Assembly (NCBI RefSeq): GCF_964204645.1
Contig: NC_134034.1
Location: forward strand, 6,732,914 to 6,796,913
Origin: Tubulanus polymorphus
Lineage: Eukaryota > Animalia > Nemertea
Direction: 5' to 3'
Length of the DNA stretch: 64,000 bases
This document shows, one piece after another, positions 1-64,000 of this stretch. Numbering within the stretch: the first letter of the stretch is position 1; each line of letters opens with the position of its first letter. A program made the position numbers and the translations under genes. The notes beneath the pieces were generated by a model, which made no database searches, was not told the origin of the DNA, and saw only the letters and a program-made list of their open reading frames with translations.

Positions 1-357
1 ATAATTACATAATTTACTATAACCTTTTACTACATTTTCTGATATCGCGTCATTAATTCTAGCTGTTCTCGCGGCTTCATAAATCTTAAATAATCTAATA
101 ATTTCATCTGATTTCATTGTATCTAATTCATTATAAGTTAAATTTTTACCGACAAAATTTTTACATTTTCCAGATGCTATTAATATTTCTAATTGATGTT
201 TTCAATAAAGATAATATTCATAATTATTATTTGTTGTAACATTATTTAAAGCACCATCATCTGGAGTTAATTTTGTTTCTGTTATTCCTAAATCATCTAA
301 AGTTTTTTCAATTGGAACATCACCATTTTTAGATTTTATTTTCTTTTCACCTACCAT
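1..357 (-). pseudogene. Conserved Polinton hypothetical protein, frameshifted, runs off the window
   Basis: ATG at 357 in TATATAAATG context. Reads MVGEKKIK..., then after a frameshift QLEILIASGKCKNFVGKNLTYNELDTMKSDEIIRLFKIYEAAR, resembling a small gene I recall from invertebrate Polintons. Confidence 0.55.
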
Positions 358-388
358 TTATATAACAAAAAAATTAGTTGTGATGTTG

Positions 389-658
389 CAACTAGAATTC
401 AACTAGAATGTAACTAGAATTCAACTAGATTAACAAGCTAGTTGAAATATTGTTTTTATTTGTTTCTTGTTAAATCTAGTTGATTTTTGTTCCAACTACT
501 AATAACTAGAATTCAACTAGAACGTAACTAGAATTAAACTAGATTAACAAGCTAGTTAAAATATTGTTAAATCTAATTGATTTTTTGTTACAACTACCAA
601 TAACTAGAATTCAACTAGAATGTAACTAGAATTCAACTAGATTAACAAGCTAGTTGAA
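389..658. repeat. Intergenic repeat: three ~58-bp blocks built from AACTAG(AATTC/AATGT) subunits
   Basis: aactagaattcaactagaatgtaactagaattcaactagattaacaagctagtt occurs at ~390, ~504 and ~602. Confidence 0.9.
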
Positions 659-659
659 T

Positions 660-1272
660 TTAAATAAATTCATATTTAAATGGGTGTTGTAATCTAAATA
701 GTAATTTTGATCTTTTAATATTTTTCAATTTATCCATATATTCATTATCTAAATCATGTGGAATAATATCATTTTCCTCAAGTGCATTTTTCATCGATTT
801 TCTATCTTAATTGTATGTAGAATAAAACTAGAAATCTTATATTCTCCCTAAAGTCTTTAACAATTGAATTATATTTTTGATTTAAAACCCATGTTGTTAT
901 CCCGAAATGTCTTCCAGAGAAAGCTAGATAACATAACTCGCTTTCTCTAACTTTTGAATCATGTAGATTTGCACAATCATCTATAATGAATAATGTATTT
1001 GATCCTTTATAAATATCAATTGCTATTTCAATACAATTATCTAAATTTTCTTTTACTGTTTTAGGATCTAATATAATAAATTTATTATTTCTAGTAATAT
1101 TTCTATCATAAGTTTGATTAAATTCGTACGTTGGGCAAAATAATACTATATTATCAAAATAGTTTTCATAAACAGTTTCTAATAAATTTAATATAAAATA
1201 AGTTTTTCCACAATTTGTTACGCCAGATATTAACATATTATGAGGCTCAAATATAAATAATTCCTTATTCAT
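660..1272 (-). pseudogene. A32/FtsK-HerA-like DNA packaging ATPase (3' end frameshifted)
   Basis: Walker A ISGVTNCGKT, Walker B LFIIDD, GRHFGI and NQKY motifs in ORF 802..1272. The C-terminus (DRKSMKNALEENDII...HPFKYEFI*) continues in another frame to a stop at 660. Confidence 0.9.
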
Positions 1273-2851
1273 TCATATATTTTTAATTTTACTTGATAAT
1301 ATCCATTCATTGAATTTATCTGGCCATCCAACCCATTTTACTAAAGAATATTTTTTTCTTTTAACAGTTTTTGTTTTTTATACTTTTTCAATTTTATATT
1401 CTTGTTCTAGATTTTTCAGTAGTTAGACTCAATTCTTCTTCATAAAAATACCCATAAACTTCTTCACCATCTAAATCTTCTAATTTATAGACATATGGTT
1501 TTGTTGTTATTACCTTTTTTATTTTATATATTTCTCTAGTAAAATTACGATCGTATCCTTTGTCAAATATCTTTTTATACTTAGAAATTCTAACATTTTG
1601 ACCAACTTTAAATTTAGGTTCACCAAAATCATCTACAAGAAATGCTCCATATAAATTATTCCAAACAATTTCAGCATTTTCAGGTTTTCTAGCATCAATA
1701 GGTCTCATTCCAATACAAGAATGATAAGAATTATTATATCCTTCTATCAATTTTGGTAAAACATCAATCCATTTTAAAGTATTATTTGCTGTAAAATATT
1801 TCCACATTCTTGTTCTTAATGTTCTATTAAATCGTTCAACAACTGCTGCTTTTTTATCCGATTTTGTTGAAAAATATTCAATATTATGATTATCTAAGAG
1901 TTCATGAACAAGTGAATTATCAAATTCTTTTCCATCATCAAATTGTATTTTTTCTGGTTTTAGTTTATCATCCGAAAGAAATTTTCTTAAAACATTTGAT
2001 GTTTGTACAGCATCTTTTCTATAAAGTGGGAAACTCCATACATAACGACTAAAAATATCAATTATATTCAATAACCACCAATAACCATCATTATCTTTCT
2101 TAACATTTTTCATATCAATTAAATCTCCTTGCCACTGTTGATCTACACAGGGAAGTGTGATGAGATGGAATACGGACGCTTTTAATTGCCGGATGTAGGC
2201 TATTCAATTCAGCCCGTACATCAAAGGTTACCGCAACAGCAGTAAGCTACGCTTATCGAGTGTGTGTTACCAGCTGAACACCAGTCAACATCAACTTTGA
2301 TTTGCTCGCAGAACAACCCGCAATAGTTTTAGCCCGATAAATGTTCTGCGATCGATACTACGCATGCGCACTGCAGTTCATTGAACAACGTGGAAGTGGC
2401 TGTGTATACACATATTTTTCTTTAGAAAATCGGTTGAAATTCAACAATTTCTCGAAAAATTTGTCCAAAAAGGTATGTATTTTTATTCTTCTATATCTCC
2501 GAAACCCGGTATCGGAACATTAAGTATTTATATTGTGATTAAAGTCTGTTTTTACGTGTTAAACATATGTTTTTGCCAGTTCGTTCCGATTCCGGGTTTA
2601 GCGTTATTTGGGCCTTGAAGATGTCAAATATTTCGGCCCAGACTCGCGCAGCTTTCGTTTCTGACGTCATGTTGCTATGTTACGACACAAACATATACAC
2701 GAAGTATGATCTTTAAAATGTGTATTTACTACATAATAATGTTACTTAATAACGCTTACATTAGGCCTACAAGTTATTGTCCCCCATATAAACCAAGTTT
2801 TCTAAATAGCATCAGCAATCTCATTTAATTAACCTTTTCTTATTTTTAGTC

Positions 2852-3184
2852 ATGGATCTTTGTCGATTGTGTGGAAAAAATGCAAAACCTCCGGATCATC
2901 GTCCTATCGATAAAAATAATTTCAAAAGCCATGTGAAGGAGTTGTTCAACATTGATTTTGATGATGATACTGAACAGTACCCGATATATATCTGTTATAT
3001 GTGTCGTGTCAAATTACAAAAATGGCGTAAGAACGAAAACGTTAAAAAAACTGTCCCTGTGACTATCAAATTAAAACAATGGACATGTAAACCACTGGTT
3101 AATTCCAAGTCTGGACGGCGACGTATTTGTAGTCAAAATTTTATCGATCGATTTTCCATAATGTACTGCTGCCATTCCATTTGA
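2852..3184 (+). pseudogene. Truncated zinc-finger ORF (CxxC...CxxC; RAG1 N-terminal/Chapaev- or ZAD-like) inside the TIR element
   Basis: LCRLCG...LFNIDFDDDTEQYPIYICYMC, preceded by a polypyrimidine-AG acceptor at ~2849. Confidence 0.55.
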
Positions 3185-3794
3185 ACTGAATTTAAATACT
3201 CGATGGTTAATCACTTCAGTCATAGCCTTTTCCAAATATATAGTGTTCCTGCAAAAATAATAATAATGATTATTATTTTAACATGTACTTATCTGGATTT
3301 TTTATATTATGTTTATATATTATTTTCTGTATTCGTTTATTATTTTATAACCTAAAAGGATTGTATTGATTATAAAAATAAATGTAAAAAATACCTGTAT
3401 GTGTGTTTTCTCGTGATCAGATCGCAGTCTCTGGTCAGCTGAGCCTGAGAAGTACCTATATGAAAAAGAAAAGGAAAGAATAAAGTGCCTGCAATTAGGT
3501 GGAAACTATTCCGATATTACATTGATTCAAAAGGAATAACACTCACTAGAATCGGCCGAATTAGTTGATCCTGATCCAGAGGATTCCCGTAATATTTCCG
3601 TATCGATCTGAACCAATTCGTCACTATCAAAGAATAGTTCGTCAAAATCGTCATCATTTATAATTTCGTTGACAACCGTTGCCATTTTAATACAGAGGAA
3701 AGAACCGATATCACGATTGATAAAACACTATCCGTCTGAAGCGATGTAGAGAGAATCGCACAATGATAACGAAAAAGTCCAAAAATGTTAGTAG

Positions 3795-3841
3795 TTTATT
3801 CAACGTTTCGTCTATGTCCTAATAGTCATCTTCAGAAATAA
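3795..3841 (-). ncRNA. Minimal type I hammerhead ribozyme (Penelope-type)
   Basis: Minus strand reads ttattt-CTGAAGA-tgactattaggacataga-CGAAAC-GTT-gaataa: core boxes, stem I ttattt/gaataa, stem II ctat/atag and palindromic AACGTT stem III. Confidence 0.6.
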
Positions 3842-4583
3842 TGAATACTACAGAAATTATGAGAGATATATACAATCCAGAGACAAAGAGACTATTTCAA
3901 GTAATCAGAGATGATACAAACTAAAGGAAAATTAACGTAGAAACAGTTACACGCTAAAACAGATTAAAGAGAAGCAGTTAAGAGACAAACTAGGGGGCAC
4001 TTAAATTTAAGACAATTGTGAATACAAGTTGATCGACTAAAATTGATGAGGGGAAATCAGGTGTTGAGTTTAACCAGTTTACAGAGGAATTTTTATATAA
4101 GTTTATTATGGGATGAAAAACCGATATTCGGAAACAACTGAATTATTACGGAGATTCCCGATCTCGCTGGTTATCGCTTATCGGCGCGTTACGTAACAAA
4201 GCGCTCGCCGGCGAACCGTTATCGGCTTTAGGGCAATTACAACGCACATTCGACAAGAGCTGCACAATAGCGTCCGTATTCCATCTCATCACACTTCCCT
4301 GATCTACATAACTTACCATAGTTTTATATTTTCTAACAATTTTTTTATGTGTTGTGTATGTTGGTTGTTCTAACATAAATTCATTTATATCTTTATATTT
4401 AACTAAATTGTGTGGGATTATCTTATCTAATTTATCTTGTTTTACTTTACGCCATATATTTTTAGTAGAAGAATAAGCAACCGAACTCTCAGGGTTGTAA
4501 TATAAATTTCTTAAATATTGTTCTTTAGTATTAGGAGTTTTTTTACCTCCCATTTATATATCGTTAATTTTAACTTTATATTT

Positions 4584-5831
4584 CTAATATTGAATACTAT
4601 CTAACTGTGAATTTACAATATTTAATTGTGCATCAGATATAATATAAATGTGCATTTTAAAATTTTTGTCTCCTCTTTTCTTTTTCATGAATAATTGTAT
4701 TCCATCTTTAGTGTTCTGTAGTTTTTTCCCAGAACCATGTAATGAATTATCCTCTGTTGTTCTAAAATCTAACCATAATGCATATTTATTGCCGGTATAA
4801 TAATCAATTTGATTAATATTACAATTTTCAAATGATTTTACTTTTTCATTCATAAAATGTTTTCTAATTTCTGGCCACTGATCTATCATTCTCATTCCTT
4901 GACAAAATATTTTATTTGCTATTCCTTCGATAGTTATTTCTACTTTTGTTATTTCAGGATTATAATAATTATCTACCTTTATTGCACCATTAGAATATGT
5001 TGCAATGGTAAAAAATATTAATATACCTTTAATAGATCTTCTTGGGAAGTTAATATTCTCATTAATTATTTCATCATTTGCATTAATAGTTACAGTTTTA
5101 AATTTATCAATATAATCATATAATAATGAAAATCCTTGATTGTATTGAGTTTGAATTATACTAGCAATATTTTCATTAGTTACTGTGTTATATTCTAAAC
5201 ATATATTCGATAATTTATAACCCATATCTTTAACAACGCTAGATAATACAATTTCATTTACAGGAGCAAATGTTATCTCAAATATAATATCTTCTTGAAT
5301 TTTATATTTATATCAAGGTGCATTGTTATTTATCAATTCAAAGTCTAATGGAATTTTATATTTGCTTCCATAAATCTTTTTAATCAAATTATCTGTGGCA
5401 CGAGTTACTATTGCGTCATTAGCTCCTGATCTTAATTTATTATGGTTTTCCGATTGAATACCCTGAAATATCATATTATTTCTATTTTCTTTAGTTAACC
5501 ATAAATCTTTATAATGCATAAATAAATTATAATCATCTAATGAGAAAACTGTTTCTGGACCAATCTTTATAGTTAATTTTTTAATCAAATATCTCCCAAC
5601 ATTATCGACAACATAATTATTATCATGACCAGTTACTTTTATATCGGCTGATAAATAAATACTGTTTGGAACATAAAAAGTATTTTGTGTTAATCTAGGA
5701 ATTCTAACATATAAAGTTTCATCGGGATTAGTATTTGAAGGATTATGAGTAATTATATGATGTGATCTTTCTGCTTTAATAGCATTAGATATTCTAGAAA
5801 TCTTAGAAGGACTTATATAACTCCCACTCAT
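4584..5831 (-). pseudogene. Double jelly-roll major capsid protein (one internal stop)
   Basis: ORFs 5313..5831 and 4584..5225 are in the same frame, separated by one TGA (~415 aa total). Motifs HIITHNPS, LYVRIPRL, NVGRYLIKKL, PRRSIKGIL, YYNPEITKVEITIEG and ALWLDFRT...LHGSG are typical of invertebrate Polinton MCPs. Confidence 0.82.
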
Positions 5832-5865
5832 TTATTTAACAAAAAAATTAATTATTTATTTTTTA

Positions 5866-7302
5866 TTATTTTTTTTCTTGATATCTTTTTGTTATCATAT
5901 TCACTAACCCAAAAATAATAGCACTTACAACTGTAATTAAAAATAAAATAATATGTTCAGCAGCAAAGTTAAGAATATTACCTGCAGATTTCAATATAAA
6001 ACCAACAATTGATGCAATAATTCCTGGCAATGCTGCAGCAGATTTCTTTGATAGTTCCCATAAATATTTTGCTAACTTTTTTAAACCATCCTTAACTTTA
6101 TCTTGTATAGAACTATTATCATTCGGGGGTTTATCCGGCTTATTTGGAGTAGGAGTAGATTTTAAAGCATTTGATATAGCTAAACCCATTGTTGTAAATA
6201 ACATAGTTACAGCTGTTAGAATTGAAAGAATTGTTATTCCTTCAAATTTAAATAATAATTTTATTCTATCTTTCAATGATATTTTAGAATCTGGTTTTAT
6301 TAGATATCTTTTAAAAACATCTTTTAATCTATTAATATTATAATCATATGATTTTAATAATAATTTAATTTCTTCTTTCTGTACTTCTAAATTATTTTTT
6401 TAATTATTAATTTCTTTTTCTAAACGTAATTCTTTTTGCCTATATTCTATTTCATCAATTACTTGATGATCTAAATCAGACTTTAGTTGTTCTATTTCTT
6501 TATTTGCATTAGTTAATTCTTTTTCCAAATACATAATTTTTTGATGTCTTATACTTTTATTATGTGCAATTTTATCAGCTTCATTTCTTATACTAATAAT
6601 TTCTCTAATTGCTTCATCAGAAAATATATCTAAATCTTCTAATTCTTGATCTGTTGCATCAAGTAATCCATTCGGTAAAAGTTTTTCAATTGAAACTCTA
6701 TTTGATTTAAGTTTACTATTTTTGGAAGTTATATTCTGTTCAGAATTTGTTTCTGTTTCTGATTTCTTTTTGATTATTTCAAATAATTCATTAATTCTTT
6801 GTTTAAATACGTCTATATTATCATCTATTTCTTTTTGTGTAACATCAGTTATTTCATTACTATTACTTATTCTTTTAATTTTATCTGGTTTTAAATTTTT
6901 CAAAGTTGATTCCGCTAATATTTTTTTATTATTCTTAGAAGTGATATCAATATAATAATCACCTTTCAAACTATAATAGCATTTACCATTATCTAAAAAT
7001 TTTAATTGATCTGCTAAAGGTCCGACGTCTTCATCATTTATGTTAAGTTTAGAATTTTCAATTATACGTTCTAATTTAGGTATTTTGTTTAAATTATCTA
7101 AATCTTGTTTTACTAAACCTGGGTTTAAATTTTCAGGATTAAATTGTGATTCTGCATTTTTAATATAATCAGGCATATTTAAATTATTATTATATCCTGG
7201 CTCATTAAAACTTGTTTCATCAAAATCAGGTGGTTGTTCATCACTTATACCAGGTTCATCAAAAGGATCCATTCCAATATCTTCTCCACCTTCTACATCC
7301 AT
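5866..7302 (-). pseudogene. Polinton coiled-coil/membrane protein, split into ORFs 6400..7302 and 5866..6276
   Basis: Acidic N-terminus, coiled coil, then hydrophobic EGITILSILTA...ALPGIIASIVGFIL...FAAEHIILF helices. TAAATG start at 7302. Confidence 0.65.
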
Positions 7303-7318
7303 TTATATAATAAAAAAA

Positions 7319-8704
7319 TTAAAATTTAAAATATAATATTCCTCCTATAACAATTCCTATACAAGTTAAAGCTAATTTAGTATTTTCATGGGATTTATTA
7401 TCATCATTTAGTTTAATTATTTCATGTTGAATTTTATCGGTTTTAATATTTTCTGATGTATTAAAATCCGGTTTAGAATCATTATTTAATTTAATATTCT
7501 TAGTTTTAGTTTCAGTTGATTGAATATGTTTTTTATTTTTTTCTCCTTCCATTAATTTTGGAGCAGTGATTATCTTTTTATTTATATCATTTAATCCAAA
7601 TGAATTATTTATTGTTGCAGTTTTAATTAGATTATTGTAACCAATTATGTTTCCCATCTTGAATACTAAATCATTAGAAATAATTAATAGATTAGGACCT
7701 ATACAATAATTTAATCTAATATGTGATTTATCTAAATAATTTTGATATCTTACAATGTTTTCTGGAATCGATCTATTTTTATCATTATGAATGGAATCTT
7801 CAAATAATACTTTGAATTGTTTCTGTGTATCAAATGATGTATTTAAATTTCCAATCATTGGTGATCTTGTTTCAACTTGCGCACCTAAAATACATATCAA
7901 ATAAGTTCTAATAGATTGATTTATTCTTTGTATACCAGCTTCAGTTAAACCTTCACTATTTTCTAAAATGAAATAAACCCAACCATTATTGTTTTCTTGT
8001 TTTAAATTATCATAAAATGTCGGTAATTTATTGAAATTTAATGTTTCTAAATCCTTAGTTCCTATTTTACCATAACCTAATTTATTATTATAGATATTAT
8101 AAAAACTATTAGATGGTATGGGAAGTGCACAATATTCTGCAATCTTTTTAGGGCAAGGAAGTGATCTTATTGTTCCAATGTTCGTTCTAAAATCAGAATT
8201 ATTTATATCTATATTAAATTCATTACAAATTTTATAAAACTTTGACAAATTAATATTATTATCTAATTCTTTAAAATACCTAGATCCTGGTAAAGGACAC
8301 TCTAATTCATTTAATATTAATCTTATTTGAAAGTATGTATGAAATCTAAATAAACTTTGAATTAATTTATATTTAGGATTATTCAAATGATCATTCCAAC
8401 TAATTCCACAACCTGTTGTTGCACAATAAACAGCTAAATTTAATTGGTTCTGCCAATACTTCATATTAGATTTTAATAACCATTGTTTTTCATCTTTCAA
8501 TTTTTTAAAATCAATTAAATATACATGAAATATATTTTCCATCTTTGCATTAAAATTATTAGTTTCATTAACATAAATTTCTAAATTAGTAAATGAATCT
8601 AAAACTTCATTTCTATATGTAATATCTTTATTAAAATCTATTGCTGGAATATTATATTTAATTGATTTATTATATTGGATAGCTTTTGGAAAACTATCTA
8701 CCAT
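7319..8704 (-). CDS. Conserved Polinton protein of unknown function with C-terminal TM helix (461 aa)
   Basis: Intact ORF with the MKYWQNQLNLAVYCATTGCGIS..DHL / FRFHTYFQIRLIL signature and a TAAATG start. Confidence 0.75.
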   Translation of the reverse strand: MVDSFPKAIQYNKSIKYNIPAIDFNKDITYRNEVLDSFTNLEIYVNETNNFNAKMENIFHVYLIDFKKLKDEKQWLLKSNMKYWQNQLNLAVYCATTGCGISWNDHLNNPKYKLIQSLFRFHTYFQIRLILNELECPLPGSRYFKELDNNINLSKFYKICNEFNIDINNSDFRTNIGTIRSLPCPKKIAEYCALPIPSNSFYNIYNNKLGYGKIGTKDLETLNFNKLPTFYDNLKQENNNGWVYFILENSEGLTEAGIQRINQSIRTYLICILGAQVETRSPMIGNLNTSFDTQKQFKVLFEDSIHNDKNRSIPENIVRYQNYLDKSHIRLNYCIGPNLLIISNDLVFKMGNIIGYNNLIKTATINNSFGLNDINKKIITAPKLMEGEKNKKHIQSTETKTKNIKLNNDSKPDFNTSENIKTDKIQHEIIKLNDDNKSHENTKLALTCIGIVIGGILYFKF

Positions 8705-8720
8705 TTATATAATTAAAAAA

Positions 8721-9155
8721 TTAATAATTTATTAATTCTTTTAATAATTTATCTTGTTCTTCAACTGTTATATGGCCATTTAAACTTATTATATAATCTA
8801 GTGTATTCTTTAATTTATTAATTTCTTTTATATTAGTTTTAATTTTTTCTTTATTACTTTTTATATTTAATTTTGAACTTATACCAGTTAAAACACTTGA
8901 ACTTAATCCTAATACACCAATTAATATAGCTAAAGGTGTTAATGGGCTGAATATTGCTAAAAATGTTATTACAGAACTAATTGTAACCGAACCACTTATA
9001 ATCAAATAATATATAATTTTACTTTTTAAATATTATTTCTTTTTTATCTTTAAGTCACTTTCAAATTCTAATATTTGTTTTTCTAAATATGTTTTTAATT
9101 TAGTTTTATTTATATCATGAGGAATAATATCAATATTATTAACTTTATCTTCCAT
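8721..9155 (-). pseudogene. Small Polinton membrane protein (frameshifted 5' part)
   Basis: TAAATG start at 9155; hydrophobic hairpin in ORF 8721..9005. Confidence 0.5.
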
Positions 9156-9174
9156 TTATTTAGAAAAAAAATTA

Positions 9175-9570
9175 CTAATTAGTAAATTTATATGCTACAA
9201 ATATAACAATAACAGTTCCACCTAAAATCCATATTATTTCATATTTCTGTTGTTCTTTACTTGGGGTATAATAATCTGATAATTTAGGTTTGTATACATG
9301 TAATTTTTCTTTATTGGTTACTGCGTTATATATATCTCTATGTGAAATATTCTGATCAATTAATTCTTTATTGATGTAATCCATATAGTTTTGTCTCTTT
9401 TCTCTATATTCTTCTGCAGCTTTATCATATTTCTCTAATGCTAAGTTATGTCTTTTTTGTTCTGTTAATGATCCATTTTTATCAATATGTTTAAATAAAT
9501 AACCACCACCAGCAAATGCAAAAGCGTTAACAATTGCCGATCCTATAATAGTTATAATTGCAGAAGCCAT
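9175..9570 (-). CDS. Conserved small Polinton protein with N- and C-terminal hydrophobic helices (131 aa)
   Basis: MASAIITIIGSAIVNAFAFAGGGYLF...EQKRHNLALEK; TAAATG start. Confidence 0.75.
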   Translation of the reverse strand: MASAIITIIGSAIVNAFAFAGGGYLFKHIDKNGSLTEQKRHNLALEKYDKAAEEYREKRQNYMDYINKELIDQNISHRDIYNAVTNKEKLHVYKPKLSDYYTPSKEQQKYEIIWILGGTVIVIFVAYKFTN

Positions 9571-10107
9571 TTATTTAACAAAAAAATTACGCATTTATAT
9601 AGGAGGAATATATTTTTGATTTTCCAAATAATCAATAGTTAAATTAGATAAAGTAACTGCTAATGTTAATTTTAGAATATCATTTATATCAAATCTATCA
9701 ACATTAACAATTCCAATTTTGAATACTTTTTTTAATACCATTGAATAACCAACAGTTCTACAAAATATTTAGTTATTTTAGTGATGATTAATTCAACATT
9801 TATTTCATTACTAGTTTCATTTGTATATATTTCAATTATTATTTTTTTAATATCATCGATGATAAAATCTTCATCTAATTCATAAAATCTTAAAGATTCT
9901 CTAATTAAATTAGTAATCTTTTCTACATTAAAAGTTTCTTTATCTATTGTTGTTTCATACTCAAATGTTGTTTAATTAGAAAATGTTATATTTTATATAT
10001 GTGTAATTACATCATTAATGTTAAATTTCATTTCTTTCTCACGTTTAAAATCAAATCCAAAACATATGCTCGGCCCAACAGTTATATTCATTTATATAAT
10101 GAAAAAA

Positions 10108-10866
10108 TTACTCTCTACATCTTATAACTAATTCATAAATTACAGGAAAGTTATTCAAATCAATTAAATATCCATTGTGATTTCTTATTTCTAATTTAAA
10201 ATTATTGAAATGTGGAATACAAGGTTTGAAATCACATTCAGTTAAATTATGATTTATTTGAGTTCCAAATTGTTTAACATTTTTTAATGGTAAAATATTT
10301 AATAAACCAGAATTACAAATTGTATCTTTAGTTGCTTCAAATGTTTTTGTTGGGTCAATCAAATTGCAATAAATATAAAAATGTGTAAAAGGTATTAAGT
10401 TTGATTTACCTTCTGCGTGTGCTGTAACAATATTTGGGTTAATTCCTAACAGTTTAGCTAAAGGTTTTCTTACTGTAAATTTAAATTGTTCGTTATTATC
10501 TAACCTAATCTTTATTTTATTAGAACTATCACTTTTTAAAATTCTAATACTAAATCCGGAATCACTTCCTAATTTAGCTCGAGCTTTTCTATTAATTTCT
10601 TGTGCTAATGTATCTAAATTATATAATCCTGGTTTTAAATATATAAAATACCATTCATTCATTTTTTTGTAAAAGATTGAAAAAATTAAATGTTCTAGAC
10701 TTTTATCCGATATATTGTAAAATGAGTTACATAAACTTATATTAACTAATTTTAAATCAACACAATTCTTAAATTCTCTATCTAATTGTACTAGTAAATT
10801 ATGTGATTTATAATTTGTAAGTTTTCTAGAATCAACAAATATTCTGTATTCTTTTAATTCTACCAT
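10108..10866 (-). CDS. Minor capsid protein (penton, single jelly-roll)
   Basis: IFVDSR..., ISLCNSFYNI, PGLYNL..LA..IN, LAKLLG, FYIYCNLI, LEIRNHNGYLIDLNNFPVIYEL pattern typical of Polinton/virophage mCPs. Confidence 0.78.
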   Translation of the reverse strand: MVELKEYRIFVDSRKLTNYKSHNLLVQLDREFKNCVDLKLVNISLCNSFYNISDKSLEHLIFSIFYKKMNEWYFIYLKPGLYNLDTLAQEINRKARAKLGSDSGFSIRILKSDSSNKIKIRLDNNEQFKFTVRKPLAKLLGINPNIVTAHAEGKSNLIPFTHFYIYCNLIDPTKTFEATKDTICNSGLLNILPLKNVKQFGTQINHNLTECDFKPCIPHFNNFKLEIRNHNGYLIDLNNFPVIYELVIRCRE

Positions 10867-10934
10867 TATTTATAACATAAAAAAATTACCGCTCATCACT
10901 AAAAATTAATTTAAATAAAATTTTTCCTTAATAA

Positions 10935-12251
10935 ATGGATGAGAAGATAGCATGCGAAATTTGTGGTGAACTTCTAAGAAAAAGTAATATGGCTCGACAT
11001 ACGAAAAAACATGATGAAAATTATAAACCCCCTAAAATAAACTGCCCAAAATGTAATAAATTATTCTCAAGAAATTATGTTAAAAAACATTCAGAGAAGT
11101 GTAAAATTAATGGCGCAACGGCTAATGTTGATAGTAACGAAAGTAATAGTAATTCTGCTGAAGTTGAACCTGAAGTTATTTGGAAAAGACCTTTCTTATT
11201 CTATGACAAGGATAATATAAAAGATCATTTCTGTAAGCCTTGTCGAATAAAATATAGCCCTGAAAATATAGAAGATTGGGAGAATCATCAATTTCGTAAA
11301 GTACATATAGATAAAATTTCTAATAAATTTGAAACTGAATTCAATGAAAGAAAAGATAATTTATTAGAAAAAATAAAATATGAGAAAACGTTACCAGATA
11401 ATAAAGAAACAGTTGAAAAGTTAGAAAAACAATATAATGAATTAACAAGAAAAACATATTATTGTAAATATTGTAAATTGATTATTACAACAAGTAATTC
11501 AAATCTACATAATAGAACAATAAAACATAAAGAAAACGTAAGAAAATACCAAGAGCTTAATGATGATCTATTACCAATAAATTATAAACAAAAATGTCCA
11601 CAATGTAGTTATGCGACCTTAAGACAAGAAGGTACTGTGTTATTTTGTAATGAATGTGGATGGCAAAAGAATTTATTGGGTGAAGAAAAAACTAGAAATT
11701 TTCTCATAGATCCAAAATTAAATTATCTTGATGAAATTTTTAAAATATTTTCTATAGAAGATCATACACCAGAATATATGCAATGGCTTGAAAAAATGAA
11801 AATAATAGAAAATAAAAATGGTGAAATAACTAAAAAAGATATTATAAAAACAATTATTCCGTCAACATTTAACACAAAAGAAAAGAAAATGTATTTATAT
11901 TTATTATTTAACGATTATTATGAAAAACCTAAATTAACAGAAGAAGATATGAAAAATATAAAAAAAATATTCAAACAAATATTAATGTATCATTTGGAAA
12001 ATAGAATAACAGATTCAATTAATTATGAATTCTTTTTAAATAAGATTGTAAATTATTTAAACATAAATATTATAATTCCATTTGATGAATTAACAAACAA
12101 AAAGAAACAAAGAGAGCGAGATGAAATGTGGAACAAGATAGAACTTTATTTAAATGAGAAAAATGGAATGGAAGAAGAACCTGAACAATTAAATGGAAAT
12201 GAAGAAGCCAATAGTGATTTCGATTATGATGATATTGATTTTATGTTTTAA
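10935..12251 (+). CDS. C2H2 zinc-finger protein with C-terminal poxvirus VLTF3 (A2L)-like domain
   Basis: Intact 438-aa ORF. N-terminal CxxC..H..H fingers. From aa ~221: CPQC-x13-CNEC zinc ribbon, NFLIDPKLNYLDEIF, KIFKQILMYHLEN..SINYEFFLNKI and DEMWNKI, matching recalled VLTF3 motifs. Confidence 0.75.
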   Translation: MDEKIACEICGELLRKSNMARHTKKHDENYKPPKINCPKCNKLFSRNYVKKHSEKCKINGATANVDSNESNSNSAEVEPEVIWKRPFLFYDKDNIKDHFCKPCRIKYSPENIEDWENHQFRKVHIDKISNKFETEFNERKDNLLEKIKYEKTLPDNKETVEKLEKQYNELTRKTYYCKYCKLIITTSNSNLHNRTIKHKENVRKYQELNDDLLPINYKQKCPQCSYATLRQEGTVLFCNECGWQKNLLGEEKTRNFLIDPKLNYLDEIFKIFSIEDHTPEYMQWLEKMKIIENKNGEITKKDIIKTIIPSTFNTKEKKMYLYLLFNDYYEKPKLTEEDMKNIKKIFKQILMYHLENRITDSINYEFFLNKIVNYLNINIIIPFDELTNKKKQRERDEMWNKIELYLNEKNGMEEEPEQLNGNEEANSDFDYDDIDFMF

Positions 12252-15200
12252 TAACCATAAGGTAATGTTTTTATTCCATCATCCAAAATATGTCTTTTAT
12301 CATCAAATGGATTTAAACTAGTTTTTTCAACTTCATTAATGTACATCTCGTGATCTTCTGACCTTAAACAATTCTTTTTATGTTCCATTACAATTGATTT
12401 ATATAAACACTTTATATAATCTTGAAATTCTATATGTTTATCAACCACATGTTTTGTTATTCCTTTTAACTTTTTAGCTTCATGATCTTTTGTTCTGTAA
12501 CTATACATTTTACTTCTTATCCCAACAAATTCAATCATTTCATCTCCCCCTTATTCATCTTTAAATTTACCAGGAATCTTTTTATTATCATTGCTAAATA
12601 GTTCATGATCTTTGGGATAATTGCTAAAATCAAAATAATGTTTTAATGTTTTTAAGTCTTTTGTTATATCATTTGTCTTGATTTTTAGTATGTAGGCGTC
12701 CGTATTTTTGGCTATTAATGGAAATCCACAGTTAAATGTGCCATCTTCAGTTGATAAGGTTACATATTTCAAATAAATCTTTAACTTCTTCTGTTAACTC
12801 ATTTTCTACATGGCTTAAATTAAAGCAATTTGGTTGAGATTTAATCAATCCAATATTCATATTAAAACCTAATGAATTGCATAATATATTTAATCCTGAT
12901 ATAGCAACTTTTCCTTTTTGAGCTGAAGATATTGTTTTGCGGTTTTTGAAACTTTTAGTACCATCTGCTGCGTAGAATCCAATGAAGAACCATTTTCTTA
13001 AATTATCTTTTGCATTTAATACATAATCTGGAACTATCTTTTCTTTTGTTGAAGTATTACTTTTAACTATTGCATGAATATAGAATTCATCATTATATTT
13101 TATAGCAAAATCTTTAGGATTATTTACAAGTATTCTATAAACTGCTGTTGATTTCATATGATCCACGATTCTAAATATTTTATGTGAATAAACTTCTTCA
13201 CAAAATTTCTTTGTTCTTTCTAATAATATTAAGTCTTGATTGCATAAATACCAGCAATATTGAGTGCGATTAACATAATTATACACACCTGCTGAACCAT
13301 CTCCCATGAAAAATCCTTTGATAAAATATTCTTTTTCATCCAATGTTTCGGGTTCTATATTATAAATATTATCAATTATTTCATCAAATGACATATGATT
13401 CATTCTTTGGAAAAATCTTTTATGTAATAATTCATCTCCAATTTTTATATCAGTTGGATTTATTTCATCACCATTTCGTTTAATTAAACTATGATCTTCT
13501 GTAACATCTACAAACCCTAATTTAATTCTAACTCTATAAATTTTCTTATTTGTTTTATGCCTAATAATTCTTTAATTTGTTCCATCCATTTCTTGTCCAA
13601 ATATCCATTAAACCATTTATTTGTATTAATTCTTTTTCACCATATGAAATATAACATTCATTTTGTTTTGGAATTATTTCTGAAATTCTTCTAATCAATA
13701 TTTTATCATTACATTTTAATAATATTGGGGTGTTAGCTGTTACAGAATCAAAATATAATATTTCAATATGCTTTTCCCCAAAAAGTGGTTGTAAAACATT
13801 ATAATAAAAATCATACATTAATAATTTTGATACTTCTAAAACAGTTGAACCAATGAATATAGGTTTATTAAATTTCATTGACGTTCTTTTTAATTTAACT
13901 GCTGTTAAATAATCTTCAAATCTTTTATTTCCTAAATGTCTAGGACTTGATTGTAAATGTCTTAATCGTTCAGAATTATTTACTAATTCAATATCATTTC
14001 TATTTCTAATATTTTCACATGTTTACCATAAAAACTATTATTCATTAATTTGAAGAAATCTTTTTCAAAATCTGTTTTTGATATTGTTCTCTGTTGAGTA
14101 TTGAAATCTATATATTTTTCTAACCACTTCGATTGATTAAATTCAATATATCTATGTACTTTCTTTAATTTCATTCCTTGTTTTAGATAAAATTTTAACA
14201 TTCTATAATGAACAATATAATTGTTTTTATTATTTTGAGTAAGAATTAATTTTTCTGTAAAAACATGATCATTCGGTTTTATTTTCTTCTGGTATTCACT
14301 TAAATAACTATCATCTACAGTTAAATGTTCTGGGCAATAAGGTAAGTTTCTTGTTTTAAACTTTATATTTTCAGGATATTCTAAATCAACTACAAAGAAA
14401 TAACCAATTGGTGCTTCATCTTCTAAACTCATAATTGCGCTTTCCCAATTAGTTTTATCATCATTTTCAACTTCTGTTAATATAAAATTTCTCCCATAAC
14501 ACCACTAATTCCACCTCTAATTGATTTTTCAAATAATAAAACCATGTCTGGTTCTTTTAATAAATCTAATTCTACATTTGTATATTTTAAACCACATTGC
14601 CAGGTTAAACCAGGACTAGAGTAGCAATAACAAGGATCAACATTAAAATGATTCAAATTAACTTCTCTAAATTTTTCAAATATGTCAGCCAATATCATAA
14701 CATCTGATTTTAAATATAAATCAACTAATTCACCATGATTTTTCATCTTAAAATGGTTCCAAATATTCAATGTTCTATTAAACACTTCGTCTTTCACATA
14801 CTCCTCTTTTAATTGATCATAAAATTGATCTTTTAATAATTCTGTTACATTATAATCATTGTGTGTTTTATAAAATGAATAAGGAATTGCACCTTTATAT
14901 CTCAATAATTTAAAATCTTGTTCATTTGGATAATAATATCGAGTTATAACAAAATCATTATCAACTAAACTTTTTGATAAATTATCTAATGAACTTGCTA
15001 GAAATCTATAAGAATCTAAAAATCTAATGCAACCAAATTGAAATGAAATATAATTTTCAGATGTTTTAGCTAATAGTTTAAAATCATATTTTCTTACATT
15101 TGCTTCATTCATAGCATTATATTCTTCTATTTCTTGATTAATTGCGCCCAATTTTCCCGATAATTGTTTTATAAATAGATGGGTATCATAGCCTGATAAA

Positions 15201-17199
15201 TTATGAAATAATATTGGTACGAAATTTACTTTTTTAGCTTGTAAATTGCAATCTTCATGAGCAGCTCCACGATATTTTGAATTTAAATGATCATGATCTC
15301 TAACTTTTTTATCAAATGAATAAAAACGTTTTTCACAATAACAACAATGAGTTGCATAATTAAAATCAATTTCATCTTCTTTTGTCATAACTATTCTTTT
15401 ATTTTTGTTTAATAATTTTGCAAAATCACTTTCTAATTCAATCATTTTGTCACAAAAATCATTAACTACATTTTCACCTCTAAAAGAAATATATTGACTT
15501 TCATATAATTCAGGATAGTTTGATTTTATGTAAATTCCATAAGCAGCAGCTCTTTGATGAACTTTTTTAATTGTATTTATAATTGGTGGGTCTTGAATTA
15601 TATCTTCATTTAATTCATTTCCTTTATCCATTGATTTTAATAATTGCTTTTTGTTATATATTTCTTTTCTATCTTGATCAGTTAATTCTTTATTCAACGA
15701 TTCAAAATCCCCATAAATTACAAATGGAATAATATTTTTAAATTTATGATTAGTAAATTTCAACTTACAATCTTTTTTTGTTGGCATTATTAATTTACAA
15801 AAATCTTTATTATCACATAATTCTTTATGTTTTAATAATGTGTTCTCAGTCATAAATTTAGATAAACATTTTCTACATAGATAAATTTTATTATGGTGAT
15901 CACTTTCTGTTCTAAAGAATAAATCAATTTCTTTTAACCACATATAATGTTCATTTTCTTCTTTTTTGTAATATAACAAATCTATAGCACTTTCATCATC
16001 ATAATACTCTGTTAAATATAAAGCTTCCAATGTATAATCTTTAATATTTTCACCTTTTGTCTTTGGTAATTGCATTAATTCGAATACATTTATTTTTAAA
16101 TTATTAACTTTTTCTATCTTAGGAATCATTTTTATAGTTACTGGATATTGATCAATTTTATATAATGTTTCATATTTCCGGTAATTTGTTATTCTAAAAC
16201 TATGTGTAATATCTTCTGTTGGGTGTAAACAACTAATAATTGACGATAGAAAACATTTATTATCTTCATTTTGAACATTTATTACTGCTTTTGTTGTAAA
16301 TGGTAATTTAATATAAGATGATGCTTTAATATCCTTTTCTGTTGTAAAGTTTGAATCATTCTTAAACATTTTATTACTTTTTGATGTTTTATTTCTTTTT
16401 GTATTATAAACATTTAAATCTAAATATATAATTTCATTCAATGTTAAGCCAGAACCCTCAAAATATCTTTCTTCAATATGACGTTTAAATTCATTAAATA
16501 TTTTTTCTAACTTCTCTTTTATTTGTGTTTTTGAAATTATTTCTTCAGAGTGAGTTTGAATATTATAATTCATTTTTTCTTCTGACTTTATAAAACTTAC
16601 TTTCCCAGAGATACTAATTTTTGGATATTCAACATCTGTTATCAAATCTAGTATTTTTTCTATTATTTCATTAAATTTACTATAATCTTCTATTGTTGTT
16701 CCTTTAAAGAATCTAAATATAATAGCTGCAGGACCAATTTTACTATGTAATGTTTCTAATATTTCAATTGTATCTTTTATTTCTAGTGAATCAATATAAT
16801 TTCTAACATTTTCCATGTAAGGTTTATTTGAATGGATTTAGTTTTTGAAGTTGGTTTTTTTACATTTTGAGGTTTATCATCGAAATAATCTTTTCCTAAA
16901 ACATTATTACTCAAATTTTGATGGTGTTTTTGTGATTCGAGATGTCTATTATAATTCCTTTTTACTATAAATTCATTACAAACTTCACATTTTATTTCAT
17001 CCACATTCATATTTTCTAATCGTTCTTTTCTTTCATTGGATTTTTCTGGAGTTTCAAAATCTATTACATTTTTTATATGATTTGCAGATTTTTCATGTTT
17101 AGATTTATTAGATTTATCGATGTATTTTTTACAATATGGGCAATAATATTGATTTTTATTAACATTATTGTTTTCTGTCTGGTACTCACTCTCTCCCAT
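12248..17199 (-). pseudogene. polB: Protein-primed family B DNA polymerase (pPolB), fragmented and intein-containing
   Basis: ORFs 16783..17199, 14477..16816, 13983..14432, 13561..13878, 12551..12772 and 12248..12538. Motifs SSYIKLP/INVQNEDNKCF, ExoI YGDFES, endonuclease-VII-like VRDHDH...AAHEDCNL, FHNLSGYD, RFLDS, YLKSDV, motif B KLMNNSFYGK, motif C YFD/TD, GKFKDE, EFVGIRSKMYS, KLKGI, PFDDKR. Motif A region is missing. Confidence 0.95.
12704..13746 (-). mobile_element. Intein with LAGLIDADG homing endonuclease inserted in pPolB motif C (pol-c site)
   Basis: N-extein ...LYFD | SVTANTPILL (block A) ... DVTEDHSL (block B, shifted frame) ... GFFMGDG and GFYAADG (LAGLIDADG helices) ... LSTEDGTFNCG..IAKN (blocks F/G) | TDAY C-extein. 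Two frameshifts. Confidence 0.93.
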
Positions 17200-17281
17200 T
17201 TATAAGGAAAAAAAATTACTTGTGGTGATGAGTGGTGTTTAGTACTCTAGTACTCTGGTATGAACCCCTATTCCAAATACT

Positions 17282-17882
17282 TGTTTAAATTTGAATGTAC
17301 TAATAATTATAAAGAATATAAATAAGAAAGATGATATTTCGGCTTACATTGTATATTACTATTTAGACAAAATTAAATATCGTTCATTATGGGAATTGTG
17401 TTCATTGGATAAATGAAAAGTCTAGGAATCAGGACCCCGGCTCTGCGTCGTGGTGCTGCGTTGGTTGCTCGTTCCCTTTTACGGCTGGCCGCAAGCAGGG
17501 TTCTGGATTTTTCTTGGGTGTGGACGCAGCCGTATAAAGGGGGCCGCACCTCGAGAGAGAGCGGACTATTTTAGAAAGCATTTTCAGGGGAAGCATTAGA
17601 AGACTATAGAACAGATTACTTTCGGCTATCCGGTTGAATTGCATCTTCTTGTGTGCGGGATTTGAAACAAAATTCTAAATTAAAAGGTAGGGAATTTTAT
17701 AAATTGTTGAGAGTAAAGTTCAATTTAAATTGTTAGAATAAAAGTTGAGTATTATCATATTTAAATCCGGAGTTCCTTTTATTCCTTGGTTTTCGGGTTT
17801 CTGTGTTCGTGGTCGACTTTCTCGCCAGGGACCGGAGTTTGTGAAAGAGGAAAAAGACAGTAGAGAAAGGGACCGCGGAACA
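17282..17882 (+). repeat. 5' LTR (start tentative, end ...GGAACA firm)
   Basis: Ends in CA at 17882, three bases before the PBS. TATA-like TATAAA at ~17533 and AATAAA at ~17737. Confidence 0.7.
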
Positions 17883-17885
17883 TAT

Positions 17886-17903
17886 TGGTGCCGAAACCCG
17901 GGA
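17886..17903 (+). promoter_or_regulatory. Primer-binding site complementary to the tRNA-Phe 3' end
   Basis: TGGTGCCGAAACCCGGGA is the reverse complement of the eukaryotic tRNA-Phe 3' terminus. Confidence 0.9.
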
Positions 17904-18425
17904 ACTCCGGAATAATATATAATAAATTATCTACTTTAAATTCCAATTTAAATAACACAAAAAATTTCTGAATTTCTTATACGATAGTATTATATATGAT
18001 TTCTGAATTATGGATGAAGATATCATAGAGGCCCAAGAAACCTATGATTTTCTGTTAGAAGTATTTACGGATGGCCTATACGGTCTCTATTGGGCGGAGC
18101 AGGATGCGAACGCATCCGGGGACGAGGAAACATTTGAGCTTATTGTAAATGCTAATGGGCCAAAATTAAGGCACCTTCGAAATTGCCTCGTAGAAACCGC
18201 GGAAGTGCTGGGTAAAGAGCACAAGGACCCCTCATGGGCGGAAAGCTCTAGGTTTAATGCGATGATCTTTCAATAAATTTCATACATTGGCATTATTCAT
18301 ACGAATTTTAGGGATAATAATAATAATTATATAATGATAATAATAATAATAGTAATATCAGTTAGAATATCGGTAATAGTAATAATAATTTCAACAATAT
18401 AAATTTTGAACGAATTTTTTTTACA

Positions 18426-19601
18426 ATGACGACTCGAAGTCGGGCCCAAGGGGATCCGGGTACGGCTGCTGATAGTTCGGTCAGCAATGACACAGTCATG
18501 CGGGCGCTGACCGGGCTTCAGGGGCAGATGGGCTCGGCAGCAGCGTTTGTAAATTACAGCCTCCTTCCGAAATTCACAGGCCGGGACAATCAAGATGTGG
18601 ATGAATGGTTTAGGGGATTTGATAGGCTTGCTGAGCTCAGAGGCTGGACCGCTGAGGTAAAAAAGAAACAGATTTTCTGGTTTCTGTCCGGACCAGCTTT
18701 GGTCCTTTTCAACGATCTACACATCGATCAAGAAACTGATGTGGCTGGCAACTTAAAAATTACCCCTTGGGATGATATCGTTGCTGCTTTCATAAAACAG
18801 TTTAGCCCGACAACTTGGGCCATAGTCAGGGAATCTGCCCTGACAACCATGAAACAGGGGGAGGGGCAACCAATTGACCAATCTGCTGAGGACATCGATC
18901 GGATGGCCTCTAGCTTAAAGTTCTCTGATCACCAGAAGAAAATTTTGTTAATTAACAACTCGAAACCGGAAATTTCCTTTTATCCGCTGTCCCAGCGGCC
19001 CGCTACTTTTAGAGATGCCTGGGAGGCCGGTAGGATGGCAGAACACATAGAGAAAAAGAAGAAAACTACCCCCTCGGTTAATCAGCTTGAGGCAAGCCCG
19101 AATCAGGAGGTACGAGAAGTCATGGCTGAATTGCGTGACATGTTTAAACAACTCATGTCAACTCAGAATAGGGATTCGAACCCTAGACGCCATGACCAGC
19201 ATGAGAGGGGAGTATCTCCAGATGAAAGGCGATCTCTACAGAGATCAAGCGGAGGGAGCGTGATTTGTTACCGCTGCCACGCCCCGGGACATTACGCCCG
19301 TAACTGCCCTACCTGGCAAGTGGATCAGGGATATCAGAGGCGCCCAGATGACAGAAATCTTAATAATTCTAGCCCGGCAAACTCTAGACGTTATTATAAC
19401 AATAGAAGATTTAGCAATCAACGCACAGGTTTGAATTGGCCAAATCAGGGAAACGCCATGGGACCTCATCCTGTAGGAGACCAGCAAGGGTGGGGTCGAA
19501 CCACCATAAATGGTCGCCCTAGTGTAGCCAACGAACATCCTATGAGGAATGGCCGCCCAGTGACGAATCGACAATACGGCCCGCAACAAATGCGTCGCTA
19601 G
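18426..19601 (+). CDS. gag: Gag with CCHC zinc knuckle
   Basis: LPKFTGRDNQDVDEWF capsid motif, MKQGEGQ, and CYRCHAPGHYARNC. Confidence 0.9.
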   Translation: MTTRSRAQGDPGTAADSSVSNDTVMRALTGLQGQMGSAAAFVNYSLLPKFTGRDNQDVDEWFRGFDRLAELRGWTAEVKKKQIFWFLSGPALVLFNDLHIDQETDVAGNLKITPWDDIVAAFIKQFSPTTWAIVRESALTTMKQGEGQPIDQSAEDIDRMASSLKFSDHQKKILLINNSKPEISFYPLSQRPATFRDAWEAGRMAEHIEKKKKTTPSVNQLEASPNQEVREVMAELRDMFKQLMSTQNRDSNPRRHDQHERGVSPDERRSLQRSSGGSVICYRCHAPGHYARNCPTWQVDQGYQRRPDDRNLNNSSPANSRRYYNNRRFSNQRTGLNWPNQGNAMGPHPVGDQQGWGRTTINGRPSVANEHPMRNGRPVTNRQYGPQQMRR

Positions 19602-19986
19602 GGGAATCTGATTTCTGGTGGGATGATAGTTACTACTATCAACACTCGTATTACGATGATTCTTCCTGTAGAAATGATGATTTTTATAATGAGGACAGGT
19701 ATTTCTCGTCGCAATCGTGTTTAGATGATTGCGAATTATTTGATCCATCAGAATATGTTCAGGACTTGGAAACTGATTGGACTGATTCCTATTATTTTGA
19801 TGAAACTGAACTTAAAGATTATTCTGGAACGTTCTCTGAGTGTCGGACACCCTCGTGGGGGGCAGATCATGTTTATAACGGTCAAGACAAAGAATCTGAA
19901 TTTGAAAATGACTTAAAAGAAGATAAAGTTCGATTTAAGGATAAATTCTATGGAGAAGGGCATAAAAAGTCACATTTTGTGATCCG

Positions 19987-22900
19987 GTGGTTATAGATGA
20001 GATTCAAACGAATAAATCATGCCTTAATGTGTGTTATGACAGTAGGCCGCGCTGCAGTCTGAATGTCGATCCGGGGTTTTCGACGACTGGCGACGGTATG
20101 CGGGAACAGGGTTTTCGGATAATTAAGGGGCATGAAGTCGCGCAACAGAGTTGCCCAGCGACAGTTGAATCAGCGGTACAATGCGAAATTATGCCTTCAA
20201 ATAATAATGATCGCAAGGTAAAATACCCAGAGAGTGGTAGAATAGTAAATCAGGGTGTAGTTGAAGATACAAATCAGTCCGAATTGAAGACACTAAGGTC
20301 AGCGGAAGCTGCCTTCTGCCAAAAAGAGGCTGAATTAGCTCACACATTTTCGCAGGAAGAATCTTTTAATTTTTCTCGACCGAATGAGAGTTCGGATAAT
20401 GGGTTGTATGAGTGTAACAAGGGAAGTGACTTGGTTCAAGACGAGTTTGTCGTAGACTCAGAGGCCGAAAAGGACGAGTCGACACGTTACACAGAGGTTT
20501 TTAGTGGAGTTTCTGCCTCCTCCGCAACCGACGAACAGGACGGGGTTACCCAGAACTATTTTCCGTCAATAATGGCTACTGTTGCTAATCGGGTAGTTGG
20601 TCATCATTCTGGTATACCACTTAATATTCTTATTGACACCGGCGCGGAAATATCAGTTTTAAATAGTGGTTGTTTACATAGAAATCCGCAGATTCAGTCA
20701 GGTGAAACGCGAGAAGGACTATTCCATTCCGCTCGTGGGGTAGATGGTAGTAAGTTTAACTTGCGAGGATTAGTAGACATAAACTTTCAGCTGGGTTATC
20801 TAGATCTCACCCATTCTATGTATATTGTCGATGACGTGAGCTCCGATGTTATTCTCGGAGCAGACTTCCTGGAACAGCAACATGCTGTTATTGATTACGG
20901 CAAGAAAGCTCTCCGGCTGCCAGGTGCCGACACAATCCATTTTAGTAGCAATACAGTCAATCTAGGAAAACCCTCGACAGTTAAAGTGACCGAAATGACA
21001 ATTGTCCCACCTTCGTGTGAAGTAATTCGAACGGGAACTGTTCGTCGGACAAACCTCCAGCGCCGTTTGCTGTATTTGAGCCATCTAACCATCTTCGCAC
21101 TCAGGATTTGTTAGGCGCTAGGTCAGTAGTTGATGTCACTTCAACAGGGATTCCCTTTAGAGTCATGAACCCTACATCCCGACATGTGACCTTGTATGAG
21201 GGTACGTGCTTGGGTCATTAAATGGACAGAGGGATGGACGGTCAATCAGCCGCTGTCAACTAAGGGGGATTTTGGCCAGCTTCCAAGGCCACCGGAGGCC
21301 AATTTTACTCAGGTTAACGAGCCGCAGACATCAGCTGACATAGGACTACCTGAGATCGATCTAGTCAAGTCAGACCTGACCCCATCACAACGAACGAAAC
21401 TTCTTAAGTTACTGCACTCGTACAAAGATGTTTTTGCTAGGTCCGCAGAGGAATTGGGTAAGACGGACTTTGTCAAACACGTTATAGACACTGGAGATGC
21501 ACCCCCTATTCGGAAGAGGCCATATAGGGCAACCCCTCGTATGCATGAAGTCATCGACACTCATGTAAAACAAATGTTGGACTATGGAATTGTTCAATAT
21601 AGTACGAGCCCTTGGGCTGCCCCAGTGGTATTAGTCCAGAAAAAGAGCCCAGACGGCGAGGTCAAGTGGCGATTTTGTGTAGATTATAGAGGACTCAATG
21701 CTGTCACTCGGACTGATTCTTTTCCCTTGCCAAGGATTGACGATTTATTAGCTCAAGTTGGACAGGCATAACCGAGATATTTTAGCTCACTCGACCTCTT
21801 GAGCGGTTATTGGCAGGTTGGTGTAGATGAAGCTAGCAGAGAAAAGACTGCATTTATAACTCAAACTGGTCTGCTAGAATTCAAGGTATTGCCTTTCGGT
21901 TTGAAATCAGCTCCATCGACTTTTCAAAGACTTACGGGTGGTCTTCTTAGGAATTTGATCGGGAAATTTTGCCTTGTATACCTAGATGATATTATCTGCT
22001 ATTCAGACTCGTTCGACTCCCACTTAGAACATTTGGCGCGAATTTTTGATCGTTTCCGAGCGTCAGGGCTTCGTCTGAACCCTAAGAAGTGCTACTTCGC
22101 ACTCAAGGAAATCAAGTTCTTAGGTCACCGTTTATCAAAAAACGGCATTGCTACCGACCCCGAAAAAGTAGCAGCGGTCCAGAACTGGCCCATTAAAACC
22201 ACCCTAAAACAACTGCGCAGCTTTCTTGGGTTTACCAATTACTATAGGCGATTCTGTAAGGGCTATAGTACTATAGCCGCGCCGCTCCATAATCTAACCA
22301 AGAAAAGTGTTCCATATAAATGGGATGCTGCATGTCAACGAGCGTTTGACACCTTGAAACAAGCGATGCTCGAAGTTCCTATTCTGGCCTATCCCATATA
22401 TGGGGGAGCTCCATTTTTACTATATACGGATGCCTCTGACGATGGCATTGGCATGGTATTAGCACAGGTTCAGGAGGGTACCGAGAGAGCAATCACATAT
22501 GCAGGGTGTGGGTTAACAAAAGCCGAAAAGAATTACTCCACCACGGACCGTGCTTCTCGTAGTAGCGGCAGGAGTTCGGAAATTCGAACCCTATCTGAGG
22601 GGATATCACTTTGAAATAATAACTGACCATAGCTGTCTCCAATATCTAAAATCAATGAAGAATTTGTCGGGTCGTTTGGGTCGCATAGCGCTTTATCTTG
22701 AACAGTTTGATTATTCTATCTCTCATCGTCCGGGGAAATCGCACGGCAATGCTGACGGTCTATCGCGGAGACCGTATCCTGAGCCCCAGATCGAAGAGGA
22801 CACGATTGAGGCATGCGCGGTACAAGCCGAAAATCGAGATCCGATTCCAAACGACATGTCTGTAAATCAACGGTCTGATCCGAATCTGCTGAATATCATT

Positions 22901-24508
22901 AATTATCTAGCCGACAGCTCCTTACCGGAAGAGGACAAGGAGGCCAGAGAAATCCTGTTGTCGTCAGACAACTACTTCTTGGATGACGAAGGGCTACTCT
23001 ATCATGTGGACTCAAAGAAAAAGATAGAGGCAGATGGTCCGCGACAACTATTGATCCCCAAAAATATGCGCACCGAAATTCTAGAAGCAGGTTATGATTC
23101 AATTACCGGTGGTCACTTGGGACATAAGAGGACCTATGAGACATTAAGAGCTAGGTATTATTGGTCGGGTATGTACAAAGACGTAGAAAAGTGGATCAAA
23201 TCTTGTAGAGACTGTGCAACCAAAAATAAGCCGGGAAAGCCCATACGAGCCCCAGTTAATCCGATCGCTGTCACTGGACCATGGGACAGGGTCTCAATGG
23301 ATGTATGTGGTCCATTTCCAACAACTGTTTCAGGGAATAAGTATATTCTAGTTTTCGTTGATTATCTTACAAAATGGGTCAAAGCATTTGCTATGAAAGA
23401 CCAAGAGGCAGCCACAGTTGCTAGAATATTTTATGAGCAAATCATTTGCCGACGCGGGGCCCCATCTGTGTTACAGAGCGACCAGAGGAACCAATTTCTT
23501 GAGGAAGTTGATGAATGAGGTGTCGCGACTCTGTAATACTCCTCGGGCTCGCTCTAGTGCTTATAGACCACAGACTCAAGGTCAAGTTGAGCACATGAAT
23601 TTGGTTATAGTCAAGGCTTTAAGCATGTATTGTAACGACCGTCAGACAGATTGGGATACGTACTTGGATCCAATCCTTTTTGCGTACAGGGTTAGTCCAG
23701 CGTCAAACACACCACAATATTCTCCGTTTTTTTTTAAATGTACGGTCGAGAGCCAAAACTCCCAATGGATGTTGCTCTTCTCAACCCGAAAGATGTCTAC
23801 TTTGACGCAGGAGGTTTTGTTCAGGCCATGTTACCGAAGTTGAAAGAAGCCATGAAATTAGCCAGAGATAACATCAAAAGGGCTCAAGAAAGGATGAAGG
23901 AACGTTTTGATAGAACGGCAGTCCCGCCAACTTTTGACGTAGGTGACCAAGTCTTAGTTTTCACACCAAAGAAAGTAAAAGGGCTGAGTAAGAAACTCTT
24001 ACATCAATGGACTGGTCCGTATCGGGTTGTTCGAAAGCTTTCTCCTGTTTCTTTCATCTTAGAGGACGAAAACAATAAGGAATTAGCAGTGCCGATTCAT
24101 TGTAATCGGATGAGATACTTCTTCTCTACTAACATTCGACCGTTGGACAGGATCGACGACGATATCGATAATGGGAACGATGGTGACCAGGACGAGGATC
24201 ACCCAGACGACCAGCCAAATAATTTGACAGACGACCATGGGGGATCAAATGAATATCCCGGACAGGCTCTGCCAGACAAACCAACTACGAGTGGCGTGGA
24301 GCCTGTCTACTACGTAGAAAAGATTATTCGTCACAAGAAAGAAAAGGTAATTTTGAAATACCTCATCAAATGGGTTGGTTATGACAACAAGGACAATACG
24401 TTTGAGCCAGCTGAAAACTTGAACCCAGAAGTTATTAGAGCCTATTGGGATGACTTAGCGGCTAGGTCTAAGTCCAGGGGTCGGAAAACTAAAAATAGGC
24501 GCCGATAG
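19987..24508 (+). pseudogene. pol: Pol polyprotein (protease, RT, RNase H, integrase, chromodomain), multiple frameshifts/stops
   Basis: ILIDTGA protease; [13 protein letters not shown] and YLDD RT; LYTDAS and HGNADGLSR RNase H; GHLG...CRDC and VFVDYLTKW integrase; WTGPY; YYVEKIIRH...YLIKWVGYDNKDNTFEPAENL chromodomain. Confidence 0.93.
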
Positions 24509-24568
24509 AAGGACGACGACTGTTCCAAAGTTTGCCATATTGACGTGGCTCATTGTTATCTTTTCAGA

Positions 24569-26178
24569 ATGCAGGTTGTGCTCGTACTACTGGTTCTTTG
24601 GTTCGCCCAAGCTTATGGGTCCACGCCAGCTACAGTTTTGAGGCCGAACTACGGTGCGGCTTTTCACAGAATAGGTGGAGTGCATAACAGGGATAGTGCG
24701 TGGTTCCACACGTTTGCGATACCGTGGCTGGTAGTCGACGATTCCGTGTATTCCGTGGTCCTTATGCCGGTCCCAATAAACGCCACATCATATAACACTT
24801 CAATGATCGTGGGGACGCCCCCGTATTTTGGCGCGACCAGGGATGGTAACTATTATACAGAAATGGGCCATGATATCTTTTCCACTTGTCATGGTACTGA
24901 TGTGATGACTTGCCCGCAGCGCGTCTCCATGCGCGAAATTACCGTTGATTCGTGCCTAAGTAGTCTTTTCTTCGACAGGCCCTCGCGGGTGTTAGCGCTA
25001 TGTCACATAAGGTACGAGGTCGGGGGCCTCGCCGAACTAGCGGCTGATGTGGGCGACGGCTTTTTCCTCGTATCAGGCAGTGATGACTTTTGGACTCTCG
25101 CATGCCCCGGCAAGTCACCACAAGCGATTCCAGCATGTCGTTTTTGCTTAATTAAAATTGGTTGTGCATGTGCATTGCGGGGTTCAACGTTTTATGTCCC
25201 TGGTCGAATTAATAAATGCATAAAAAAGGACACTGTAACTATTGCACACGCTGTGAACCTTCCCGTCCTTCATAGTTTCTTCGGGAAAAATGCAGTTTCG
25301 AATGTTACTGGAGCGCCGATGTTCCAGGGTACACCATACGCATCGCTGCCTGTTTTGGATTTAAAACCAACAATTGGTCAAAGGTAGCGGCAGTTGATAC
25401 TAAATTTAGTATGGATTTTAAGAAACTGGCCCAAACTGTCAGTCAAGAGTCAAAACTTTACCGTTCCCAAGCCGATGCATTATTTGTATACCAGGAGCCA
25501 GTTATTTCAAATGGTGGTGGCACTGGTTGGATGACTTGGCTTGCAATAGGTCTATCCGCAGGTAGCATGTTACTGTCGATATTTGTTTTGTTGAAATCTC
25601 AAGGGTTAATACCAGTGTTGGGAGCAGGATTTCTTCCGCCCGCTCAAGCCATGGTCACAGTTCACCCCTCTATTCACGATTTACGTTCTGGAGGTTGGAA
25701 TAATTCAGTTATCAAGGAAGTGGTCATGGCTGAAAATATTCGGGTGGATGTTGTTCTGTTTTTGTTAATCGTAGTGGGAATTTTGATAATTGTTTTTCGA
25801 CCGTCGTTACGTGCTTTATTTTATAGATGCAGGCATTGGTTACCTGCAGCATGCTCGCCTGGTAAGTATCCAGTTAGATTGATGCTGCGAATTAAGAATG
25901 GAATACATAGTCTCGATTTACCTTTACTAACGCTGTCTGGATGTAAATCTGAATGTTATTTAGAGCCACCAGCTCTTACTAGAGTCGCCTTACAGGTCAC
26001 TTGTGGGGTTGCTCGATTGAATTTAACTTGGCACGAAAAACAAATGACCTGTTCACAAGGGACGGTTTATAATTTACCAAAATCATGCTCGGTGCCTCTG
26101 AAGATAAGTCTGTTTGAAATGAGGCAGATGTTATCGGTATCTAGTAAAGCAATCGTTAGGCTAATTATCGTTCGTTGA
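24569..26178 (+). pseudogene. env: Envelope-like glycoprotein (signal peptide, Cys-rich ectodomain, TM helices), frameshifted
   Basis: MQVVLVLLVLWFAQAYG signal, RPNYGAAF...WFHTFAIP, Cys-rich block, and TM segments in ORF 25411..26178. Position is downstream of pol. Confidence 0.72.
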
Positions 26179-26402
26179 GTGTGGAACTGAGAGAAGCGGC
26201 AAAACTCGTAGTGTCATCAGTTGAACCTGAAATTGTCGCTGTTGACGTTGAAGCTCACACCGACAGTCAACAACCGAGCATTCTGGTCCAAATGAGGGTC
26301 GTCTCTATCCACGTCTTTATTGAGATTTTGAATCACTTAGTAACATCGCATTTGGAGGAATCAGTGTTATACTCTCCTCGCGATGTTAATATTCTGAAGA
26401 AC

Positions 26403-26645
26403 TGCATCTTCTTGTGTGCGGGATTTGTAAAAAAATTCTAAATTAAAAGGTAGGGAATTTCATAAATTGTTGAGACTAAAGTTCAATTTAAATTGTTAGA
26501 ATAAAAGTTGAGTATTATTATATTTAAATCCGGAGTTCCTTTTATTCCTTGGTTTTCGGGTTTCTGTGTTCGTGGTCGACTTTCTCGCCAGGGACCGGAG
26601 TTTGTGATAGAGGAAAAAGACAGTAGAGAAAGGGACCGCGGAACA
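26403..26645 (+). repeat. 3' LTR, 5'-truncated (PPT/U3 missing)
   Basis: Near-identical to 17640-17882; ends ...GGAACA. Confidence 0.88.
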
Positions 26646-27202
26646 ATACACTATGTACGCAGTTTGTTTAACGTTAGACAATTTATTTTCGTAAATTGAA
26701 CAATTTCCAAGATTCACTTCCCCCTTTTCCAATTTTACCGTCCTATAAAATTCACTGCTTTTCACGGCCGCCCGTGCTGCCCAACTCTGGCAGTTGAGTC
26801 ATTTGCAGTTTCAAAGAAAACTAGGCCACACGCGAGGCGCGCTTTTCGTATACATGCGCAGATCAATACCAAACACATAGCAACGAATATGTGTCAGGCA
26901 CGTGTGTGAAGCACGAATAAACGTAAAAGGGCATGTGTGGATCTTCCGAAACGAAATGTTCCAACAACAAATAAATAACTAATTTAGTAAATAAGCAATG
27001 GATTCTGATGAAATTCAATAGGCTAAGAGATTTATTACTGCATTGAGTGTTTTGAAAGTTCTGAAGAGAAACTAAGCATCGTTTTTAAGTTATTTTGTAC
27101 CAAAGCAAGAAAGTTTCATATGTGATAACAAAAAGAACTTCTCTAAAGCGAATGTCCATAATAAAAGTTTTCACACAGCTTTCAAGGACAACTCACGGCT
27201 AG

Positions 27203-27640
27203 TTAATTTAGACTGACAAGATTAATACCCGGACGATTATAACACATTGCACTGATTAAGTTAGAGGCTAGAATTGCTGAAACCTCGCTGGCTGGATTAA
27301 TGTTATCTCCTAATGATTTTCTCGACAAATGCCCTTTGCGTATAAAATTATCGTTACAGTAATTCACGTATGATAGCATTCCCCTAATGTAATCATTCAC
27401 ATACCAGTTGAAACGATACACTTTATTATCTAATTCCTTATCAAGACTAGGGACCAATCCAGAAATAATAACCTTAATAATGTTATAAGACTCTGTCATT
27501 TTAGAGGTAATATCAACCAGACTGTAAGCAGCCCTCGATATGCCTTCGTTCCCCTGGCATTGCTTGAGGTCATTTACTCCACAGTGGAGTATAATACATG
27601 TATATGACTTGGGTGTTTGACAACATAATTTGTCGCCCAT
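27203..27640 (-). pseudogene. SGNH esterase-like fragment of a LINE ORF1
   Basis: IILHCGVNDL...VIISGLVP...RFN pattern. Confidence 0.55.
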
Positions 27641-27914
27641 TCATATAACCGAGATAACGTCGGAATGTTGATATAATTATGGACGTATAAACTAGATGTA
27701 GTGGATTCCTTTGATCTAGGCTGGTGCGTCGTCCTTCTAGTTTATACGTCCATGGGCTATCCCAGTCTGCTCTCCAGTATTGTATAACTTTCCTGGGCGC
27801 TTTCTTGACTTAGGTTGATTTGATGTCAAGGCCAGTCATAACAATACTATGGTCTGATATTCCAGGGATAGATGAGGAATTCTTGACAACCATATCAAGG
27901 TAATCCATCCGATA

Positions 27915-28390
27915 TGAGAAAAAGCTATTCTAATTTTCTCGGACTTTGCATACTTGTCAATGATATTTTCTGTAGCGCAAATAGAAATATTCCTCCCGAA
28001 AACCAAATCGATCTTGAAATACAATTCTAAATCTTTAAAGTTAACCCGGAAGTAAAACAGTAGACGATACCGCTGGTTCACGTGAACACCCGCTGATCAC
28101 TCCGGCTAAGCCAATCATAGAGGAGTTTTGCTTTCTGTTTGACTTTTTAAAACAGATATCCTTGCGTTCAGATTTTCGCGAAAAAGTTCATATAAATTTT
28201 AACGAGGCCCTTTTCAAATTTTTGCTCCATAGGGTTTGGAGAATGGATAATGCTTTAATGAAAGATCTGTATGAATAAATGCTCGTATGCGCAGTCAAAG
28301 AGCCTTAGCTCTGTAAACCATGTCATTTAAATTCGCTCCATTTGTATAGTAATAGGCTCAGCCTACGGCTGGCCCAAAAATCATTAATAT
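27915..28390 (+). repeat. Interspersed repeat, second copy at ~45605-46125
   Basis: Shared gtcaatgatattttctgtag...ggctaagccaatcatagaggag...ggctcagcctacggctggcc. Confidence 0.8.
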
Positions 28391-28529
28391 TTTTGTAGAC
28401 GTGTACCAAGTTAGTGCAAATCAGATGGTTGTTATTTGAATTTTGTGGTGTCTTTTCGGAATTTATCAGTTGATAACTTACGTCGTCGCAAAAACTAACG
28501 TCGTCACAAAAATGGTTATTTCTAAATCC

Positions 28530-30734
28530 CATTTTTGACAGTATCCTGCAATTTTGTCAAGACAGTTTTAGTTTTGAAGACCATGTTCAGAATTAGACAC
28601 TAATACAAGATCGTTGGCATATAATAAGTAATTCAGTATGTCGCCCAGTGGAACTGGGTCACAAGACTCATCGAATATAGATATAATATCGTTAATAAAA
28701 TGTTGATAAGCATTGAACCAAGAGTGTTTCCTTGTTGTACCCCAATATTTGAGCTGAATTTGCTGGATGTTGGGTAATTGTTAAGTTTTACTCTACTGGT
28801 GATATTCCGATTGTTCAATGATGCGAATGAAGTGATCTCCTAATTCTAATTGTTTCAATTTGTATATCAGACCTTGGTGCCAGACTCTGAGTCAAATGTT
28901 TTCCGGAAATCAATGAAACAGGTAAAGAGTTTATTGGATGAGGATAGTTTCTTATCGACAAGTCTCTTTAATGTGAACATATGATCTGAGGTCCTACTTT
29001 TAGGCATGAAACTAATCTGCTGAGGTACAATCAAATTGTTTGATATCAACTACTTTAGCTTTATTAATCTGACAATCAGGAAATGACAAAACACTTTACC
29101 AAGACAACTGTTTAAAGTACTATAATTATCGGGCAATGATTTATCGCCCTTTTTATAGAGAGGAGCAATCAGGCCTTCAGCCCATGAGTCTGGATAGAAG
29201 CCGCTTGAATAAACGTAATTAAATAATTTTGAAAGGGGTTAGTACTTTAAAAATTTCGTTGGTCAATCCATCAGGCCCTGGTGACTTGTTTTTCTTCAGG
29301 GCTGATAGAGCTTCCGAGATTTCTCTTTCCGCGATAAGAATGTCCAATTCAGTAAAAGTAGGTAAATCATTTGGTAAGTCTCTTAGATCTGCTCTGTTTA
29401 GTGAGTTTGTCTTCGCTAAATTTATAGACTTGAAATGGTCAATAAATATTGCTGGATCACAGATATTTTATTCCAATAGTCTTCCTTTTAGTGAGGTAGG
29501 CATTTAGAGCTTGGATTGCCGAAATGCATCTCGTTTTACTTAAAGAAGTTTGCGGTACCATCTTTTCAGTATGGAATATTTCTCTCGGGTGACCCCATTT
29601 GTTTGCCAATGCAACTTTTTCCCTGTGGTACGCAAACCATTCCTTAGTGACGAGCATTCTTTATCAAACCAACATTTTTCGCAGTTTACCTTAGTACTCT
29701 TTTCCATGTGTTTTTTCTTGGGCATTTTGATATCTATATATAGTATGGCCACAAATTCATCAACTGTGTTGTTCACAGTGTGTATATCAGCAGTGTCTGA
29801 AGACCAGACATCTTTGTTCCATAGGTTATCTAATTCAATGATGATATCTGGGTTTGATAAATACGAGTCTGCTTCTTCTGGGTCTTTGAGTTTAGCAAAC
29901 TGGCTGTTGCAAAAATCTGTATAAGTTGGTGGGTTATAGGCTTCCTCCAGAGATACAACTGTTTTGTATTGCAGGCCCAATCCTCCGGCACAATGATCTG
30001 AGAGCTCACTAAGTTGGCTATGGACATGCAAGTACTTGATAAGAAGGAAGATTTCATCATGAATCAGAGCCAGATCTACAACACTTCTTCCATTCCATTG
30101 GTGACAGGTATATCCACCCAAGTGGTCACCGGGGTACCGGCCATTTAGAAAACATAGATTATTGGACATACACATTTCAACTAAATTCTTGCCCATTTTG
30201 TTAATCGTTTTATCTTTGCTCCACCTTATGGGTATTTCAATGACTGGTATCTCTAATCCGCTCAATACTGGTATGTATTCATTGTCATTTAAATTAACGT
30301 TAATACATTCATTTATGAGTCCAGTCCGAGCATTAAAATCCCCTAATACATGTAATAGGATATTTCCAAGACTTGAGTATTTGGTGCACCCTAATTCAAG
30401 TGACTCAAGTTATCGTCTGAATTCTTCGAACCAACTGTAGAATTAATTGGGCTCATGTAACATGCGGCAATAGATAAAGGTTATCATGACATGTGGTAGG
30501 GGTATATTTTAACCAAATTATTTCAGACGAAGGCCTTTCAATTACTTTCACATTATTCAAACAATTCAAACTAAAATAATCCGAGATTTGTGGAAACGAT
30601 TCTTCATCAGTGTGAGTTTCGGTGAGACAAACAATGTCATAATTTTCTATCTGTTTTAAAAAATAACCGTCATTTAACTTTTTAGTGTACTGGTTACACA
30701 GTCCTTGGATGTTCCACGCACCTATGTTTAACAT
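28530..30734 (-). pseudogene. LINE ORF2 remnants: APE endonuclease and reverse transcriptase
   Basis: IGAWNIQGL, DIVCLTETH, LNGRYPGDHLGGYT...SVVD, KSPGPDG, FIDFRKTFDS, GVQQG, LLYANDLVL (degenerate YADD). Confidence 0.88.
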
Positions 30735-30759
30735 GTTCGCGGACTCGGGAAGTTATCGC

Positions 30760-32336
30760 GGTCTAACCAAACTCCCGTCTACGAGTGAAAAGGTCTAAAG
30801 CTCGTCGCACTGAGCTTGCAAGATTGTTCGCAAAACGTTTTATACCATCTCTACCGTTAATATGCCGGTATTCGAAAAACGCCTAATGAAAAACACCGAA
30901 TCGGAAAACGCATAACGCCTAATTCATAGTAACATCCAAGAAATTGACCTAAATCCCTACGTGAACTATGTACGCAACGCTACATAGTTCACGTCGGAGT
31001 GCGTGGAGCGCCGCCCATTCCATCTTCGTTTCTACTGTCTTTGGTTACACAGGCTTATCTGTGTTATCATTTCATATTAAGACAGAGTATTATGATTATA
31101 AAAGACATCATATTTCTTATATGGAACATAAAGTTTATTATTTTTTGTTCAAGGAAGTTCAGGGGCTGGACATTATTTAGTCTCTCATTGGTTCGGTAGG
31201 TTCACATTAGCGTGGTTGTGAACAGTTTTGGAGGATAATTTTGAGAAAGGCTATTTTATCAGTCTTTGTGTGCGTTGTACCTACGAGCGTAGGTTGTACC
31301 ATAGTTATGCATTCCGGTTTCAAAATTCAAGAAAGCCGGTTTATAACCGCGGCGTTTGTTTTCGCGTTATCATAGAAGTGTAAACTGTTTCAGTTTACAC
31401 TTCTATGGCGTTATGTAATAATTGCTTGCACGGCGGACATTCTATCATCATCCTATAATGAAGTTTATTAGAGTAGTAGTCTCGTTTCGTGAAGCGTAAA
31501 ACACATGTATTTTCAAACTTTTCCGTTGATGAGTTGGATTGTGAGTCTCAGTAGATGGTGCAATTACGAAATTAGGTCATTTTCTAGGAATTAGGCGTTA
31601 TGCGTTTTCCGATTCGGTGTATTTCATTAGGCGTTTTTCGAGTACCGGTTAATATGCACCGGATCTCGGTAAAAGTGTTGACGATTGTTGAGGTTCTCGT
31701 GGCGGCATACGAAAGTGCTTTTGTCGAATTCCGCATGGCTTTCAATAGTCGCATTGAATATACGTGACTGTATGTCGTATCTGTTATGATCCAATCTATT
31801 CGGCACTAGCGATGTCACTAATTTAGTCTCCGGAAATTTGTTTTTGATTTCGTTGACAAGATCAATATAACGGTCCACACACTTATCGGCACTATTTGTT
31901 TTACGGATATCATTGGTCCCTATATGAAGGACATGACGGATTTTGACTGATATCCCTGACATCACTAGATGCTTCATTTACTGTGTACGCTGTTAGTTTT
32001 TCGACGTCACACGAATCGTTAACAAAGCGGTCAGGATTAATTCGTATAAGAATCACCTATGATAACTACTCGTCTACGCTCACGACGACTACGGGTGCTG
32101 CGGCTACGTTTGTCGCCATGGTGAGATGTTCGTCGACTTCGATTATGAACGACTTTGAATGTCGCATGACGAGCACTAGTTTCCGGACAGTCGTATACGC
32201 TTTCATCCCTGGGACTATCGGTAGTCAGTGAATTACGGTTAGAATGAGCATCCGGACTGCGCAACTCATTCAAGTTCTCTGTGTTCGATTTTTCACGCGA
32301 GACCCTTTCCAACAGGTCTTTCAACTCGTTTCTCAA
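30760..32336 (-). pseudogene. LINE ORF1 C-terminal SGNH esterase domain (split by MITE)
   Basis: RRVVIIGDS, VLHIGTNDI, then DPVHIN|GRDGIKRFANNL after removing the 30865-31648 insertion. Confidence 0.85.
30865..31648. mobile_element. MITE with ~60-bp TIRs and 8-bp TSD
   Basis: ccggtattcgaaaaacgcctaatgaaa... and its inverse at the right end. TSD TTAATATG at 30857-30864 and 31649-31656. Confidence 0.9.
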
Positions 32337-33002
32337 ATCATTGTCATCATTAGATTTCTGTAGAATGTCTTTTATCCTGCAGGCGTTCCTGTCGGCAACT
32401 TTTTTCAGGCGGTGACGCCCTTTTCCAAGTTCGGTAGCGGCATTGTCAGTTCAGAGATACGGTCGAATCGTATGATCGCGTCATCAATTTTAGTATGTAT
32501 GGATTTTAGTTTTTAGGTAGATTTTAGAGGAATCTGGACGCATTGGTTCACTTGTTGAGTTAAGGTGACTATGGAAGCTTGCAGTGACTTATACCATATA
32601 TCCAGATTCTCGGCACCATCTGTTATTGTAGAGCTGTAGTCAGTCTAGCAAGCAGCATTAGCAGAGAAGTCGCCGATATCGATAGACGTGCTGCCATCTC
32701 TAAATGACTTCATATCGGTAGGTTCGGAAGTTTGGGCGTCATCGGCTTTTTGAACCAGGTTCAGAGCCGTCGGAAGGGATTTCTCAGTGGTGAGGCTTAT
32801 TCCCGAATGGGGGGTGTGGGCCCTCCCCAGAAAAATTTTGAAAATTCAATCACCAGAGATGCATTTTTGGGCCATTTCACGGTCTCATTCACAGAAGCAC
32901 GAGAACTCGTGAGCAACCACCTAGTACAGATAACGACGAGCTGCTACGTGGTACATCGAGCTTTTGAAAAAGCATAACAAATTTTTTGGTTGAGCAAAAA
33001 AG

Positions 33003-36000
33003 CAGGGGCGGATCCAGGGGCATATTTTGACTGCCTTCTAAAAGAAATGAGGGCACCCAAAGGGGGAGCGCGGGGTAACCCCCCTCGCCGGTGGGGGTTT
33101 GTGGGGTCTCCCCCAAGAAAATTTTTAATTTTCAAGTCCTCAGATGCATTTTCCCAGCATCTAGGACATATTTTTCTCAATCCTCACAATCCAAAATAAA
33201 GCCTTAAACACTGATGTAAGCAAAGTCTCCAACCAAAAATCCAAAATGCAAAAAGACATATGTTCAAGATTTATATATATTTATTTTCAGTTTCATTTTC
33301 AGCATTTTTATGGTATGGTTACAACTTACATAATATTACAAGATTGCATAAAGTGAATATTTGTAATACATACTGGAAACAACATTTATGAAAATGGCAA
33401 TTTAAATATTTCCTTATTTAATATAGCATTTTGAGATAATTATCTCAATTATATTATTATATGAGTACATTGCACTAGGATCATGTTATATAATGTACAA
33501 TGTATCCATAAAATACTATTTTCAATACCGATTTATTGCTTAAATACATATTTGAACTTTATATTTTTCAGTTAAAACACACAGACTCTCATAAATTTCA
33601 AATGAGACATACCCAGATACCAACAAATTGCACCATATTTCCACTATTCTTCAGTTAGCTCACACATTGCAAATGAGACATTTTCCATTGATACAGCAGC
33701 AAATTAAACAATATTTACAATTATTTTACAGTTAAAAATGACAGAATCTCACACATTGCTAATGAGGCATTTATGAAAGAAAATAAAACTACTATATACA
33801 CTACAAAATAAACATTTATCTCATAAAGTTATCAATATCCAATGTTATTTTTATCAAAATAACTTTAATTTACTGATACTGAACTATATTATACTATATA
33901 ATAATACTGATTGATTCAGCTCTGAATTACAATGCTGAGTAAATCATTCCAGCAAATAAATTCCAAATAATACTTTTCATAATCTGACATAATCAACCAT
34001 ATATTTCAAAACATTTTACCACAAACAGCTATTAAAACTTGTAATTTCTGATATTTAACGGTTTATAATGTACACAAAACCACAAGCAATAAGAATAAAT
34101 TCACTAAAAAATTCCCATTAATACATATTTTGTCCTGACAGCAGTAAACCAGTCACAAAGGCAAACAACAATATCTGCTGAACACAAAACTCAATCACGT
34201 CATGAATACCAGTTCTAGTTTATTATATCTAGCAGCACCATCTTTCTAGGATGCTGACGGGCAAATATATCAATCACTGCCTGAATGTCAATTTTCAGGG
34301 AACTATAGACTGAAAGGAGAGCTAAGCCATTCATGCGGCTTTGATTCATGGTGCTTCGCAAATAAGTTTTGAGACGTCTCAGAAGTGAGACAGAGCGTTC
34401 ACACTCACATGATGTAACGGGCATAGTCCCCAGTAACACTAATGCTGCCCTGATATTAGGAAACAAATCAGCATCTACAATGGGTAGGAGTTGCGTAAGA
34501 TGTTTTGGAACTTCTTTCTTGCTTTCAGCTGTCTTTTTCCAGTAAGATTCCCAAAGATGCAGTTCAACATTCAAAGAACTAGGTGATGGCAGGTCATCAA
34601 TGTACTCCATACAGAATTCTTTGAATGGCTTCGCCCATTCTTTGTTAGCTAAAACCGTTGCTGGCAACACGGAGAATGCAGAAAGAATAGTTTCCTGACC
34701 ACTGAAAAAACGATCATTTATCTCGGAATACAAATGATCCAGTATTGGTATAGCAATAGCACGTTTGAAGTACTGTTCTACTGACTCAGCTGGGATGTTG
34801 CTTCGCTGAGTCTGACGACCACATGTTCGGGGTTTTTGAACGTCAACTTCAAGCAAACTGGCTAAAGCGGTAGCCTGTTGAAACCATAATAGGTCGTAGG
34901 AGTCGAGATTTGATCGATATTTCTCGATAGTATCACGGACAGCTTTTAAGCACAAATATGCACGATTGGAATCCTGGTTCGCGTACTACAACTTAACGGT
35001 CAGACTAGTCGTCACACTCAGACATTCACGTGTCAAGATATAAGCGGCAATGAACGGAAAATTGGTAATCGCATGGTAGAGCCCATTTGCTTTTACCACA
35101 GAATCTGGATTCCAATGCTTTTCTGCATTCATACTTATCAAATCCAGGGTTTCAACGACAGCCACCACTATATCCGAAAACACCTCCATTACATCTAGGC
35201 GTTGGACCCATCTAGTTTGACAAAGGTCCAACAGCTTTGAGCGCTTACTTTCAGGGCACAGTACCTTGATCTTTTCAGAGAGTGCACCTTGTCGTTTTGG
35301 GGAATTTGAAAAAAATCTCGACAACTCCCCCAAAGTGTCCATCATGTTTTTCACCTGTGCAACTGATGCAGTTTTCGTGACGCAGAGATTAAGACGATGA
35401 GATGCACAGTGTACATATTTCACTTTGCGATACTGTGTTTTAATGCGAGTTGACGCACCCTTACATACACCAGACATATTTCCAGCCCCGTCAAAACATT
35501 GTCCCCTACAATCTTTCATGTCAAGGCCAAGGCCTTCAACTGTTTCTATCAATAGTCGGGCTATTTCTTCCCCTGATGTACCAGAATCACACCAAATAAA
35601 CTGCAGGAAAGATTCGTGAACTTCACCATTCGAATCAACATATCTCAGAATGAGAGGCATCTGTTCTATGTTGCTGCAATCCGATGCCTCATCAGCTAAA
35701 ATTGAGAAGTAACGGTTCATTTTTATGTCATCTATAATTGTTTTTTGAATCCATTCTTTCAAACAGTCAATCAGTTCATTCTGAATGGTTTTAGAACGAT
35801 ATGTACTTGTTTTTGAACACTTTTTAAAATGTTCCGTCAGTGTTGCATCACCAGCATCGCATCGAAACTCCAATAACTTTTGGAAATTACCAGAATTACT
35901 TTCTAAATCCAGATGTTTCGAGTCATCACGGTGTCCACGCAATGGGATATTTTGATTCCCAAGAAATATGACAGTTTTCAAAATGGATTTCAGAATTTTG

Positions 36001-37876
36001 CGATTTTCAGCAATTCGTTTTTGATTTGTTGTACTCGTTAAATTGTTGACTCCCAAGGGTTTGGGATTCCATTACACTGAGAAACATTTTCTCACAGCAA
36101 ACTGCATCATGATGTACTTTAGAGTTATCCCTATGGGATGTAAATCTAGAACTTGCGCATGTCCAGTCAATAAAGGGAGTCGAAACTAAACGTTCTAACT
36201 TGGCATCGTGTTTTTTCTAATGTGCGACCAAAGAAAACACATGGTCGACAGAAAGCACCTGATAGTTCCTCGGAATATGCAAACCAATGGAATTGTTTGA
36301 GCCAATCAGCATTAAATGATCGGTTTTTTAAGCCATATATGTCCGTTTTGGGAAATTTATACTTTTCTGTCGGCACCCACAAGTTACATAAAGCATTGTA
36401 CTTTTCAGCATCTTTCATTGTCCTTGTTTTGCCAACTAACAATCCAATATCTGAAAACAAAACCACAGATAAAGTCAAATTCTGTACATGCACACATTCA
36501 AACAAGCAAAACAGAACTTACAAATATTCCTGGAAAGCTCCATAACACGCAATATTTGGCAACCATTCATTGGCCTATAAAAGTTATAACTTAATCCAGG
36601 GGCAGATTAAGGGGATACGCCGCAATCTTGCCAAAAATTTCTCCAAATGTTTCTTCAGAATAGATAATGGATCCCCCTGTTGACACATGCAGAGAATTAA
36701 ATAAGAAAATTATCGCATACAAACGTACCCATCATATTATTATTATTTGTGTCACGATTCTCATAGGCAGACATGATTTGATGATGATCATTCGATGAAA
36801 TCTGGGGTACCGGTACACTATCAGTTGGTACAATTACTGGAGTTTCAATCATCACTGCATTAGATGGTGGTGTAATTGATTCCCTGTCCATGATGTCAGA
36901 ACTGGATGTCGTGGTTGTTTCGACGATATCATGTGGATGGTCACCGGCTTCAGCACTCTCTGTGATGTCAGAACGGGATGTCGCAGTTGTTTCGACGATA
37001 TCATGCGGATGGTCACCAGTGGCAGCATTAGAGTGATTAACTGGTTCTGCTGAACGACCACTGAAAAATAGAAAAACAAGTTGCATAAATATTCATTTAA
37101 ATGTGCCCTTTTCTGACTTTACTACGCCAGGCCCAGGCTGCCCCCAGGATTAATGTTGCCTTTTAGCTGGAAAGTGCCCTTTTTATACTGAACTTGCCCC
37201 TAACAAGAGCTATGTATGTGCATATATTATCTTTGTGAATGCATGCAGCCCTAGACCTTTTAAGATGCCTCCGGGGGTGGATTCTTGAGTTTGACTCTTT
37301 GACTTTGACATTTGTTACGCTAGCCTTGAGGCCTATAAATTGCCTCTGTTTACGGCTGTTTGACCTAGAGACAGCTCATAAATCATAAACAGTGTTGTCA
37401 AACAAATGTTAAAGTTCTAACCTGAACAACGTAAATAAGGTTTTGCAGCGCTTTGCATCATCTTTTAGTAATTTTTCTCGGTCACGCTTTCTCCGTGCTG
37501 CCGATGGCATTTTTCATGTTGTGAATGATTCTCCACACAGGGCGCGATGCATTAACTATTACCGTAACTGCGGACATCGGCAACGGAAAACTGCCGACAT
37601 CGGCATCGGAAGTTTTGATAACGACTCTCAGTTCATGCGGGTTGTAATGTGCCGGCCTGGGGTTACAGATCGTTATCTCTAGTGCCCCCCCCCCCCACAC
37701 GAAAACTCATCGGAAAAGGTTCACTTCGAATCACGATTATAATCTATATGCTACTTTGCTATAGTAGATTTTTTTACTATCACTTAAAAATAAAAAATGC
37801 GTTCCTTTAAGAGGGGCACTCGGGATTTTTTGACTGCCTTCCGGAAGGCATGGAAGGCACCCTGGATCCGCCCCTG
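33003..37876 (-). mobile_element. hAT DNA transposon (ZMYM1/THAP12-like transposase), 17-bp TIRs, 5-bp TSD
   Basis: TIR CAGGGGCGGATCCAGGG at 33003 and inverse at 37860-37876, flanked by AAAAG on both sides. Subterminal TTTTGACTGCCTTC near both ends. Confidence 0.88.
34215..37510 (-). pseudogene. Spliced hAT transposase: exons 37510-37422, 37060-36729, 36450-34215, with frameshifts and a stop
   Basis: GT-AG introns with compatible phases. TTF-type zinc finger (WFAYS...AFCRPC), PLRGH, SKTIQNELI, ILADEASD, GQCFDGAGNMSG, VHCASHRLNL, TRW and hATC CERSVSLLRRLKTYLRSTM. Confidence 0.9.
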
Positions 37877-37912
37877 AAAAGTGCTCCGACGGCTCTACAG
37901 GTTAGACAGGTT

Positions 37913-38062
37913 ACATAGCGGGCAGATGTAGATCTCATGTATGTCGAACGATATCCGGGCCATGTCTTGTTTCTGGAGGCCAGTACATAGATTATGCATC
38001 CAACTTTCACACAAAGAGCATTGAACCAATTGTCTGTTATCTGGGTTTTGGCAAACGGTGCA
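37913..38062 (-). pseudogene. PHD finger of LINE ORF1 (not in the ORF track; alternative frame)
   Basis: CTVC-QNPDNRQLVQ-CSLC-ESWM-H-NL-C-TGL...IYI-CPLC, a C4HC3 pattern. Confidence 0.85.
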
Positions 38063-38456
38063 ACTAGACTTTTGAGGAAATTGTTTGTGTCCATTGTTTG
38101 TGTCTGAGGCGACTGGGGGTCTAACTGACTCTGTTTAGGTTTATTCAGTTTTTCCAACATTTTCGGGAAGGTGTCTCTCACCCGGAACGAGTTCCCTTGG
38201 ATATTCAGCTTGGGAGTCTTTTTCGTTGACCCTCTATACAAAGTTGTGTGAATGGTACCCAATTTGTTGTTCTGGCTGTCAGTATACATTCCAGAAAACT
38301 GAAGACCGTGATCTCCGCGGGCTATCGGATTACCATAGCTAGCACGGAGTACCTCGAGGATAGACTTCGCTTTTTCTTTGCATAGGTCTATTACCACTGA
38401 CTGTGGTTTCTCACTTATCGCAACCTTACGGTAACCTAGTTCATCATCAAATGAGT

Positions 38457-38732
38457 TCACGAAGTTCTGCTACTGGATCTCCTCTCAGATTTCTGGCCCT
38501 GCTGGAGTATATGGTCTCTCAGTTGGGTGTACGCAGAGTTCAGTTTCTGGAACGAGGTGGTGGCATCAGATCTGTTGAACTTATCGGGGTGTATTTCTTT
38601 AGCGATGGAGATGTATTTGGTCCTAACATCATCAAGGCTTGAAGGCAGCTCATCGAGTTCTAAGATTTTGAGGAGTTCCACGTTATTACTATATTTGATT
38701 TTATACGTGATACTGATGGAAAAGTTTCTCAC
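38457..38732 (-). pseudogene. J-domain (DnaJ/Hsp40-like, HPD motif) at the apparent N-terminus of LINE ORF1
   Basis: LLKILEL..SLDDVRTKYISIAKEIHPDK...ATTSFQKLNSAYTQLRD, with HPD at 38591-38583. Overlaps the next ORF (37807..38460) by a frameshift. Confidence 0.8.
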
Positions 38733-39475
38733 ATGAATTTACGACGATCGACGAATATTACAGACCAGAACGCTGCTCGGTTTTGTTATCTATCTATAGC
38801 ACATCACCTTTTCTGCCTACGTTGGGGTAAACAGCATTAAATTTCAATTTTCTCCGGACACGGTAAGTTTGTTGTGATCACAAGTGTGTATGACCTGTTG
38901 ACTGGAAGCCTCGAGTGTTTGTCAGAGATGACGTCAGAAACACACACCTGCTGACATAAACAATAACAGTTAGCACGTGCTGAAATTGCTGATTTCAAAG
39001 TGATATTTCTGAGTAGTGGCTGAACTAGAATTCAAACCAGTAGCATATTTGATAGTTGTGAATACATCACATTTGAAAATGACTTGTACACAATATTCTT
39101 TTTTGATGGCATTTGCTCTTTAATGAGCCACGTATTTCACAACGGAAGTGGATAATCCGCAAATAAATGCCAAGTGTGAACGCTTAGTACCATACTAAAA
39201 TCCTATTGTGAACGCAGCTTATAAAAGGTAGCACACCATTGGTGATTTGCTACATTCTGATTGTAAGAATTACAAAGATATTACCAATGCCACTTGATAT
39301 TGGGTCCACTGTGTGTATGGTAGTAAGAAGGTGATACAGCTGATCCGTTACTGCCCCGGTTACTGTAAAAATACTTATTCAATGACATTTATATCAAACC
39401 GCACCTAGGTGACAAGTCTTGTTTATTACCAAGAAAATCATATTTGTACATTCTCAATTATTGCATATTGTATCA

Positions 39476-40461
39476 TTATAGTTTTCCGGATTGTTTCAAA
39501 AAATACGTAGCAAGGTGCCTCTTATCACCAAACATCTTAGCATGTTGCACATGACAATTTGCCATATGTTCACCGGTACAATTGAATGGCTTGTATGCAA
39601 GTCGAAGGTCAGGATCGATTCCATGCAAAATGTGAACGTCACTGAATTGCACAAACATATCCATTATAGTCGATGATGACCCTTCATTTCTACCATTGTG
39701 TGATTTATTATCCGCAGCAAGGAAATCACTTGCGTAAAAACTAGCATGTTCCGCCGAATGCGTATTGAAATATCCGTTGTCTTTGTGCACATCAAAGTTA
39801 GTACTATTGTTGCCAGTGAATCTCGGATCATACTGCCAAAAACCGATTGGAAAAAACACCTGTTGCCCACGAATTGTATTGATACGAACACGGTTCACGA
39901 ATTGTAAATTCATATGCATAGTAACTGAGCCCAGAAACATGATGGAGTCAATCATTGCTTTTTTGGCAATCACTCCTCGGATGACAGAAAATGGGCCAGA
40001 CACTTCGTCTAGTAGCACCCATTTCAAGCAGTTGTCATATGCATCGATGATGAACCTATATGTCTGTAAAATTTCAGGTCTTTCAAAAACCATCATCAAA
40101 TCTACATTGGTTCCAGTTTTACAAAACTCGAATAAATACGTCGTAAGAAAGTGATACAGCTGATCCTTCACGGCCAAGCTTACTGCAATGATGACAGTAA
40201 CATGCGTCGTCTCCGTAACGTACTGTATTGGTACAAGCTCAACGTGGTTTAGTGGACGGATGAGATTGGCATGATGAATGATGGAACACTTTTTCTGGGA
40301 GTCATACATTTCTACATCAACCATGTATTCTATCCCCCGAGATGGATCAAAGCGCCGATAACCATTCACCAAACGCGTGTAATGTAGGTGGTTACCAAAC
40401 TGATCCTGCAGTGTCAAAAAAGTTTTGTTCAAAATACTTGAGATGTCTATTTCGTCGATCC
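39476..40461 (-). CDS. CHPF: Chondroitin polymerizing factor (chondroitin sulfate synthase 2)-like, last coding exon
   Basis: LVNGYRRFDPSRGIEY, RPLNHVELVPIQYVTE, QVFFPIGFWQYDP, GYFNTHSAEHASFYASDF. Acceptor tttttgtAG at 40462-40463. Confidence 0.9.
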
Positions 40462-40738
40462 CTACAAAAAATAAACAAATGTAATGATCATTGGTTGATA
40501 TGTCGTTACTATGGTGCCCTTTAATGTAACTGTGTTTGTTGTGAATTTTCAAGCACATTAATAGTGTATCCTGAGTAAGGGGCTGCAACTTGTTGAAATA
40601 TTGATATGAAAAACTAGATCAGAGTTGCCACTACTGAAGATACAACTGGGTCAGCAGCTCAGCAACTAGGAGGGTGGTCTATCTTTAAAAGCTGACGACT
40701 GATGCATGGGGAGGAATGAATGCGCAAGCAACAAATGT

Positions 40739-41230
40739 ACAGTAAACCTTGCATAAGTCGGATCGGATATAGTCGGATTAACGGACAAGTCGTATAAATT
40801 CAGAGGTCCCATTTTATTCTTCTTATTTTCAAGTAAATTTCTGTCCCAAAGTCGAATTTTACTAGTTGGAAACTTGCCTACATCATAGTGTGAAGTGTGG
40901 TCCCAAAATATAAAATCTACTTAAATTATAGTCTCAAAGTTGGATCGTTTATTGATCATGTGTGCGCTTGCGGGTAGTATTCTGTCCGATGGGGAAATTG
41001 TGGAATTTGTCCGGGATTCCACAATTGAGATTGATGATGACGATGATGACCAAACAGAGTATCATCCAGTCAGCACATCTGAAGCTTTAGATTCACTGAA
41101 AAAACTCTATGGATATCTGTTGGCCAGCAAAGATGTAAACTATGACAAGGAGCTTGATTGTTTACACTTTTGTATCCAAAGTACAGAACAAACGTGCCAG
41201 ACAATCAACAATTTGAGTTTTTTAAACCTG
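40739..41230 (+). mobile_element. Tigger/pogo transposon remnant
   Basis: TA|CAGTAAACC terminus; LSDGEIVEFV...DDDDD...EALDSLKKLYGYL resembles the Tigger transposase C-terminus. Confidence 0.55.
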
Positions 41231-44200
41231 TTTAGAACGCTGGATTAATTAACGACCACAGCTTGACCCCGATCAAATGAACTTGAAACTCACCACAATC
41301 ATAGAAAAGTTGTAAGCTACAACTTTCTAATTCATTGTTGTAACAAAATATGCTTAGGTATCAATACTATGTGGAAAAACTTTTTCCCACCAACGAATGA
41401 GTACTAATGACACCAAGATGGCCGCCAATTACCTGTCTCACGTATAAAACATCCCTTTCCAAAGAATACCCATCAGCGATTGCAATGAGAAATGGCAAAC
41501 CAGTAGGAAGCTACAGGACTCAGAATTTGGGCCAAAATTGACATTTTGGGCACTAAAAAGGTCATAGGGCTAAAAAGGGAACAAGAGGCCCATGGACCTT
41601 GAAGCATTGGTAGATTATACTGTGGTAGGTATTAAGTGGTTAATGTATTACATCTACCGGCGAATGTTCTATGACAATGTTGATTGGGAGGACCACAGAC
41701 ATAAGGTCAATTCGTGTTAGTACGATTTTCATTTACGCTGAAAATGAATTTCATTTTTCTGCCGAACGATTGAGCCTAGGCTATTTGTATAATGCGATTC
41801 TGTTAAAAAGACGAAACCAGTTTATTCTGATGTTTTCCATCATGTCGCAGCTAAGATATTCATATCAATCAAGATTTGGAACCCATTTAATACAACAATC
41901 TTCGGCACTTTCGACTACACAAGGTGTGTATCAACGATGTAAAATTACAGTTTTTGGAACTAAAATTTGTATTTCCGAGTGGTACTTACCCTTTCCTATG
42001 GTTTTGCCAATATTTTCTAAATTTGGATTGATCGCCAATGGTTTTTCTATACGACCCGGCCCTGTGGTATTGCATTTAGACACCGACGAAATCCGCCATC
42101 TTTTTATGCCATAGCAGACCCAAGAATGCAGCTATGCGGGGCAGGTGGGTGGGATTCCCACCATAGGAAAGGGTAAGCTGCTCGGAAACACAAATTTTAG
42201 TTCCAAAAAGTGTAATATTTCCGTTGAGTACTGTACCCTTTCCTATGGTTTTTGCTAGATTAGCCTAGCACAAGGATGGTCCATTTGATCCAGCAAGCGG
42301 GGGAGGACTGGTGTGGGTGGGAACGCATACGCATGCATCCCCGACCAATCCAGAGAGAAGGTGTCAACCCTACGCTTCTGCATCTGGAAACGGGGAAACA
42401 AACAGTGGACACCTCCGATTGAACCAGGTGGCAAACAGATCAAGCAGCGGATTGCCGAACATGTCTCAAACCCAATTGGCTATTTCTTGGTGGAGAACCC
42501 ATTCTGTCGCAATAGCCTAACCTCGACGAGAAAGAGCATCGGCCATCACGTTCCTTTTCCCGGCTAAATGTGCCACAGTCAGGGAAACTCACTTTGCCTG
42601 GCACCAAAGAAGAATTTTGGCTGACAGATCTGTGAGGGTTTCTGAGTGAGTGCCCCCTTGATTCTGAAGGTAAGCCCTCACAGTTGAATGGTCCGTGGCT
42701 AACCAAATATAATGGCCCTCCACTCTCCTGTGAAAGAACTTCAGAGCGTTCCACACGACGAGCATTTTCAGGAAATTTATGTAGCGAGACCACCTCCCAA
42801 AGATCTGGACTTAGATCAGTTGGAGGTACAGGAATCAAGGTCTCCCGGTTGCCCTTCGACTGAGACCAGAAGACTTTCCATTATTGTTGCAAGCGCCTGC
42901 TTCTGAGGTGGCCTAAGGGCACCACCAGACCCATTGAGCTGATGGAGCCTAGAAGCCGTGACCGGTAATGAGCTATTATCAGTGACCAGTAACAAGCTAT
43001 TCTCGGGGTTGTGGACACTCCCGCTACAGCTTCTTGAAGTTTGGCTACTTGAGCCATGGACGGAAAAACTTTGCCGATTCGGAGATCGAAGTCCATGCTG
43101 AGATAAGTGAACTGTTGGGCCTGCGTCAACTGAGATTTTTCCCTGTTTACGCAGAACCCTAGCTGATGGACTAAGTCCAAGACTGAGGTCATTGCCGCCG
43201 GACATTCTTGAGCCGAGTTTGCGACTATTAACCAGTCGTCGAGGTAAACGAACAGTCAAACACCCCTGGACTGAAGTACCTACTGAACGGCCTTGACCAA
43301 CTTAGTCAAAACCCACGGGGCTGTACTGACGCCAAATGGAACAGACCTGAACTGGAACTGGCAGCCTTTCCACTTTATCCTGAGAAATCGCCGAGATTTT
43401 GGGTGAATTGGAACCTGAAAATAAGCATCTTTCAGGTCCAATGAAGCTGCCCATTGACCCGGACGGAGCCCCTTGAATCACGTCCTTGGGTTTGGTCATC
43501 CGGAACCTTGGGAAGTCTAGGTGCCGATTGAGGGATGACAGATCTATCAACATCCATTGACCCCCTGTGGCCTTTGGTACCATGAATATTCGAGAAAACC
43601 AGCCGGGAGAAGTTTTGTTGCAAACTGGTTCTATCGCTCCCTTCTCGGCCAATTCCCCAAGAGCCGGAAAGATTAAGGCCTCCTGACCTGGTTTTGGCCG
43701 CATGTCGGGAGGTGACCTCGTCAGGCGCGGTCGCTTAAGGAAACGGAGACGGTAGCCACGTGAGACGACCCGGGAGGGCCAACCATCTCCAAAAAGGTTG
43801 GACCAGTGGGTGGCTACCTGTTGCTGACAACCATCCACTGGTCCCGAGAATTCATTTCCAGTTTTTCTGAAAGAGCCACTTTTCGGGGCCTTCCCTGTGC
43901 CCTGATACGAACCGGAACTGTTATGACCGGATGAGGCTTGATGCTATTGTTGGAGCTGTGCGCTAGTTCTCCAACCGGCATCTGAAGCCGCCTGAGAAAG
44001 CTCTGAAGTTTGAGTTGGCCCTGTTTGAGTCCGTGCCGAACCTTGCGCCACTGGTGCCGGACCAGAACACTTTTTCCACGGGGTTTGGATGGTGGGCTCG
44101 GTCTGGACCGCACCAACCGGAGAAAAGATGCGAAGACGTCACCAATGGAGCTCTCAGTAAAGAATTGGACACCATATCAGGTAAACGAGCTTTGGAACTG

Positions 44201-44714
44201 GAGTCCATAACTGACTGACGGAAGGCTAAAACAAGATTAGCCTGACCCCGAAACGACAACGGAATGACATGTGAAACTGACCGAGCTAAAGATTGGATAA
44301 TCCGGTCCATTCCCTCTAGTTTTAGGGCAACTGACTCTGGGTCGGAGCCCCCATGGACGGCGGCGAGAGTTTAGCAAAGCTCGCCTGTCAACACCTTCAG
44401 TGCCATATCCTGGAACGAGCCAACCCTGGTAAGATTGTCCAGGATTGACGTCATGACCACCAAACCGAACTTAGGCAAACGAATACCCGACTGCGCTGAA
44501 CCAGTATCGGGGCTGATCAAAGTATAATCAGCATCCAGGCAGCTATGACTATGATCCACAGCACCTGGAGTTGCATAATACATCGAGTGAAATGCGCCTA
44601 TAGGCTAGGGGATTGGTTGAACTAGAATATTTTCCAGAATTCGTACCCTGTTCTGGAGGGGAAAACGAAAATGTTCCAGGGCGACATTCACCCCATAATT
44701 GCGTATCTAATCTA

Positions 44715-45081
44715 ATGTCTATTTCAACCTGACTTGAGAGCATTCCGGGTGGCCTAGCTCGCTAATTTTTGGTAGTACATACCTGATAAAGGTCTTAATG
44801 GGACCAGAAAGGACAGGCAGTCGACCTAAATCATGATTTTTAAACTTTTATAAATATATTGTAAAACTTTCAAATCATGGAGTCTCTTTTCTCTCAGGAA
44901 CCCCTCTCAATGCAGACTTTTTGGATATCCTTCAATACAGTTTAAAGAGGATTAAAAAACGATATTTTAGGTCGACTGCCTGTCCCTTCTGGTCCTAATA
45001 CGACTTTTATCAGGTATGTACTACTAAAACTGACTGAGCTAGACCACCCGGAATGCTCTCAAGTCAGGTTGAAATAGGCAT
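44715..45081. mobile_element. MITE with ~115-bp TIRs and TA TSD inserted in DIRS gag
   Basis: atgtctatttcaacctgacttgagagcattccgggtgg... is inverted at the other end. Removal restores EWARLDTQLWG. Confidence 0.82.
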
Positions 45082-47158
45082 TAGCCCATTCTCTTGAAAC
45101 CGCTGATAATTCACGTAAAACATTAAGATCAGAGTCCGGAGGGTGATAAGCTTCCATTGACCCACCGACCAGAGGAGCTGCTGTGGGCTTAGCACGAGTT
45201 TCCCCGTGTTTTACAAAACAAGAGCCCCAAGGGCACTATGGCCAGCCAGTCAGCTTTTCATAAAATGGCAATTGATGATGATGCATTCTGTGGGTTAAAT
45301 CTGTCAAAATACACTCCCAGCTCAGAGTCAATACCTAATAATTTACTTAATACAATTGTAGAATACAAAAGTAGCACAGACAGCGACTGGATCTGGCAGG
45401 AACAAATACCTCAGATAAATCTTTTCCCTTGATCTTATTGATTTTAATGCGGAATAGAATTAATTTTCTGGAATTTGCTGAAAACAAAATTGACTTGGAT
45501 TTGTTGTTTTTATTTGTTCAATAAAGTAAAATTGAATTGAATTTGATTTTTTTTTACGGAATGAAATTTGATTGAATTTGTAGTTTCAGCACATGGCTAA
45601 TTAGGATATAAAGGTCATCTATCCCGATTTAAGAAAAAGCTATTTTTCCCGGACTTTGCACAATGGTCAATGATATTTTCTGTAGTGCTGCTAATAAAAA
45701 TATTCCTCCGAAAAACCAAATCAACTAAAGCTTTCACAGAAATCGATCTTGAAATACAATTTTAGATCTTAAAATAAAACCCAGAAGTAAAACGGTAGAC
45801 ATTACCGCGGGTTCACGTGAACACCTGCTGATTTCTGCGGCTAAGCCAATCATAGAGGAGTCTTTGCTTTCTGATTGGCTTTTCAAAACCAATATTTTTA
45901 CGATCAGATATTCGTGAAAAAGCTCATATAAATTTTAACGAGACCCTCTTTCAAAATTCAGCTACATAGAGTTTGGAGAATGGATAATGCTTTAATCTAT
46001 GATTTGTATGAATATATGCTCAGTTGGACAGTAAAAGAGCCTTTGCTTTGGAAACCATGTCATTTAAATTCGCTCCATTTGTATAATAATAGGCTCAGCC
46101 TACGGCTGGCCTAAAAATCACTAATCATTGCTCTAAATAGCATGTCCCTGCGGGTTCGGATTAAACTGAACGGGACAAAGATACGTTGTGAACCAGGGAA
46201 GTCCCCATTGAATGGGGCAACCCAAAAATGCTTGCGGCAGGAACGACACAAGAAGGAATTTCCACTTCTGGGACCAGATCCTCATTGAAATCAGACCCTA
46301 CCCCAGCATCCAGGAATTCAGAGTCATTTCGAATTCCGAATAACTGAGTGGGCTTGCGAACTTCTGACCGGACAATCAGGAATAGGCTAACCTGTTGTAG
46401 AAGTTGCAGTAACAACTTGTTGCGACGATGATAACAAGTTTAAAATTTTTTCTTCGAATACACAGAAATCCTACTGAGTCAGGAATTTTCCAATATCCTG
46501 ACGATCATGACGACTTCGGTGACGGTCCCTCGAATGGGATCGAGACCTGCTAATAGAACTACCTTCTTCGCTAACTGACGTCGACGAATGATGAGGCGAC
46601 TGCCGGCGAAACTTTCTGCAATAACGATCATAATTCCTCTCGTGATCTATCCTTGATCTGCTAGGAGAACTTGCGCGTTTATTACGTTCACGGTGCCTGG
46701 ACCTGGTGTAAGAGCGAGCTCTATCCCCAGAGCGACGAACGTCAGAATCCGACGAACTGCATGCCAATGACCGAACAGGAAGTTCAGAACCGGGTGACAT
46801 CTGGACCAGACCGGTGCCCGAACTGGACTGGTACCGACCGGACCAGTGCCGGTATCTTGACTACCTCGGCCGCGTGCTTGGTTCAGATCCTGTAGTCTGA
46901 ACCAGTGATTGACCGGTCATTCACCGGAGACCGGTGCCGCAGAACTAGCGTTCCTCCCTGGTGAATGGAGTTGGGAACCCAACCGTGCAAGTACAGCCGG
47001 CGACTGCTCCGCCATATGATTTGAAATCGAATAAGAGACGTCAGTGGGGACGTCGGCCGAAACCGACAAATCTCTACTATTAATGCGACAACGATCTTTC
47101 AGTTTCTGAGCCTTATCGGCCCGAATCCAAAGGTCCTCTGACCGAACCTCCGAAGTCG

Positions 47159-47412
47159 GAGCTGTGTGGCCGAGTGGTTAGAGAGTTTGGCTCTGTAGTG
47201 TCCTCGGGCAAGGCACTTATCCTCATAGCCTCTCTCCACCCAGGAGAAAATGGGTACCTGGCCTGATGACTCCTGAGCGCTTGTTAGCAGCTCTGTTACT
47301 TCTCCCCAAGGAGAGATGACTGATACATGTAAGAGTATAAAATTGGCCGGGGTAATAATACCGAAAATGTTAATGTCTAAATAAGACACATATTATTATT
47401 GTCATTATTATT
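47159..47412 (+). mobile_element. tRNA-derived SINE with internal deletion
   Basis: A-box TGGCCGAGTGG, conserved SINE core gtgtcctcgggcaaggcactt...ctctccacccagg...aaatgggtacc, and a (TAT)n tail. Confidence 0.72.
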
Positions 47413-48154
47413 AGGTCTTGCAAGGATTACCTCTGGAGCAGATTTGCGCCTACACGACGCACACGAAACGTGGTCGTCCCAGGCATCGAATAAATGTCAA
47501 CATCCTTCCCCACCACGACGTTGACCTTTAGGAGGGGGCGGCATAATTATTCAATCAATCGTTCAGGAATAATGAATTAAATCAAAATTATATTAAATCA
47601 AATTAGTTAAATTATCTCGGGAAAAAAGAAACAAGGGATAGCCCCCAAACCGAACGGACTCACCGTTACGAGAGTGACAACTCCCTTAACTTCCTAAATC
47701 CCTTTATTCTTTGGCGAAAAAATCCAACACATTCATAAGCAAGAACGCCAAGAAAAAAGATGGCGGATTTCGCCGGTGGCTAAATACAATACCGCAGGGC
47801 GGAGTCGTATAGAAAAACCATTGGCAATCCATCCAAATTTAGAAAATATTGGCAAAAACCATAGGAAAGGGTACAGTACTCGACGGAAATACTTTAAGGG
47901 TAATCTAAAGCGACTGTGGTGTTTTTTGCATGAACTGTTAGGGCTTTTGCTGAATAATGAAAACAAAAACAGAACGATTTTTCTGAATAAATGGACGGAC
48001 GGAGGCGGATACTAAGTCCCCCGCCCGTGCCCTACACCGCGCGGGGACAAAAAACCAATGACCTTAAAGATTAACGCATTGTTACATCATGTCATAAGCT
48101 ACAACTTTGCAATCGATTGTGGTCATAAAACATCCATAGGTACCAATATAAATA

Positions 48155-48572
48155 CCGTAAAAACCGGCGTATAAGTCGAGTTTTTAATCCATAATTTTAC
48201 CACTAAAATATTGACCTCAACTTATAAGCCGAGTACAGTTTTCTACTTAGTATTTTCAGGTCACAATATTGATCAATGAAGTTTTATTACAAGTTCTATG
48301 AAACAAATAAGACTGTGCCCGTCTTCTCACTGCTATAATAGTTCGAATAATAGTTCACGATAAATTATGTTATTATGTTAAAAAAAAGTTCTTTCATTTC
48401 AACACAGCTTCACTTGAATGATACATTCATATATGCGCGCTCAGAGCAGTGCTTCATACATAACACTATATAAAGCGTGTGACTCGTGCTACTATATCAC
48501 TGTATGGTAGTGTAGGCCTAAAAAACCATCTCGACATATACGCCGCATAGACTTATATGCCGGTTTTTACGG
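48155..48572. mobile_element. Tc1/mariner-pogo family MITE (CCGTA ends, TA TSD)
   Basis: TA|ccgtaaaaaccggcgtataagtc ... gacttatatgccggtttttacgg|TA. Confidence 0.85.
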
Positions 48573-49497
48573 TAGGCAAATTGTATATAAGTCAATATTC
48601 AACTCCCCCCAACTGGTTAAGAAAAACCTCTTTTCTACAAGAGGAGATGAATAATACGACAGTGATACTATTGATCAAATATCAAGAGTATAAGTCAAAA
48701 CCTGTCGATATATTCTTCAAAAACATTTTTCTAAGTACAAATGAGGACTAATGACACTAAGATGGCTGCTGATTGTGTTGCGCTTAACTGATCAAAGAAT
48801 CTGTCTGATATATTTTTAGAGCTCTTTTCAAAGCATCAAGAATTTCAAGGACCTTTTTGGGCACAAAAAAGGAAAGGTCTCGTGACGGCCATCTTGTATT
48901 TAATTGACCCAAATTTTCTCATGCTAATGCACTGTGTGGGAATACAAGCATATGAGAAAGATCAAGATCAAAGCTTTTCCAAAATTTCCCTTGAAAACTT
49001 CACAAATATGTAGAAAGTGCCGATTTTGGCTAACAACAATGGTTTTCAGTCGACCATTCTGATTCTGAACTGGCCAGTTTTCGGGGAGAATATGTATCTA
49101 GGGTAGATACATGTATAAACCATGTATAAACCAAAGATCAAGACAATCCATTAAATCGTCTTGAAAACTTCCCAAAACAACTGGATTCCATATACGGACA
49201 GACAAACGGATGAACGGACAGATGGATGAAAAGTTAACACAATAGCCCCCTGGGACTAAAGTACCAAGTGGGCTAAAATGATTGCTTGGGCATTGGCAAG
49301 GTCAACATGGATCGTCAGAGGGGGTGGGTACAGACAGCAGAGTGACAAGTGCAGGAGTCTATGCACGGGCAAGCTAACTACAAGATACCTGGCAACCCTT
49401 TGTCGTGGGGGTATAAAAATTCTTTAACCTGAGCAAAGATGCATATGTTCATATATTTCTATATGTTTTTGATAGAATATACTAATGTTGAGCTTAC

Positions 49498-49611
49498 CGA
49501 TAAGTGCAGATTCCGTTTCTTGGTCGGATTTCAAGTATATGCTTTTTTCAGTGAAATATTCCCAACGTATGACATCATAACGCTGGGTTGGTTTATGAGG
49601 AACATCGATAT
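49498..49611 (-). CDS. CHPF: CHPF-like internal exon
   Basis: DIDVPHKPTQRYDVIRWEYFTEK...ALIG; GT-AG with phases matching the neighbouring exons. Confidence 0.88.
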
Positions 49612-49766
49612 CTATAAATATTATACTTAATGGCATTCAATGAAGAAAAGAAGAATCTTGAGGTAATAGTCATAACTACACCTGGGAAAGTAATTGTCGA
49701 TAAGTGAAACCAGGTCAAAATTATTTTTCATATTACATATGGTAGGATATATGAAAGGAACCATAC

Positions 49767-49885
49767 CGACAGGCCATTGATATGCATCTTTGCCAATAGG
49801 TGTCAAATAACTGACTTGTTTTATTTCATGGCGATTGTCTTCTATCTTCTTGTGAATCTGATGGATCTGATGATGACAAAATTCT
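49767..49885 (-). CDS. CHPF: CHPF-like internal exon
   Basis: EFCHHQIHQIHKKIEDNRHEIKQVSYLTPIGKDAYQWPV; GT-AG, phase-compatible. Confidence 0.85.
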
Positions 49886-50017
49886 CTGTAGCAAAGATAA
49901 ACAAGATAAAAATTACCTACAGGAGCTCCATGGACATTGAGAAAATTGGAAGTTCCAGACAATTTGTTAAAAAGAACAAGGCCCCATGGAAGGCTAGGGG
50001 TTAAAGAAGCTTAAGTA

Positions 50018-50671
50018 CCGTATTTTCCGGTGTATAAGTTGAGTTTTTGAGACCAAAAATCATGTCCAAAAAACGTAGGTCGACTTATACAACTGCTACA
50101 CTTTCGATATCGTTTTAAACTGACGTTGTTTAGAGTTCAAGGTCGCCATGATGAAATGGGATATTAATTTATGTTAGGCTACACTCATATACCAATTAGA
50201 ATTTAGGATGTTGATAAAAAAAGTTTCTTATAGTTTGGAAATGTTTCATAATTAACTAATGTTAAAAATCAAAAGAGAAAGAAAACCGCGTATATTCATT
50301 GTACAGTGTTTATATAAGCCGCGATGCTGTGGCAGCGTGCCAATAATCAATACACAGTCAGTCTAATACTAGACTACAGGCGCGCGGCATTCAACGTATA
50401 CACTACACATTCAACACGTGGATACAAACAATGAGCACTAATCCGGTAATTTAATATTAGAAACAGATCCCAATGATTTAATAAAGCAAACAGTGGTAAA
50501 GACTCTCAACTACTTTGAGAATGACATCGGCACTGTTTTCAATTTGACATATGTAAACACATGAAGAAGCGACTCGACTTATACACCGACTATAGACCTA
50601 GCACAACTTTTTAAACTGAAAATTTGACCTCGACTTATACACCGGGTCGACTTGTACACCGGAAAATACGG
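50018..50671. mobile_element. Tc1/mariner-pogo family MITE (CCGTA ends, TA TSD)
   Basis: TA|ccgtattttccggtgtataag ... cttgtacaccggaaaatacgg|TA. Confidence 0.85.
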
Positions 50672-52206
50672 TAATCAAGTATAAATGTTTTACAAGATAA
50701 GCAAACTTGCCCTTTCCAACACATCTCTCAGAAGATGGTGATCTTGCCCAACCTGCATTGCTAGCTTCGAACCCACCCCTTTTTGCCCTAATCAGAAAGA
50801 GCCTCTACAAAATCCATTGGCATATCATAACATGGCATTTTTCCGCTTGTTTGTGATAAAGGACTATTGAGATTATTGTCTGCAAATATGCCAAGGCGCA
50901 GATTCAGACAGTAGAACAGCAGATGTGCAGATAATCTTAAACCAAAAGGGCATTAATCAGTCATCCATCAATTCCAAAAAAAGAAACAAGGACACTTTAA
51001 GTTGTCTCTAGCAAACCAAAAAGTAGAAATGGGCACATATAGTCATCCCTATATCAATCCCAAAATTAGAATAGGGCACATTTTAACAAAACTAGGCAGA
51101 TAATCTTAAACAAATGGGCACATTCAGTCATCCATCAATTCCAAACAAAGGAACAAGAAAGGGCACTTTCAGTAGTCTCTAGCAAACCAAAATGTAAACT
51201 AGGGGTCGATGGAGACCATGCACACTTGGGAAGTGGTTTCAAATGCTCAATGTTCAAAATTTCAATATTCAACGCCCCCAGGTGACCATACACAAGATCC
51301 AATGACCTTGAAACTCACAGAAATCATAGAATACGTCAAGAGCTACAATTTTACTTTTATAAATATATTGTGGTAACAAAATATGCCTAAGTATCAATAT
51401 AATTTGGAAAACCTAATTTACTTTACTATTCAATGCCCCTGGTGACCATATACAAAAACCAATGACCTCGAAACTCACCAAAATCATAGAACATTTCATG
51501 AGCTACAACTTTGCAAACGATTGCGATAACAAAATATGCCTAGGTACCAATAAAATATGAAAATACTAAGTAGTTGTACATTTCAATGTCCACTGGTGAC
51601 CATATACCCACCATAATAGCACTAAAATGAGGCAAAGCCTCGAATGCCCCCCGGCCTGAAATTCACCGCCACGTGAAGTTACAGGGTTTGTGGTAAATGC
51701 ATTAAAAATATCAAGCCACAATTAGTTCTATAAGAATGATGTTAGAGAACAAAGTGCAACAAGAAACGAAATTCTTAATGTGGACTTTCCTAAATTTACA
51801 TGAGTATGTTTAATTTTAATCAGCAACAAAATTAAACATTGGTACTCTAGATAAAGATTATAAGCAGAACAAATGAAAAATAGTGAGAACTATTCGATTG
51901 AATTCAAATGATGGGAGAAGTGACTTTGTACAGACAATAAGATTGAAAATAAGGACAGAAAATATCAAGAAACGAAATTCTTAATATGGACTTTCCTAAA
52001 TCTATATGAGTGTATCAGCATCAAAATCAAACATTGGTACTGTAGATTTAAGAAGAACAAATGAAAAATAGTGAGAACTATTTGATTGAATTCAAATGAT
52101 GGGAGAAAATTGACTTTTTACAGACAATTACATTGAAAATAATGACGGAATATCAAGAAGAAAATGTCTTTCTCAAATTATCAATAGAAACGCATACCTA
52201 TCTTAG

Positions 52207-53290
52207 CAGACCTGCTTACCCCAAAATTTCAACATCAGTAGTATTGCATATTTATCTCGATAAAAATAAGCTCACATCAGTAGCTTTAATGAATATTCGT
52301 CTTTTTCCTTTAGAGTATCAGTAGTATCAGAAAACAGAATTAATCAAAAAATAAAATTGAATATTCTTTACTTTTTAAATTTTTCATTGTTCCTCCGGTC
52401 AATGAGAACCAAAATCTGAGGATCAGAAGGATAAAAACCTCAAGTGTTCTTAATTAACAGACAGTATGTTCAAAATATGGCATGTAATTTAGCAATACCA
52501 ATCTTTTCCCAGGAGTGAATCTACTTAGTATTTTGGAAAAGGTATCAGGCAGGTGCTGCCACTGTGATGAAAGGTTGAGTAGTGGGTTTTCCCCAAGGAT
52601 GAAAATATCTATTATAAAGTCAGGAAAATAATCTTTTAAAAAGAAAATACAAAAAACAATTTCATTTTCATTTTTATTTCACCTTCTCACATTAAACCTA
52701 CCTTCAAAATAAAAAAGCCTGGCCACACAAAATACGGTAAAAACCACAGTTAAGTCAATGAGTCTTTAACCCCAGGTTTTACCAGCTGAAGTAATATTTA
52801 TCTCGACATTTATTCATACGTGTCTACTACTTGGTATTTTTCAGGACACGATAAAATGTTCATTGAAAGTTTATTCATTTTAAAAACTTTTCATACAAAC
52901 ACGGTATGAAAACATAATCATAACGCGCGCGCCTATGTGAGCATTGGTATGCTGTCATGAGTGACTGTGTGTATAGCGTGTGTAAAGAGATTATATTGAT
53001 CATACACATAAGTAGACGCACATACATACACCACTGCCATATAATCAATACTCTGACCTGATTTACGAGCAGTAGAAGCAAATGAACCTGTACTCCCGTT
53101 TTTGAAAGTTCATAACCGTATTCACAGATGTGATATACTTCAGCCGTATTTTCATACAGGAAGATAAAACAAATCTGTATTTTGAAAAGAACGGATGAAT
53201 AACCGCAGTTTTTACGGAGCATCCGTACTTCCGTATTTAGCTATTAAAATCCTTAGCAAATACGGAAATTCGGTGGGGTAAGCAGGTCTG
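52207..53290. mobile_element. hAT-like non-autonomous element
   Basis: TIR cagacctgcttacccca / tggggtaagcaggtctg; flanks TCTTAG / TCTTCG (imperfect 6-bp duplication). Confidence 0.72.
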
Positions 53291-53689
53291 TCTTCGGCAT
53301 GAATTTTTTGGCAGAATTTCAGAGAATCTGTGCACCAAGTAATCAAAAAAAGCCTAAGATGTCCCCCTCGATTGAATCCAGACGTTTTCATGAAAATTTG
53401 TCTTCATTGATACGATCTCCATCCCACACATCTGCATGATGATTCATGAATATACATGATAGTTGGTTTTCCCCAGTGACTCAAATAGACACTCTCCATG
53501 TTCATGGTGTGACGATTTCTATACACAGTGTACGAAGTTTGTTAAACAATTAATTTTTGTAAACTGAACAGATTCACTCCCCTCTTTCCCAATTTTACTG
53601 CCATTCTATAAAATTCACTGCTTTTCACGTCCGGTCACGACAAACCCTGGCAGTTGAATCATTTGCAGTTTCCAAGAAATCTTAAATAG

Positions 53690-54142
53690 GGTTTGGCCCA
53701 AGTGATACCCTACTTGTGTACCAAGTTTGAAATAAATCAGTCAACAATTGCCGCCTCTAGGCTGTTAACGTCGTTTTTCATATCGGCCCCTGGTGGCAAT
53801 AATTTGAATTAAATCAACCCAATATTAAATCGGCTTCTGGCCCAAGCAATATCCTACTTGTGTACCAAGTTTGAAATGATTCCGTCAACAATTGTGGCCT
53901 CTAGGCTGTTAACGTCGTTTTTCATGTCGTCCCCTGGTGGCCATAAATTGAATCGAATCGGACCAATTTTAAAAAGGGTTCTGGCCCAAGTGACATCCAA
54001 CTTGTGAACCAAGTTCGAAAACAATCGGTAATAACAATTGCGACCTCTAGGCTGTTAAAATCACTTGCGGCGGCAGCGGCGTATTGAGACGAAGGTAAAT
54101 CTATATGCCCCCTCTCAACTTAAGTTGAGCCAGAGCATAAAA
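53690..54142 (+). repeat. ~140-bp tandem repeat (about 2.6 units) ending in a GCG run and hairpin; Helentron-like non-autonomous element remnant
   Basis: Repeated ggcccaag...cttgtgtaccaagtttgaaa...gcctctaggctgttaa; 3' hairpin ctcaacttaagttgag. Confidence 0.65.
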
Positions 54143-54660
54143 ATCATAAGCTACAACTTTGCAATTGATTGTGGTTACAAAATACGTCTAGGTACCAATA
54201 TAATATGGAACTAGGGGTCCAGGGACACCAAATTATGCTTAGGTATCAATATAATATGTAAAACTTTTTTCTACCTATAAATGAGTACTGATGACACCAA
54301 GATAGCCGACAATCGCGTGATAATTGGCTGATCAAAAATACCTCTCTCCGGTATTGAAGATCCCTTTACATAGAATAGCAACAACAAATTTCAGTGGAAA
54401 GTACTTCGGTGGAAAAACTTTTTTCCACCTACGAATGATTACTGATGACACCAAGATGGCTGCCGATTGCATCATAATTGCCTGATCAAATATACCTAAT
54501 CTCAGGTACAAACGATCCCTTTCCAAAGAATACCAATCTCAAATTGCAATGAAAAATTACAATTTTGTTCAAAAATTGGTATTTACGAGGAATACGTTCG
54601 GACTCCCCATCAGGGCCCGGACTTGATTGGCTACCCTGACTGCCAATGTCCACTCGGTGG

Positions 54661-55977
54661 CTACTGGCTTGTCTTGGCTAGAGCGTCGGCCACCACATTC
54701 AGGCTGCCGGCCAGGTGGGATACCGAAAGAATCATCCCTTGAGCCTGGACCCAGGTCAGAATCTGAGCTGCTAAGTTGGATAATGTTGGGGACCTGGTCC
54801 CCCCCTGATTGAGCAAATAAGCCTTTACTGTGGAGTTGTCCGTTGACAGCCACACATGATGACCCCCTAACCTCCTTTTGAAGTGTTTGAAGGCCTTTTG
54901 AACCGCTAACAGTTCCAGGTGATTCATGTGGAGATGAGCTTCTGCTCGAGACCAGTTCCCGGCTTTCTGAAAACCTTCTACATGTGCTCCCCAGCCCTGA
55001 TGGCTGGCATCCGTGAATAGATGAATCGGGGCCTTCAATGGTGCTAGGGAGGTGCCTCTTGTCAAGTTCTGCGCGAGAGTCCACCACTCGAGGTCGGGGA
55101 TTAGGTTCACCGGTGGTACTGTCAATAAGGTATCCCACTCTTCCCCTGCCGATCTCCAAGCTTGCTTCCAGAATCTTTGAAGAGAACAGCTGTGTAAACG
55201 ACCGAGCGGAACTACGAGTGCAATGGAACTCATCTGGCCCAAAACCTGGGACCAGGACCGAGCCGATCTGGGGGCCCCCGTCAGGAGACCGAGAACTGCC
55301 TCCCTCAGCTTCTGAACTCTGGCCTGTGCTGGTCTGACTAAGGCCTGCGTCAGGTCGAAGTGCATACCTAGGTACGTGATCCTTTGAGAGGGGGTCAACT
55401 GGGACTTCTCTAAATTCACTATGAAACCTAATTGACGGATCAAGGCCAGTGTCTTGTCTAAGGCTTCCTTGCACTATGCTTTCGAATTTGCCACAACCAG
55501 CCAATCATCCAGGTAACAGAAAATGCGAACTCTTTTTGACTGAAGGTGTTTCTGAACCCTTTTGACAAGTTTGGTGTAGACCCAAGGGGCTGAACTCAGG
55601 CCGAAGGGCAGAGACCGAAATTGGTATGTTCTTCCCCTCCAATGAACTCTTAAATACTTTCTTGAGTTCCTGTGTATTGGTACTTGAAGGTATGCATCCT
55701 TCAGATCTATGGATGCTGCCCATTGGCCTGGCTCCAGCCCCTGAATCACCTCCTTGGGTGTTGTTAGCTTGAATTTTGGGGCTATGATATAATAACGATT
55801 TAGAGCTGACAGATCTATTACCGTCCTTAAGCCCCCAGATGATTTTGGGACGGTGAAAATTCGTGAATACCATCCCGGGGATCCTAGAGGGATTTCTTCC
55901 AGCGATCTTTTTAAAATCATCTCGTTGATCGCTGGCATAACGTGGGACTCCTGCCCCCACTTTGGCCTCATTTCCAC
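54661..55977 (-). pseudogene. DIRS RT-RNase H
   Basis: GWYSRIFTVPKSSGGLR, SIDLKDAY, LPFGLSSAP, YLDDWL, LFTDASHQGWGA, HMNHLELLAV, TDNSTV, QGGTRS, NVVADAL. Confidence 0.92.
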
Positions 55978-56085
55978 CGGCTGATGAGATAGATGCGGTT
56001 TGTGAACAAATTTCAGTCGGTATCCTTTGGAAACGATCTTTGTAGCCCAAGTGTCGCCAAATTTTTCTAGACTGGCCTGACATCT

Positions 56086-57935
56086 TCAACGGGTACCTGT
56101 GTTGGCGCGGCCACGAAAGGGTCGATTGAAGCCCCTACGTAATCTAGCCCTACCCCTTTGGGGATTGTCACTGTAAGAACTTTGAGAATAACTGACATAG
56201 TTCAAATTGTTATTGTTGTCGCTTTGAGCTCCCTTGGAGCTTGTCCAACCCGCTTTTTTGTAGCTTAATTTGCTGTTGACTTGAGATTGATTGTATCCGG
56301 GCTGATTTGCCGGTGAGTTTCTGTAAGTAGATTGGCCGGCGTAATAACTAGGCTTTTTTGGTGTCTTCCATGACTGCCTACCGGCCTTAGCCCGAGATTC
56401 TCTGATCTTGGTGGCCTCAGCATCGGCGGATGCGCAGCATCCAGAGAAAACCCGTGAGGAATTGCCCAGCGGTGCTCTGTATAGAGCTACTTTCACCGGT
56501 TCTGGAAGTTTGGAGTCGGCCAACAAGCTATATCTATTGATCAAGGCTAGGTTAGCCTGGATCCTTATACCCAAAGGCTGGATCCTTATACTCAAAGGTA
56601 CTTGGTGACACAACGCCTTGGCCATAGACTGTAGAATTCTCTCTATGGTCGCCACGTGTGCGGACATTGTCTCTGGATCCGGATTATCCTGGACTAGTTG
56701 AGACTTTACTTTTTCTAACTCGCCGTGCATGGCAACCAGTGAAATGTCTTGGAAAGACGCGATTTGACAAATGCTACGAGCTAATTGGTTCAACGCTCCC
56801 ATTGCTTGTTTTGGTAAAGTGTAGGTGGGCGGTGGTTTTTTGGGCGGTGGTTTTTTGGGTAGTCCTATCGTGGTTGACCCATCGGAGTCTAACTCAAAGT
56901 GTGGTTTGAATCCGGGATCATCAGCACCTGGTGTGGCGTAATAATAAGTCTTGTACCCCGATATGGGCGGATACATCGGAGAGAAAAATTTTGAATCCTT
57001 CATGCCTGCCTCTAATGGAGGATAAGACCAAGTATTGTCTGTACGCTTACCACCCCACAGTGTCGTGTCCAAAGTCTCACACCATTCTTCTCTATACGCA
57101 GAATGTGGTGCTAAAACTAACTCTTCGGTGTCATCAGATGGACTGAAGATTTTGGCGGCCGACCCTCTAGGCTGGGTTGGTTTAGGTTTGGCCTTGGTAC
57201 CTCTGTATCGGGAGAAAACTTCTTTTACTAAGTCCTTGAATGGAATGTCTCCTGTCTCTTCCATTGTGGATGGTGACGGAGAGCACGATCTGTGCATGTC
57301 TCCGTCCCTGGATAGACCAGTACTTCTGGATCACGAGATTTTTCCTCGTCAGAAAAATCGTTGACATCATCCAACACTAACCCATCTGTTGGGTTGCAGG
57401 ACAGCCCTGTTGGCACTGATGGAGGCTTGGGGCCCGGGGGTTCCTTACCTTTTAGTTGTTCCTTAAGGGAAGCGATCTCCTGCGAGAATATCGCTAGCAT
57501 ATTCTTGATGTCCCTAGAGTCAGACGGCTTATCAGCCGGTGATCTAGAACGTGAGCGACGACGTTGTTGCTTATTAGCACGCTTGCGCCTACGCCTGGTA
57601 GGTGACGGAGAATAGGTTCGACTTACTCTAGAACGGGACCTAGAACGAGACCTTGACCCAGAGCTGGGGTCAGACGGTGAACGACGTCGTTTTTTATTAG
57701 AGCGCTGGTGCCTACGTCTAGTAGGAGATGAAGAGTCGGACCGACTAAATCTCGATCGGGACCTGGACCTAGACACGGATCGTCCCGGATCATTGCCCTG
57801 TTTCCGAGTATCCAGGCATTCAGGTGTATCAACCTTGCCCGATGAGGACGCTGGGGTCTTAGAAGGTGTATCAACCTTGCCCCAACGTTTAAATCTCGGT
57901 CCCCTAGGGGAACTGGAGACGTCGTGATCCGACAT
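56086..57935 (-). pseudogene. DIRS gag-like ORF1 (RS-rich N-terminus), frameshifted
   Basis: ORFs 57228..57935 and 56086..57297 lie upstream of RT and are homologous to the first copy's YYATPGA...QANL...LRAPL pieces. Confidence 0.75.
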
Positions 57936-60900
57936 GTTAAACCCTAAAATAAGCTGAAATGAAGGGTTAATTATTGATACGATTTTTAGTACAGATTATT
58001 AATTTTCGTGAATGATGAGACGGAAATCAATTACGTTGAATGATAATTATTAAATATATAAGGCGGGAGGAGCCGCTAAGAAAACAGCACGGCGCTCCCG
58101 CGAAACCGGTGGCAAAATGTTGAAATGCGCATAGATTTAAAACGATCTCACCCGAGGTTCGACTTCTATTCCGAGATCAATCACTCTTATGTCTGTTTCT
58201 TATATCAATTAGAACGGATGTCCGATCCAACACGAAGAATTTTAACCGATTTACGAGCACTGCCGAAACACGTTCTCTAGAGAACAAGCGCCAAGCAAAA
58301 AGATGATGGCGTCTCGCCAGATGGCGCTATGTTACGGCGCCCCTACCTAAAGTCGATTCGGGCGTTATCTGCCTAGCCAAAAGCAATTTGGCTATAGTGT
58401 ATTTTCCCAGGGAATGTATTCGAAGTAAATATGGCCATCCATTAGGAAGCTACAGGACTCAGAATTCAGGCCCAAATTGACAATTTGGGCACAAAAAAGG
58501 TCACAGGACAGCCCTCTTGAGTCCGATCGACCCAATTTTTCTCATGCTGATGGGCCCTTGGGGGACACAAATATACACGAACGATCAAGGTAATTGATAA
58601 CAAGAAAGAAATTTAAAAAAGGGGTTGCTAACATGGTTGTACTGAAAGCTTGCTTGGTGGTTTTGCATTTCTGTAGTAGAATTAATCGAACTTTGAACTG
58701 ATTGCTTTTTAAAGAACTAAGAGATCGGTGTTGTCTTACATCGTTACATGAAATGTTATACCCGGGGACTGAGGATGGGAATGATTTTATTGTAGACGTG
58801 GACCAAGTTAGTGCAAGCTTTTGGATGGTTGTAATTTGAATATTGTAGTGTCCTAACGGAATCTATCATCATGTTGATAATTGCTAGATTACTTATTGGA
58901 TTGTGTTGAAATGATTTTGCTGTCATAGAAAAATTCGAGTGACTTCAGGTGAAAAGAAGCTAACACGAAAAGAGATAGGAGCCACGATTTTCTTTTTAAA
59001 ATAATAAAGAATTAAGCAAGAATAAGTTGCATTTCCTTCAAGGGCAATCTACTACGATCATCCGATAAAGTTTATTGCCACTATAGACTACTACTCCTGG
59101 CTCTTTGAAGAGACAGGGAACCAGTCTTCCTATTCAATTCAGAATTTATTTTACAGAAGAGCGGTTTTTAAGTTTCACATATCTAAACTGATAAATATAA
59201 ATGTTCATACAGAGATTTTTCAAATGGCCGCTATTGCAAGCACCCAATGAAAGTAAAAGAAAATTAAAAGAATTTTTCAAAAACAAATGTTTTATAGGGA
59301 ATCTTTCTTGTGTCAATAATGAACGAATTGAATTGTCGGCATCACTATGCCACATATGAATAATTCAAGACTGATCACGCAAACTCAACCAAGGTTGGTA
59401 TGCGCCGCTGAAATAACAAAAACGATTAAACAAAATCAAAAAAACAATGAAAATGACAACCGATATAGCCAATATAAGAAAGGGACCTTGATTTTATTAC
59501 TGCATTAAATGTATGTAAATATCAGAGCCCAAGAAAGTTTCTAACGAAAGTTATCGACTCCCCAAGCAAGTTATCAATCCGTGCGATAGCAATATGGGCT
59601 TGCAAGCATGTAAGCCCATGAAAATTTCTTCAAAATTTCCCACGAAAACTTCGAAAATGTGTAAAAAATGCTGATTTTGGCGAACATTTATGGCTGCCAG
59701 TTGGCCATCTTGAATCTGACAGGGCCAGTTTTTGGGCTGAAGATTTGTCTAGGGGAGATACATGTATAAACCAAATATCAAGAAATTACCTTGAAGCGTC
59801 TTCAAAACTTCCCAAAATAGGCCTAACTGGATTCCGTCTATGGACAGACGGACGACGGATGAACAGTGAATGCAATAGCCTGCTAGGACTGAAGTCCCAA
59901 GTGGGCTAATGAAAAATGGCAAACCAGTAGGAAGCTAGAGGACTCAGAATTCACAGGACGGCCATCTTAAGTCCGATCGACCCAATCATTCTTATGCTTA
60001 TGGGCTCTTGGGAAATACAAATACTTATGAACGATATTGATCAAATCGTCTTCATAATTTCCCTCGAAAATTTGAAATATGTGTAAAAAGTGCTTATTTT
60101 GGCGAACAACAATGGCTGCTGGTTGGTCATCTGGAATCTGACAGGGCCAATTTTTGGGTGAAGATGTGTCTAGGATAGATACACGTGTAACCCAAAAATA
60201 AAGCCATTATATTGAAGCGTCTTCAAAACTTACCAGAATAACTGGATTCGGATCTAGGGATGAACGGACGGACGCTTCTACGGACGACGGACGAAAAGTG
60301 AATGCAATAGTCCGCTGGGACTTAAGTCCCAAGTGGGCTTAAAAGGACACTTGCAGTCTTCTCTATCAATCCCAAAAGTAGAAGAGGGCACATTGTTACA
60401 AGACGAGGTAGATTATTTTCAACGAAAAGTAACACCATTCTTAGGATTTCATCATAATAACCCTGAAATACTTCTAAATGCAGTAAATTTTTCTAGAAAG
60501 CGCTTAGCATCAGACATCATTTAATGCATGGAAAATGCATCAAAAAGCAGTAAATTTTCAGTTTGTTTGCAGTAGATCATGCCCTACTTTGCTTTGGTGA
60601 CATTGACACTGTGGTGACCATATACTGAAACTAATGATCTTGATACTCACTACATTAATAGAACATGTCACCAGCTACAATTTTGCATACGGAATAATAT
60701 CATATGGAAATACTAGGTTATTGTACTATTCAATGCCCCTGGTGACCATATCCATGAAACAACAACCTTAAAACTCACCATAATCATAGAACATGTCACC
60801 AGCTACAATTCTGCCTACGATTGTGTTAACAAAATATGCCAAGTGACCAATATAATATGGAAATATTAAGTTATTCTACCATTCAACGAAAATTTTAAGA

Positions 60901-61007
60901 TTGTAAAATTTTGTACCAAATAATGTCAGTTTTGGCCTGTATCTTCCCTATGGTTTGCCATTTTTCATTGCAATTTGTGAAGGGTATCCTATGAAAATGG
61001 ATCTTAA

Positions 61008-61820
61008 AACTAGGGGTCCAGGGACACCATGCCCACTTGGGAAGTGGTTTCAAATGCTCAACAATCTAACAATTTCAACATTCAACGCCCCCTGGTGACC
61101 ATTTACAAAAACCAATGACCTTGAAACTCACCACAATCATAGAACCTGTCAGCAGCTACGATTTTGTAATTGATTGTGATAACAAAATATGCCTCGTTAC
61201 CAATTTAATATGGAAATACTAAGTCATTCTACTATTCAACGCCCCCTGGTGACCATATTCAAAACCCAATGACCTCGAAACTCACCACAATCATAGAACA
61301 TGTCAGGAACTACAACTTTGCAATTGATCATGGTGACAAAATATGCCTAGGTACCAATATAATAAGGAAATACTAAGTTATTCTACTATTCAACGCCCCC
61401 TGGTGACCATATAGAAAAACTTATGTCCTTAAAACTCGCAACAATCATAGATGATGTCATGAGCTACAACTTTCCAATTGATTGTGGTTACAAAATATGC
61501 ATAGGTACGAATATAATAAAGAAATGCTAAGATATTGTATTATTCAACGCCCCCTGGTGGCCATATACGAAATCCAATTACCTTGAAACCACAATCATAG
61601 AACACGTTATGAGCTACAACTTTCTTATTGATTGTGGTAGCAAAATATGCTTAGGTATCAATATAATGTGGAAAAACTTTTTCCCACTTACGAATGAGTA
61701 CTGGTGACACCAAGATGGCCGCCAATTGCGTCATAATTGGCTGATGAAAAATACCTGTCTCAGGTATAAAACAGCCCTTTCCAAAAAATACCCATCACAA
61801 ATTGCAATGAGAAATGATAT
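61008..61820 (+). repeat. Interspersed element carrying a 154-bp tandem array (related pieces at ~41270, ~48060, ~51200, ~54140, ~58435, ~59600, ~60610, ~63130)
   Basis: Head aactaggggtccagggacaccatgcccacttggg; unit caacgccccctggtgaccat... at 61083, 61237, 61391 and 61544. Confidence 0.88.
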
Positions 61821-62086
61821 ACCATGAAACAGGTATTTTTGATCAGCCAATCAGGCCTATCACACAAAGTGTCATAAGTTCTCTTTCGTAGGTGGGAAAA
61901 ACTTTTTTTGTGCGGTAAATAGCAGTAGGTTTGAACTTATAGCCTCGATATTTGAATATTATTGGCACTGACATAGGATACATCTCCTCGTATGAAATTT
62001 GGGTGCACCCAATTCTTCGTTCTTGCCACCACAGGAGTTAAATATTGAATATTAAATCAAAACCTGACTACAACACTCATACTCAC

Positions 62087-62232
62087 TTGTGTAATTTGTA
62101 TAAATCAGTTTCTTTTTGAATCCCATAGATGCTCACAGGAATAAGACTATGAGGCAGGTCTAAAACATTAAGTTGCTGTAAGGCATCCAGTTGACTATGA
62201 TTATCTAATGTTGTGGTTACATACTCCATATA
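62087..62232 (-). CDS. CHPF: CHPF-like internal exon
   Basis: YMEYVTT...VSIYGIQKETDLYKLHK; ttttAG acceptor, GTGAGT donor, phase 2 joins the 49885 exon. Confidence 0.78.
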
Positions 62233-62393
62233 CTAAAATTCAAAACACAACATGAAATTCATCAGCCAAGATTGAGCAGTACCTTATCCAATGTACTGAA
62301 TGATCGAAATATTCAAAGGCCAGGTGGCATTGAATACAAAAGGACAACAATCTACCAGAGGAGGGGAAATCTTTGATGAAATAGCTATATTAC

Positions 62394-62537
62394 CTGTGAG
62401 GTTGATTTACATGTGAGTTGTGTAGTCTGATATATACAGTTTGCTAGTATATCACCAATTCTTCCACCAACAAATCCACTAGCAGTAGCTTGCCTCTCAC
62501 AAACTGAGAACCGAGAAATAACTTGTTCAAAGACGTT
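62394..62537 (-). CDS. CHPF: CHPF-like internal exon (further 5' exons not identified, probably beyond the window)
   Basis: NVFEQVISRFSVCERQ...GDILANCIYQTTQLTC; 144 nt, GT-AG, phase 0/0. Confidence 0.75.
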
Positions 62538-63131
62538 CTGAAACCACACAGCAAACATCTACATGGAGCAAGCTCAAAAAATGAAAACAGCATATTGAAA
62601 GTGATAATAGGCAATAATAGAAGCACAACAACTAAACTAATAACCATTGGTGAAACACTATTCCCTGTTTTTATGTTATATAGAGAATCCCACACTAATA
62701 TAGTGAGAAAGATGAAGTCCAATAAGTTTCTTTCAAACTATTAATATATTGATTCAATGTTTCCCCGATAACCTAAAAGTCGTCTTCATCTTCATTCCTA
62801 GTGCTTCTAGCAATCTTTTGCTATAGACATCAGACAGCAGATGAGATAGCAAATACTCATTAGAGAGGTTGACAAAAGATAGTAGAATAACTTTTTAAAT
62901 CTTTGTCGATAACATAGATAAACAAGACTTTTAACAGGATTCGAAAACTAAGGATGTTATAGGCCTATCTGAAAATTCATTAGAAAAAGGATCACTGATT
63001 TTGATGAATTCTAACTGTCAATAAGACGGATTTGGTCGGGGAATTCTATTTTGAACGTATCACCTGATAGGATGCAATAACTGTAGCACAAGAACTCATT
63101 TACCAATTCAATTCAATTAAACTTACATCTA

Positions 63132-64000
63132 AACTAGGGGTCCAGGGACACCATGCCCACTTGGGAAGTGGTTCCAAATGCTCAACAATCTAACAATTTC
63201 AATAGTCAACGCCCCCTGGTGACAATATACAAAAACCAATGACCTTGAAACTCACCACAATCATAGAACATGTCAGCAGCTACGATTTTGTAATTGATCG
63301 TGATAACAAAATAAGCCTCGTAACCAATTTAATATGGAAATACTAAGTTATTCTACTATTCAACGCCCCCTGGTGACCATATAGAATAACTAATGGCCTT
63401 AAAACTTGCCACAATCATAGATGATGTCATGAGCTACAACTTTGCAATTGATTGTGGTTACAAAATATGCATTGATACGAATATAATATAGAAATACTAA
63501 GATATTGTATTATTTAACGCTCCCTGGTGGCCATATACAAAAACCAATGACCTTGAAACTCACCACAATCATAGAACACGTTATGAGGTACAAGTTTCTA
63601 ATTGATTGTGGTAACAAGATACGCTTAGGTATCAATATAATGTGGAAAAGCTTTTTCCCACCTACGAATGAGTACTGATGACACCAAGATGGCCGCCAAT
63701 TGCGTCATAATTGGCTGATCAAAAATACATGATAAAATACATGGTAAAATTGCAATGAGGAATGGCAAATCAGTAGGGAGCTACAGGACTCAGAATTCGG
63801 CCCAAAATTGACATTTTTTGGCACTAAAAAGGTCATAAGACGATCATCTTAAGTCCGATCGACCCTATTTTTGTTATGCTGATGGGCCCTGGGGGGATTC
63901 ACATACATCTGAAAGATCAAGGTAATCGATCAAAGCATCTTCAAAATTTCCTTCAAAAAGTTCAAAAATATGTAACTAGGGGTCCACTTTACACCATGCC
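63132..64000 (+). repeat. Further copy of the 154-bp-array element
   Basis: Same head and units as 61008-61820; another head begins at ~63974. Confidence 0.88.

Follow-up and report, generated by a model that had tools for sequence, protein, structure and literature searches.

Three lifestyles are under debate for animal Polintons: that of an autonomous virus, that of a transposon and that of a parasite of large DNA viruses. In mavirus, the helper's late promoter is placed ahead of every gene, according to PMC6723459, and the vaccinia late promoter, as laid out in PMC5294985, consists of a T-containing core, a 5-7 bp spacer and TAAAT(G/A). VLTF3 has already been reported in coral polintoviruses and in one earlier subgroup, and the factor is retained as well by mriyaviruses and ariadnaviruses, viruses devoid of an RNA polymerase for which a nuclear location is inferred. 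Since it is thus published for Polintons and kept by such viruses, finding a VLTF3 does not by itself argue for helper dependence.

The Polinton described here lies in a window of 64,000 nucleotides, the whole stretch of DNA that was analysed. Its initial annotation had named three signs of a pox-like helper, namely a VLTF3-like gene, TAAATG at gene starts and a pol-c intein in the polymerase. The promoter and VLTF3 parts of this proposal have come out stronger than claimed, the motif being bipartite with a fixed spacing and the VLTF3 grouping in the best tree with poxvirus A2L-type proteins, and the intein has dropped out as a sign.

Gene content and state of the Polinton copy

The element is one of many copies of a Polinton and has decayed (Table 1). 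It possesses three Polinton hallmarks (protein-primed PolB, rve integrase and A32-like packaging ATPase), has a GC content of 0.21-0.26 with the inserted transposon excluded, compared to 0.30-0.52 in the flank, and is present in many copies in the host species; most core genes of this copy are disrupted. The Polinton continues past position 1, beyond the left window edge, and no partner repeat for terminal inverted repeats was found within the window, the left end lying outside. Likewise, neither a maturation protease nor an RNA polymerase gene was found in the visible 17 kb, the left part being beyond the window. Neither a helper virus nor a Polinton transcript was found.

The pPolB is 34-61% identical along its length to the intact polymerase P0001, which carries PF03175, and the integrase matches PF00665 (rve) at 35.1 bits (cut-off 32.6). 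The DNA transposon interrupting the integrase gene holds a zf-AD ORF at 2852-3184 and is skipped by 140 reads from sister copies. The putative major capsid protein, with a Pfam Capsid_N match below the cut-off of 24 (18.8 bits, E=0.0012), is 33% identical over 424 aa to a like-sized 423-aa protein of the related locus L028, and the 300+177-aa gene is 25% identical over 302 aa to the 455-aa gene adjoining the L028 capsid gene. The 131-aa protein is 27% identical to an L028 ORF from its residue 2, and has a match in locus L053 too; the 252-aa gene matches DUF5901 below the cut-off (E=0.0015) and has a homologue in locus L006. For the 461-aa protein neither a Pfam match nor a homologue in the related loci compared was found.

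Table 1 Features of the Polinton copy by position in the window
Feature	Position	Strand	Basis or remark
Decayed Polinton provirus, right-hand part	1..17255	-	GC, gene set, multi-copy state; right end approximate
Broken gene running off window	1..357	-	Weak homology to L028 ORF
Leftmost gene promoter motif	355..376	-	
A32-type packaging ATPase	660..1272	-	Pfam Pox_A32 (PF04665) 49.8 bits; frameshift near its end
ATPase promoter-like motif	1270..1291	-	Variant block, TGAATG
rve integrase	1394..4553	-	Pfam rve; interrupted by DNA transposon
Inserted DNA transposon	2148..4301	.	36-nt inverted repeats, 7-bp flanking duplication
Integrase promoter motif	4551..4572	-	Variant upstream block
Probable major capsid protein gene	4584..5831	-	Capsid_N below cut-off; L028 homology; one internal stop
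Major capsid gene promoter motif	5829..5850	-	
300+177-aa gene with one internal stop	5866..7302	-	Homologue: 455-aa L028 gene
300+177-aa gene promoter motif	7300..7321	-	
461-aa gene, intact	7319..8704	-	No Pfam match
461-aa gene promoter motif	8702..8723	-	
SLATT-like two-TM gene, broken	8721..9155	-	Pfam SLATT_fungal E=0.012, below cut-off
SLATT-like gene promoter motif	9153..9174	-	
131-aa membrane-type protein	9175..9570	-	Homology; conserved in related Polintons
131-aa gene promoter motif	9568..9589	-	
Promoter motif before broken ORF	10089..10110	-	Start without homology support
252-aa gene, possibly minor capsid protein (weak inference)	10108..10866	-	DUF5901; L006 homologue
252-aa gene promoter motif	10864..10888	-	TAAATA form, ATG 3 nt further
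VLTF3 promoter motif	10916..10937	+	Variant upstream block
Zinc-finger + VLTF3 fusion protein, 438 aa, intact	10935..12251	+	VLTF3 part about 11577-12200
Protein-primed DNA polymerase B	12248..17199	-	N-terminal zinc fingers, endonuclease VII (HNH) domain; in seven pieces
pol-c intein with LAGLIDADG homing endonuclease	12704..13746	-	Two internal frameshifts
pPolB promoter motif	17197..17218	-	First gene, no gene upstream

A bipartite motif at the gene starts

As annotated initially, TAAATG occurs at ten gene starts, and at exactly ten (17199, 10935, 10091, 9570, 9155, 8704, 7302, 5831, 4553 and 357); the two others read TAAATAATG (10866) and TGAATG (1272). This frequency is above expectation, both for all starts (10/12 versus 29/412 in a background of first ATGs of short ORFs, p=8e-10) and for the starts picked without regard to the motif (7/9, p=6e-7). 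A fixed upstream block, TAATTTTTT at -19, had been overlooked in the earlier annotation. The block plus a 7-nt spacer is found at 8 of the 12 starts, with one more displaced by 3 nt, and the complete arrangement TAATTTTTT-N7-TAAATG in fixed register, present at these 8/12 starts, occurs at 0/655 other ATGs. The leading TAA of the block keeps its 19-nt register at 11/12 starts and TAAAT(G/A) overlaps the start codon at the same proportion of them (11/12).

Replication, integration, regulatory and capsid genes are alike preceded by the motif. Three of the genes that carry the upstream block have no neighbour abutting them upstream (pPolB, the 252-aa gene and the leftmost gene), so the block is not merely a stop codon followed by a T-run. 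The layout matches that of the vaccinia late promoter as given in PMC5294985.

Outside this element, TAAATG is not general in Polinton-like loci (17/228 long-ORF starts, p=0.065). An entomopox-like locus has it at 6/17 starts, and the T-block was not seen at the starts of that locus. In L028, whose capsid is related but whose VLTF3 differs, the starts are TATATA-type, with TAAATG at 1/11, and locus L009 has TAAATG at 6/7 starts without a VLTF3 in its 9-kb fragment, so that motif and VLTF3 are not established as travelling together.

Relationships of the VLTF3 gene and the intein

The VLTF3-like gene of the initial annotation is confirmed by Pfam, which gives Pox_VLTF3 at 27.6 bits (cut-off 25) for a scan restricted to the C-terminal 137 aa and no such match for the whole 438-aa protein or a 217-aa piece, by Atlas (Pox_VLTF3 in 28/30 matches) and by Foldseek of the AlphaFold model (10/16 matches at E<=0.001 named VLTF3). 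Among 1.84 billion representatives, the VLTF3 part is matched by 4 proteins. Only one of these 4, P0124, has a recognisable stand-alone family, combining Pox_VLTF3 with an A2L zinc ribbon; it shares 63% identity with the VLTF3 encoded by L243, a record whose gene content is of entomopoxvirus type. The four-Cys ribbon of the Polinton protein aligns to P0124, with PF08792 (A2L-type zinc ribbon) itself unmatched. Among the stand-alone relatives found, an insect-poxvirus protein came out as the closest. P0121 and P0122 have the same zinc-finger fusion, which the pox proteins lack.

In a tree comprising two pox-type rows, which have an unusual composition and long branches, and leaving out vertebrate-poxvirus and verified iridovirus VLTF3, the Polinton VLTF3, P0121, P0122, P0124 and the L243 VLTF3 form one side of a 100/98 branch, supported at 98 under LG and at 86 after Dayhoff-6 recoding. 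The best tree has an entomopoxvirus-type A2L as partner and not another Polinton's VLTF3; a tree uniting all Polinton VLTF3s remains acceptable (AU p=0.155). A grouping with five giant-virus VLTF3s was rejected (AU p=0.013).

The pol-c intein, said initially to be of the giant-virus PolB kind, is real. It is inserted in polymerase motif C between YFD and TDA, has Ser as its first and Asn as its last residue, is followed by Thr at +1 and holds two LAGLIDADG-type motifs, sharing this site, these ends and this core with the pol-c inteins of family B polymerases (PI-PkoII, giant-virus PolB); here, its host is the protein-primed polymerase of a Polinton. LAGLIDADG_3 is matched above (25.7 bits) and Intein_splicing below the cut-off (22.9 bits), PI-PkoII (PDB 2cw7) is matched at E=7.6e-6, and the same junctions are found in P0001-P0003. 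Because of its two frameshifts, the intein of this copy has no open frame from which it could splice.

The phylogenies that had been proposed as a check place the VLTF3 with the pox A2L type, subject to the rival clade above, and the intein in a clade of its own with the other Polinton polymerase inteins, nine in total, nested among giant-virus-type PolB inteins. As the intein is common to at least 8 other Polinton-type polymerases, which belong to two unrelated extein types, it is no trace of a helper co-infection, the origin initially suggested for it. By its phylogenetic placement it is an old Polinton-wide parasite, uninformative on a present helper. A giant-virus-type PolB was probably the source from which it entered Polinton polymerases long ago, and it would later have moved between Polinton lineages as a separate selfish passenger; the clade, crossing unrelated polymerase types, would as such record old contact with giant-virus-type replicons as well as contact between Polintons in one cell. 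The virus group to which the intein points is other than the poxviruses.

Readings of the motif and comparison with known systems

Our preferred reading, with a probability of about 0.55, is that the active ancestor lived as a virophage-like parasite whose genes were transcribed by the late-stage RNA polymerase of a helper of poxvirus type, the kind of virus from which its VLTF3 was probably taken. Transcription would start inside TAAAT, where polymerase slippage would add a 5' poly(A) leader; this leader would replace the T at -3 and so give a translatable message without a templated leader. The Polinton would lack an early promoter class and so could not start itself; like mavirus, its integrated copies would lie in wait for an infection. 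The VLTF3 with its zinc-finger fusion would enter the late initiation complex of the helper and bias that complex to the Polinton promoters.

The first alternative, which we judge unlikely, is a nuclear Polinton that is autonomous and uses a private promoter: its zinc-finger-VLTF3 would bind the motif and recruit host RNA polymerase II, and no helper would be involved. The integrase implies a nuclear phase, the zinc-finger fusion, shared with P0121 and P0122, is foreign to the pox proteins compared, the RNA polymerase-less mriyaviruses and ariadnaviruses keep a VLTF3, and the helical part of the Polinton VLTF3 aligns weakly (Z about 6) to cyclin-fold chains, one of them in the human pre-initiation complex, which is compatible with a TFIIB-like role. 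However, VLTF3 and pPolB stand behind the same motif, which would leave no host-readable early promoter unless the factor were packaged, and TATA-like use of a motif that overlaps the start codon would put the start site inside the ORF. Initiation within TAAAT, in turn, leaves no leader. The animal Kozak preference at -3 is the opposite of T, and with T in 11/12 starts and a purine in 1/12 the context is therefore anti-Kozak. Furthermore, AATAAA is not depleted on the coding strands (60 sites observed versus 54.9+-4.1 expected) and is just as unavoided in most other Polinton-like loci, the host-side control (4 sites versus 5.4) being too small to calibrate this test.

That the helper was not a poxvirus but an iridovirus, or a further cytoplasmic large DNA virus infecting invertebrates, is in our estimate distinctly improbable. 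In 12 iridovirus-like loci, related to each other and overlapping in orthologues, AATAAATG opens 54/164 long ORFs compared to 145/2972 short-ORF controls, an upstream block at most 2 mismatches from that of the Polinton precedes 14/54 of these TAAATG starts versus 2/145 controls, and in two such records a gene start matches all of the 22-nt pattern; TAAATG is thus not poxvirus-specific. Late transcription of iridoviruses has moreover been proposed to be cytoplasmic (PMC5294985). Against such a helper, the VLTF3 is pox-type and shows no similarity to a candidate, unverified iridovirus VLTF3 without a Pfam VLTF3 match (HHalign probability 0.4%), and -5 is A in 91% of the iridovirus starts but T in 6/10 here. 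Finally, an inherited architecture without present meaning, in which general AT-rich Polinton starts drifted to TAAATG via compact stop-start packing, is very improbable: AT-rich blocks do abut ATG in many related loci (AAAAATG, ATATAATG) and three genes have an upstream block whose TAA serves as stop codon of the preceding gene, but the leading TAA keeps its register, the motif also occurs at genes without an abutting upstream neighbour, TAG and TGA are found before 0/17 and 1/17 long ORFs, and the TAA of TAAATG is the upstream stop codon in 0/10.

Extending the poxvirus-dependent reading, we tentatively suggest that this Polinton lineage could consist of endogenous virophages whose helper is a poxvirus, as yet undiscovered, that infects a probably marine invertebrate. 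They would have captured A2L and, by joining it to zinc fingers, directed the helper RNA polymerase towards late promoters of their own, and would persist as many inducible copies in the germ line; in that case motif and VLTF3 would predict the existence and the type of the helper, a poxvirus-type virus in this host. A 22-bp motif of pox-late layout before nearly every gene, together with a pox-type late factor, makes the question of Polinton lifestyle experimentally tractable.

The entomopoxvirus-associated Polinton-like viruses of Barth et al. (2024, PMC11296320) are likewise proposed poxvirus parasites in invertebrates with genes from poxvirus, but are about 12 kb in size, have divergent capsids and often a tyrosine recombinase or primase-helicase, and were found together with the virus, whereas dependence of the present Polinton is inferred from sequence alone; the available text has 0 uses of VLTF, promoter, intein or TAAAT. 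Mavirus, the endogenous virophage of Cafeteria, is likewise integrating, with pPolB, rve and one late-type motif before essentially all genes, but according to PMC6723459 its dependence on CroV was shown experimentally, and it has another motif and a protist host; here, no helper was found. The yeast cytoplasmic linear plasmids pGKL have their own RNA polymerase and capping enzyme, without capsid or integrase (PMC6211774). Maverick/Polinton elements (Polintoviricetes, 'adintoviruses'), for which the accessible sections of PMC8502044, PMC11131425 and 10.64898/2026.06.19.733378 gave no promoter analysis (0 uses of 'promoter'), share pPolB, rve integrase, A32 ATPase and capsid-like and SLATT-like genes, and are likewise multi-copy and about 17 kb or more. 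What sets this Polinton apart from those described there is a VLTF3 that is pox-type, zinc-finger-fused and unlike that of L028, and a polymerase with a true intein.

Anatomy of the element and its sister copies

The AT-rich island at positions 1 to ~17255 (GC 0.21-0.26 outside an inserted transposon) belongs to a Polinton that extends past the left edge of the window, so that only its right-hand part is visible; mobile elements are also present in the host flank. This Polinton class is found almost always in animals (10.64898/2026.06.19.733378). In a genomic sequencing run from this species, 12% of which was read, sister-copy reads cover 30 of 30 element bins at a summed depth of ~180-1150 and are mostly 90-99% alike to the window's element, and the Polinton is therefore a multi-copy, diverged family. 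A further run, presumably of RNA, yielded four short pieces, which speak neither for nor against expression. At 17238, 591 sister-copy reads depart from the window sequence, hence the right end of this copy may be shortened or rearranged.

Features of the Polinton and its surroundings (window positions)
Feature	Position	Strand	Remarks
Protein-primed polymerase	12248-17199	-	broken in seven pieces
pol-c intein	12704-13746		between YFD and TDA; two frameshifts
VLTF3 gene	10935-12251	+	sole plus-strand gene of the visible part
252-aa gene		-
461-aa gene		-
Several genes		-	small or broken
Capsid-like gene	4584-5831	-	split by one stop
rve integrase		-	2.15-kb DNA transposon inside
DNA transposon in integrase	2148-4301		36-nt inverted repeats starting CAGGG; 7-bp flanking duplication; zf-AD ORF
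Part of this transposon	3523-4109		itself highly repeated in host reads
A32 ATPase		-
77-nt repeat	370-658		three copies, rich in ACTAG units; between ATPase and leftmost gene
LTR retrotransposon	17627-26645		370 bp from Polinton end; terminal repeats ~250 nt, 97% alike; gag, decayed pol, env-like ORF (24569-26178)
154-bp repeat family	41271-63958		dispersed arrays in host flank

The start motif and its reading

The initial annotation took a VLTF3-like gene, TAAATG at ten gene starts and an intein at the pol-c site (in polymerase motif C) as signs of a poxvirus- or NCLDV-like helper. Of the 45 TAAATG copies in the element, ten stand at gene starts. TAA directly precedes ATG at 10 of 12 curated starts compared to 35 of 655 other ATGs, a background including in-frame inner ATGs, which cannot follow TAA; for this reason the test was repeated against the first ATGs of short ORFs, a fairer control (10/12 versus 29/412, p=8e-10). 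The motif itself partly guided the choice of three of the 12 starts, all three in broken genes; with these left out it is still found at 7/9 (p=6e-7), so that both the ten starts and their excess over background hold. The motif is bipartite, with TAA at -19 in 11/12 starts and TAATTTTTT at this position in 8/12 starts and at none of the 655 other ATGs; nine of the ten minus-strand copies of TAATTTTTT stand before a start. This upstream block also precedes the gene of the element's family B DNA polymerase, a protein-primed enzyme (pPolB), and no gene lies upstream of it. A Kozak context prefers a purine at -3; here this position is T in 11/12 starts, and the start context is thus no Kozak context.

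Three genes (pPolB, VLTF3 and the leftmost gene) have CATCAC (17230, 10894, 385) at a distance of 12-41 nt upstream of their start motif, and pPolB and VLTF3 have TTTTTCCTTA before TAAATG in common, hinting at a possible promoter subclass or zinc-finger site.

Because the visible part of the element holds no RNA polymerase gene, there is no leader, T occupies -3 and AATAAA is not avoided (60 observed versus 54.9±4.1 expected, a weak test, since the count is similarly undepleted in other Polinton-like loci and the host control lacks power), we prefer a reading in which the late machinery of a poxvirus-type virus transcribes the element, with a probability of about 0.55. A private promoter read by host Pol II in an autonomous element is possible, with odds of perhaps one in four: to express its own factor, such a virus would depend on an early promoter that the host can read, yet the same late-type motif stands before the polymerase, integrase and VLTF3 genes and before the virion genes. 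T-run terminators were considered as well, TTTTTNT (9 versus 17.0±3.0) and T6 runs (2 versus 11.3) being depleted on coding strands; this reading was dropped because A6 (35 versus 51.3) and A7 runs (7 versus 20.8) are likewise depleted there, and the depletion may be general homopolymer avoidance.

Distribution of the motif in other loci

Among 23 Polinton-like loci of at least 7 kb, taken from 93 with a pPolB alignment after one duplicate was dropped, TAAATG opens 17/228 long ORFs versus 253/5141 short ORFs (p=0.065); six of the 17 come from L009, a ~9-kb Polinton-like contig, and in many other loci different AT-rich blocks adjoin ATG. For the larger viruses compared, we take family labels from gene content. 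In a 20-kb locus of entomopoxvirus-type content TAAATG is enriched (6/17 versus 34/462, p=0.0014), and so it is, unexpectedly, in 12 mutually related loci of iridovirus-type content (54/164 versus 145/2972), while nine giant-virus loci have it at 3/21 (p=0.2). The enrichment in both entomopoxvirus- and iridovirus-type loci indicates that the motif would be a pox- or irido-type late initiator and not one of poxviruses alone. A helper of iridovirus type, compatible with these counts, is nevertheless unlikely in our estimate, and emergence of the motif by drift is very improbable.

In the loci of invertebrate-iridovirus gene content (L223-L234, L129, L141, L156), a third of the long ORFs begin with AATAAATG, with A at -4 in 57/57 starts and A at -5 in 91%; no description of such starts was found in the accessible text of a review (PMC5294985). 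A 22-nt pattern scan of IMG/VR gave at least 120 matches; among the matches listed all are single per record and 21/120 open an ORF.

L009 has TAAATG at 6/7 long ORFs and encodes a protease-like/rve/chromodomain fusion; VLTF3 was not found within its 9-kb contig. The Polinton L028 has a capsid gene related to that of the element, starts of TATATA type and a different type of VLTF3 (L028:5447-6088), nearest to giant-virus VLTF3 by HHalign (99%), suggesting that different Polintons may have captured VLTF3 independently. Searches of IMG/VR and GTDB contigs gave no close capsid or VLTF3 relatives, so the co-occurrence of motif and VLTF3 can be judged from L028 and L009 only.

VLTF3, intein and relation to known systems

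The 438-aa protein has zinc fingers at the N terminus, a four-Cys ribbon and a helical domain. Its identification as VLTF3 was confirmed: Pfam recognises the last 137 aa only, and Atlas and Foldseek agree. Foldseek of the model against PDB gave zinc-finger matches only, the best Z in the VIA fold comparison was 7, and no solved-structure relative was found by sequence. The helical domain (AlphaFold model m5fd777095880, residues 253-412) weakly aligned to cyclin-fold chains (Z ~6), and the modelled combination of zinc ribbon and cyclin-fold-like domain recalls TFIIB.

Searching a word index with the VLTF3 region gave no match, and a full HMMER scan of 1.84 billion representatives gave four matches (P0121, P0122, P0123, P0124). 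P0121 and P0122 have the same fused layout; P0124 carries Pox_VLTF3 and an A2L zinc ribbon, with 63% identity to the VLTF3 of L243, a record of entomopoxvirus-type gene content. In a tree of 17 rows, from which P0123, P0177, L219 and unverified iridovirus candidates were left out, a 100/98 branch separates the window's group and two pox-type proteins (P0124, L243) from eight giant-virus VLTF3s and four of L028 type; the pox-side grouping has a support of 98 under LG and, with Dayhoff-6 recoding, of 86. Union with five giant-virus VLTF3s was rejected by the AU test (p=0.013). Since a single Polinton VLTF3 clade was not rejected (p=0.155), and long branches and odd composition were flagged, a poxvirus origin is favoured, not proved.

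The intein search of longer proteins gave 217 matches, of which 120 were listed; P0001, an intact polymerase of Polinton type, ranks first among the matches listed (60%), and at least eight of them are pPolBs. A quick tree was built from the window's intein together with 94 of these 120 (26 had no parsed pol-c site or an odd length; some ends are mis-parsed). The nine inteins of pPolBs group there as a single clade (SH-aLRT 100), which lies within those of RNA-primed PolBs (93 and 98 for the enclosing sets). The sister-group polymerase P0008 is 29-53% identical per segment to PolBs of three giant-virus bins, and none of the matched PolBs, which carry no taxon names, could be assigned to poxviruses. 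P0003, another intein-bearing polymerase, has an intein 44-48% alike, yet an extein without detectable similarity to other pPolBs, so the intein has passed between Polinton polymerase types. It is absent from all 41 loci showing motif C among 92 examined. In host reads, depth in its central bin is 213 compared to 254-336 in neighbouring polymerase bins (64-84%), so most sister copies have the intein; no joint skipping it was seen among 15 listed of 367. Given this clade, the transfer and the presence in most copies, we regard the intein as old and uninformative on the element's helper: its giant-virus-PolB kind stands, its reading as a trace of co-infection does not. Among the matches listed, related inteins also occur in type II topoisomerases (P0005, P0056, P0101-P0103 and others), and the polymerase-delta-like PolB P0006 has the same pol-c intein.

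VLTF3 in polintoviruses is already published (PMC11131425), and the RNAP-less mriyaviruses and ariadnaviruses retain it (PMC11253617, 10.64898/2026.08.29.747986). No animal Polinton with late promoters of pox type or with a HINT intein was found described in openly accessible main texts, including the parts available of PMC8502044, PMC10120064, PMC8715426, 10.1101/2024.03.23.586382 and 10.64898/2026.10.13.758929. Endonuclease insertions in pPolB were suggested to derive from intein invasions (PMC11161782; suggestion only), the available text of 10.1101/2023.08.22.554363 does not mention inteins, and PMC12220804 (three mentions) and PMC5718144 may bear on the novelty of the intein.

Vaccinia late promoters combine a T-containing core, a 5-7 bp spacer and TAAAT(G/A) (PMC5294985), which the element's motif resembles with its 7-nt spacer; slippage at TAAAT yields 5' poly(A) leaders in vaccinia and yeast linear plasmids (PMC6211774). 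Poxvirus-associated Polinton-like viruses are known from entomopoxvirus occlusion bodies, described, unlike the element here, without promoter, VLTF or intein analysis in the accessible text (PMC11296320). Under poxvirus-type late transcription, the element's VLTF3 would steer the late machinery of the helper. In mavirus the late promoter of the helper stands ahead of every gene, and infection reactivates the virophage from the host genome (PMC6723459); it offers a model for an element with one late-type motif class across gene types, whose putative helper dependence is read from sequence alone.

Follow-up and report, generated by a model that had tools for sequence, protein, structure and literature searches.

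The window analysed here, a stretch of DNA of 64,000 nucleotides, harbors an intein within the gene of a protein-primed family B DNA polymerase (pPolB). This intein is genuine and represents a known allele, pol-c, in a new host protein family and a new host kingdom. The gene that bears it belongs to an integrated virus-like element, a Polinton, and not to the animal itself. It is highly probable that the intact relatives of this intein splice and are likely to home between copies of the element, and that the copy in the window is a relic. The finding widens the range of pol-c inteins, known from RNA-primed polymerases, to polymerases that are protein-primed and to elements that animals inherit in their DNA.

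The intein, its host gene and the Polinton

The intein occupies positions 12704..13746 of the minus strand and is comprised of a Hint splicing domain and a LAGLIDADG endonuclease with two motifs. It is 1043 nt long and is found in three frame pieces upon three-frame translation, this copy having two breaks. As the original prediction had it, motif C of the polymerase is split exactly (YFD/S...KN/TDA, the slashes marking the junctions), with Ser1 at 13746, the terminal Asn ending at 12704 and Thr at +1. The other motifs named in that prediction are borne out by translation and by alignment with intact inteins. Block A with Ser1 (13723..13746) directly follows the YFD of motif C. Downstream on the same strand lie block B, the TxxH motif VTEDHSL (13485..13505); LAGLIDADG motif 1 or block C, GFFMGDG (13296..13316); LAGLIDADG motif 2 or block E, GFYAADG (12960..12980), which is also matched by Pfam; and the end of block F with block G and the terminal Asn, followed by Thr+1 (12704..12757). 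The block names and the class 1 mechanism discussed below follow the available part of PMC7765530.

The first break, seen in translation, is a frame change at 13566..13570 between blocks A and B, and the second, seen in translation and alignment, lies within block F at 12758..12767. Blocks A, B, C, E, H and G can be aligned with those of intact inteins. The class 1 residues Ser1, TxxH of block B, terminal Asn and Thr+1 are all found. The predicted KN end is present, but the predicted block F is interrupted by the second break and lacks its Asp, which is present in all eight intact comparators. The KN end, with its missing penultimate His, is no special feature: it is normal for this family, KN ending 136 and HN 85 of 270 rows of inteins of RNA-primed PolBs (rPolBs), near-duplicates included.

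The search with Hint and LAGLIDADG profiles that had been suggested gives support of two kinds. The 274-residue middle piece matches Pfam LAGLIDADG_3 above the cut-off (25.7 bits against 22.5) and Intein_splicing below it (22.9 against 35.8; E 8e-5), its top PDB sequence match being PI-PkoII (E 7.6e-6), and the structural model of an intact relative matches inteins by Foldseek. Profile, alignment and Foldseek together confirm two LAGLIDADG helices with an acidic catalytic residue in a fold of the I-DmoI/PI type. The GC content of the intein (0.25) is close to that of the exteins (0.23-0.26) and thus gives no sign of a recent foreign insert.

The N-extein (13747..17199, minus strand), identified by Pfam and BLAST, belongs to a Polinton pPolB of the beta type (group 1). 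It is split into several frame pieces and has a zinc-finger N-terminus and an endonuclease VII-like insert (a weak match, below cut-off). The C-extein (12248..12703, minus strand) contains an in-frame stop near 12552 and is 84% and 72% identical to P0132, an intein-less pPolB. Overall, the five extein pieces are 65-84% identical to P0132, 52-62% to the intein carrier P0001 and 29-48% to a Mytilus edulis protein. BLAST finds no significant match of the exteins to three NCLDV-type (RNA-primed) PolBs (best E 2.3) or to the alpha-type carrier P0003. Significant matches are to Polinton pPolBs only, which upholds the predicted identity of the host gene as a Polinton pPolB and not an NCLDV PolB. The labels beta and alpha, in the scheme of PMC8502044 (available part), were assigned from motifs, the absence of a mutual BLAST match and the strength of the PF03175 match (E 9e-32 for P0003 against 5e-17 for P0001). 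Both frameshifts predicted in the intein are real, yet the polymerase gene is broken elsewhere too, at no fewer than four places (~16830, ~14490, ~14020 and the stop near 12552). With breaks in both intein and polymerase, the window copy is dead.

The AT-rich element spans positions 1 to ~17240, with a GC content of ~0.23 against ~0.45 outside. The Polinton/adintovirus genes for pPolB, rve integrase and packaging ATPase are present. On the minus strand, the ATPase lies at 802..1272 (Pox_A32, E 4e-13), the integrase at 1394..4553 (Pfam) and a likely major capsid protein, in two pieces, at 4584..5831 (Capsid_N, E 0.0012, weak and below cut-off). The integrase gene is split by a DNA transposon of 2.15 kb (2148-4301), whose inverted ends are 36 nt long and which is flanked by a 7-nt direct repeat; a zf-AD ORF lies within it at 2810-3184. 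The left end of the element is beyond the window, and the right end is apparently truncated near 17238. A chromodomain Gypsy LTR retrotransposon (17636..26645, plus strand) adjoins the truncated end as part of the host context. It is followed by LINE, hAT and further retroelement remnants and then by an exon of a host gene of the chondroitin synthase family (39476..40618, minus strand; CHGN, E 3e-63). The nearest Atlas clusters of this exon are from chordates and arthropods, which points to an animal host.

Copies with and without the intein

Four sequencing runs of one species contain 36-52% of the sampled words of the window. A marine run with only a small share, X5, was left aside as a guide to habitat, and a presumed RNA run, X8, gave no reads on the window, which speaks neither for nor against expression. 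About 12% of one raw-read run, X6, from another sample and another study of the same species, was read. It yields 25,991 reads on 9500-19500, 21,888 of them 90-99% alike, and hence many diverged copies of the element. The mean depth at the 80% setting is 226 inside the intein and 548 in its flanks (ratio 0.41), corresponding to ~12-230 intein copies if the genome is 0.1-2 Gb in size. In two joint rows, 72 reads (43 + 29, with 26 + 20 starts) lack a net 1043 nt, exactly the length of the intein, and 129 further reads depart from the sequence of the window at the intein site. The intein-minus joint is seen in X6 only and is not among the joints listed for the contig runs X1 and X3. At the break sites (13566..13570 and others), many reads from other copies have a different length or sequence, so that the breaks are not common to all copies. 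Copies with the intein and copies precisely without it coexist in the reads of this species.

Hundreds of reads from other copies continue into different sequence at 17192-17238, so that the end of this copy is unlike that of its family; element ends appear variable among copies.

A second family, cluster P0141, has 136 members, of which 40 were read and 15 listed, on contigs of up to 1.0 Mb. Seven of the 15 contain an intact intein, all as unbroken ORFs of 1537-1539 residues, and six are empty. The survey of plus and minus alleles proposed with the original prediction thus finds both kinds here as well as in X6. The exteins of the plus alleles are 97-99% identical to those of five of the six empty alleles and 94% to the last. 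With six more empty alleles from two neighboring clusters, seven plus alleles were compared with 12 minus alleles at the protein level. Only 10 of 1198 columns are diagnostic, and all lie within -6 to +44 of the intein site (Fisher p 6e-13). Of the 20 residues at the site, 8-9 are different between an empty and a plus allele, against 3-12 of ~1030 upstream residues for the closest eight alleles. Four diagnostic residues fall at +23 to +44 (4/35 against 3/1031, p 3e-5). At motif C itself, the empty alleles have at least three variants, and the plus alleles share a single one, which resembles that of other families. This local patch fits a homing-type signature, which may be either a conversion tract or an escape by the empty alleles.

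Related inteins, their origin and known systems

At least 12 other protein clusters have an intein in a pPolB, and in six of them (P0001, P0002, P0003, P0141, P0455 and P0456) both intein ends are in one ORF. P0003 is a carrier from the other, alpha-type, pPolB class. Among the best 120 of 217 matches of the intein search, at least eight, including the top four, are pPolBs with an intein at motif C, and the best 120 of 809 in a later intein search added P0455 and P0456. The best 120 of 3466 matches of a pPolB search include three carriers, 114 proteins without an insert and three that end early. In these 120, motif C has Cys between the catalytic Asps in 30 and an Ala variant in 11 (D-C-D-S, D-T-D-A); such variants are unusual for family B polymerases and might be an escape from the endonuclease.

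The window intein is 58% identical to that of P0001, 44-47% to those of P0002, P0003 and P0141, and 37-38% to those of P0455 and P0456; the best viral intein reaches 38% and that of Mimivirus 35%. The clade as a whole is 35-44% identical to viral pol-c inteins. The alpha-type P0003 intein is 44-46% identical to the inteins of beta carriers, with exteins that have no significant BLAST match. Ser1, TxxH, the terminal Asn, Thr+1 and both LAGLIDADG motifs are kept in all seven aligned pPolB carriers. The Intein_splicing cut-off is passed by the intact relatives P0141 (37.7) and P0002 (42.4) and missed by P0001, P0003, P0455 and P0456. An AlphaFold model of the intact P0001 intein, from a 52-row alignment, has a pLDDT of 92.5. 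Its best Foldseek matches are endonuclease-bearing inteins, namely TliVMA (E 8.8e-18, TM 0.66), PI-PkoII, PI-PfuI and PI-SceI. On motifs and modeled fold, the intact relatives are predicted to self-splice.

Other collections gave mostly viral rPolB inteins. There are no pPolB carriers among 37 intein loci in viral contigs (flanks of 31 examined), among the best 80 of 235 loci in metagenome contigs, or among the best 150 of 2692 matches of a 50%-representative search (24 scanned with Pfam, ~20 flanks unparsed). An extein scan of viral contigs found three loci, with an empty motif C in both readable ones. The phage collection gave one match of 25.6%, to the intein only, and the Atlas clusters matched by an intact intein were all of a generic LAGLIDADG or intein kind. 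Topoisomerase II proteins (P0005, P0056, P0105, P0113, P0317, P0438, P0442 and L108) carry inteins of this broad family between D and S of TEGD and TDxD motifs, another non-allelic spread. A related intein is found at a D/S...N/TD site in P0114, a protein of 1137 residues with no polymerase Pfam match.

For the trees, 313 inteins were extracted, of which 237 of 300-400 residues were thinned to 127, and trees of 67, 44 and 45 rows were computed. In each of them, a single branch separates the pPolB inteins from the rest (support 99, 100/100 and 100/100), with the alpha carrier inside the beta carriers on starred branches; AU tests do not reject a beta-only clade (p 0.082 and 0.167). The sister group differs, the clade being nested among viral inteins in the 67- and 44-row trees and part of a basal polytomy, with a stem of 0.59, in the 45-row tree. 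The proposed tree with NCLDV pol-c inteins thus gives a firm pPolB clade and a nesting that varies. A GFP-type C-terminus is common to the pPolB inteins and one viral subclade, and their union is not rejected (AU p 0.447). The nearest relatives are also inserted at the pol-c site YxD/TDS (as defined in PMC549080, available part). Because the clade shifts between trees, donor and direction are left to inference; as there is no sound outgroup, direction rests on parsimony, viral pol-c inteins being numerous and diverse and pPolB carriers rare. What was predicted as a jump into a Polinton pPolB is a Polinton-wide intein clade and not a single jump in this copy.

The pol-c inteins of Mimivirus PolB and others (PMC549080, available part) share with the pPolB inteins the motif C site, Ser1, Asn and Thr+1 and near-identical blocks B, C and E, and the sizes are similar (345-354 residues against 351 in Mimivirus). 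The predicted likeness to Mimivirus holds for the motifs given, which are exact, but Mimivirus is not the closest relative: its intein is 35% identical to the window copy (37-39% to the intact carriers), against 44-58% identity of other pPolB inteins to the window copy. Unlike the Mimivirus intein, those described here reside in a protein-primed PolB, form a clade of their own and are part of an element integrated into animal DNA. The HNH and VSR inserts of Polinton pPolB2 (available parts of PMC10748475 and PMC11071308) are likewise nuclease domains in Polinton polymerases. They have no reported Hint domain, whereas the window case is a full intein in a catalytic motif. These inserts were suggested to stem from intein invasions (Krupovic 2024, PMC11071308, available part), for which the window intein is a concrete case. 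The available text of Jeong 2023 (PMC10748475) contains neither 'intein' nor 'LAGLIDADG', and that of Starrett 2021 (PMC8502044) does not mention an intein in the beta adintoviruses or group 1 Polintons, which share with this element the pPolB, rve integrase, ATPase, capsid-like gene and animal host.

According to surveys, inteins of eukaryotes occur in fungi, algae and protists and in large DNA viruses (PMC5784728 and PMC7765530, available parts). The available part of PMC10710043 describes inteins of Anaeramoeba and others that sit in viral-like DNA polymerase genes, on scaffolds of the nuclear genomes of Klebsormidium, Tetrabaena and a labyrinthulomycete, and proposes for them a viral origin and non-allelic spread. 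There too the nuclear genome was reached inside a viral polymerase gene. Those hosts are algae and protists; here the host is an animal, the carrier a multi-copy Polinton, and both plus and minus alleles occur. The inteins of Chilo iridescent virus and others (PMC549080 and PMC5784728, available parts) are also from animal viruses, but from free large DNA viruses, in contrast to an element inherited in an animal genome. Full-text searches of the literature brought up no account of an intein with a Hint domain in any pPolB, Polinton or animal genome. Inteins are generally regarded as absent from animal nuclear genes; the gene in question is that of the element and not of the animal. The intein may serve to mark the exchange of genes between Polintons and giant viruses. 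With its many copies and its nearly identical alleles with and without the intein, the system is a natural setting for direct tests of homing, co-conversion and target-site escape. The case also bears on the passage of an intein from one gene to another when the two have only a motif of six residues in common, which was considered unlikely to happen in a single step (PMC549080, available part).

Mechanism, alternatives and surroundings of the element

The insert splits YxD/TDx exactly at the pol-c site. Class 1 splicing by Ser1, the block-B Thr and His, the block-F Asp, Asn and Thr+1 would, judging from motifs and fold, rebuild the active site, and an intact element would presumably be unable to replicate without it. 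The endonuclease would cut motif C in a different Polinton copy that lacks the intein; repair templated by a copy with the intein would then convert the cut copy and, with it, a short flanking stretch. Alleles with and without the intein are found side by side both in this species and in the second family. A single entry into the pPolBs, from the pol-c pool of viral RNA-primed PolBs, may have been followed by gain and loss that kept the intein in beta-type lineages, and by its arrival in an alpha-type pPolB.

It is improbable that the intein is instead an old passenger, acquired a single time, passed down along with the polymerase, precisely lost in many lineages and no longer homing. This view agrees with the truncation of many carriers, with the presence of the intein in only three of the best 120 (of 3466) pPolBs and with the parallel identities of intein and extein among beta carriers (47% and 46-48%; 65% and 66-69%). 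Loss alone, however, does not explain a site patch that is 40% divergent between alleles 97-99% identical overall, and both LAGLIDADG motifs are retained in seven of seven aligned carriers, one pPolB carrier being of the alpha type. The parallel identities suggest old co-divergence as much as recent jumping, and make an old gain kept by short-range homing likely. The patch could also be target-site escape by the empty alleles instead of flank brought in with the intein. This is a tenable though tentative reading, and both processes may act; it alters the repair and conversion step and leaves the homing model unaffected. The three or more motif C variants of the 12 empty alleles, set against the one shared by seven plus alleles, and the Cys between the catalytic Asps in 30 of the best 120 (of 3466) pPolBs speak for escape, whereas the residues at +23 to +44 lie beyond a recognition site of 12-40 bp (PMC549080, available part) and fit a conversion tract.

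A source other than giant-virus PolB, whether an intein of phages, of archaea or of topoisomerase II, is unlikely for the clade, as is its being an ancient sister lineage. The basal polytomy and 0.59 stem of the 45-row tree, the lack of a reliable outgroup and the related inteins in topoisomerase II would allow it, but all the nearest relatives outside pPolBs are pol-c inteins of RNA-primed viral PolBs, the C-terminus is shared with a viral subclade (union p 0.447) and the sole phage match is 25.6%. That the domain stays unspliced as a fixed insert is very improbable: pPolBs with nuclease inserts that do not splice are known (PMC10748475, available part) and several carriers fall below the Pfam intein cut-off, yet such a domain would stand between the catalytic Asps of motif C, and the splicing residues Ser1, TxxH, Asn and Thr+1 are kept in seven of seven aligned carriers. 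Contaminant or misassembled giant-virus DNA, a concern of the original prediction, is more improbable still. The fall in GC from ~0.45 to 0.23 at the element and the absence of a long record bridging the junction at ~17240-17640 are outweighed by the Polinton-type exteins, the DNA transposon with its target duplication within the integrase gene, the same architecture intact in independent records, and the 25,991 mostly 90-99% alike reads from another sample and study, which cover element and flank and in which the element family is multi-copy.

The pPolB start codon is preceded by a T-run and lies in TAAATG (17195..17222, minus strand; motif count). The same arrangement is found at the minus-strand starts 357, 5831, 7302, 8704, 9155, 9570, 10091 and 17199, and TAAATG also at 4553 (minus) and 10935 (plus), giving 10 of 12 listed gene starts. 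T-run TAAATG occurs at eight element genes against 0.6 expected (maximum of three in 100 Markov controls), once in the remaining 46.6 kb of the window, and in none of the three related viral contigs. TAAATG marks poxvirus late gene starts (PMC4542343, available part); the available part of PMC11296320 contains no promoter analysis. By this analogy, the poxvirus-like starts are a lead, by inference only, to a Polinton that may live with a helper virus. A fuller picture is rather doubtful: a living animal intein system with a poxvirus-like late promoter and virophage-style replication alongside a large cytoplasmic DNA virus that would be the pol-c intein donor, homing among integrated copies giving rise to motif C escape variants and to crossing between alpha and beta types.

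Several minor features accompany the element and its surroundings. An AACTAG-rich repeat of 77 nt is present in three imperfect copies at 370-668, between two Polinton genes. The Gypsy element has an extra ORF after pol (24509-26178) with a signal-peptide-like start, cysteines and hydrophobic stretches, which is env-like and has no Pfam match. The retroelement remnants at 42440-44370 and 54569-57995 have overlapping RT and RNase H frames and, from their appearance, are presumably DIRS-like. A dispersed repeat family with 154-nt periodic units extends over 51258-63958.

What the first reader, a model, noticed from the sequence alone, without database searches (positions are those of the whole stretch)
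30760..38732. LINE ORF1 apparently headed by an Hsp70 co-chaperone J-domain: J - IQG domain - PHD - linker - SGNH esterase
Removing two insertions (30865-31648 and 32762-37897, each with one TSD copy) rejoins a collinear minus-strand ORF1. The order is a canonical J-domain with HPD (38457-38732), a TLYRGS...KLNIQG segment, a C4HC3 PHD finger (38062-37913) that continues in frame across the insertion site, and a GDS/GTND/DPVH esterase, followed directly by APE-RT ORF2. PHD and esterase domains are established in CR1/L2/RTE-X ORF1s. I know of no described J-domain there. By analogy with polyomavirus T-antigen J-domains, it could recruit Hsp70 for RNP assembly or remodelling. The J-domain joins the rest via a frameshift in this decayed copy, so the fusion is inferred.
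Basis: partly seen in the sequence, partly recalled or inferred. Interest (0 to 1): 0.8.

Follow-up and report, generated by a model that had tools for sequence, protein, structure and literature searches.

The report
Jumping gene carries Hsp70 co-chaperone domain
A widespread family of invertebrate LINE retrotransposons begins its RNA-packaging protein with a J-domain, the module cells use to switch on Hsp70 chaperones, followed by a probable RNA/DNA-hybrid-binding domain; I found no paper describing either in a LINE.

Summary
Confirmed and extended. The window holds a decayed LINE whose ORF1 is split by two DNA-transposon insertions and six frameshifts. A sister copy in the same genome has one uninterrupted 689-aa ORF1 (J-domain with HPD, 'IQG' domain, PHD, coiled coil, SGNH esterase) just before APE-RT ORF2, so the fusion is shown, not inferred. 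All 15 genomic loci with the IQG domain also carry the J-domain. They fall into at least six families with saturated synonymous sites, and J is conserved as well as the PHD and esterase. Searching with the IQG domain alone gave 93 distant relatives; 46 of 63 with a long enough N-terminus have an HPD J-domain. Amphioxus members keep a J-like fold without HPD. The IQG domain models as a TBP-like fold resembling the RNA/DNA-hybrid-binding N-domain of RNase H3. Best reading: an RTEX-like ORF1p that recruits host Hsp70 to its own ribonucleoprotein; this is untested, and this genome's families lack the basic helix-II residue 26. No paper reporting it was found; Repbase could not be checked. The scan's first stage noted the same architecture at other loci of this genome.

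The parts
38691..38890 (-). LINE 5' UTR; the 5' boundary at 38890 is shared by three copies with different flanks. The ORF1 start codon is removed by a 22-bp deletion at about 38690
38511..38690 (-). J-domain (helices I-III; HPD at 38591-38583); first domain of ORF1p
   Evidence: Pfam DnaJ E=3.8e-9; AF2 model matches solved J-domains at Z about 8
38149..38424 (-). 'IQG' domain: TBP-like alpha/beta fold, probable homolog of the RNase H3 N-terminal RNA/DNA-hybrid-binding domain. Separated from J by a 1-bp deletion at 38460; the conserved Trp is lost in this copy by a 6-bp deletion at 38186
37913..38062 (-). C4HC3 PHD finger; frameshifted from the IQG domain by an 8-bp insertion at about 38103
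   Evidence: Pfam PHD E=4.1e-6 in the intact copy
32762..37897 (.). Insertion 1: small terminal-inverted-repeat element with a 6-bp duplication; a hAT element (about 33003-37876; DUF4371 and hAT dimerisation domains) is nested inside it
32310..32625 (-). Conserved segment read as the coiled coil of ORF1p (approximate limits; broken by a stop and a frameshift)
   Evidence: weak coiled-coil Pfam hits
31649..32070 (-). SGNH esterase, main part (GDS, GTND, DPVH); two frameshifts
   Evidence: Pfam Lipase_GDSL_2 E=7.4e-8
30865..31648 (.). Insertion 2: 784-bp non-autonomous element with 68-bp terminal inverted repeats and an 8-bp duplication
30763..30864 (-). End of the esterase and ORF1 stop codon
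28511..30734 (-). ORF2: APE endonuclease and the first part of the reverse transcriptase; decayed, and similarity to the sisters ends at 28511
   Evidence: Pfam Exo_endo_phos hits; 87% nt identity to sister ORF2

Best explanation
A decayed copy of an RTEX-like LINE whose ORF1 protein is J-domain, TBP-like domain, PHD, coiled coil, SGNH esterase (shown). The J-domain is an old part of the element kept by purifying selection (shown). Most likely it is a working Hsp70 co-chaperone module (inferred): ORF1p multimerises through the coiled coil on its own RNA, and the J-domains make host Hsc70 hydrolyse ATP and clamp on a protein of that same particle, ORF1p itself or the newly made ORF2p, so that the RNP is assembled, kept soluble or taken apart. 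The neighbouring TBP-like domain probably binds nucleic acid, most likely RNA/DNA hybrid (inferred), which would place the chaperone step at the target-primed reverse transcription intermediate (speculative).
For: Single open ORF1 in sister copies. J at 15/15 IQG loci. Between six families pS is saturated (mostly 0.7-0.95) while pN in J is 0.29-0.40, like PHD and esterase and below most linker values. Search seeded only with IQG: 56 of 92 hits have Pfam DnaJ, 46 of 63 long enough have HPD. In those, DnaJ positions Y/F25, R/K26 (39/45), A29, HPD, K/R36 and the helix III Phe motif (40/45) are kept; these are residues needed for Hsp70 stimulation (PMC1906734). J-ORF1s sit before APE/RT ORFs in unrelated samples. 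IQG fold: RNase H3 N-domain Z 7.8, rmsd 2.2 A over 69 residues; weak Pfam DUF3378 and RnlA hits on the same hairpin; Tyr, Ser/Thr at +2 and Gln at +9 match RNase H3 Tyr43, Ser45 and Gly52/Gln54. A related LINE lineage in this genome has an RNase H1-type hybrid-binding domain before its PHD.
Against: No biochemical test and no RNA data. All six families of this genome have Ile/Leu at DnaJ position 26 and a less basic helix II (net +1 in five of six, against a median of +3); position 26 is needed in most J-domains tested. HPD is lost in amphioxus members and in a second group, apparently separately, while a J-like N-terminus stays, so stimulation of Hsp70 is not essential in every lineage. The fold match of the IQG domain is of middling Z, a CYTH protein scores higher (Z 8.7), and no sequence search reached significance.
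Confidence: 0.6

Rival explanations
1. The J-domain is a real part of ORF1p but works without Hsp70, as a helical protein- or RNA-binding hairpin or dimerisation surface.
For: HPD-less J-like domains in amphioxus and a second group; loss of the basic residue 26 in all families of this genome.
Against: HPD is invariant in six families with saturated synonymous sites and in 46 distant relatives; a loop motif kept that way is hard to explain without Hsp70.
Confidence: 0.17
2. Counter-defence: the J-domain aims Hsp70 at a host complex, not at the element's own particle, as polyomavirus T antigen does with Rb-E2F; the PHD would guide it to chromatin or silencing complexes, or it competes for the chaperones that load piRNA machinery.
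For: Analogy only (own knowledge of T antigen). J-proteins act with Hsp70 in plant TE silencing (SILENZIO; PMC8616336). The PHD lies next to the J-IQG module.
Against: No Rb-binding or other host-targeting motif was identified; the J-domain is tied to a probable nucleic-acid-binding domain in almost every member.
Confidence: 0.2
3. The J segment is a host DnaJ fragment lying next to, or recently captured by, this LINE copy.
For: The window copy has a frameshift between J and the rest; an intron-containing J+IQG gene exists in the salmon louse.
Against: Intact single ORFs, shared 5' boundary, 15/15 loci, conservation across families and species.
Confidence: 0.01

Closest known systems
RTEX-clade non-LTR retrotransposons (esterase-type ORF1p; RTEX-n_BF, RTEX-n_NV, RTEX-1_SK in PMC3905857)
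   Same: Long ORF1 with coiled coil before a C-terminal SGNH esterase (start at aa 469-550 in most amphioxus elements; about 515 here); APE-RT ORF2; RT 49% identical to a Branchiostoma belcheri element with the same ORF1 plan.
   Different: The N-terminal 260-350 aa are left unannotated in that paper, which states that esterase ORF1ps lack structured RNA-binding domains. Here they hold a J-domain, a TBP-like domain and a PHD.
CR1/L2 ORF1 types III and IV (PHD; esterase), PMC4120745
   Same: PHD, coiled coil and esterase modules shuffled in ORF1.
   Different: No J-domain or TBP-like domain among the listed types; that survey does not cover RTEX.
Polyomavirus T-antigen J-domain (class C J-proteins of mobile elements)
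   Same: N-terminal HPD J-domain on a multidomain, multimeric protein of a mobile element; 1faf matches the model at Z 6.9.
   Different: No sign of common descent beyond the J fold; retrotransposon, not DNA virus; client unknown.
RNase H3 N-domain (Pfam DUF3378, TBP-like) and RnlA N-terminal domain
   Same: Three-stranded sheet with two helices; Tyr / Ser-Thr / Gln-Gly hairpin with the spacing of the hybrid-contacting residues.
   Different: Extra N-terminal strand, no RNase H catalytic domain, 17% identity, no significant sequence match.

Membership tests
J-domain proteins (Hsp70 co-chaperones) | Pfam DnaJ above the curated cut-off | tested here: met
   37 bits (window) and 34.7 bits (intact copy) against 27.8
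J-domain proteins (Hsp70 co-chaperones) | HPD motif between helices II and III | tested here: met
   Invariant in this genome's families; AF2 helices 27-41 and 51-74 flank it
J-domain proteins (Hsp70 co-chaperones) | Basic helix II with Arg/Lys at position 26 | tested here: inconclusive
   Ile/Leu in all six families of this genome, with Arg22 and Lys/Arg30 kept; Arg/Lys in 39 of 45 relatives
J-domain proteins (Hsp70 co-chaperones) | Stimulates Hsp70 ATPase | not testable with these tools
   Needs biochemistry
Non-LTR retrotransposon (LINE) with APE endonuclease | ORF1 followed by APE-RT ORF2, no LTRs, 3' tail | tested here: met
   sisters end in a poly(A) signal and short TTGAA-type repeats
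RTEX clade | RT clusters with reference RTEX elements | not testable with these tools
   No labelled Repbase references available; homolog search returned no clade names. Indirect: 49% RT identity to an amphioxus element whose esterase resembles the RTEX_BF rows of PMC3905857 Fig. S1 (machine-read text)
RTEX clade | ORF1 with coiled coil and SGNH esterase | tested here: met
SGNH esterase | Ser (GDS), Asn (GxND), Asp-x-x-His kept | tested here: met
   All three motifs present in six own-genome ORF1s
RNase H3 N-domain / TBP-like hybrid-binding domain | Fold | tested here: met
   3vn5 Z 7.8, 4py5 Z 6.7, 2d0a Z 5.8; atlas TM 0.61 to an RNase HIII cluster; other folds score alike
RNase H3 N-domain / TBP-like hybrid-binding domain | Significant sequence homology | tested here: inconclusive
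   Only weak Pfam hits: RnlA_toxin in 6 of 79 (best 1.9e-4), DUF3378 in 4 of 79 (best 0.012), all below cut-off; nothing in PDB by profile
RNase H3 N-domain / TBP-like hybrid-binding domain | Binds RNA/DNA hybrid selectively | not testable with these tools
   Needs a band-shift assay

The most novel reading that the evidence does not exclude
These LINEs encode their own Hsp70-activating, hybrid-sensing module: the TBP-like domain finds the RNA/cDNA hybrid made during target-primed reverse transcription and the adjacent J-domain calls Hsc70 to strip or remodel the ORF1p coat there. It would be the first retrotransposon-encoded co-chaperone and a direct handle on how ORF1p leaves the RNA for reverse transcription; the module has also moved between distant LINE clades and possibly into a host gene.
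Probability: 0.25. Interest if true: 0.92.

Novelty: new variant of a known kind. Interest (0 to 1): 0.75.

Why it matters
How ORF1p particles assemble and then release their RNA to the reverse transcriptase is an open question for all LINEs, and esterase-type ORF1ps were described as lacking any structured nucleic-acid-binding domain (PMC3905857). An element-encoded J-domain makes chaperone involvement testable with one HPD-to-QPD change, with natural HPD-less lineages as controls. A probable hybrid-binding domain, paralleled by an RNase H1-type one in a related lineage, suggests that ORF1p acts on the reverse-transcription intermediate. It also means some proteins annotated as DnaJ in invertebrate genomes and metagenomes are retrotransposon ORF1s.

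Tried and rejected
Word-index protein searches with the N-terminal region and with a full-length alignment found nothing; these are false negatives, since the HMMER scan found 93 relatives. The RT search gave no clade labels. The Atlas feature search, Foldseek and the PDB profile search gave no clear match for the IQG domain. No RNA run holds the element, so expression is untested. Literature searches for a J/DnaJ domain in LINE ORF1 found no relevant paper; a survey of 280,000 J-proteins does not mention transposons or GDSL in its main text. Two classification papers were not held and Repbase entries could not be read. dN/dS as a ratio was not computed because synonymous sites are saturated. 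Rejected: chance neighbour; processed host DnaJ fragment; ORF start at 38732.
Full report
What is in the window. The region is a minus-strand LINE running from 38890 to 28511 in a repeat-rich genome of 268 Mb. The segment 38460-38738 hits Pfam DnaJ above its cut-off (E=3.8e-9), 31630-31977 hits the GDSL/SGNH family, and APE endonuclease fragments follow. Two other copies, 87-88% identical, lie on other contigs. The duplications are 6 bp and 8 bp; the larger insertion is a small inverted-repeat element with a hAT transposon nested in it. The window ORF1 is more broken than stated: six frameshifting indels, one of which (22 bp at about 38690) removes the start codon, and two stops.

The fusion is real. 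The C3 sister has a single 689-aa ORF (about 671 aa from the Met that is conserved across families) with DnaJ at 34-86, PHD at 238-287 and esterase at 558-660 by Pfam, directly followed by ORF2. All three copies share one 5' boundary about 200 nt upstream of J, with unrelated flanks. Searches of the genome with J and with the IQG domain return the same loci: 15 IQG loci, each with a J-domain in front. Several have J to esterase in one frame (722, 722, 629 aa stop to stop) and most fetched loci show APE-RT behind. They form at least six families, 46-53% identical to the intact copy over J+IQG. Between families synonymous sites are saturated, while non-synonymous difference in J is 0.29-0.40, the same as in the PHD and esterase and below most linker values (0.4-0.7). 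The J-domain has therefore been under purifying selection as part of active elements.

It is widespread. A profile of the IQG domain alone, with no J residues, found 93 clusters among 1.84 billion representatives. Of 92 examined, 56 hit Pfam DnaJ, 22 the esterase and 13 the PHD; 46 of 63 with at least 70 residues upstream have HPD there. Six contigs from five unrelated samples show J-esterase ORF1; in five a long APE/RT ORF follows and the sixth has only fragments downstream. Most hosts are unnamed. Named ones are Branchiostoma belcheri, whose members keep a J-like N-terminus (Pfam DnaJ on record) but have lost HPD, and the salmon louse. A tree of the IQG domain is poorly resolved, but it places the amphioxus HPD-less group with an HPD-bearing sequence (96/82) and a second HPD-less group apart, which fits HPD being ancestral and lost more than once. 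One element has J+IQG joined to C2H2- and CCCH-like fingers instead of PHD-esterase, in front of an RT only 23% identical to this one, so the module probably occurs in a second LINE clade; its IQG match is weak (E=2.9e-4). The salmon louse gene spans 2.6 kb for 302 aa, with no RT in 6 kb either side: either a domesticated copy or a relative of the donor.

Is the J-domain functional? AlphaFold gives a confident J fold that matches solved J-domains at Z 7-8.5. In the 45 HPD-bearing relatives helix II is canonical, with Arg/Lys at DnaJ position 26 in 39 and the helix III Phe motif in 40. Tyr25, Arg/Lys26, HPD, Phe47 and Leu57 are the residues whose loss disables J-domains (PMC1906734). The six families of this genome keep Arg22, Tyr25, Ala29, HPD, Lys/Arg36 and Phe47 but have Ile or Leu at 26. 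That is the main sequence argument against normal activity in the window's own lineage, and the HPD-less lineages show the activity can be dropped.

The IQG domain. A model from a 79-sequence alignment (pLDDT 88.5) matches the N-domain of RNase H3 along that whole domain (3vn5 residues 2-70, Z 7.8, rmsd 2.2 A, 17% identity, the highest identity in the list); two more RNase H3 structures and the RnlA homolog LsoA also appear. A CYTH protein scores higher (Z 8.7) and KA1 and KH domains appear too, so the fold match alone is not decisive. Independent hints point the same way. The only recurrent Pfam hits of the 79 members are RnlA_toxin and DUF3378, both weak, and they fall on the conserved hairpin. 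That hairpin has a near-invariant Tyr (73/79), Ser/Thr two residues on (62/79) and Gln (77/79), nine residues after the Tyr in 51/79; in RNase H3 the hybrid is contacted by Tyr43, Ser45 and Gly52 (Gln54 in the Bacillus enzyme) (PMC4132731). The residue match rests on spacing, not on a structural alignment. Following a lead from the scan's notes (s1-511908), I found RNase H1-type hybrid-binding domains at five places 4-5 kb upstream of RTs 38-40% identical to this clade's RT; one was read and has that domain, then a PHD-like finger and a coiled-coil-like stretch. Two unrelated hybrid-binding modules at the same place in related ORF1s would support the function. I put homology to the RNase H3 N-domain at about 65%.

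Mechanism. Shown: domain order, single ORF, selection, wide spread. From established knowledge: J-domains act by stimulating Hsp70 ATPase next to a client; esterase ORF1ps multimerise through the coiled coil and bind membranes (PMC3905857). Inferred: the client is the element's own RNP, and Hsc70 is used to assemble it, keep it soluble or uncoat it, or to activate ORF2p in cis (0.6 in all). Rivals are a host-directed, T-antigen-like use (0.2) and an Hsp70-independent role (0.17).

Comparison and novelty. The element looks like RTEX: esterase ORF1 of the right size, RT 49% identical to an amphioxus element, C-terminal CCHC finger in ORF2 of several members. Clade membership could not be tested against labelled references. 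Esterase, PHD and coiled coil in ORF1 are known (PMC3905857, PMC4120745). Seven literature searches found no J-domain in any LINE ORF1, and the ORF1 surveys read do not mention one. The library lacks most subscription papers and Repbase, where a DnaJ note on RTEX entries could exist, since Pfam sees the domain easily. The scan's first stage noted the same architecture at two other loci of this genome; these are unchecked notes, not independent support. Verdict: a real, apparently undescribed variant of LINE ORF1p with two new domains and a one-mutation test; interest 0.75.

Noticed in passing
G000 C5:20015940, C7:3333289, C8:8716425, C1:11704340, C1:18420134; L059:1-1701(-): A related LINE lineage whose ORF1 starts with an RNase H1-type hybrid-binding domain (Pfam Cauli_VI), followed in the copy read by a PHD-like finger and coiled-coil-like stretch; RT matches lie 4-5 kb downstream on the same strand.
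   Followed up: partly
L052:177-5611: LINE with J + IQG + C2H2- and CCCH-like fingers in ORF1 and an intact 1168-aa ORF2 whose RT is only 23% identical to this clade; clade not identified.
   Followed up: partly
L054:6001-8579 (Lepeophtheirus salmonis, annotated DNAJA2): Intron-containing gene with J + IQG domains and no RT nearby; related proteins P0080 and P0089. Possible domesticated ORF1 or relative of the donor gene.
   Followed up: partly
L050 (Branchiostoma belcheri) and P0063, P0064, P0079, P0085: ORF1s with a J-like N-terminus lacking HPD; L050 has an open 1188-aa ORF2 frame. Natural controls for HPD function.
   Followed up: partly
window:32762-37897: Small inverted-repeat element with a 6-bp, not 8-bp, duplication, carrying a nested hAT with a nearly complete transposase (34218-36517).
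   Followed up: partly
window:800-17200: AT-rich gene cluster that reads like a Polinton/adintovirus-type element (by eye: packaging-ATPase-, integrase- and DNA-polymerase-like frames). Observed only.
   Followed up: no
window:17636-26645: Gypsy-like LTR element with 247-bp LTRs 97% identical and an extra env-like frame at 24509-26175. Observed only.
   Followed up: no
window:27206-27640: Second, unrelated SGNH esterase remnant (Pfam E=0.049) just beyond the truncated LINE; probably another decayed retroelement.
   Followed up: no
window:39479-40618: Host chondroitin synthase (CHGN) exon on the minus strand, ending about 590 bp upstream of the LINE 5' end.
   Followed up: no
L038 (G000 C6:13.515-13.525 Mb): A J-ORF1 copy stops within the esterase next to Polinton-like genes; a matching RT lies about 20 kb further on (C6:13502619), so the LINE is probably split by that element.
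   Followed up: no
window:42400-46900 and 54500-58000: Two decayed elements whose RT-like frames read like DIRS retrotransposons (by eye).
   Followed up: no
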